From Bacteroidales bacterium (GTDB lineage: Bacteria; Bacteroidota; Bacteroidia; Bacteroidales; JAADGE01), in NCBI GenBank assembly GCA_029934515.1, contig JAOZMB010000022.1, positions 1-33,531 on the forward strand: a DNA stretch of 33,531 nt. The letters run 5' to 3'. Shown piece after piece: positions 1-33,531 of the stretch. How positions within the stretch are numbered: the stretch's first letter is position 1; each line of letters begins with the position of its first letter. The notes beneath the pieces are model-generated. The model worked only from the letters and a program-made list of their open reading frames with translations. It had not been told where the DNA came from and did no database searches. Made by a program: the position numbers and the translations under genes.

Positions 1-2703
1 AGCCGAATTTACTGTATGAGAATATTGATTATCATCTCCGTAATAGCCATTGTAACGACTATTATCAACTGCATCTTGAATATATATTTCATCAAGTATG
101 TTAAACACATGAGCAAAAACAGTAATATCAAACTTGCCCTTTAATGGTATTTCATAAGAAAAATGAAGGTCTGTTATAAAATATGAAGGTGTAAGCCAAA
201 CCTGTTCTTTATCAGCTTCATCAGTTCTTGATGTTGGTTCGAAATCAGCATAATGATTATCATAATATCTTGCATCAAATTGTAATCTTAAACCTTTTAT
301 TGGTTTTATAGTCAGCATTCCTGTAATTTGAGTTTGCGGTGCATCTCCTACTTTAAGGTCTGCTATATAATAATCAAAATCTTCTTCTACAAAACTTCCA
401 TCAGATTGGAAATTACGATATGTTCCACTTACATCTTTTGTATATTCCCAGTTTCCGAATGATACAGCAGCACCGATTTCAATAATATAAAAAGGTTTGT
501 AAAATGCTTCTAATTCAAAACCATTGTGTTTCTGTCCCATTCCTCTTAAAAAAATAATTGCATCGTTACCATCAGCATCTTGAATACCTCTGCTAATTGC
601 ACGGTCGTCCCATTTTGTATTATAATAGTTCAATTTAACATCAAGGGTTTTTGAAGCGGTTTGATAATTAACACCTATTTCATAGGCATTAAAGATTTCA
701 TTTTGTGGGTCGTCAGCAACAGCTCCACTGTTATCATCAATTACATTATCAAAAATAGGCGATTTTGAAATATATCCATAATTTGCAAAAACACTAAAAC
801 CATCAAATGGACGATAGCTTAGACCACCCTTAATTTGATATCCTTGTATTATGTCTGTTTCTGCGAATAGTTCATTGTCGTCTTCGTCTTTTTTGAAATG
901 ATTTGTATATGTGTAAGCAATAAACGAATGCCCAAATGTACCGTAAGCAGTTAATTGTTTTGTGCTATATTCAGCTTGCAAAAAATAACCAGTCCAGTCC
1001 ACAGTATTCGTAGAATAATAACCTATTTTATCACCAAGTTTTTTGTTATAATCGCTTCCGCTTTCAAATTCATTACCATCAAAATAGAAAAATTGTCCGC
1101 CGAGCAAATCTCTAACTTCTCTGTAATGGTCAATTTTTGCTTTTCTCCAATCAACACCGACCTGAGCTTTAAAATTATCTGTAAACAAAATTTTAAATTT
1201 AGATAATACACCTACCATATTTTGGTCGTTCCTACTGTTTCTTAAAATACCAACCGATTCACCTATTTCTCTGCTGATTTCATCTTCATCAATATAAACT
1301 GTTTCATCATTTCCAGAGTTAGCTTTTATTGTTTCGTCCCAATCCCATTTCCATGGCGAATCGCCGTAGTAATATGTATAATCATCATCACTCAGTTCTC
1401 CATCGGCATCTCGTCTGTAAATATTCCCGTAAGTTCCTGTTCCACCACCTTTGCCACCAGAATAATAAACTGTGGTATATTGGTGTATTTTGCTTGTCCA
1501 ATGCGCATACCAGTTTAAGTTTACAAGTGGTTTATGATAAAAATTTTCTCTTTCATTTAGAAAACTCTTATCATGTCTTTCACGTTCTTTACCAAAAAAA
1601 TATTGGTCTGGACTATAATTTGAAACATTACCCCAATTCTGATTATATTTTCTGTCTTGTTCCTGAAATTTATCCAATGTTCCCTGTACTACTCCAAGTT
1701 CTTTTGCAAATTCGTGGCTGTAAGTAGCTACATTTTGTTTATAAAGGTTTTGTCCGTGTCTTTGTGGCGCTCCAAGTGCAAAAAGTTCGAGTTTATGTTT
1801 TTCATTTATTTTGTATGTAGCCCCGAAATAATAAGCCCAAGCGTCTGTCCATGTTTTATCAATAACACCGTCTCCGACCTTACGAACTATACTTGCACTT
1901 GCCGCAAATTTTTCGTTAATCATTCCTGAGTGTCCTGTAACTGATGCTTTCATAAAATTACCTGAACCGTATTCAAATTTAGCTGTTCCTCCAGCATTTT
2001 GCTCTGCTGGACTTGTAATAATATTCATTGTTCCTCCTACTGATGGTGTTGCCAAATTTACAGCACTTAGACCTCTTTGCATCTGAATAGAAGAAGTTGC
2101 ATCAGATATTCCGTCCCAGTTTGACCAATAAACCCATCCGTTTTCCATGTCGTTTACTGGTACTCCGTTTAACATTATAGCAACGTTTCTTTGATTAAAA
2201 CCTCTAACATTAATACGTGCATCGCCAGAACCTCCGCCTCCAGCAGTTGCATAAACACTTGGTGTAGAGTTCATTATCAATGGAATGTCTCTTGAGCCGA
2301 GTTGTTCTTCTATTTCTTTTTTATCTACATCTGAGAAAGCAACAGGTGTTTCTCTTTCTTTTGCACGGTCTGCAATTACGTATATTTCAGTAAGTCCGAT
2401 ATCTTCTCCAAGCATTGCCAAATCAATAATGTTTCCGTTTATTACAGCTTCGTGTGTTGTCATCCCTATGTAAGAAAATATCAAAATTTTAGCACCAACA
2501 GGAGCTTCTATCATGTATTTTCCATTTCCATCTGTACTTGTACCAACTGATGTTCCTTTCACTGTAATCGTAACTCCTGGTATTGGGTTTCCATCGTCAT
2601 CTGCCGTAACTGTTCCAGTTATCTTTGTCTGTGCGAAAACAAAACTTGTTGTTGTTACCAAAAACAATAACAAAAGCATTCTTTGTAAATTTCTCATAAC
2701 CAT
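1..2703 (-). CDS. TonB-dependent receptor, 5' portion only (C-terminus lies beyond the window start). N-terminal signal peptide, carboxypeptidase-regulatory-like domain, then plug domain and start of barrel
   Basis: Open minus-strand frame runs from ATG at 2703 (alternative Met at 2697) to the window edge with no stop. It is absent from the ORF track because it is unterminated. Translation begins MVMRNLQRMLLLLFLVTTTSFVFAQTKITGTVTADDDGNPIPGVTITVKGTSVGTSTDGNGKYMI (signal peptide plus CarbopepD_reg-like fold), continues through plug-like NVRGFNQRNVAIMLNGVPVND, then barrel repeats rich in Y/G/F. Confidence 0.85.
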   Translation of the reverse strand, partial: MVMRNLQRMLLLLFLVTTTSFVFAQTKITGTVTADDDGNPIPGVTITVKGTSVGTSTDGNGKYMIEAPVGAKILIFSYIGMTTHEAVINGNIIDLAMLGEDIGLTEIYVIADRAKERETPVAFSDVDKKEIEEQLGSRDIPLIMNSTPSVYATAGGGGSGDARINVRGFNQRNVAIMLNGVPVNDMENGWVYWSNWDGISDATSSIQMQRGLSAVNLATPSVGGTMNIITSPAEQNAGGTAKFEYGSGNFMKASVTGHSGMINEKFAASASIVRKVGDGVIDKTWTDAWAYYFGATYKINEKHKLELFALGAPQRHGQNLYKQNVATYSHEFAKELGVVQGTLDKFQEQDRKYNQNWGNVSNYSPDQYFFGKERERHDKSFLNERENFYHKPLVNLNWYAHWTSKIHQYTTVYYSGGKGGGTGTYGNIYRRDADGELSDDDYTYYYGDSPWKWDWDETIKANSGNDETVYIDEDEISREIGESVGILRNSRNDQNMVGVLSKFKILFTDNFKAQVGVDWRKAKIDHYREVRDLLGGQFFYFDGNEFESGSDYNKKLGDKIGYYSTNTVDWTGYFLQAEYSTKQLTAYGTFGHSFIAYTYTNHFKKDEDDNELFAETDIIQGYQIKGGLSYRPFDGFSVFANYGYISKSPIFDNVIDDNSGAVADDPQNEIFNAYEIGVNYQTASKTLDVKLNYYNTKWDDRAISRGIQDADGNDAIIFLRGMGQKHNGFELEAFYKPFYIIEIGAAVSFGNWEYTKDVSGTYRNFQSDGSFVEEDFDYYIADLKVGDAPQTQITGMLTIKPIKGLRLQFDARYYDNHYADFEPTSRTDEADKEQVWLTPSYFITDLHFSYEIPLKGKFDITVFAHVFNILDEIYIQDAVDNSRYNGYYGDDNQYSHTVNSA

Positions 2704-2785
2704 AAAAAAATTGTATTTAATTAAAAAAAAAGAATTCCAGTTTTAAAAAATGATTAGATTCGTTGTCTATTCTTAAACATTTAAT

Positions 2786-2810
2786 ATTGTAATATTAATA
2801 TTATTACAAT
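2786..2810. promoter_or_regulatory. AT-rich palindrome attgtaata-N7-tattacaat, 100-115 bp upstream of the TonB-dependent receptor start. Candidate operator, possibly Fur-like box
   Basis: Perfect 9-bp inverted arms seen directly at 2786-2794 and 2802-2810. Position is upstream of the start codon at 2703 on the minus strand. Confidence 0.3.
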
Positions 2811-3074
2811 AACAAAAAAGCGATATTTAATTTTTTAAGTAGTTAAGTATTCATATAAATACTTACTAAAATATAATTTCTTACTTCTTACTTATTGATT
2901 ATCAATACAAAAAAACATTTTCTCTTTGTTTTTAATAATATTTTTTTGCTCTTGTTTATTTTGCAATAATATAAAAAAAAATTAATTAAAAACAATTTTT
3001 AATATTTTTGTTTCTTAGTATATTAAAAATTTCAAATAATTTATTTCGTTATTTTATAGTTATTTTTCACACAA

Positions 3075-4064
3075 TCAATTATTTAATGCTATCCAGATAA
3101 TATCTTTAAGTTTAACAAGTCCTGTTTGAGCTATTGAAGATATAAAAACATAATCTACATTTGGTAGGTCTTCTTTTATTTCATAAATAAGCTCATCGTC
3201 AAGCATATCTGATTTTGAAATTGCAAGTATTCTATTTTTATGCAATAGTTCAGGATTATATTTTTTTAGTTCTAATAAAAGAATTTCATATTCTTTTTTT
3301 ATGTCATCAGAGTCGGCTGGGACTAAAAAAAGTAAAACAGAGTTTCTTTCTATATGTCTTAAAAAACGCAATCCCAAACCTTTTCCTTCTGCTGCACCTT
3401 CTATTATACCGGGAATATCAGCCATAACAAAAGATTTGTTATCACGATATCTTACAACTCCTGGATTAGGAGTAAGAGTTGTAAATTTATAATCTGCAAT
3501 TTTTGGTTTTGCGGCAGAGACAACTGATAATAAAGTAGATTTCCCTGCATTAGGAAAACCAACAAGACCTACATCAGCCAGAATTTTGAGTTCCAAAATT
3601 ATCCATGCTTCAGCGTGAGGAATACCAGGTTGTGCATATTTTGGTGTTTGTCTTGTAGCTGACCTAAAATTCCAATTGCCCAAACCACCTTTACCGCCTC
3701 TCATAAGTATTACTTCTTCATCGTGTTCTGTGATTTCAAATAATACTTCTTCACTGTCGGCATTTTTGGCAATTGTTCCCAACGGAACTTCTATTGTTAC
3801 ACATTTACCATCGGCACCAGTTTTTTTATTTCCAGAACCGTTTTCTCCGTTTTTTGCAAGTACATGTTTGTGATATTTTAGGTGTAGCAAAGTCCAAAGT
3901 TGTCGATTTCCTTTAATTATAACATGACCACCTAGACCTCCATCACCACCATCTGGTCCGCCTTTTGCTGTTTGACGGTCGCGATAAAAATGTACAGACC
4001 CAGCACCGCCCTTTCCAGAACGACAAAATATTTTTACGTAATCTATAAAGTTGGATTCAGGCAT
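3075..4064 (-). CDS. obg: GTPase Obg/CgtA
   Basis: 329 aa. N-terminal Obg fold with glycine-rich repeats ([34 protein letters not shown]). G-domain motifs [15 protein letters not shown] (G1), DIPGIIEGA (G3), ISKSD (G4-like). Confidence 0.9.
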
Positions 4065-4237
4065 TTTAAAAATTTAAATTATTAATCTACAAAAATAAAT
4101 ATCTAAATTAAAAATTGTATTTGGTTCGATTTTTTATATACATTTTTCAATATTAATATTCAACTAAATATCAAACTGCATAATGTATTTATTTTTTTTC
4201 TAATCCAAATTTATTTTAAATATTTAGGGCTGATGCA

Positions 4238-4558
4238 TCAAATTTTGATTATTTCTTCTATATAACTATTATTCTTAGATGCTTTATATTGTCTTTTCTT
4301 TTTACTTAGTTTATCTTTCTGTAAACTAACTCTTTGTAATGCTATCTTCCTCAGAATATTTAGATTATCAGGAGCATTCCCTTTTCTCGACCTTGATGCA
4401 TCTTCCTTAAATGTAAAATCCAAATGCCAATGTAATTTATTATCGCATTTTTTTACAATACGATGGTCAGGAACTTCTGTAAATAATTCTGTAATTTCTC
4501 TTTCTATGAAAACAAATCTAAGAATATATTTGAATTGATAATAAAAGTTAAGTTTCAA
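4238..4558 (-). pseudogene. Remnant of an ISAs1-family (H-repeat-associated) transposase: C-terminal ~70 aa only, N-terminal and DDE core missing
   Basis: 106-aa ORF containing NKLHWHLDFTFKEDASRSRKGNAPDNLNILRKIALQRV. This matches the conserved C-terminal ...ENxLHWVLDVxFxEDxSRxRxGNxAxNxAxLRxxALNLL block of ISAs1 transposases. Only ~300 bp of AT-rich non-coding DNA lies upstream before the next gene, so the element is truncated. Confidence 0.6.
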
Positions 4559-4677
4559 ATTAATATAATGATAGAAAAGTGTTGTAAAACATTAAATAAT
4601 GTTCGAAACAAACATTATTTTTTAATTATCTTTGGGTTACAATAAAATTATATTGGTTTCTAACAATTTTTTTTTAA

Positions 4678-4704
4678 TTTTGATGCGTTTGCCCTAATTA
4701 TTTT
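4678..4704 (+). promoter_or_regulatory. Copy 1 of a conserved 27-bp motif ttttgatgcgtYtgcMctaattatttt, ~155 bp upstream of the lipoprotein gene at 4859
   Basis: 25/27 identity with 7744-7770, same orientation, both upstream of plus-strand genes encoding secreted proteins. Begins with TTTG (Bacteroidota -33-like). Confidence 0.4.
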
Positions 4705-4858
4705 ATAATTTTGTATCTTTGTTGTAAGTTTCTCGTTTCATATCATTTAAATTAAATGATTATTTTACAAAGGTATGAAATCTATAAACTTATACAAATT
4801 TTAACAAAATATATTATTATAATTTTTTAACAATTACTTAATTATTAAATTTTTTACA

Positions 4859-6097
4859 ATGGTACGAATTAAAAACATATCAATTATTTTATTACTAATG
4901 ACAACTATATTATTTAGTTGCGAGAAAGATATTGTAGAGAAAGTAGATGACGAGAATTTTACTACGGTAACAACACTTTCAGTTGAATCTGTTGACCTTA
5001 CAACAGCCACAATAAGAGGGAATGTAAAAACCAATAACTTTGAGACTGTTGTAACTTTTGAATATGGAGAAACAACAAGTTACGGAAATATAATTAATGC
5101 AAATCCAGGAACTATTAACAACGATACAGAAACAAATGTTAATGCAGAGTTAATAGGTCTTACAGAGAACATGACATATCATTATAGATTAAAAGCCGTA
5201 AATACTTCTGGTACCTTTTATGGAGAAGATGTAGATTTTACAACAAACGAAGAAGGAAATGTAAATACTCAGGACAAACAAGCTATTATAGACCTTTACA
5301 ATAATCAATTTCTTACATCGTATGTTTATGGTGTAGATTGGACAGGTAATACGTCGAACTGCGAAGCTGGGACAATATCGTCAGAGGCGTTAGCGAAAAC
5401 ATTACAACGCATTAATTATTACAGAACAATGGTTGGTATTCCAGATGTTGAATATTTTGATGACGAACTAAATGCAAAATGCCAGCAAGGAGCATTAATG
5501 ATGCTTGCCAATAACGCATTAAATCATAATCCGCCGACATCGTGGAGTTGCTATACAACAGAAGGTGCTGATGCGGCTGGTCATTCAAATATTGCAACAA
5601 ATACTGCTTCCGCTTCAATTGACCTTTATATGTTAGATTTCGGTTCTGGAAATTATTCAGCAGGTCATAGGCGATGGATACTAAAACCTTCAACTAAATC
5701 AATGGGACATGGCTCGGCTTCTTCTTACAGTATGCTTTGGGTTTTTGGTGGAGTAGAATTAGAAACTCCTGCAAATATTCCAGAATTTATTGCTTGGCCA
5801 GTCAAAGGATATATGCCTCAAAATCTTATCCCTGATAGATGGAGCTTCTCTATTAAAAATGCTGATTTTTCAAATACAAATATAAGTATGACTGACGAAT
5901 CTGGTGATAATATACCTCTAAGTATAGAAACAATAGTAAATGGTTACGGTGAGAATACAATAGTATGGGTTCCAGAAGTTCCTTATAATTACTGGTCAAT
6001 AGATGAAACAACAGTAAATGTTAAATTAGAAAATGTAAACACAGAAGGAGAGAATAAAGATTATGAATATAGTGTAATTGCTATATTAATTCCGTAA
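4859..6097 (+). CDS. Lipoprotein with fibronectin-III-like beta-sandwich and C-terminal CAP/SCP/PR-1-like domain
   Basis: Signal plus lipobox MTTILFSC. Fn3-like TTATIRGNVKTNNFETVVTFEYGETTSYGN...YHYRLKAVNTSGTFYG. CAP-like stretch INYYRTMVGIPDVEYFDDELNAKCQQGALMMLANNALNHNPP...GHRRWILKPSTKSMGHGSA (compare GHYTQVVW...VGCG of CAP domains). Confidence 0.55.
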   Translation: MVRIKNISIILLLMTTILFSCEKDIVEKVDDENFTTVTTLSVESVDLTTATIRGNVKTNNFETVVTFEYGETTSYGNIINANPGTINNDTETNVNAELIGLTENMTYHYRLKAVNTSGTFYGEDVDFTTNEEGNVNTQDKQAIIDLYNNQFLTSYVYGVDWTGNTSNCEAGTISSEALAKTLQRINYYRTMVGIPDVEYFDDELNAKCQQGALMMLANNALNHNPPTSWSCYTTEGADAAGHSNIATNTASASIDLYMLDFGSGNYSAGHRRWILKPSTKSMGHGSASSYSMLWVFGGVELETPANIPEFIAWPVKGYMPQNLIPDRWSFSIKNADFSNTNISMTDESGDNIPLSIETIVNGYGENTIVWVPEVPYNYWSIDETTVNVKLENVNTEGENKDYEYSVIAILIP

Positions 6098-6108
6098 TAT
6101 ATTTTTAA

Positions 6109-6148
6109 ACGTATCACAATCTTTCAGTTTGTGATACGTAAATATTTT
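6109..6148 (+). terminator. Rho-independent terminator candidate after the 4859-6097 gene
   Basis: Perfect 11-bp stem acgtatcacaa / ttgtgatacgt (6109-6119 and 6129-6139), 9-nt loop, followed by aaatatttttg. Confidence 0.5.
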
Positions 6149-6190
6149 TGAAAGAAATTAAAAATTAAATAATTATTTATTGCAAAATCA

Positions 6191-7666
6191 ATGAATAGCT
6201 TAGAAAAATATTTTGAGAAGTTTAGAAAAAATATAATTGGTATTGATGCAGAGTTTGAAACATCTTGTGGTACTAAGAAAATGATTTATGCAGATTGGAT
6301 TGCAAGTGGCAGATTGTATGCACCGATAGAGGACAGAATGAGAAATCTTATAGCTCCAATGGTTGGCAATACGCATTCAGAAGCAAGCGAGACAGGTATT
6401 ACAATGACTTTTTTGTACAAACAGGCTCAACAAATTATAAAAAAACATGTAAATGCTTTCGATGATGATATTCTTATAAATGAAGGGTCGGGGATGACTG
6501 GTGCGGTGAATAAATTACAACGTATTATTGGTTTGAAGGTTCCTGAGCAGGCACAAAAATATTGTCGAAGTAAGATTGATAAAGATGATTATCCGATTGT
6601 GTTTATTACACACATGGAGCATCATTCAAACCATACATCATGGCTGGAAACAATGGCTGATGTTGTTGTGCTTGAACCATGTAAGGGTATTAAAACAAAT
6701 CCAGATACTTTGAGAAAAGAATTGAAAAAATATAAAAATCGTAAATTTAAAATTGGTTCGTTCAGTGCAGGCTCGAATGTAACTGGTATTATTCCGCCGT
6801 ATTACGAACTTGCCGAAATAATGCACGAACATGGAGGTTATGCTTTTATTGATTTTGCCGCATCGTTTCCTTATATAAATATTGATATGCACCCCGAAAA
6901 TGAAATGCAACGTTTAGATGCTATTTTCTTTTCGCCACATAAAGCGCTTGGAGGCCCAGGAAGTTCGGGAGTTTTAATATTTAATAAAGAATTGTATAAA
7001 AATAAAGCACCTGATAATCCTGGCGGTGGGACTGTTCTGTGGACAAACAGATGGAACGAATATGCTTATGTAAATAATATAGAAACAAAAGAAGACGGCG
7101 GTACTCCAGCTTTCCTGCAAACAATAAGAACAGCTTTCACAATAAAATTGAAAGAGAAAATGGGCTGTGAAAATATTATTAAAAGAGAACACGAACTAAT
7201 TAAAATCGCATTCGAAGAGTTTGACAAAATACCAAGTTTACAAATATTATCTTATGAAAATAAATGCAGACTCGGAGTTTTTTCTTTTTTTATTAAAGAT
7301 ATACATCACAACCTAATAGTAAGAATATTAAACGATGAATTTGGTATTCAGGTTCGAGGAGGATGTTCGTGTGCAGGAACTTATGGACATTATTTATTGC
7401 ATGTTACAAAAATAGAATCGCATAGAATAACAGATATGATTAATCTGGGAAATTTGTCAGAAAAACCCGGATGGGTTCGTGTGTCAATTCATCCAACAAT
7501 GACAAACGAAGAACTGTATTTTATAACAAAGGCAATAAAACAAACAGTTGAGAATATCAATACCAGAAAAAAAGATTATTATTTTGATACAGAAAGTGGA
7601 GAATTTTTTCATAATAAAGAAGCACGAAGGAAACAAGAAGATTTTTGCAAATGGTTTGATTTATAG
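6191..7666 (+). CDS. Aminotransferase class-V-fold PLP-dependent enzyme (cysteine desulfurase / selenocysteine lyase-like)
   Basis: 491 aa. HMEHHSN, FSAGSNVTG, and PLP-lysine context FFSPHKALGGPGSSGVL typical of fold-type I class V enzymes. Confidence 0.7.
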   Translation: MNSLEKYFEKFRKNIIGIDAEFETSCGTKKMIYADWIASGRLYAPIEDRMRNLIAPMVGNTHSEASETGITMTFLYKQAQQIIKKHVNAFDDDILINEGSGMTGAVNKLQRIIGLKVPEQAQKYCRSKIDKDDYPIVFITHMEHHSNHTSWLETMADVVVLEPCKGIKTNPDTLRKELKKYKNRKFKIGSFSAGSNVTGIIPPYYELAEIMHEHGGYAFIDFAASFPYINIDMHPENEMQRLDAIFFSPHKALGGPGSSGVLIFNKELYKNKAPDNPGGGTVLWTNRWNEYAYVNNIETKEDGGTPAFLQTIRTAFTIKLKEKMGCENIIKREHELIKIAFEEFDKIPSLQILSYENKCRLGVFSFFIKDIHHNLIVRILNDEFGIQVRGGCSCAGTYGHYLLHVTKIESHRITDMINLGNLSEKPGWVRVSIHPTMTNEELYFITKAIKQTVENINTRKKDYYFDTESGEFFHNKEARRKQEDFCKWFDL

Positions 7667-7743
7667 AACAGAACAGTGAAGAAAATTATTAAAACTCACT
7701 ACTATTCAAAATAGTAATTTCTTGATTTTTCAGAACTTAAATA

Positions 7744-7770
7744 TTTTGATGCGTCTGCACTAATTATTTT
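7744..7770 (+). promoter_or_regulatory. Copy 2 of the conserved 27-bp motif, ~340 bp upstream of the T9SS cargo gene at 8113
   Basis: ttttgatgcgtctgcactaattatttt versus ttttgatgcgtttgccctaattatttt at 4678-4704. Confidence 0.4.
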
Positions 7771-8112
7771 GCAAAATGAATAATGTCCTTAATTATGGCG
7801 AATTAAATTATAATTATAATTTGTTATGGAACATATACAACAAAAAAAGAGATAAATAGCTCAGTTTTTGAAAAATTAAATAAAAAAATACAGTGAAAAT
7901 TTGACAGCGAACTTATTGATTGCTACGTTAATACAAAATATTTATATTTTTCAACAAAATATTATTATAATTAGAAAATTTTTAATTTCTAATTTTTTGT
8001 TTATTTTTGTTCCCTTGCATAATTCTTAATATTCTGATATTTTTTTATTAAAATCTCAAAATGAATTATGAAACTTTTTATGAACTATTCTTTTAACAAA
8101 AAAAATTAAATT

Positions 8113-8835
8113 ATGAAAAAAATTATCTTTTTAACAATTTTTGCTTTATTTTCAATTAGTTGTTTGTTCGCTCAACTTTCTCTTGTTCGTCTTGACGATG
8201 GGAGTACAATAGAAAATAATGCAGTTCTTACATTTTATACAGAGTACAACTTGGAATTTGTATTAACAAACAACGGAGGAGATGAGATAGGAGTTTATTT
8301 AGAAGCTTTAAATATTGAACGTCCCAGTGGCAGTACGATGGAATGGTGTTTTGGAGAGCAATGTATTGACGATATGGAAGAAGGAGCAAGATATCCAACA
8401 GGTGGACCTTTTGTCTTGGAATCAGGTGCATCAACACCTAACGGAAACCATTTTTTGCATCGAATTAACGGGACTACTGGAATTGCAACTTATGTTCTTA
8501 AATTTTACGAAGCAACAGACCCAGACAATTATATCCAGTTTACATATAAATATGACGAAAGTTCAGCAATTGAAGAATTAAACTCTAAATCAAAAATATC
8601 CATTTATCCAAATCCATCAAAAAATTTCTTATATATCCAATGCAACGATTTGGGAAAAAATTATCAAATATCTATACGAAATATAATTGGAAAAGAAATT
8701 AAAGTAATTGATGTTGATAATTCTAAAGAAACAGTAAAAATTCAAACAGATGATTTAAGTTCTGGAATTTATTTATATTCAATTATTGCAGACGGAGAAT
8801 TTATTGAAACAAAAAAACTTATAATAAATAAGTAA
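8113..8835 (+). CDS. Secreted protein with T9SS type-A C-terminal sorting domain (Por_Secre_tail)
   Basis: Signal peptide MKKIIFLTIFALFSISCLFAQ. C-terminal KISIYPNPSKNFLYIQCND...SSGIYLYSIIADGEFIETKKLIINK matches the T9SS CTD consensus (YPNP..., GxY motif, terminal K-rich strand). Confidence 0.75.
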   Translation: MKKIIFLTIFALFSISCLFAQLSLVRLDDGSTIENNAVLTFYTEYNLEFVLTNNGGDEIGVYLEALNIERPSGSTMEWCFGEQCIDDMEEGARYPTGGPFVLESGASTPNGNHFLHRINGTTGIATYVLKFYEATDPDNYIQFTYKYDESSAIEELNSKSKISIYPNPSKNFLYIQCNDLGKNYQISIRNIIGKEIKVIDVDNSKETVKIQTDDLSSGIYLYSIIADGEFIETKKLIINK

Positions 8836-8913
8836 GTTTTTTGTTTATTATAAAAAAATACTTCAGCAATCTTTTCAGATTGTTGAACATTTTTACATTT
8901 AATTTATTTAATT

Positions 8914-11019
8914 ATGAAAAAATTTATTTTTACACTTTTTATTACAAGTATTGTAATTTTTAGTTTTGCTCAGAAAGGAACAGTTTTGATAGATGAGGAT
9001 TTTAGCAGTGGTGTGCCACCAACGGATTGGACAATAGATGCTAATAGTGGTAATTGGGGATCGAACAACGGCGCAACAGCTGGAGGAACTGCACCTGAAG
9101 TTAAATTTCATTGGAGCCCAGAATTTAATGGAGACAGTCGTTTAATCTCTCCTGAAATTGATTTGACAGGAAGTACTTCTGTTATTTTATCTTTTAAACA
9201 TTCAGTTGACCATTACGGTGCAGGATATTCAGTTGGTGTTGCGACAAGGTCTGGTGGTGGTTCTTGGAATACTGTTTGGTCAATGTCAGGAGCTAACGTT
9301 ACTGAAGTTGTTGATGTTTTAATATCAAATGCTGATGTTGGAGCTTCTGATTTTCAGATGTGTTTATTTTTTTCAGGAAATAGTTATCAAATAAATGATT
9401 GGTACATTGATGATTTAATTTTAATTCTTCCAGATAATAATGATGTTCTTACAGCATCAATAAATACAAGTCCTTATACAGCAGCTGGCGATATTGATAT
9501 TGAGTGTACAATACAAAATGCTGGTTTAACGGATATGAACTCTGTTGATATTTCGTATCAGATAGATGATGGCGATGTGGTGACGGAAAATTTAACTGGA
9601 TTAAATATTACAACTGCTGAGACCTATAATTATACATTTACAACTGTTTGGTCTGCAAGTTCTGGACAACAAGAACTAAAAGTTTGGGTATCAAATTTAA
9701 ACGGTAACGGTGACGATGATGACACATCTAATGATTTAATTTCTCAAACAGAAAATATTGCAACACAAACTGTTGCTAACTTTCCTTTGTTCGAGGAGTT
9801 TACAAGTTCAACATGTGGCCCTTGTGCAGGTTTTAATTCTGGTACATTTACTCCATTCTTAACATCACACGAGGGAGAATGTGCAGTAATTAAATATCAG
9901 ATGAGTTGGCCATCGCCAGGCGACCCTTATTATACAGAAGAAGGCGGAGCAAGAAGAGTATATTATGGTGTAAATGCTGTACCTTACCTTGTAACAGGAG
10001 GAGTTGCAACTTCAACAAATAGCTCTGGAGTAAACAACGCTTTTAATACACAAATAGCCAAAGCTGCATTTTTTGAAATAAATGCAACTCACCAGATTAA
10101 CGGAGACAACATTGATGTACAAATAGATATATTACCTTATCTAAGTGCCGAAAATTTTACAGTACATACAGTAGTTGTTGAAAACCAGACTACTGGAAAT
10201 GTTGGAAATAATGGTGAAACTGAATTTCATTATGTTATGATGAAAATGTTACCTGGTGCAGGTGGGACAACGACAAATTTTGTTTCTGATGAGCATTTAT
10301 TTATTAACGAAAGTACTGATATGTCATCAACAAACGTAGAAGAGATGGACGATTTATCTGTTGTTGTATTTATTCAAAATGATATAACAAAAGAAATTTT
10401 TCAATCGGCATGGTCACTTGCTGGAAGTACAACACCACAAGGAAGTTCAAATATTCAAAACGGACAAACAGGTGTTAATGTAGATACAGATATTTTAATA
10501 ACTTTCAACCAAGCAATGAGATTTGTAGATGACAGCGAAATTACGAATGAAAATATTTCTGACTTTGTGAACCTTGCAACAATAACAAAAGAAAACATAG
10601 ATTATACGGCAGGCATTAACGATGAAAAAACAATTATAACATTAAACCCTGTCGTAAATATGCCGATTAATACTGATATTAATTTGAATATCGCCAGTGG
10701 TCTTATTGAAAATAATGAAGACATGGTTTTTGAAGGTCTTGATATTACTTTCACAACAGACGATGGAGATGCAATAAATAATATCTTGGACAATGAAATA
10801 AATTTATATCCAAATCCAGCACAAAAATATATAACAGTTACAGGTGCAAAGAATGCTGTTGTAAATATTTATGGCATCACAGGAAAACTTGTTTTAAACA
10901 AAAATATTGATTCTGATAACAAATTGATTGATATTTCTAATTTGCCGTGTGGTGTTTATGTAGCTAAAATAACAAAAAATAATATTTCAACAGAAAGAAA
11001 AATAACTATTGTTAAGTAG
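8914..11019 (+). CDS. Large T9SS cargo protein: N-terminal choice-of-anchor-J-like jelly-roll, embedded thioredoxin-like domain with CGPC motif, Ig-like domain, T9SS C-terminal sorting domain
   Basis: Signal peptide. DSRLISPEIDL...ILSFKH...DWYIDDLILI pattern (DxWLISP / LxF / WxIDD). PLFEEFTSSTCGPCAG (CGPC at ~9814-9825) followed by cis-Pro-like GVNAVPYLVTGG. C-terminal INLYPNPAQKYITVTG...CGVYVAKITKNNISTERKITIVK. Only 78 bp separate it from the upstream T9SS gene, so probable cotranscription. Confidence 0.75.
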   Translation: MKKFIFTLFITSIVIFSFAQKGTVLIDEDFSSGVPPTDWTIDANSGNWGSNNGATAGGTAPEVKFHWSPEFNGDSRLISPEIDLTGSTSVILSFKHSVDHYGAGYSVGVATRSGGGSWNTVWSMSGANVTEVVDVLISNADVGASDFQMCLFFSGNSYQINDWYIDDLILILPDNNDVLTASINTSPYTAAGDIDIECTIQNAGLTDMNSVDISYQIDDGDVVTENLTGLNITTAETYNYTFTTVWSASSGQQELKVWVSNLNGNGDDDDTSNDLISQTENIATQTVANFPLFEEFTSSTCGPCAGFNSGTFTPFLTSHEGECAVIKYQMSWPSPGDPYYTEEGGARRVYYGVNAVPYLVTGGVATSTNSSGVNNAFNTQIAKAAFFEINATHQINGDNIDVQIDILPYLSAENFTVHTVVVENQTTGNVGNNGETEFHYVMMKMLPGAGGTTTNFVSDEHLFINESTDMSSTNVEEMDDLSVVVFIQNDITKEIFQSAWSLAGSTTPQGSSNIQNGQTGVNVDTDILITFNQAMRFVDDSEITNENISDFVNLATITKENIDYTAGINDEKTIITLNPVVNMPINTDINLNIASGLIENNEDMVFEGLDITFTTDDGDAINNILDNEINLYPNPAQKYITVTGAKNAVVNIYGITGKLVLNKNIDSDNKLIDISNLPCGVYVAKITKNNISTERKITIVK

Positions 11020-11104
11020 TAATTGTAATGAAAAAATGAGAATTGACTAATAATTATTTTTTTGTTTAAAAAAGTTTTACTTATTTTGTAATCTTTTAAA
11101 TTTC

Positions 11105-11136
11105 GGGGGAGGCGCATAGCTTCCCCTTCTTAATTT
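11105..11136 (+). terminator. Rho-independent terminator candidate (GC-rich hairpin plus T-rich tail) after the 8914-11019 gene
   Basis: gggggaggcgcatagcttcccc hairpin (GGGGA/TCCCC stem) followed by ttcttaattt. Only GC-rich island in this intergenic tract. Confidence 0.55.
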
Positions 11137-11167
11137 AATAAAAAAATCAAAAATTAAAAATTAAATT

Positions 11168-12811
11168 ATGAAAAACTATTTTGATAAAAGATATTTAAAG
11201 AAATATTTTTTATTACTTTTTTCGATTGTTGCAATATTTAATGTTAACAGTCAAAGTCTTTCGCCCAAACATGAACTGCGAGCTGTTTGGATAGCAACAG
11301 TAGAAAGGATAGATTGGCCAGCCAAAAATCAGTCATCGGAAGAGCAAAAACAAGAATTTATAAAGCTACTTAATTTGCATAAAAGTATAGGAATGAACGC
11401 AATAATTATGCAAATACGTCCTTCAGCAGATGCTTTTTATTATTCGAAATATGAACCTTGGTCGCAGTGGCTAACAGGAACACAAGGGAAAGCACCACAA
11501 CCATATTACGACCCTTTGGAATTTATGATAAGAGAAACCCATAAACGAAATATGGAATTTCACGCATGGTTCAATCCTTATAGAGCTGTTGTAAATTATA
11601 AAAAAACAAAAATCGACAGTTTGCATATAACAAAAAATAAACCTGAATGGTTTGTAAATTATGGTCGTAACAAATATTTCAATCCAGGGTTACCAGAAGT
11701 TAGAGAGTTTGTAGTTAAGGTTATACAAGATGTTGTCCTTCGATATGATATTGATGCTGTTCATTTTGATGATTATTTTTATCCTTATAAACAAAAAAAT
11801 AAAGGTGTTGATATTGATTTTCCAGACGATAAAGCTTTCGATAAATACAATCTAAAAAAATATCCAGACAGTATAATTTCTATTATTACTGTCGATAAAA
11901 ACGATTCTATTTTACTTATAAATAAAGTTCAGGATACAACATTAATGTTTTCAAATAAACCAGATTGGCGAAGAAATAATGTAGATATAATTATTAAAAT
12001 GTTGCATGACAGCATAAAAATTATTAAACCTTATGTAAAATTTGGCATTAGTCCTTTTGGAATATGGAGAAATAAAAAAGAAGATATTAGAGGTTCTGAA
12101 ACTGGTGGATATACAAATTATGATGGGCTTTATGCAGATGTAAGAAAATGGTTACAGAATGGTTGGTTGGATTATGTTGCACCTCAAATTTATTGGGAGA
12201 TAGGAAAAAAAGCGGCTGCATACGAAGTATTAACTAAATGGTGGGCTGCTAATTCTTTTGGAAAACATTTGTACATAGGGCAGGGGGTTTACAAGGTAAA
12301 TTCTGCGAATGCAGAATGGAAAGATCCATCGCAGATTCCGAATCAAAACAGAATAAATCGTAAATATTCAAGAATAAATGGTTGTATATATTTTAGGTCA
12401 AAAATATTTGAACGAAATCCAAATGGAGTATGCGATTCTTTAAAAAATAATTTTTTTAAATATCCAGCATTAATTCCAACTATGAAATGGATAGATTCAA
12501 TACCTCCGAAAAGACCAGGTAATATATTTACACAAAAAACAAAAGAACATATTATTCTTAAATGGCAAAAATCAGAAACAGAAAAAAGAACAGCAATAGA
12601 TACAGCAACTTATTTTGTTGTTTATCGTTTTGATGGAAAAAAATCTGGTTCGTTAAATGACCCAAAAAATATTTATAAAATAGTTAGAAAGCCTTATATT
12701 AAAATACCGAGACGAAGAGCATTGTTTCGTAAAAAATATACTTTTTCTATAACTGCGGTTGACCGTTTGCACAATGAAAGTAAAGCGATAAGCAAAATTA
12801 TAAAAAATTAA
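11168..12811 (+). CDS. Family-10-like glycosyl hydrolase (GHL10 / DUF187, YngK-like), secreted
   Basis: Signal peptide. LRAVWIATVERIDWP...GMNAIIMQIRPSADAFYYSKYEPWSQWLTGTQG...EFHAWFNPYRA and DAVHFDDYFYP are characteristic of the DUF187/GHL10 TIM-barrel family. Confidence 0.65.
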   Translation: MKNYFDKRYLKKYFLLLFSIVAIFNVNSQSLSPKHELRAVWIATVERIDWPAKNQSSEEQKQEFIKLLNLHKSIGMNAIIMQIRPSADAFYYSKYEPWSQWLTGTQGKAPQPYYDPLEFMIRETHKRNMEFHAWFNPYRAVVNYKKTKIDSLHITKNKPEWFVNYGRNKYFNPGLPEVREFVVKVIQDVVLRYDIDAVHFDDYFYPYKQKNKGVDIDFPDDKAFDKYNLKKYPDSIISIITVDKNDSILLINKVQDTTLMFSNKPDWRRNNVDIIIKMLHDSIKIIKPYVKFGISPFGIWRNKKEDIRGSETGGYTNYDGLYADVRKWLQNGWLDYVAPQIYWEIGKKAAAYEVLTKWWAANSFGKHLYIGQGVYKVNSANAEWKDPSQIPNQNRINRKYSRINGCIYFRSKIFERNPNGVCDSLKNNFFKYPALIPTMKWIDSIPPKRPGNIFTQKTKEHIILKWQKSETEKRTAIDTATYFVVYRFDGKKSGSLNDPKNIYKIVRKPYIKIPRRRALFRKKYTFSITAVDRLHNESKAISKIIKN

Positions 12812-12836
12812 AGTGAAAATTTTTTCAAAAAAGTGT

Positions 12837-12881
12837 AGCTATTTTTGTATATATTATCATATTTTATAAACAAAAATAGCT
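12837..12881. terminator. Inverted repeat between convergent genes (possible bidirectional terminator)
   Basis: agctatttttg (12837-12847) and caaaaatagct (12871-12881), 11-bp perfect arms with 23-nt loop. Lies between the GHL10 stop (12811) and flotillin stop (12905). Confidence 0.3.
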
Positions 12882-12904
12882 AACATGTTTAAAGATTTTA
12901 TTAT

Positions 12905-14359
12905 CTATCCTTTTGATTTATCTTCGATAATTGCATTTTCTATATCATTGTTTTTTCCTTTCAAATAATTAGGCAATTCCATTCCTGCAAGTTTAAATAG
13001 GTCTTCTAATGGAGGCACCGCTCCCATCATTCCTTTCATAAAATTTGCTGTTGAACTGTTACCGTCTTTACTACTTCCACCACTATCCCAAACTGTAATT
13101 TTGTCAATTTTAATATTCTTAATAGCCTCTACCTGTGTTTTAACAAGCTCTGGAAGTTTATCAACTATCATCATAAGTACAGCATCACGTGCATCTTCTC
13201 CAGCGGCATCAACAAGTTTTTTAAAACCTTCAGCTTGTTTTGTCAATATCTCAAAATTACCTTTTGCTTCTGCTTGCATTTCCATAAGTACCGCATCAGC
13301 ATCACCTTTTGCAATACGTCTTATTCGCTCTGCTTCGGCTTCTGAATCAATTTCTATTTTTTGTTTTTCTATTTCTGCTGGAACAATAATGTTGGCAATT
13401 TTAGTTGCTCGTTCACGTTCTGCACGTTTAAGTTCGGCTTCTTTTTCGGCAAGGTATGCTTGTTCTTGTGCTTGTGCTTTATTTACCTCTTCTGCAATAA
13501 CAGCAATTTTTCGTGCTTCCGCTTCATTTTTACGTCTATCAGCATCTGAATTTGCAATGGCTATTTTGGCTTTATTTTCGCCATCGACAGCTTTTGCATT
13601 GGCTGCGGATATATCTGTTCTTTTTCTTTGGTTTGCATTTGCTTCTCCAATCTGAGCTACTGAATCTGCCTCAGCAACCTTAATACGCTGTGAGCGTAGA
13701 GCCTCTGCTTCACCAATACTTCCGTCTCTATTCTTCTCCGCAACAAGTTTTTTGGCTTCGTTAACCGCCTGAGATGTTGCTTCTTTTCCAAGTGCATTTA
13801 TATATCCAGCCTCATCAGTAATATCAGTTACATTTACATTGATAAGTTTTAAACCTATCTTACGTAATTCGTGTTCCACACTTGAAGATACATTCACAAG
13901 AAATTTTTCACGGTCAGCGTTAATTTCTTCTATATCCATCGTAGCAATAACAACACGTAACTGTCCGAAAATAATATCAGCAGCAAGATGTCTAATTTCA
14001 GATTGAGTTAATCCAAGCAAACGTTCAGCCGCATTTTGCATAACACCCGGCTCAGTAGATACGCCAACCATAAAACGAGAAGGTACATTCACACGAATAT
14101 TCTGACGACTAAGAGCGTTCTCAAGAGGAACCTCAATAGGAATTGGAGTTAAATCCATAAATTCATAATCTTGAATAATAGGAATTATAAATGCCGCACC
14201 ACCGTGTACACATTTTGCAGATCTATCTTTTCCTCCAACGTTACCATACACAACAAGAATTTTGTCCGAAGGACATCTTTTATATCTTTTCACAAGAAAA
14301 GTAAAAAAACTAAATAGAAGCAAAACTCCTATAACAATTAAAATCATAATGAAATCCAT
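12905..14359 (-). CDS. Flotillin-like SPFH/band-7 protein (YqiK/FloT type)
   Basis: 484 aa. N-terminal TM helix, SPFH domain, long Ala/Glu/Lys-rich coiled-coil (EA repeats) typical of flotillins. Confidence 0.85.
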   Translation of the reverse strand: MDFIMILIVIGVLLLFSFFTFLVKRYKRCPSDKILVVYGNVGGKDRSAKCVHGGAAFIIPIIQDYEFMDLTPIPIEVPLENALSRQNIRVNVPSRFMVGVSTEPGVMQNAAERLLGLTQSEIRHLAADIIFGQLRVVIATMDIEEINADREKFLVNVSSSVEHELRKIGLKLINVNVTDITDEAGYINALGKEATSQAVNEAKKLVAEKNRDGSIGEAEALRSQRIKVAEADSVAQIGEANANQRKRTDISAANAKAVDGENKAKIAIANSDADRRKNEAEARKIAVIAEEVNKAQAQEQAYLAEKEAELKRAERERATKIANIIVPAEIEKQKIEIDSEAEAERIRRIAKGDADAVLMEMQAEAKGNFEILTKQAEGFKKLVDAAGEDARDAVLMMIVDKLPELVKTQVEAIKNIKIDKITVWDSGGSSKDGNSSTANFMKGMMGAVPPLEDLFKLAGMELPNYLKGKNNDIENAIIEDKSKG

Positions 14360-14452
14360 AAATATAATAATTAAAGGTTAAAAATTAAAATTAAAATTAA
14401 AAAAATAGTATTAACTCGTCAAATCAATGTTATAAGCGTTACTTTATAGTAG

Positions 14453-14499
14453 AATAATAGGAACACAGACAAACACTGATTATACGGATTTTCACAGAT
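14453..14499 (-). repeat. Copy A of a 47-bp intergenic element (inverted relative to copy B at 30420-30466)
   Basis: Reverse complement reads atctgtgaaaatccgtataatcagtgtttgtctgtgttcctattatt. 45/47 identical to 30420-30466. Lies between the DUF4153-like gene stop and the flotillin start. Confidence 0.7.
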
Positions 14500-14531
14500 A
14501 AAAAAACATTATAATTAACAAATTATAAAAA

Positions 14532-16049
14532 TTATTTTGAATTTTGAATCTTTTTGTTTTTATAATAATTAAAAGCTTTCGTATCTGCATAGTTTCTCGA
14601 CAGCCACGATTTTTTTTCGTATTCATTCAAAAAATTATCTAATTTTTTATTATATCTGTCATTGTAATTACTTTGCAAAATAATTTTTTTACTGTTTGCT
14701 TTTGTAAGTATTTCAATATTTTTATCTATATAAGGCATTGTCTTTGCGTCAAGTTTTAACAAAAAATTAACATCAATTTCAGTTCTCGTTTCTGTGTTTA
14801 AATTATATTTCGCAATTATTATATCCCAATCAGGTACTGCAAAAAAAATGAAACCAACATATAATATTATTGAATTAAATCTAAATAAATAAAAAGTCGT
14901 TTTCCTGTCTTTTATTTTTATTGTAAGACTAATCAGAAAAATAAAAACTAAGATAAGAAAGAAAAATAATCCTATTCTTTTGTAAGCAAGTCCGAAATAA
15001 TTTATGTAATGAAAATTTCTTATTATAACAGATATTAGTAATAATATATTCTGAAAAATCCATACGTAAGAAACAATTTGTAAAATTTTTCTTTTTGGAT
15101 AAAAATTCTGATTCTTTCTAAAAAAATATAACATAATTCCTATTGAAAGAAAAATACTAAATATCAATAAATATGTACCTTTATGAACAAAATCTGACAG
15201 GTTCATATTATTTGTATATTCAAAATTAAACCATATCCAACTTATATCAATTAAGTTAATAATCAACAACAAAAAATTTACAAGAATAATTGTAAGTACG
15301 CCAATACGGAACTCGTTTCTTAGTTTCATATTAATATATTTCGGAAGTCTTACGTATATATTTTTTTTGTTTATTTTTCTTTTTCTAATAATTACATCTG
15401 ACATTTTCTTTTCTTTTTCAACAAAATATTTATACGCTCCTCTGAATAGCCAAGCTGTGGTTGTGAAACTCCATATAATAAATAATATCTGAACAAGAGA
15501 AAAATTTTGGAATATTTGGAAGAACCAATCATTAAACCTATCAAAAATATCATCTGTAATTTCATCAAATATCTTGTTGGCATATTTGAATATCCAATAA
15601 AATATATATAATATAATAAATGGTATTATTCCTATTTTTATGTAACGCCATAGTTTTCTGGTTTTTTTTGATTTTATTTTACCTGTCTCTATTCGTTGTA
15701 AATAATCAGGCAGTGTAAAATATGCCAGCACTGCTGTTGGCAAGACAAATACATAAGTTTTTAAATCTTTATTGTGTATAAATGCTGGGAATAACACCAG
15801 TGATATTATCCAAACAAATATTGCAAAATCAGACGCATGATAAGCAACAACAGACGATGATATGATTATTCCTAATGAATTGATTATAACTACTGGCGAA
15901 TAAAATCTTTCCTTATTTGTAAAGAAAGCAGTTACTAAAATAAAAATAGAGTATAGTATTGCGTTGTTTCCTATGTTCTCATGCCAGAACAAAATATTAA
16001 ATATAATCGTTCCAATTATAAGTAGGATAAGATTGAATTTTTGTTTCAT
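14532..16049 (-). CDS. Polytopic integral membrane protein (DUF4153/DUF4173-like)
   Basis: 505 aa with >10 predicted hydrophobic helices across the whole length. No catalytic motif recognised. Confidence 0.45.
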   Translation of the reverse strand: MKQKFNLILLIIGTIIFNILFWHENIGNNAILYSIFILVTAFFTNKERFYSPVVIINSLGIIISSSVVAYHASDFAIFVWIISLVLFPAFIHNKDLKTYVFVLPTAVLAYFTLPDYLQRIETGKIKSKKTRKLWRYIKIGIIPFIILYIFYWIFKYANKIFDEITDDIFDRFNDWFFQIFQNFSLVQILFIIWSFTTTAWLFRGAYKYFVEKEKKMSDVIIRKRKINKKNIYVRLPKYINMKLRNEFRIGVLTIILVNFLLLIINLIDISWIWFNFEYTNNMNLSDFVHKGTYLLIFSIFLSIGIMLYFFRKNQNFYPKRKILQIVSYVWIFQNILLLISVIIRNFHYINYFGLAYKRIGLFFFLILVFIFLISLTIKIKDRKTTFYLFRFNSIILYVGFIFFAVPDWDIIIAKYNLNTETRTEIDVNFLLKLDAKTMPYIDKNIEILTKANSKKIILQSNYNDRYNKKLDNFLNEYEKKSWLSRNYADTKAFNYYKNKKIQNSK

Positions 16050-16053
16050 AATT

Positions 16054-16578
16054 TTAGAAGTTTTCCCAATGAATAATTTCTTTTATATTTTTTCTTTTCC
16101 AATTGTGTCTTTTTATGTCTGTTTTATCAGCTGGATAAGCCAATGTAAGCACGACAATTGGTTCAATATTTTTGGGCAAATTTAGAAGTTTTTTTGTTTG
16201 TTTAACATCAAAATCACAAATCCAACAAGTAGCAAGACCGATTTCGCTTGCCTGTAATGTGATATGGTCTGTTGCTATTGCAATATCAATATCAAGGTGG
16301 TTTTTATTGTCAGCACTTCTGACCCATGCTTTGTCAACATCGCCACACATAAAAATATAAACAGGCGCATTATTAAACCATTCGCGATGATATACAACAG
16401 ATAATTCTTTCAAACGTTCCTTTTTAGTTATCACAACAAAATGCCAAGGCTGTCTATTTACTGCCGAAGGTGCAACACGACCAGCTTCGAGTACTCTTAA
16501 TAATTTTTCATTTTCAATAGGTATATTAAGATAATCACGCGATGAGAAACGTGATTTTGCAAGTTCTAAAAAATTCAT
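16054..16578 (-). CDS. Nitroreductase-family protein
   Basis: 174 aa. RFSSRDY...SAVNRQPWHFVVI nitroreductase FMN-binding signature. Confidence 0.85.
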   Translation of the reverse strand: MNFLELAKSRFSSRDYLNIPIENEKLLRVLEAGRVAPSAVNRQPWHFVVITKKERLKELSVVYHREWFNNAPVYIFMCGDVDKAWVRSADNKNHLDIDIAIATDHITLQASEIGLATCWICDFDVKQTKKLLNLPKNIEPIVVLTLAYPADKTDIKRHNWKRKNIKEIIHWENF

Positions 16579-16761
16579 AAAATATATGTTTTGTAAATAA
16601 AAAATTGTTTAATTAGTGAATAATTTTATTTAAAATAAAATTATCAAACTTATAATTTTGGGTTTACAACTTTGTTATTTTATCAAAATAAAGCTGTAAA
16701 CCAAAAATATAATATCGTTTGAGTAGGGTAGAGTAGTGGTAAATTAAATTATAATTTCAAT

Positions 16762-18054
16762 TTAATCAACTGTTATTTGTACCCAATCAATCTCCCATGT
16801 ACAAGCGTCATTAGGTTCGCTTAAATATTTAAAAGCAATATAAACTTCCTGCTTGTTATCGTAATCAGAAATATCAATATCACCAGAATTAACAAAATCC
16901 CAGTTATGTCCATTTGGATTTGTATAGTTAGTTATCTCTGTCCAAGTCCCACTATTATTGGGGTTGCTTTGTCCATCGTAATCATCACAAATAAATACTT
17001 TCGTATCATCATAACTTGTAAAATAATTAACACAGTGCGAAAAAGATAATTTAGCATTCGTTTGTCCAGATAAATTTATTGCATTTGAAATCAACCAATC
17101 TTCACTTTCTTCATAAGTTTTTGAATAATATCCAGTCATTTTTGCAAATTTAAGACCTCCTCCTGCACTTTGTTCCCATGCTTTAATATCTCCTTTTACA
17201 CTATATCCAGAAAAAATTCCTAAGCTAGCAAACTCATTAAAATCTTCTTTAAACCATGCTCCACAACGTTTATTTATCAAATTAACCTCGTTTACATTAC
17301 GAACAACAAACTGATCACTATTATTATATTTGCTATAAATTGCTGTAATATTTCCGTTTCCAGTCGGCAATGTATCGCTTGCAAAATCCGCATAACCACT
17401 TGTCAGAAGTACCGTACTGTTCTCTTGACAATCTTCTAATTCCAAAAAATAATCAACATTATAAACAGCATCAGCATAAGTTTTACCAGTTTCGCTTGAT
17501 TTAAATTGAACATTTTCTAATTTTATTAATGTGTTCAGATGTTCGTTTCCAAGCTTATCAATGCTCACACTTTGTGGTTCGATAGCCAAACCTCCACTTG
17601 ATTTATAAAGATAAAGTTTAATTAACGGTTCTTCTATTCTTCCTATTTCACCTTCGTAATCAGAACCAAGTTTTACAACACCACCATAATCGCCAAGATA
17701 TAAACCTTTACATTTGATATAAATCAATTGCCCAACAGGAAAATCATTATGCAATTCTGTTGCATTTAATCCTATTTCAATACCAGCAGTACTATCCTGT
17801 ATCACAATTGTTTTATAGTTATTGCCAGATTTATCGTTAGCAATAATTGTTCCTCTTATAATAAAATTTGTATCTATAAGTTGCATGCCACCATAGTAAG
17901 TATCCTTCAAATCTTTAATACTAATATTTGATTCAAAATCTACTGTATCCAAATTTTGTTCTGGTTCATTAAAACTCTGCTTCTCACAATTAGAAAAAAA
18001 ACCTACAATTCCGAAAAATAGAACTAATATAATAATAATTTTTGTTCCTTTCAT
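16762..18054 (-). CDS. Lipoprotein with N-terminal DUF5689-like (OB-like) region and C-terminal choice-of-anchor-J-like domain
   Basis: Lipobox GFFSNC. C-terminal SEDWLISNAINLSG...AKLSFSH...VYIAFKY...TWEIDWVQITVD, same DxWLISP / LxF / WxIDxV pattern as the N-terminus of the 8914 protein. Confidence 0.5.
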   Translation of the reverse strand: MKGTKIIIILVLFFGIVGFFSNCEKQSFNEPEQNLDTVDFESNISIKDLKDTYYGGMQLIDTNFIIRGTIIANDKSGNNYKTIVIQDSTAGIEIGLNATELHNDFPVGQLIYIKCKGLYLGDYGGVVKLGSDYEGEIGRIEEPLIKLYLYKSSGGLAIEPQSVSIDKLGNEHLNTLIKLENVQFKSSETGKTYADAVYNVDYFLELEDCQENSTVLLTSGYADFASDTLPTGNGNITAIYSKYNNSDQFVVRNVNEVNLINKRCGAWFKEDFNEFASLGIFSGYSVKGDIKAWEQSAGGGLKFAKMTGYYSKTYEESEDWLISNAINLSGQTNAKLSFSHCVNYFTSYDDTKVFICDDYDGQSNPNNSGTWTEITNYTNPNGHNWDFVNSGDIDISDYDNKQEVYIAFKYLSEPNDACTWEIDWVQITVD

Positions 18055-18109
18055 ATATGATTATTTTTATTACTAATACAAGTTATTGAGAACTTAATTT
18101 ATCAATCTT

Positions 18110-19348
18110 CTACATTTTTAGAAAATTATTTACAGATAAATTTCCATTGTCATTTATATAAATAAAATATATTCCTTTCGGGAAATTTTGAATATTTATT
18201 ATCTTATTTTTCTGATAACAATTATTTTGTTTATAAATATTTTTACCTGTTATATCAAAAATATTAATATTTGTATTTCCAGATAATTTATTTATTGTTA
18301 TATATTCGTTTGCTGGATTTGGATACAATTTTATTTTATCTGTTATATTCTCTGAAACAGAACTTATTCCACCCGGATAAAATGAAGTTTTTATAATTTC
18401 AATACTTGTTTTAGTTTCATTTTCAAAATTAAATTCAATAACTATTGTGTTACTTTCTTCTTCGTTCCAAACCGACAGTGCAACCTCATGAATACCTCCT
18501 GTGAATCTATGAGTTGGGTCGTGGTCGAATGAATATTCTCCATCACCAAAATCCCACATTTCTTCTGTTATTGTTCCTTGACTTAAATTATGAAAATAAA
18601 TACTATCTCCTCCTTCTACAACTTCTGGAATAAACAATGGCATCAAAGAATCTCCAGCCGTACCAGATTCATAAACATTTAATTCCATAGTAAATTCACT
18701 TTCACAAGTCTCTGTGATTATTGTCAGAGTAACTTCAAATTCTCCGTCTTCTTCAAATTCATGCAAAGGGTTCTGTAAAATACTTGTATTCCCGTCTCCA
18801 AAGTCCCAGACCCAAAAAAGAATTTCACCATTTCCATAAGAAAAATCATTAAAATAAAATTCTTTATAATTATTTGGATTTGTTGTAAACCAAAATAAAG
18901 ACATACAATCATCGGAATACCAATTATTCTCGCCTGCGTATATAATTGTTTCGAAAAAACTTCTGCAATCTCCTGCATCAATTTGTAAAATAACAATATA
19001 TTCTCCTTCCTGCTCATAAGTATGTATTGGATTTATTTCAGAACTAAAATTTCCATCGCCGAAGTCCCATGTATATGTATCTATTTCTCCTGACGGACTG
19101 AACGAAGAATCATAAAATTCAAAAATTAAACCGTCAGATGATGTTTGTGAAAAAGAAAACGATGCAAAACAAGTATCATTATCCAAATACTCCTTACCAA
19201 TAGGAATTGCATGATTCTTTGAACTCGAAAAATTATCTTCCGTAATAATCAAATTCATAATATTAGTACTGCTTTCATACTCATGAGAACTAAGAGTTCC
19301 AAACAAAAACAGTAATAAAACGCTTGTAAATAATTTTTTTGATTTCAT
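18110..19348 (-). CDS. PKD-repeat protein with T9SS C-terminal sorting domain
   Basis: Three PKD-like repeats (WDFGDGNFSSEINPIHTYEQEGEYIVILQI; WDFGDGNTSILQNPLHEFEEDGEFEVTLTI; WDFGDGEYSFDHDPTHRFTGGIHEVALSV). C-terminal IKLYPNPANEYITIN...KGIYFIYINDNGNLSVNNFLKM. Confidence 0.8.
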   Translation of the reverse strand: MKSKKLFTSVLLLFLFGTLSSHEYESSTNIMNLIITEDNFSSSKNHAIPIGKEYLDNDTCFASFSFSQTSSDGLIFEFYDSSFSPSGEIDTYTWDFGDGNFSSEINPIHTYEQEGEYIVILQIDAGDCRSFFETIIYAGENNWYSDDCMSLFWFTTNPNNYKEFYFNDFSYGNGEILFWVWDFGDGNTSILQNPLHEFEEDGEFEVTLTIITETCESEFTMELNVYESGTAGDSLMPLFIPEVVEGGDSIYFHNLSQGTITEEMWDFGDGEYSFDHDPTHRFTGGIHEVALSVWNEEESNTIVIEFNFENETKTSIEIIKTSFYPGGISSVSENITDKIKLYPNPANEYITINKLSGNTNINIFDITGKNIYKQNNCYQKNKIINIQNFPKGIYFIYINDNGNLSVNNFLKM

Positions 19349-19699
19349 TTCTTTATTAAATTAAAAGTTATTAAAAAATAAAGATATACATATATTGAAA
19401 AAAAGTCAATAAGTATTATACTAAATTTTATACGATTTTTACTTATATTATATATAATTTGCAACATCACAATATATAAAAATAACATACGTAAAATCTT
19501 TGTTATTAAAAAACAAAGATAGTAAAAAAATATTATATAAAAAATATTTTTTCATATAATATTAAATTATAAATAATATTTGTCTATTGTCTTTTTGTTG
19601 GTTTAATAAATATTTATTAATTTTGTATGTTAATTGATTAATTACCTGAGCTAAATAATTAAATGTTTACTATTAAAAATATAGATTTTAGAAAGTATT

Positions 19700-20419
19700 A
19701 TGAATCAAGAAATAAACTCTCGAACAATTTTATTGCTTGGCAAAGCAAATGTTAATAAACTAAAAAAATCTCATGTTCTGATTGCAGGATTGGGTGGTGT
19801 CGGCGGATATGCAGTTGAACAATTAAGTCGCTCTGGAATAGGTGAATTAACAATTGTTGATGCAGATACTGTAAACGAAAGTAATATTAATAGACAGATA
19901 ATTGCTCTAACAAATACTGTTGGAAAAAATAAAACAGATTTGTTTGCCGAAAGAATAAAAAATATAAATCCGAATATAAAAGTAAATGTCGTAAAAAAAT
20001 ATATTAAAGACGAAGAAATAACAAATTTATTACAACGATACAATTATGATTTTGTAATAGATGCGATTGATACTCTTGCACCTAAAGTTAAATTTATATC
20101 AGAATGTATGCGAATGCAATTTCCGTTTGTTAGTTCGATGGGAGCTGGCGGAAAGATGAATATAGAAAAAGTAAAAATTGCAGATATTAGTAAAACATAT
20201 AATTGTGGTTTGGCAAGAATGGTTCGTAAACGTCTTTATCGTGTTGGGATAAGAAAAGGTTTTGAGGTTGTTTTCAGTACCGAAAAAATAATAAAAGAAG
20301 CAATTATTACAGAACCAAGCGAAAATAAAAAAACTACGGTTGGAACGATTTCGTATATGCCTGCTGTATTTGGTTTATATTGTGCTTCCGTAGCCATTAA
20401 GTTTTTAATTAATTCTTAA
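19700..20419 (+). CDS. tcdA: tRNA threonylcarbamoyladenosine dehydratase (ThiF/MoeB E1-like fold)
   Basis: 239 aa. Rossmann VLIAGLGGVGGYAVEQLSRSGIGELTIVDADTVNESNINRQ, then FVIDAIDTLAPK. Length and motifs match TcdA/CsdL rather than MoeB/ThiF proper. Confidence 0.75.
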   Translation: MNQEINSRTILLLGKANVNKLKKSHVLIAGLGGVGGYAVEQLSRSGIGELTIVDADTVNESNINRQIIALTNTVGKNKTDLFAERIKNINPNIKVNVVKKYIKDEEITNLLQRYNYDFVIDAIDTLAPKVKFISECMRMQFPFVSSMGAGGKMNIEKVKIADISKTYNCGLARMVRKRLYRVGIRKGFEVVFSTEKIIKEAIITEPSENKKTTVGTISYMPAVFGLYCASVAIKFLINS

Positions 20420-20423
20420 AAAA

Positions 20424-21392
20424 ATGATAAAATTTTTAATTATAAGATTTAGTTCGATTGGTGATATTGTGCTTACTACTCCTGTTATTAGATGTTTAAA
20501 AAAACAACATAAAGAAGAGGCACTTGTTCATTTTCTTACTAAGGAACAATATAAAATAATTGTTATTAATAATCCGTATATTGATAAAATACATATTTTG
20601 AACAAAAATTTTAGACGGACAATTGAAGAGTTAGAAAAAGAAAAATTTGATTATATAATCGACCTGCATAATAATATCAGAACATTAAGAATTAAATTAA
20701 ATTTAAAAATCCCAACGGAAAGTTTTAATAAAATTAATATCAGAAAGTTCTTAATTGTAAATTTTAAAATAAATAAACTACCAGACACACATATAGTAGA
20801 TAGATATTTGAATACGATAAAAAAGTTTGGTATCCAGAATGATAATAAAGGTTTAGATTATTTTATTCCACAAAAAGACAAAGTTGATATTAATTCATTA
20901 CCAAAAAAATTTCATAAAAATTATGTTTTTTTTGCAATCGGTGCGCAACACAATACAAAAAAATTACCTCCAGAACAAATAATTGAAATTTGTAATAATA
21001 TTAAATATCCAATAATTATTTCTGGAGGCAAAGCAGATAATAGGGTAGGGGAGTTTGTTGAACACGAATCAAAAAATATAATCTTTAATTCTTGCGGAAA
21101 ATATAATCTTAATCAATCTGCTTCACTTGCCAAACAATCCAAAATTGTAATCACACATGACACAGGACTTATGCACATTGCTGCCGCTTTTAACAAAAAA
21201 ATTATATCTATATGGGGAAATACAATTCCTGAATTTGGAATGTATCCATATATGCCAGATAAAAAATATATAACAATTGAAGTGAAAAATTTGAGATGCA
21301 GACCATGTTCAAAAATAGGTTACAAAAAATGTCCTAAGAAACATTTTAAATGTATGAAAAATATTAAATTCAAAAGTTCAATGATAGAATGA
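20424..21392 (+). CDS. Glycosyltransferase family 9 (heptosyltransferase-like)
   Basis: 322 aa. N-terminal IIRFSSIGDIVLTTPVIRCLKKQ. HDTGLMHIAAAF near C-terminus. Starts 4 bp after tcdA, so probable operon. Confidence 0.8.
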   Translation: MIKFLIIRFSSIGDIVLTTPVIRCLKKQHKEEALVHFLTKEQYKIIVINNPYIDKIHILNKNFRRTIEELEKEKFDYIIDLHNNIRTLRIKLNLKIPTESFNKINIRKFLIVNFKINKLPDTHIVDRYLNTIKKFGIQNDNKGLDYFIPQKDKVDINSLPKKFHKNYVFFAIGAQHNTKKLPPEQIIEICNNIKYPIIISGGKADNRVGEFVEHESKNIIFNSCGKYNLNQSASLAKQSKIVITHDTGLMHIAAAFNKKIISIWGNTIPEFGMYPYMPDKKYITIEVKNLRCRPCSKIGYKKCPKKHFKCMKNIKFKSSMIE

Positions 21393-21410
21393 AAAATAAA
21401 AAATATAATT

Positions 21411-21869
21411 TTAAACTTTCCATAGACCATTCTCATATTTTATTTTCAATGATTTTATAATATTGTAGATTTGTGCTTTTTGATAATTTACATTAAAATG
21501 ATTTTTTACAAGCAAAGTAATATTCCTTCCGTTCCAGCGTTTTTCTTCAATATCAAATTCTTCTGGTTTCTGTGTAAGTATAATTTTTTTTAACTCTTCT
21601 TTTTGCTCATTTGTCAATCCCGGTTTCCGTCCTGTTTTAGGCTTATCATTCAAACTCGCTTCGCCTTCCAAATTAAAATAATGTATCCAAATTGTAATTT
21701 GTTTAAAACTTATATCAAATAAACTTTCTAATTTTCTTGCACTCCAACCTTTTGAAAAAAGATAAATAGCAAACAATTTTAATCCTTTTTTATAACAATT
21801 GTTCGAATTTATTAATTTTTTTATTTCTTCGCTTGAATAATCATTTATTTGTAGCTTATTTTTATACAT
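21411..21869 (-). mobile_element. IS630-family transposase N-terminal (HTH/wHTH) portion only. DDE catalytic half absent: IS remnant or domesticated fragment
   Basis: 152 aa. GWSARKLESLFDISFKQITIWIHYFNLEGEASLNDKPKTGRKPGLTNEQKEELKKII...FDIEEKRWNGRNITLLVKNHFNVNYQKAQIYNIIKSLKI matches the paired HTH region (..GL.DKPRSGRP..) of IS630/Tc1 transposases. The stop is 18 bp from the converging GT9 stop, leaving no room for a DDE domain. Confidence 0.6.
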
Positions 21870-22139
21870 ATTGATTGTTTTTTGTGTAATGAATTATTAT
21901 ACAAAATTAGAAAAATATTGAATAAAATCCGATTTTTTTATACTTTTTATTTAATCGCCTGAAAATAAATTTCGTTAAAATACATACAATTCAAATCTGA
22001 ATATGCAATTTTCAAGCGATTAAAACACTGTAAATACATGATTTTGTTGCTAAAATTAACATTTTTTTATTTTAATTTATTCTAAAAATGGCTAAAATGC
22101 TAATATTCAGCAATATACAAATTTACAAATAAATAATAT

Positions 22140-22586
22140 TTATGCTGGATAATATTCTATAAAGGTTCGGTCTGAGTTAAAAATTAGAATTCTTTCAGCT
22201 CTACAATTTTTCCTTTTCTTCTTCTTTTTCTTCTTTTTTATTTTCGTTTCAACTATATTTTCGTTTTCTTCTGTCTCATCTTTCTTTACTTCTGCAATTT
22301 TTATCTTTTTAGGTTTTATTATTTCCTCTTGTTTTGCTTCTTCTGGTTTTTCTGAAAATATTTTTTGAGTTCTGACTGTTCTATACATAGAACCTTTTCC
22401 AAAAAGCAACCATTCTGGTTCTAATTTATTAAAAGCTGTCAATATTTCCTGAACAACATCCAGACTGGGATTGTTACGTCCTGATAAAATATGCGAAACA
22501 CTCGACCTTTGCCTTCCTATTTTTTTTGCAAAATCAGAAGCTGATAACTTTTCCGTTTCAATTATTTTTTTTATTCTACTTTTCAT
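22140..22586 (-). CDS. XRE-family helix-turn-helix transcriptional regulator with lysine-rich C-terminal tail
   Basis: 148 aa. LSASDFAKKIGRQRSSVSHILSGRNNPSLDVVQEILTAFNKLEPEWLLFGKG (HTH_XRE pattern). The K-run is encoded by a ~40-nt polypurine tract. Confidence 0.7.
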   Translation of the reverse strand: MKSRIKKIIETEKLSASDFAKKIGRQRSSVSHILSGRNNPSLDVVQEILTAFNKLEPEWLLFGKGSMYRTVRTQKIFSEKPEEAKQEEIIKPKKIKIAEVKKDETEENENIVETKIKKKKKKKKRKNCRAERILIFNSDRTFIEYYPA

Positions 22587-22598
22587 ATTTGTATTAGA

Positions 22599-22643
22599 TT
22601 TACATTTGTAAACATTACTTTGATTTAAGTTTACAAATGTAAT
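22599..22643. promoter_or_regulatory. Operator pair 1: two TTTACA-N2-TGTAAA palindromes 31 bp centre-to-centre, 13 bp upstream of the XRE regulator start codon
   Basis: tttacatttgtaaa at 22599-22612 (perfect) and tttacaaatgtaat at 22630-22643 (1 mismatch). TTTACA is the reverse complement of TGTAAA. Confidence 0.5.
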
Positions 22644-23187
22644 AACAATAATTTGATTTATAACAATAATTTTATGTTTTTTTTTTATTAATTTGAATTA
22701 AATAAAATCTTATGAATAATCATTTGTTGTGCTTAATTATATAAAGTTTTGAAAATATTGATTACAGAAATATTACAATGCTAAATTCTAAATGTAGTTA
22801 TATTTAATATTATTCGCAAAGATGTAATGAATGAAGGTTAATATAATTGTCTAAAATTTACATAGGTAATCTGTTTTTAATTAAGATTAAGTTTTATTTG
22901 ATACATTCTATTTTTAAAATCGCATAAACAATCTTTTAAATTGTTAATTTCTAAGAACTTCATTTATTTATTATTCAAATTATTATTTAAGAAATTAGGA
23001 ATAACTATATTAAATTTTTTATAAATTGGTTTATTTCTTTTATAACTCAAAAAAATATTTAATCATTATTTTTTGACGTAATAAAATAGTGAAATAATGT
23101 AATCCTATTTTTATTTAATAATTTTCATTATTTGATTTTTTAACCTTTTATATATTGCCTTTATTGTCTTAAAATCAACTGTTTAAT

Positions 23188-23222
23188 AACAAACACTTAA
23201 AGTAATAGTTTAAGTGTTTGTT
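23188..23222. other. Perfect 14-bp stem / 7-nt loop hairpin inside the ORF-free tract
   Basis: aacaaacacttaaa (23188-23201), gtaatag loop, tttaagtgtttgtt (23209-23222). Confidence 0.5.
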
Positions 23223-23794
23223 TAAATTTGGATAGATAAAAACTTACATATTTTTTTAAGATTGTCGAGATTAATATGGTTTAAGTTTTATATTTAGTCC
23301 AAATTTTTCGATTATACGAAGATTTAAGATAATATAAACATAATTCGCTGATTTATTTATTTAAAGCCTAAAAACGTTTATTTCAAGGAATTGAGACCTT
23401 TACAATCAAAAAATTCTTTAAATGTTTTATAAGACGTTAAGTTCATATTTAAGTAATTAACGTATAAAATAATAATCTTTAAGGTTGAGTTGAATAAATG
23501 AACAGTTTACCGAATTTAATAATAAGATTTTTATCAAAAATAAGAATAAAAGTTGTTTGCTAATTTCATAACTTGTGAAATATTTATAATTTATTTTTAT
23601 ATCTTAGTTTTACAAAACATAAGTAGCTGACCACAAAGAATTTTTTATTTCAGAATTGTAACCAAACAATAGAAAATTATTACTTATTTCATATTATGAA
23701 ATTTTATGGCTGGGAAAAAAACATTTCAAAAAAGCAATATCATTATTTTTAAAATTTGCCAAAATTTAAGAAGCACTAAAATAAATTGATGGTG

Positions 23795-23849
23795 TTTACA
23801 TTTGTAACTATAATTAAAGTTTTAATTATTTGTTGTTTACATTTGTAAT
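23795..23849. promoter_or_regulatory. Operator pair 2: two further TTTACA-N2-TGTAAA-like palindromes 41 bp apart, not adjacent to any ORF of 62 aa or more
   Basis: tttacatttgtaac at 23795-23808 and tttacatttgtaat at 23836-23849. Confidence 0.4.
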
Positions 23850-24600
23850 TATTATATTCAATAGCAAAAAATATTATTTATCAACTCTGCAAAAGTTAAT
23901 AAAATAATATTTTTCATATTCATAAGAGAATTTAAAATTTATATCGGTATTTTTATGGAGTAGATAATTATTTAATTCGTGTTGAAAAAATATTAAAGAA
24001 CAAAATAAAAATTCTCATTGGCTATTTTCATTAATCAATAAAAAAAAAAAAAATTATATGAGCATTATTTTTTTTGATAAAATATTTAAAAATAATAAAA
24101 TTTATTCAAGTCGTTGTTTTTGATTAAAATATACTTTATTTAATGTTTTGTAACTAATTGAATATCAATGTTATATGATTTTTATTTTAAAAATAAAAAT
24201 AAAAATAAAAACAATAAAATGTTAAAAACCTAATAATCAGCATGTTATGATAAAAATAAGAGTTGTTTAAATGTTGTTTTTTTTACATATTTTGCTTAAA
24301 ATTAAAAAATATTGCATTTTAAAAGAGTTAAACAAAAAATAGAAAAATTTCTGTTATAAATTACGAATTTTAAGTTGAAAAAAGCATAATCTAAAAATAA
24401 AATACACACTTTTATTAAAATAATAAAAATCTGTATTTTCTAAATTCAAATGTTTAATATTATCAAAATAAGAACAATTAGTATATTTTTTGCCAAAATA
24501 TTTGATTAAATTAAAATAAAAAAATAAAATGATAGGGGTATTTTAAAAAGTAATTGTCATAAAACTGTATAATACAAATATTCAATTAAATAAAAAAATA

Positions 24601-26955
24601 ATGAAAAAAATCAATTTATTTATGATTATGATAATATTTTTAGGAAATATTATTACAGCACAAAACAACAACACACAGACTATACGCGGGAAGATTGTTG
24701 ATAGTAAAACAGACGATCCAATTATCGGAGCAACTGTAATTATTTTGGATACCGACCCTTTAATTGGTACTGTAACTGATATCAATGGAAAATTTAGATT
24801 GGAAAATATAGCTCTCGGAAGACAAGGAATACAGATTAGTTATACTGGATATAATCAAGTTGTTATGAAAAATTTGGTTCTCGTTAAAGGCAAACAAACA
24901 GTTCTTAATATAAAAATGGAAGAGAGTGTAACCGATCTCGAAGAAATTACAGTTACTGTAAAAACAGATAAAACCCAAATAAATAATGAAATGGCAACAG
25001 TTAGTGCGAGGTCGTTTAGTGTGGAAGAGACTGAAAGATATGCTGGAAGTCTTGGTGACCCTTCGCGTATGGCTGCTAATTTTGCTGGAGTTATGTCTGT
25101 TGCCGACCAGAGAAATGACATAGTAATTCGTGGTAATTCTCCTTATGGTTTACTCTGGCGACTTGATGGAATTGATATTCCAAACCCAAATCATTTTGGT
25201 TCGCAAGGGTCAACAGGAGGTCCTGTTAGTATGCTTAATAATAATCTGCTTGCCAATTCAGATTTTTTTACAGGAGCTTTTCCTGCCGAATACGGTAATG
25301 CTATATCAGGAGCTTTTGATTTGAACATGAGAAATGGAAACAACGAAGAATATGAATTTCTTGGACAAATGGGTTTTAATGGTTTTGAACTTGGTGCCGA
25401 AGGTCCTATAAACCGGAAAACAGGTTCTTCGTTTATCGCAAATTTTAGATATTCAACACTTGAACTGATGAGTAATCTTGGAATAAATATGGGGGCTGGA
25501 GCCTCTGTTCCTCAGTATAAAGATTTTACTTTCAAAATTAATTTACCAAGAGGAAAATATGGAAAGCTATCAATTTTCGGTATCGGAGGTTTGAGTTATA
25601 TAGAAATGTTAGACAGCCAAGACGATGGTGCTGAGTTCGGTTTTGGTGGAACTGATTTAAGATATGGTTCGGATATGGGTGTGATAGGAATAAATCATAC
25701 AACATATTTGAAAAATAATACAAGATTAGTAACACGATTTTCTGTTCTCGGAACAAAAATTATAACTAAAATGGACTCGCTTGACAAAGACTATAATTAT
25801 GATTTTTTGTTTTATCTAGCAACAACAAAAGAAGTTAGATATAATATTGCATTGGAATTACAGAAGAAATTTAATTCAAAAAATTATTTGAAAACTGGAA
25901 TAAAATATAAACTGCTCGGCTTGGATTATCAGGATTCAGTTTTTAGACATAACAGATATATAAAACAATTGGAATTGAATGATAACCTTATTTTTACACA
26001 AGCATTTACACAGTTCCAACATAAATTTTCAGATGATTTTAATGCAAATATCGGTGTTTATGCACAGTATTTACCTCTGAACGAATCATTATCAATAGAA
26101 CCTCGCTTTGGTGTGAAATGGAATATTGTGCCAAAACATTCGATTAGTGCAGGTTTTGGAATGCACAGTCAGTTACAGGTATTACCTTTTTATTTTATGA
26201 AAGATTCAATCAATAATGAATACACAAACCAACATCTTGATTTTAACAAAAGCATACACAATGTAATTGCTTATGACTTTATTATAAACCAGAATTTTAG
26301 ATTTAAATGTGAAGCATATTATCAAATTGTTTCAAACATTCCAGTTTCTGATGAACAAGCTGAATTTTCTATGCTTAACACAGGCGATGATTTTACATCA
26401 TCGGTTTATTACAATATGAAAAATGAAGGAACAGGTACAAATTATGGACTTGAATTTACACTTGAAAAGTTTTTTAGCAAAGGTTTTTATTTTCTTATAA
26501 CTGCATCATTATTTGAATCAAAATATAAAGGTGCTGACGAGATTGAAAGAGATACAAAATTTAACGGGAATTATGTTTATAATGTTCTTGGCGGATATGA
26601 ATTTAATATTGGTAAAAATTCTATGCTTGCCCTCGACCTGAAAGGTGTATATGCAGGCGGAAAAAGATATATACAAGTAGATATTGAAAAAAGTAAAGAA
26701 GAACATTCTTTGGAATATGATTGGAGTAATTCTTACGAAAAAAGGTTTGATGATTATTTCAGATTAAATGCAAGAATAACTTTTAAATTAAATTCAAAGA
26801 AAAGAGCATTGAGCCATGAATGGGCTCTTGATATTCAAAATATTACAAACCATCAAAATGTTTATGCACAAAGCTGGGACGATGACAAACAAGAAGTAGT
26901 AATTGATTACCAACAAGGTTTTTTTCCAATGGTAACTTACAGAATATTATTTTAA
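24601..26955 (+). CDS. TonB-dependent receptor (CarbopepD_reg-like N-terminus, plug, 22-strand barrel)
   Basis: 784 aa. Signal peptide. IRGKIVDSKTDDPIIGATVIIL...GKFRLENI. Plug NDIVIRGNSPYGLLWRLDGIDIPNPNH. C-terminal MVTYRILF (terminal aromatic). Confidence 0.85.
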   Translation: MKKINLFMIMIIFLGNIITAQNNNTQTIRGKIVDSKTDDPIIGATVIILDTDPLIGTVTDINGKFRLENIALGRQGIQISYTGYNQVVMKNLVLVKGKQTVLNIKMEESVTDLEEITVTVKTDKTQINNEMATVSARSFSVEETERYAGSLGDPSRMAANFAGVMSVADQRNDIVIRGNSPYGLLWRLDGIDIPNPNHFGSQGSTGGPVSMLNNNLLANSDFFTGAFPAEYGNAISGAFDLNMRNGNNEEYEFLGQMGFNGFELGAEGPINRKTGSSFIANFRYSTLELMSNLGINMGAGASVPQYKDFTFKINLPRGKYGKLSIFGIGGLSYIEMLDSQDDGAEFGFGGTDLRYGSDMGVIGINHTTYLKNNTRLVTRFSVLGTKIITKMDSLDKDYNYDFLFYLATTKEVRYNIALELQKKFNSKNYLKTGIKYKLLGLDYQDSVFRHNRYIKQLELNDNLIFTQAFTQFQHKFSDDFNANIGVYAQYLPLNESLSIEPRFGVKWNIVPKHSISAGFGMHSQLQVLPFYFMKDSINNEYTNQHLDFNKSIHNVIAYDFIINQNFRFKCEAYYQIVSNIPVSDEQAEFSMLNTGDDFTSSVYYNMKNEGTGTNYGLEFTLEKFFSKGFYFLITASLFESKYKGADEIERDTKFNGNYVYNVLGGYEFNIGKNSMLALDLKGVYAGGKRYIQVDIEKSKEEHSLEYDWSNSYEKRFDDYFRLNARITFKLNSKKRALSHEWALDIQNITNHQNVYAQSWDDDKQEVVIDYQQGFFPMVTYRILF

Positions 26956-27181
26956 TAAAAAAAATGTAATTAATTTTATTTATTATTAATATCTTTGTAA
27001 AATATTAAAGCCTGTAAGATTTTGAAAATCTTGCAGGTTTTGTTATTATAAATTTAATTTGCATAAATAATTTAATATGCAATTGGTATATTCTAAAAAA
27101 ATGTATTTCTTTGCAAAAATTTTTCAATTGCATAAATTTAAAATGTTTAAAAATATTAATCCGATTGTTTATAATATGGTT

Positions 27182-28486
27182 ATGAAAAAACTATCAATAT
27201 TTATTATATTTACTCTGGCAAACTTAATATGTTATTCACAACTTAATCAGAGATTGAGTCTTAAAAATGCTGTTTCGATAGGATTGAAAAATAATTACCA
27301 AATTCAAATTTCCGAAAGTGATATTGAAATTTCAAATAATAATAATACTTGGGGAAAAGCTGGTGGATTGCCGACTCTATCCGTTGGTGTTAATCAGGCG
27401 AATAGGTTTGACAATAGTGAAAGTCAGATAACAGATGGAAGAGATGATATTTATTCTAATTCTATTTCGCCGTATGCAAATCTGCAAATGGTTATTTTTA
27501 ATGGTTTTGCAATTACAATTAATAAACAAAATCTTGAAAAATTACAGGAACTATCAAAAGGTTATATGCAACTGACAATAGAGAATACTATTTCGGAAAT
27601 AAAGAACTCTTACTATTCTGTTTTGCTTGAAAATGAAAAGTTAAAAGTTGTTCGTGAACTTATGTTGTTATCAAAAGACCGCTACGATTATATGTTAATA
27701 AAACAAGAACTTGGTACAGCTGTTACTTATGATGTTCTTCAGATTAAGAACTCATTTCTTACAGATTCATCGAATTATTTGTTACAAAAAATTGTTTATG
27801 ATAATTCAATGCGGCAGTTAGGCAAAGTGCTTGGTAATAATATTTTTATTCGTTATGAGCTTACTGGCGATTTAAGTTTTGAGGATAAAGATTATATTTT
27901 GGGTGATTTAATAACTCAACTTACCGATAGAAATTCTACTTTGCAAAACCTGAATATTAGTCAAGAAATGTTAAAAAATAATATAGAACTTGCAAAAAGT
28001 TCTTTGTATCCTTCGTTGGTGCTCAATGCAGGAGCCGATTATTCAAAACAAAGAAGAAAATATAATGACTTAGAATCACAAAGTTCGTACTCGTATGATA
28101 TGTATGCAAATCTGTCGCTTAGCTATACTATTTTTAATGGCGGAAACAGAAACCGCAATATTGCAAATGCAAAAATAGAAGCCGACAAAGGACTCCTACA
28201 AATAAAAGATTTAGAATTAACACTTAAAAATACTTTGTTTTCTTTGTACGAAATGTATGAAGTTAGAAGACAATTATTGCGAGTTGCAAGTGAAAACCTC
28301 GAAGCCGCAAAATTAAATCTTGAAATATCAAAAGACAAATTTAATTCAGGAGCAATTAATTCATTTAATTATCGTGATGTTCAGATTATTTATTTGAACA
28401 CAGCCTTTTCAGAATTGCAAGCTAAATATAATCTAATAAGCACTCATATTGATTTAATGAAAATTACTGGAAATACAGTTCAATAA
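27182..28486 (+). CDS. TolC-family outer-membrane efflux protein. The ORF-track start at 27077 is probably too far upstream
   Basis: Signal peptide begins at internal Met (MKKLSIFIIFTLANLICYSQ), start at 27182 or 27176. LSLKNAVSIGLKNNYQIQ... typical TolC/OprM N-terminal helix start and two repeat halves. Confidence 0.7.
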   Translation: MKKLSIFIIFTLANLICYSQLNQRLSLKNAVSIGLKNNYQIQISESDIEISNNNNTWGKAGGLPTLSVGVNQANRFDNSESQITDGRDDIYSNSISPYANLQMVIFNGFAITINKQNLEKLQELSKGYMQLTIENTISEIKNSYYSVLLENEKLKVVRELMLLSKDRYDYMLIKQELGTAVTYDVLQIKNSFLTDSSNYLLQKIVYDNSMRQLGKVLGNNIFIRYELTGDLSFEDKDYILGDLITQLTDRNSTLQNLNISQEMLKNNIELAKSSLYPSLVLNAGADYSKQRRKYNDLESQSSYSYDMYANLSLSYTIFNGGNRNRNIANAKIEADKGLLQIKDLELTLKNTLFSLYEMYEVRRQLLRVASENLEAAKLNLEISKDKFNSGAINSFNYRDVQIIYLNTAFSELQAKYNLISTHIDLMKITGNTVQ

Positions 28487-28521
28487 CATAATAAAAATCA
28501 ATGAGTCGATAAATAAAAAAT

Positions 28522-29127
28522 ATGTTAATAATAGGAATTGCTGGAGGAACAGGCTCCGGAAAAACAACAGTTGTAAAAAGAATAATGGAACGTTTACCAG
28601 AAGGAGAAGTTGCTGTGCTTTCGCAGGATTCTTATTACAGAGATAACAGCGATATACCTTTGGAGGAACGTCTAAAAATTAATTTCGACCACCCAAAAGC
28701 TATTGAATTTGAATTATTAATCGAACATATAGAACAACTGAAAAATGGAAAAACGGTAGAGCAACCAATATATTCGTATCTAACATGTACCAGAGCAAAA
28801 GAGACAATTAAAGTAAAGCAACGTTCTGTTATTATAGTAGAAGGTATATTAGTGCTGACAAGCAAAAGGTTGAGAAATTTGTTTGATATAAAAATATTTG
28901 TACATACTGATGACGATGACAGACTTGCGCGAGTCATTCGTCGAGATATAATTGAACGAGGAAGAACAGTTGAAAAAGTTCTATACCGTTATGATAATTT
29001 TGTGAAACCAATGCACAAACAATTTATCGAACCAACAATGAAATATGCAGATTTAATTGTACCACAAGGAGGACACAATACTGTTGCAATTGATGTTTTA
29101 TCTTCTATAATCGAACAAAATCTTTAA
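28522..29127 (+). CDS. udk: Uridine kinase
   Basis: 201 aa. IIGIAGGTGSGKTTV P-loop, DSYY, IIVEGILVL, typical Udk length. Confidence 0.9.
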   Translation: MLIIGIAGGTGSGKTTVVKRIMERLPEGEVAVLSQDSYYRDNSDIPLEERLKINFDHPKAIEFELLIEHIEQLKNGKTVEQPIYSYLTCTRAKETIKVKQRSVIIVEGILVLTSKRLRNLFDIKIFVHTDDDDRLARVIRRDIIERGRTVEKVLYRYDNFVKPMHKQFIEPTMKYADLIVPQGGHNTVAIDVLSSIIEQNL

Positions 29128-29140
29128 TTTAAAATAAATT

Positions 29141-29863
29141 ATGCTTGACAATATTTTAGACAATAAAATTTTATTCATTGATATCGAGACCGTCCCAGAA
29201 AAAGCAAAACACTCGGAGTTGTCAGATATAATGAAAAAACTTTGGGAAAAAAAATCAGAGTATTTTAGAAAAGAACAAACAGCAGAAGAGGTATATCAAA
29301 AGGCTGGTATCTATGCAGAATTTGGTAAAATTGTTTGTATATCAACTGGATTTATAGCCTTGAAAAAAGACGGTCAAAAGATTATAAGAATAAAATCTTT
29401 TTACGGCGATAACGAAAAAAAATTACTGACAGAATTTAAACAACTTTTAGAAAGAGCATATAACTCGGCGAATAAATTCCTTTGTGCTCACAACGGAAAA
29501 GAATTTGATTTTCCTTATACAGCAAGAAGAATGCTTATCAACGGTATCAAATTACCAAAAATACTTGATTTAGCTGGAAAGAAGCCATGGGAAATTAAGC
29601 ATCTTGATACGCTTGAATTATGGAAATTCGGAGATTACAAAAATTATACATCTCTTGAAATTCTCACTACTATATTTAATATACCAACACCGAAAGATGA
29701 TATAGACGGAAGTATGGTTGCATCGGTTTATTGGGAGGAAAAAGATTTAGACAGGATTGTAACATATTGCGAAAAAGATGTTGTTGCAATAATACAATTA
29801 TATTTTAAATATAAATGTAAAAATCTAATTCCAGAAGATAACATTTTTAGAATAACAAGCTGA
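29141..29863 (+). CDS. Predicted 3'-5' exonuclease (DEDDy, PolB-exonuclease-like)
   Basis: FIDIETVP (Exo I), CAHNGKEFDFPY (Exo II), YCEKDVVAI (Exo III). Confidence 0.7.
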   Translation: MLDNILDNKILFIDIETVPEKAKHSELSDIMKKLWEKKSEYFRKEQTAEEVYQKAGIYAEFGKIVCISTGFIALKKDGQKIIRIKSFYGDNEKKLLTEFKQLLERAYNSANKFLCAHNGKEFDFPYTARRMLINGIKLPKILDLAGKKPWEIKHLDTLELWKFGDYKNYTSLEILTTIFNIPTPKDDIDGSMVASVYWEEKDLDRIVTYCEKDVVAIIQLYFKYKCKNLIPEDNIFRITS

Positions 29864-29980
29864 CAGAAATTGATAATTATAAATATTATGATACGAAGAA
29901 TAATTTTAATTCCGAGTATGATAATATTTTTTTATTCGTGCATATATGAACCAGAAAAAATATTATTTAGAGAAATATAA

Positions 29981-30391
29981 TTATCCGTTATTTGAGTTTC
30001 CCGTAAAAATTTTAGTCTGCCAACTATCAAGCATAACATCATATGAGTATGTATATAAGTCGTAGAATTTCTTTTTCGAATTGTATTTCAATGTCCATGT
30101 TGGTACAAGTTCTCCACTTATTCCTTCCATGTGAATCTTAAAAACACCATCTGAAATCTTCTCAATTCTGTCAATGACTATTTCTTCTTCCTGAATGTAT
30201 GTACCTTCGATAAAAACAGAGTGCATTGCAACAAAATTATTCTTAGTGTCAGAGAAATAGATTACCCAAGTCTCCATTTTTTTTTCATTACGATACTCGC
30301 CCTTAGTATCATTTATACCTTCAATTGACCATTGTGCTTGTGTGGATAAAACTGCAATCAGTATTACTGATAATAAAATTAATTTTTTCAT
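29981..30391 (-). CDS. Small secreted hypothetical protein
   Basis: 136 aa. Signal peptide MKKLILLSVILIAVLSTQAQ. No recognisable domain. Confidence 0.5.
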   Translation of the reverse strand: MKKLILLSVILIAVLSTQAQWSIEGINDTKGEYRNEKKMETWVIYFSDTKNNFVAMHSVFIEGTYIQEEEIVIDRIEKISDGVFKIHMEGISGELVPTWTLKYNSKKKFYDLYTYSYDVMLDSWQTKIFTGNSNNG

Positions 30392-30419
30392 TCTAAATAT
30401 TTTTTGTTATTATTTATAA

Positions 30420-30466
30420 ATCTGTGAAAATCCGTATAATCAGTGTTCCTCTGTGTTCCTATTATT
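30420..30466 (+). repeat. Copy B of the 47-bp intergenic element. Overlaps the last codons of the pepM-fusion gene and lies 28 bp upstream of the 29981-30391 gene start
   Basis: atctgtgaaaatccgtataatcagtgttcctctgtgttcctattatt. Contains internal tandem decamer cagtgttcct ctgtgttcct. Confidence 0.7.
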
Positions 30467-31763
30467 TTGTCCCTGGTATTAGTTCCAAAATTTCTTTTAC
30501 TGGCATCAATTTTTCGTTTGCTTCTTTGCTTCGTTCATGCAAAAGTATTTTTTTTGCTGTATCCAACATTGCAGGATATGAACTTCTCAGCATATGATTT
30601 GCATATATTACTACATTTATTCCAGCTTCGGCAAGTTCAGATTCGTAAATACTATTGTAACTTGTAGGTACTGCAATAAGTGTTTTTTTGTTAGGAATTT
30701 TTTTGTACATTGAACAAAATTCTAATATTTCGTCTGTTTTTTTTTCTTTGCTATGTATCATTATTCCATCTGCTCCTGCTTCGATATAAGCTTTTGCTCT
30801 TTTTATGGCATCATTGAGTCCATTTTTTAATATAAGACTTTCTATTCTTGCAATAATCATAAAGTCTTCGGTCACCTTTGAATTATGTGCCATTTTTATT
30901 TTATGACAAAAATTTTCAATACTGTCCTGTGTTTGTTTTACAGAAGTTCCGAAAAGAGAGTTCTTTTTCAAGCCAGTTTTATCTTCGATAATTATTGCAG
31001 AGATGCCGAGTCTTTCTAATGTCCTTACAGTAAATGCAAGATGCTCAGGACGACCTCCCGTATCGCCATCATAAATAATAGGTTTTGTTGTGCATTCCAG
31101 AATATCATTAAGGCTTTGCAATCTCGAAGTTACATCAACAGCTTCAATATCTGGTTTTCCTCTTAATGTTGAATCAGTCAAACTTGACGACCACATTCCA
31201 TCAAATTCATGTTTTATATCATTAATTTCAACACTTATTTTTTCACAAATTATTCCAGACAATCCACTGTGTGCTTCTAATATACGAACAATTGGTTTAG
31301 ATTCTATTAACCTTCTTAGTCTTTTTTTCCTTATCTCAGGTGTTGTTCCTATTTCGCTGATACTTTTATTTAACATACTTGACGATATTCCTTTTGTATA
31401 AGGTATTTCGATAAGTTTTCCGTTAAGTTTTTTTAGTGTATCTATTACTCTTTGTCTTGTTTCTTTTTGGGGGCCATGCTTCCAGTCATCACCGTGTATA
31501 ACAAAGTCTGGTTTGTATTTCAATAGATTTGGAACGTAATCTAATGTGCTTTGTATAACAACTTTTTTTACTCCTTTTATATTTTCAACTATAATTTTTC
31601 TTTGTTCATAAGCCATATAAGGCAAACGTTTATAGCTTGCAATAGCTTTATCTGTAAGCAATCCTATTGTCAGTTCACCTAATTTTCGAGCTTCTTTTAT
31701 TATGTTTAAGTGTCCATGATGTACAAGGTCGGCACTCATTCCTATATATACTTTTTTTTTCAT
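30462..31763 (-). CDS. pepM: Fused cytidylyltransferase (HxGH) - phosphoenolpyruvate mutase: first enzyme of phosphonate biosynthesis
   Basis: 433 aa. N-terminal ~130 aa with [18 protein letters not shown] (HxGH nucleotidyltransferase motif). C-terminal ~290 aa in the ICL/PEP-mutase superfamily with [15 protein letters not shown], which is exactly the EDK-X5-NS motif used to discriminate PepM from other superfamily members, plus [27 protein letters not shown]. Confidence 0.8.
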
Positions 31764-32219
31764 TTGTCGATTTTCTTATCTCTTTTTTATAAATTTTTGT
31801 TGTCTATATCTGACAAAAAAGCTGTGCAAATGTAATTATATTATTTTTATAAAAAAAAATACAATTTTTGTTCTAATATACAAATGTTTATAACAACTTA
31901 AATTTTATATAAAATTCAGTACTATTATCAATAAAAATTAAAAATCTGGAACTAATTTTGCGGGTAGAATTTATTACTCTAATTATATATAATGTAAAGT
32001 TTGCAACTTTATAGTAATTAAAACGGTCTAAATAATAGTAAAGTTTACAAAAAAAGTATATTATACTGTAAATCAAAGATATAACATTTTGATATTCGAC
32101 ATATCTTAACAATAAATATCAACAGAAAAAAATGTTTAATCAAAAAAATTACTTCCTAATCACAAAAAATTGTAAATTGTTTTTTTTACAATAATTTTAA
32201 TATTAAAAATAATATAATT

Positions 32220-33531
32220 ATGAAAACAAAACTATCAAATCTAAGAAAAACCTTAAAGAAGAAAAAAAACTTTTCCTTGTTTTTCTTCTCTTTATTCATT
32301 ATTACACTTACTCCAAATCAAATTTACGCGCAATTGAGTTATGACAGAGAATATGTAAGTGTATCAAATTTGTCGAATAATAATTTTATTGTTCCAGAAA
32401 AAAAGATAAAACCATTAGTTAAACCAATTTTTACAATGCAACCTATAAATGTGGACGTTTGTGAAGGAGGTTCTTCATCTTTTTCTGTAAATACAAGTTC
32501 GGCAAGCGAAGTTTCATATCAATGGCAACGGTTCGAGAATTTAGAGGCTTGGAACAATATTAATGATAATGAAATATACAGCGGAACGACAAGCAAAAAA
32601 TTGACTTTAACTGATATTCCTATTTCTTTCGATGAATACGAATATCGATGTACCGCGACAAACGAAAGCGGAAGCAACCAAAGTAATAAAGCAACATTAT
32701 ATGTAAATGCTACACCAATAGTAATTACAGAAGACGACAAAGTCACAGATGATTGTTCCGAAAGTATCTCAGGAACAGCTGAAAACGCAGAATGGACAGA
32801 ATGGTCTCTTGTGTCTGGATATGGTGATATTATAAATATATACGAACTGACAACCGATGTAGAAAACTTAAATCAAGGAATTAATGTTTTTCGTTTAACT
32901 GGATATACGGAAAGTAATTGTTTGGGATACGATGATATTCAAATAGAAGCAACAACTATATTTGCAACAGCAGAAGATATTAATGTTTGTACAGAAAATG
33001 CAATATTAACAGGAAATATACCAGAACCTGGAAGAATAGGATTATGGACTATTACAAACGGAGACTCAGATATTATCATCAATGAACCTGAAAGTTATAA
33101 CTCAACAGTTATGAATATAATGAGCTACCAAACAAATATTCTTCGATGGACGGTTACATCTGAAGTATGTGCTGGTTATGTTGAAATTGAAGTAAACAAT
33201 AATTTTGTTTCTACTTATGCTGGTGAAGATTATAATGTTTGTTCTGATATGTTTTCTATTGCGGCAGAGACTCCAGCACGAGGAACAGGAATATGGACGG
33301 TACTTGTTGGAGGAGGAATTATTGAAAATACATCAACAAATTATACAAATGTTTATAATATGGACAAAGGTGATAATATATATCTTTGGACTTTGACTTA
33401 TAAAAACTGCAGTGCATCTGATGATGTAAAAATAAGAAATCAAATACCAACTGAAGCAAATATACAATTACCATTACCTGAAAATAGAGAAGTTTGCAAA
33501 GACTCTGTTTCGCTAACAGCAAACAATCCAG
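32220..33531 (+). CDS. Very large surface adhesin-like protein, 5' part only (continues beyond the window). Signal peptide, Ig(I-set)-like module, then ~85-aa tandem beta-sandwich repeats
   Basis: Open frame from ATG 32220 to window end with no stop (unterminated, so absent from the track). Signal MKTKLSNLRKTLKKKKNFSLFFFSLFIITLTPNQIYAQ. Ig-like YEYRCTATNESGSNQSNKATLYV. Repeats of the type NVC(T/S)..A.L.....P..G.G.WTV..G.G.I.N.....T.V.N........LRWTVT...C...D.V.I. Confidence 0.7.
   Translation, partial: MKTKLSNLRKTLKKKKNFSLFFFSLFIITLTPNQIYAQLSYDREYVSVSNLSNNNFIVPEKKIKPLVKPIFTMQPINVDVCEGGSSSFSVNTSSASEVSYQWQRFENLEAWNNINDNEIYSGTTSKKLTLTDIPISFDEYEYRCTATNESGSNQSNKATLYVNATPIVITEDDKVTDDCSESISGTAENAEWTEWSLVSGYGDIINIYELTTDVENLNQGINVFRLTGYTESNCLGYDDIQIEATTIFATAEDINVCTENAILTGNIPEPGRIGLWTITNGDSDIIINEPESYNSTVMNIMSYQTNILRWTVTSEVCAGYVEIEVNNNFVSTYAGEDYNVCSDMFSIAAETPARGTGIWTVLVGGGIIENTSTNYTNVYNMDKGDNIYLWTLTYKNCSASDDVKIRNQIPTEANIQLPLPENREVCKDSVSLTANNP

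Follow-up and report, generated by a model that had tools for sequence, protein, structure and literature searches.

A Fom1-type cytidylyltransferase-PEP mutase gene with no partner gene nearby in an uncultured Bacteroidales bacterium

The window analysed in this work, a stretch of 33,531 nucleotides from an uncultured Bacteroidales bacterium, encodes a bifunctional protein of the Fom1 type, in which a cytidylyltransferase (CyTase) domain precedes a phosphoenolpyruvate (PEP) mutase domain. The gene (pepM) has no partner gene of the phosphonate pathway nearby, an arrangement that is unseen in 71 informative relatives and constitutes the one real oddity of the locus. The fusion is already described and both the enzyme type and the pathway logic are published, so that the finding as it stands matters little. 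The gene is a marker, indicating that the bacterium may carry surface decoration with phosphonates of the 2-hydroxyethylphosphonate (HEP) type. If the phosphonopyruvate decarboxylase gene (ppd) were truly absent from the whole genome, the locus would point to one of two things, a hitherto unknown means of driving the PEP mutase equilibrium or a pathway caught in the course of its loss. The reading favoured here, with somewhat better than even confidence, is that of a standard Fom1-type enzyme acting in the canonical pathway, the partners of which would be encoded elsewhere in the genome. The features of the locus are collected in Table 1.

Table 1. Features of the pepM locus, in positions of the window.
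Feature	Position	Strand	Basis or remark
Bifunctional cytidylyltransferase-PEP mutase gene, Fom1-type architecture	30462..31763	(-)	433 aa, ATG-started intact ORF
Cytidylyltransferase domain, aa 4-138, predicted CTP:2-hydroxyethylphosphonate cytidylyltransferase	31350..31754	(-)	Similarity to 5x3d
HxGH nucleotidyltransferase signature (HHGH), aa 15-18	31710..31721	(-)	Translation
Leu113 codon	31425..31427	(-)	Trp in 119/119 best-listed homologues and Fom1
PEP mutase domain, C-terminal, aa 146-432	30468..31328	(-)	Full-length alignment to PepM structures
EDK-X5-NS PEP mutase signature, aa 260-269	30957..30986	(-)	Translation; active-site gating loop
Putative Bacteroidota-type -7 promoter box TACATTTG	31827..31834	(-)	Pattern match, 64-71 nt 5' of ATG
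136-aa ORF, exported	29981..30391	(-)	Co-oriented, 70 nt downstream of pepM, where relatives have ppd
T9SS surface protein, 5' part, 1964 aa, divergent	32220..33531	(+)	Start 32220

In the encoded protein, Pfam places CTP_transf_like (PF01467) at residues 10-131 (58.6 bits vs 21, E 1e-15) and PEP_mutase (PF13714) at residues 149-407 (E 1e-53), with both domains in a single chain and PF01467 first. The same architecture is found in more than 8000 database homologues, with a top non-self identity of 77%. Fused forms account for 59.5% of the Ppm enzymes, and in 23.6% the fusion partner is PF01467 (PMC6697681, Rice 2019). These figures leave nothing remarkable in the fusion, to which the original prediction had drawn attention. 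The contig has a GC content of 29% and the GC3 of pepM is ~20%; the pepM alleles are identical in the window, the ENA and the Logan assemblies. The sequence of the window does not match JAPOGT010000004.1 letter for letter. Three clustered nonsynonymous differences beside His337, confined to a very fragmented sibling assembly, were set aside as assembly noise, because the same assembly also contains an N-run and another mismatch cluster. The pattern of the putative promoter box occurs 85 times in the window against ~67 by chance, which makes it weak evidence. Neither Rfam nor tRNA scanning gave a match in the window.

The sequence identifies the C-terminal part as a genuine PEP mutase, predicted to interconvert PEP and phosphonopyruvate. 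Its best PDB matches are PepM structures (5unc, E 3e-40; the Mytilus enzyme 1m1b, E 2e-38), and it scores 413.1 bits with the NCBIfam PEP mutase equivalog TIGR02320, for which the cutoff is 319.55. The sister equivalogs remain below their cutoffs, with 150 bits vs 374 for phosphonopyruvate hydrolase, 104 vs 354 for methylisocitrate lyase (PrpB) and 52 vs 420 for carboxy-PEP mutase (CPEP mutase). The EDK-X5-NS signature, used as a Ppm discriminator (PMC6697681, PMC8931226), aligns with E114-S123 of the Mytilus enzyme. In the HMMER alignment to 1m1b, the Mytilus residues W44/S46/L48/D58/D85/D87 correspond to W191/S193/L195/D205/D232/D234, and E114/K120/N122/S123/R159/H190 to E260/K266/N268/S269/R306/H337, all of them identical. 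The earlier assignment as a genuine PEP mutase, and not a methylisocitrate lyase or CPEP mutase, is thus borne out by the equivalog scores and the mapped catalytic residues, and the signature on which it relied is real and superimposes on active-site residues of the Mytilus PepM. Another member of the ICL/PEP mutase superfamily (methylisocitrate lyase, carboxy-PEP mutase or phosphonopyruvate hydrolase) would have the fold and Pfam PF13714 in common with the protein, but the equivalog scores, the signature and the PepM structures at the top of the PDB matches make this extremely improbable; from the sequence comparison, a non-PEP-mutase reading is already refuted.

The N-terminal domain is identical to the Fom1 CyTase (5x3d) at 85 of 135 residues (63%), in an ungapped alignment with an E of 7.8e-54. 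It contains GDDW, and the segment YTKGISSS (~aa 121-128) aligns with YTPGISST of Fom1, an RTxGISTT-like signature. Identity to the window CyTase ranges from 60 to 75% in loci with an Fe-dependent alcohol dehydrogenase (Fe-ADH; mean 66.8, n=85) and from 34 to 64% in AepZ loci, defined by TIGR03301 passes (mean 56.2, n=34; p=1.7e-16 vs the Fe-ADH loci). Similarity and co-occurrence together suggest, as indirect evidence, that the substrate is probably HEP, which would be converted into CMP-HEP. The proposal that the fused HxGH domain implies a CMP-activated phosphonate is therefore supported, both by the identity to Fom1 and by the grouping with Fe-ADH (HEP-branch) relatives.

Conservation was assessed over the 119 best-listed homologues of the more than 8000 proteins with this architecture. 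The window protein keeps 120 of the 121 columns that are invariant among these 119, the exception being the CyTase Trp replaced by Leu113. At columns conserved to at least 95%, it departs from the family at six of 190, with a homologue median of one, and ranks fourth of 120. The five departures other than Leu113 are conservative or fall on the variable x of HxGH, a position held by Pro in 114 of the 119 best-listed homologues and in Fom1 and by His16 in the window protein. Leu113 and HHGH lower the confidence in full CyTase activity and leave the homology unaffected. The excess of changes at conserved sites could reflect relaxed constraint.

In relatives with 65-77% identity, pepM opens a canonical operon, in which it is followed by ppd, the Fe-ADH gene and then a gene for a TagF-like, LicD or CDP-alcohol transferase. 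Four such loci (L002, L003, L004 and L005; PepM 71-75% identical) combine pepM-ppd-FeADH with Glyphos_transf or CDP-OH_P_transf, and the Ppd of L002 reaches 490 bits with TIGR03297 (cutoff 312.5). The ppd gene lies within the locus in 70 of the 71 informative relatives and directly downstream of pepM in 64, with a median gap of 11 nt, and none of the 71 is devoid of every pathway gene. The sole relative without a downstream ppd (L140) was rejected as a precedent for isolation, because it retains an Fe-ADH-LicD fusion and its contig stops 367 nt upstream of pepM.

The surroundings of the window gene are of a different kind. Genes for a ThDP decarboxylase, an AEP transaminase, an Fe-ADH or a phosphonyl transferase are missing, both as ORFs and as pseudogene fragments, from the window and from the ~8 kb by which L001 continues past its edge, to a distance of 10 kb from pepM. 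Searches for ppd, as an ORF (TIGR03297/TPP_enzyme) or as a tblastn match, were negative in the window, L001 and L006 (all E>1), as well as in a near-identical contig extended to 64.7 kb. LicD, Glyphos_transf and CDP-OH_P_transf were recovered neither by Pfam, among the ORFs accepted as real with a length of 110 aa or more, nor by tblastn, and the window and its flanks hold no pseudogene remnants of ppd, Fe-ADH or the transferases. The flanks free of pathway genes extend over ~37 kb on one side of pepM and 10 kb on the other, and the ppd-less junction is identical in three assemblies; for these two reasons the isolation is regarded as real and rare. The claim that a pepM set apart from its pathway is unusual consequently stands, with no counterpart among the 71 informative close relatives. 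A ppd just past the window edge, which would have made the cluster canonical, was looked for and none is present in the flanks.

A collection of genome contigs was also searched for Ppd with a three-sequence alignment. Among the best 80 of at least 600 matches, none is a JAPOGT/JAPOGW contig and none is attributable to the source organism, and these 80 loci include no pepM-less locus that resembles it by GC and tetranucleotide similarity. Split arrangements do occur, as two Ppd loci (L017 and L053) lack a pepM within 6 kb, and ppd has been reported on another contig in some cases (Acker et al., PMC8931226).

The flanking genes agree with their earlier description as a 136-aa ORF with a signal peptide, a DEDDy exonuclease and a divergent surface protein. 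The 136-aa ORF has no Pfam or NCBIfam match, a signal peptide is seen in its sequence, and no terminator-like site separates it from pepM. Its family comprises 19 homologues among 1.84 billion representatives, the closest of which is not beside pepM. This ORF was rejected as a coupling factor because of its export, its very small size and the lack of pepM linkage in its closest homologue, and its position is judged incidental. At the C-terminus of the 1964-aa surface protein, TIGR04183 (33.4 bits vs 23) identifies a type A sorting domain of the T9SS. The suggestion that this adhesin is linked to phosphonate modification finds no echo elsewhere, since the adjacency is absent in every relative examined. 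The exonuclease is DEDDy/PolB-exo-like, and other flanking genes encode a uridine kinase, a TolC-like protein and a TonB receptor. Also within the window are an HTH_32 fragment resembling a transposase and 2 kb of AT-rich sequence that is non-coding. A class-V aminotransferase at 6191..7666 was discarded as AEP transaminase, being SufS-like and scoring 19 bits with PhnW vs 400.8; it is the only Aminotran_5 protein of the window and lies 24 kb from pepM.

If the enzyme does act in the canonical pathway, the PEP mutase domain would interconvert PEP and phosphonopyruvate, and phosphonopyruvate decarboxylase, encoded by the next gene in relatives, would pull the unfavourable mutase equilibrium. 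The Fe-dependent alcohol dehydrogenase, encoded by the second next gene in relatives, would then convert phosphonoacetaldehyde into HEP. The HxGH CyTase domain, acting three steps after the mutase, would form CMP-HEP from HEP and CTP, and CMP-HEP would then serve a TagF-like, LicD-like or CDP-alcohol transferase in the decoration of a glycan, polymer or lipid. A rearrangement in this Bacteroidota lineage has probably split pepM from the operon; ppd, the dehydrogenase and the transferase would be encoded elsewhere in the genome and the enzyme would still serve the canonical pathway. The mutase reaction is thermodynamically unfavourable, with an equilibrium that favours PEP, and requires coupling (PMC9381506); a maintained pepM therefore implies that a partner exists somewhere. 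The window enzyme nests among relatives that all use Ppd and Fe-ADH, and the ancestral pathway was on that account probably canonical. The original prediction that C-P compounds are very probably produced by this organism goes too far, since neither a coupling nor a tailoring gene was found for its pepM.

The isolation could also be read as decay. The operon may have fallen apart, with loss of ppd and of the dehydrogenase and transferase genes, leaving pepM intact but idle and the cell without phosphonates. This is doubtful, though it carries appreciable weight, as neither a pathway gene nor a pseudogene fragment occurs within the ~37 kb and 10 kb of flank, such isolation has no parallel in the 71 relatives, the six conserved-site changes against a median of one include the loss of the invariant CyTase Trp, and the HTH_32 fragment and the AT-rich stretch hint at rearrangement or decay. 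On the other hand, the ORF is full-length and retains every catalytic residue and 120 of 121 invariant columns, the remaining five departures are conservative or lie at the HxGH x position, and the alleles do not differ between the window, ENA and Logan. A gene that has diverged by ~25% from its nearest relative and is yet undamaged points to purifying selection that is still acting, unless the gene was orphaned only very recently.

The other accounts change the chemistry instead of the gene order. A PalB-like transaminase, a VlpB/malate-dehydrogenase-like reductase, an FrbC-like synthase or a novel enzyme, encoded nearby or elsewhere, might pull PepM in place of Ppd. The local lack of Ppd, the documented 'Pre-Ppd other' neighbourhoods (PMC8942020, section 18) and the lineage-specific CyTase changes P16H and W113L, which could in principle mean an altered substrate, speak for it; yet no candidate phosphonopyruvate-consuming enzyme is encoded near pepM, the family of the 136-aa ORF has no pepM association elsewhere, the sole aminotransferase is SufS-like and distant, and the relatives all use Ppd and Fe-ADH. 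Such non-canonical coupling, raised in the original prediction, is accordingly unlikely, and nothing in the flanks supports it, the 136-aa ORF being exported, too small and unlinked. It is quite unlikely that the lineage dispensed with Ppd altogether, that PepM is kept intact because an unrecognised enzyme encoded elsewhere takes phosphonopyruvate and that the CyTase (HHGH, Leu113) has shifted its substrate; if true, a Ppd-free lineage would give phosphonate biosynthesis a new branch point at an early step. Finally, the enzyme might run from phosphonopyruvate to PEP in a salvage or catabolic role, or just one of its domains might still be used. A stand-alone mutase would need no partner to work in this direction, which is the one favoured by the equilibrium (PMC9381506). 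However, genes for phosphonate uptake or for the catabolism of phosphonoalanine or AEP are absent from the vicinity, the biosynthetic CyTase domain is kept and the relatives are all found in biosynthetic operons, which makes the reverse direction very unlikely. We know of no catabolic role described for a Fom1-type fusion.

Among the known systems, the Mytilus edulis PEP mutase (1M1B/1PYM) is the mechanistic reference. Its active-site and Mg-binding residues are identical to those of the window protein except for G47, which corresponds to Ser194, a residue not flagged as departing from close homologues. The Mytilus enzyme is a stand-alone single domain, whereas the window protein has two domains and a 9-residue insertion (aa 177-185) in its PepM domain. 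The 'Pre-Ppd other' Ppm neighbourhoods (Li & Horsman 2022; GCF 842 of Paenibacillus larvae and GCF 540) resemble the window in having Ppm without Ppd, but they hold plausible phosphonopyruvate processors (malate dehydrogenase plus fumarase, PLP enzymes and other nucleotidyltransferases; PMC8942020, section 18) and the window holds none. Treponema denticola Tde1415, a PntC/LicC-type (PF12804) Ppm fusion (Rice et al. 2019), likewise joins the C-P-forming enzyme to one that activates the completed phosphonate with CMP for tailoring of the cell surface. It differs in its MobA-like nucleotidyltransferase fold, as opposed to the HxGH Rossmann-type fold of the window protein, and in its demonstrated substrate, AEP, as opposed to the predicted HEP.

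The closest characterised counterpart in domain order, PF01467 followed by PF13714, is Fom1 from fosfomycin biosynthesis in Streptomyces wedmorensis. Both proteins have HxGH, GDDW and T-x-GISS(T), and the catalytic set of the window PepM domain is complete. According to the description of Cho et al. 2017 given in PMC6697681, the product of the Fom1 CyTase is CMP-HEP; the predicted chemistry is alike, from PEP to phosphonopyruvate and from HEP and CTP to CMP-HEP. Fom1 belongs to an antibiotic gene cluster, in which CMP-HEP is a transient intermediate, while the window protein has no surrounding cluster and carries Leu113 for Trp and HHGH for HPGH. The CMP-HEP of the relatives more probably donates the head group of a surface polymer or lipid, because genes for TagF-like, LicD or CDP-alcohol transferases follow. 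The fused PepM operons of Bacteroidota and Bacteroidales encode proteins 65-77% identical to that of the window and equal to it in length and architecture. In the B. fragilis-type aepX-aepY-aepZ AEP operon (polysaccharide B), the fused PepM is likewise followed by Ppd (PMC6697681, PMC8942020), and the CyTase of such AEP-branch (AepZ) loci is more distant from that of the window than the CyTase of the HEP-branch loci.

The pepM gene, which encodes the fused HxGH cytidylyltransferase (CyTase)-PEP mutase, is separated from the other genes of its pathway, and this isolation is both real and rare. No ThDP enzyme, Fe-dependent alcohol dehydrogenase (Fe-ADH), AEP transaminase, LicD, TagF-like protein or CDP-alcohol transferase is encoded among the scanned ORFs of the window (every ORF ≥110 aa taken to be real). 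The sole class-V aminotransferase (6191..7666) was rejected as an AEP transaminase, being SufS-like and reaching 19 bits for PhnW vs 400.8. This 491-aa PLP enzyme (+ strand) is below every NCBIfam equivalog cutoff, with the SufS subfamily as the best match (135 vs 475 bits), and adjoins a secreted CAP/SCP-domain protein (4859-6097, + strand).

Features of the pepM region and of the encoded 433-aa protein
Feature	Position	Strand	Basis
Fused CyTase-PEP mutase gene (433 aa, ATG start)	30462..31763	-	ORF
CTP_transf_like domain	aa 10-131 of the 433-aa protein		Pfam
PEP_mutase domain	aa 149-407 of the 433-aa protein		Pfam
EDK-X5-NS PEP mutase motif	30957..30986	-	translation
HHGH (HxGH motif of the CyTase domain)	31710..31721	-	translation
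136-aa ORF with signal peptide, without family match, 70 nt 3' of pepM	29981..30391	-	
1964-aa surface protein, divergent, 5' of pepM	starts 32220	+	

The 433-aa protein is also encoded on contig JAPOGT010000004.1 (133.9 kb, GCA_029935795.1), whose gene calls continue over the window edge to 10 kb from pepM and include no pathway gene. The genes past the edge are only the adhesin, two small hypotheticals, a lipoate/biotin ligase-family gene and an AAA ATPase. The other side, to 64.7 kb of the contig, adds GMP synthase, PEPCK, an FGE-sulfatase-family gene and PorP/SprF. The phosphonopyruvate decarboxylase gene (ppd) is therefore not just beyond the window edge, in line with the orphan gene of the original prediction. 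In tblastn searches of the window and flanks with Ppd, Fe-ADH and three kinds of transferases from the relatives' operons all matches had E >1, so pseudogene remnants of pathway genes are absent there as well. The junction of pepM, the 136-aa ORF and the exonuclease gene is also present in the sibling assembly GCA_029935835.1 (99.86% identical over 13.2 kb) and in one ENA metagenome scaffold, and consequently is not a misassembly. Among the best 80 loci listed in a Ppd search of the genome collection, none is attributable to this organism.

The four close homologues on long contigs (L002-L005, PepM 71-75% identical) share the same operon in 4/4 cases. A ~376-aa TPP enzyme is encoded within a few nt of the fused pepM and is followed by a ~370-aa Fe-ADH; a gene for a Glyphos_transf (TagF-like) or CDP-OH_P_transf protein is beside them. 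The TPP enzyme of L002 is a phosphonopyruvate decarboxylase (TIGR03297, 490 bits vs 312.5). From the metagenome scan the best 80 relatives were listed, nine of which are uninformative (contig ends). Of the 71 informative ones, 70 contain ppd in the locus, directly downstream of pepM in 64 (median gap 11 nt) and elsewhere in six (three at 498-1193 nt downstream and three ~2.4 kb upstream). The sole informative relative without ppd, L140, has 367 nt of sequence upstream of pepM and, downstream, an Fe-ADH-LicD fusion, a glycosyltransferase and a flippase-like gene. Thus, none of the 71 informative relatives among these best 80 is stripped of pathway genes, and the isolated pepM is as unusual as had been claimed. 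The L140 fusion (1647-3629, 660 aa) directly follows the fused CyTase-PepM, and in it the enzymes forming 2-hydroxyethylphosphonate (HEP) and transferring the phosphonyl group would share one polypeptide.

Conversely, pepM is present in 77 of the best 80 Ppd loci listed from species-representative genomes. L017 (Nitrospinae) and L053 (Balneolales) lack pepM despite full 6-kb flanks. They exemplify ppd loci in nature that are split or do not depend on pepM; such split arrangements therefore occur, rarely. Their Ppd proteins (6001-7119 and 6001-7143, respectively) are full-length homologues, 52-55% identical to that of L002. In most genomes with pepM the decarboxylase is adjacent, or on another contig (Acker et al. 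2022, PMC8931226).

The isolation of pepM is at present unexplained rather than demonstrably novel. The equilibrium from PEP to phosphonopyruvate is unfavourable and an irreversible follow-up step is needed (PMC9381506). Since pepM is also intact over ~25% protein divergence from its nearest relatives, a coupling enzyme is expected somewhere. The most parsimonious explanation, with somewhat better than even chances, is that a canonical gene of the Fom1 type was moved by a rearrangement away from its partners (ppd, Fe-ADH and transferase), which would still be encoded elsewhere in the genome. The original prediction was correct in its observation and is supported only in part in its interpretation. 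The non-canonical coupling of the PEP mutase, which it proposed from the isolation of the gene, is very improbable: nothing speaks positively for it, and the 136-aa neighbour, exported and with a mature form of ~116 residues, is implausible as a cytosolic phosphonopyruvate-consuming enzyme.

The main rival to the displacement by rearrangement is that pepM was recently orphaned and is on its way to loss, which we regard as rather unlikely. The ORF is intact. Of 121 columns without variation in 119 homologues it keeps 120, and the window, ENA and Logan assemblies carry one and the same allele. On the other hand, among the 190 columns conserved to ≥95%, six differ in this protein (rank 4/120; median of the homologues 1, interquartile range 0-2, maximum 10). 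In the CyTase domain, HPGH is replaced by HHGH, at a tolerant x position, and Leu113 is found where 119/119 homologues and Fom1 have Trp. Of the other four deviations, V89I (CyTase domain), L171I and I422V are conservative changes, P361T less so. This gives no more than a mild hint that the CyTase domain may be under relaxed constraint or have an altered specificity. Three clustered nonsynonymous differences occur only in the highly fragmented sibling assembly and are probably assembly noise. The sibling assembly (as seen from L006, GCA_029935835.1, and L174) has contig numbers >57,000, an N-run within the adhesin gene and clustered mismatches; it looks like a metagenome-scale or host-plus-microbe assembly, whose single-nucleotide differences call for caution.

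The flanks described in the original prediction (secreted 136-aa ORF, DEDDy-like exonuclease and T9SS adhesin) were all recovered, and these neighbours are incidental. The 136-aa ORF is followed by the PolB-exo/DEDDy-like protein, a uridine kinase, a TolC-like protein and a TonB-dependent receptor. The 136-aa family is rare (19 representatives among 1.84 billion); all members carry leaders of the signal or lipoprotein type, and the domain often makes up the C-terminal end of larger exported proteins. Its core (EG.ND.KG.Y ... WTIHFS ... ISGE.VP.W.LKYN..KKFYDL ... SYD...D.W) is also the C-terminal domain of lipoprotein-like proteins of 140-380 aa. The closest homologue (62% identity) has unrelated genes around it and no pepM nearby. 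At the C-terminus of the 1964-aa protein, TIGR04183 detects a T9SS sorting domain of type A (33.4 bits vs 23). Phosphonate on surface glycoproteins is a published hypothesis (PMC8931226), and nothing ties it to this adhesin, which is beside pepM in none of the relatives examined; the suggested link between the two is not upheld. Two observations are weak in DNA of 29% GC: 64-71 nt 5' of the pepM ATG there is a putative -7 box of the Bacteroidota type (TACATTTG), and no terminator-like site was found between pepM and the 136-aa ORF.

The window is identical to JAPOGT010000004.1 at 19981-33531 (100%) and nearly so at 1775-14064 (99.98%). Its first ~1.8 kb (1-1775), within a ~525-aa hypothetical gene running off the 5' end, matches in fragments only (80-95%). 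The window thus evidently represents a further assembly of this one species. Obg places the organism in Bacteroidota, with nearest named relatives 73-76% identical (Flavobacteriales, Flavobacteriia, Bacteroidota or 'Chlorobi') and others up to 84%. The window is rich in T9SS cargo, with four Por_Secre_tail proteins (8113-11019, 18110-19348, 32220-end) that include a PKD-repeat protein and the 1964-aa Ig/PKD-like protein. A 701-aa cargo protein (Big_5 + Por_Secre_tail, 8914-11019, + strand) is intact in the window, a Logan contig and GCA_029935835.1. In JAPOGT010000004.1 it is split into 559 + 119 aa by a stop after ...ATITK, owing either to a nonsense polymorphism between strains or to an error in sequencing. 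Flanked by an HTH_3 regulator and a TonB-dependent receptor, 2 kb of 19-22% GC (22600-24600) contain low-complexity repeats only, with no ORF ≥50 aa in any frame and no Rfam or tRNA match; a 152-aa HTH_32/HTH_28 transposase-like fragment (21411-21869) adjoins them.

Two branches can be told apart among the loci. The loci with Fe-ADH after ppd (n=85) encode CyTases 60-75% identical to that of the window (mean 66.8%) and those without Fe-ADH (n=34) CyTases 34-64% identical (mean 56.2%; Mann-Whitney p=1.7e-16). Where loci lacking Fe-ADH were tested, ppd is followed by a gene for an AEP aminotransferase (passing TIGR03301). Since every locus with CyTase identity >64% contains Fe-ADH, and given the likeness to Fom1, HEP is most likely the substrate of the window protein's CyTase, giving CMP-HEP.

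The window protein itself is very ordinary and belongs to a well-known kind of enzyme. A search of 5.8 billion proteins gave at least 8000 matches at E <1e-30; the best 120 all have the same two Pfam domains, 425-459 aa and 68-77% identity, except for a single sequence at 99% identity that represents the cluster of the protein itself. Of all EDK-X5-NS PEP mutases, 59.5% carry a fusion to some other domain, and 23.6% a fusion to PF01467 (Rice et al. 2019, PMC6697681). By its sequence the protein is a true PEP mutase to which an HxGH CyTase is fused, as had been predicted, and not a sister enzyme: it scores 413.1 bits with the NCBIfam equivalog TIGR02320 (curated cutoff 319.55) and stays far below the cutoffs of the NCBIfam models for phosphonopyruvate hydrolase (150 bits vs 374), methylisocitrate lyase (104 vs 354) and carboxy-PEP mutase (52 vs 420). 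Among characterised enzymes the precedent is Fom1, from the fosfomycin pathway; its CyTase domain turns HEP into CMP-HEP (PMC6697681). The N-terminal domain matches the Fom1 CyTase structure 5x3d without gaps (E 7.8e-54, 85/135 residues identical), and with this precedent the fusion is a textbook one. The predicted EDK-X5-NS motif is present in the translation, and in the HMMER alignment all catalytic and Mg-binding residues are the same as in the Mytilus edulis enzyme (1M1B), where D58/D85/D87/E114/K120/N122/S123/R159/H190 align with D205/D232/D234/E260/K266/N268/S269/R306/H337 of the window protein.
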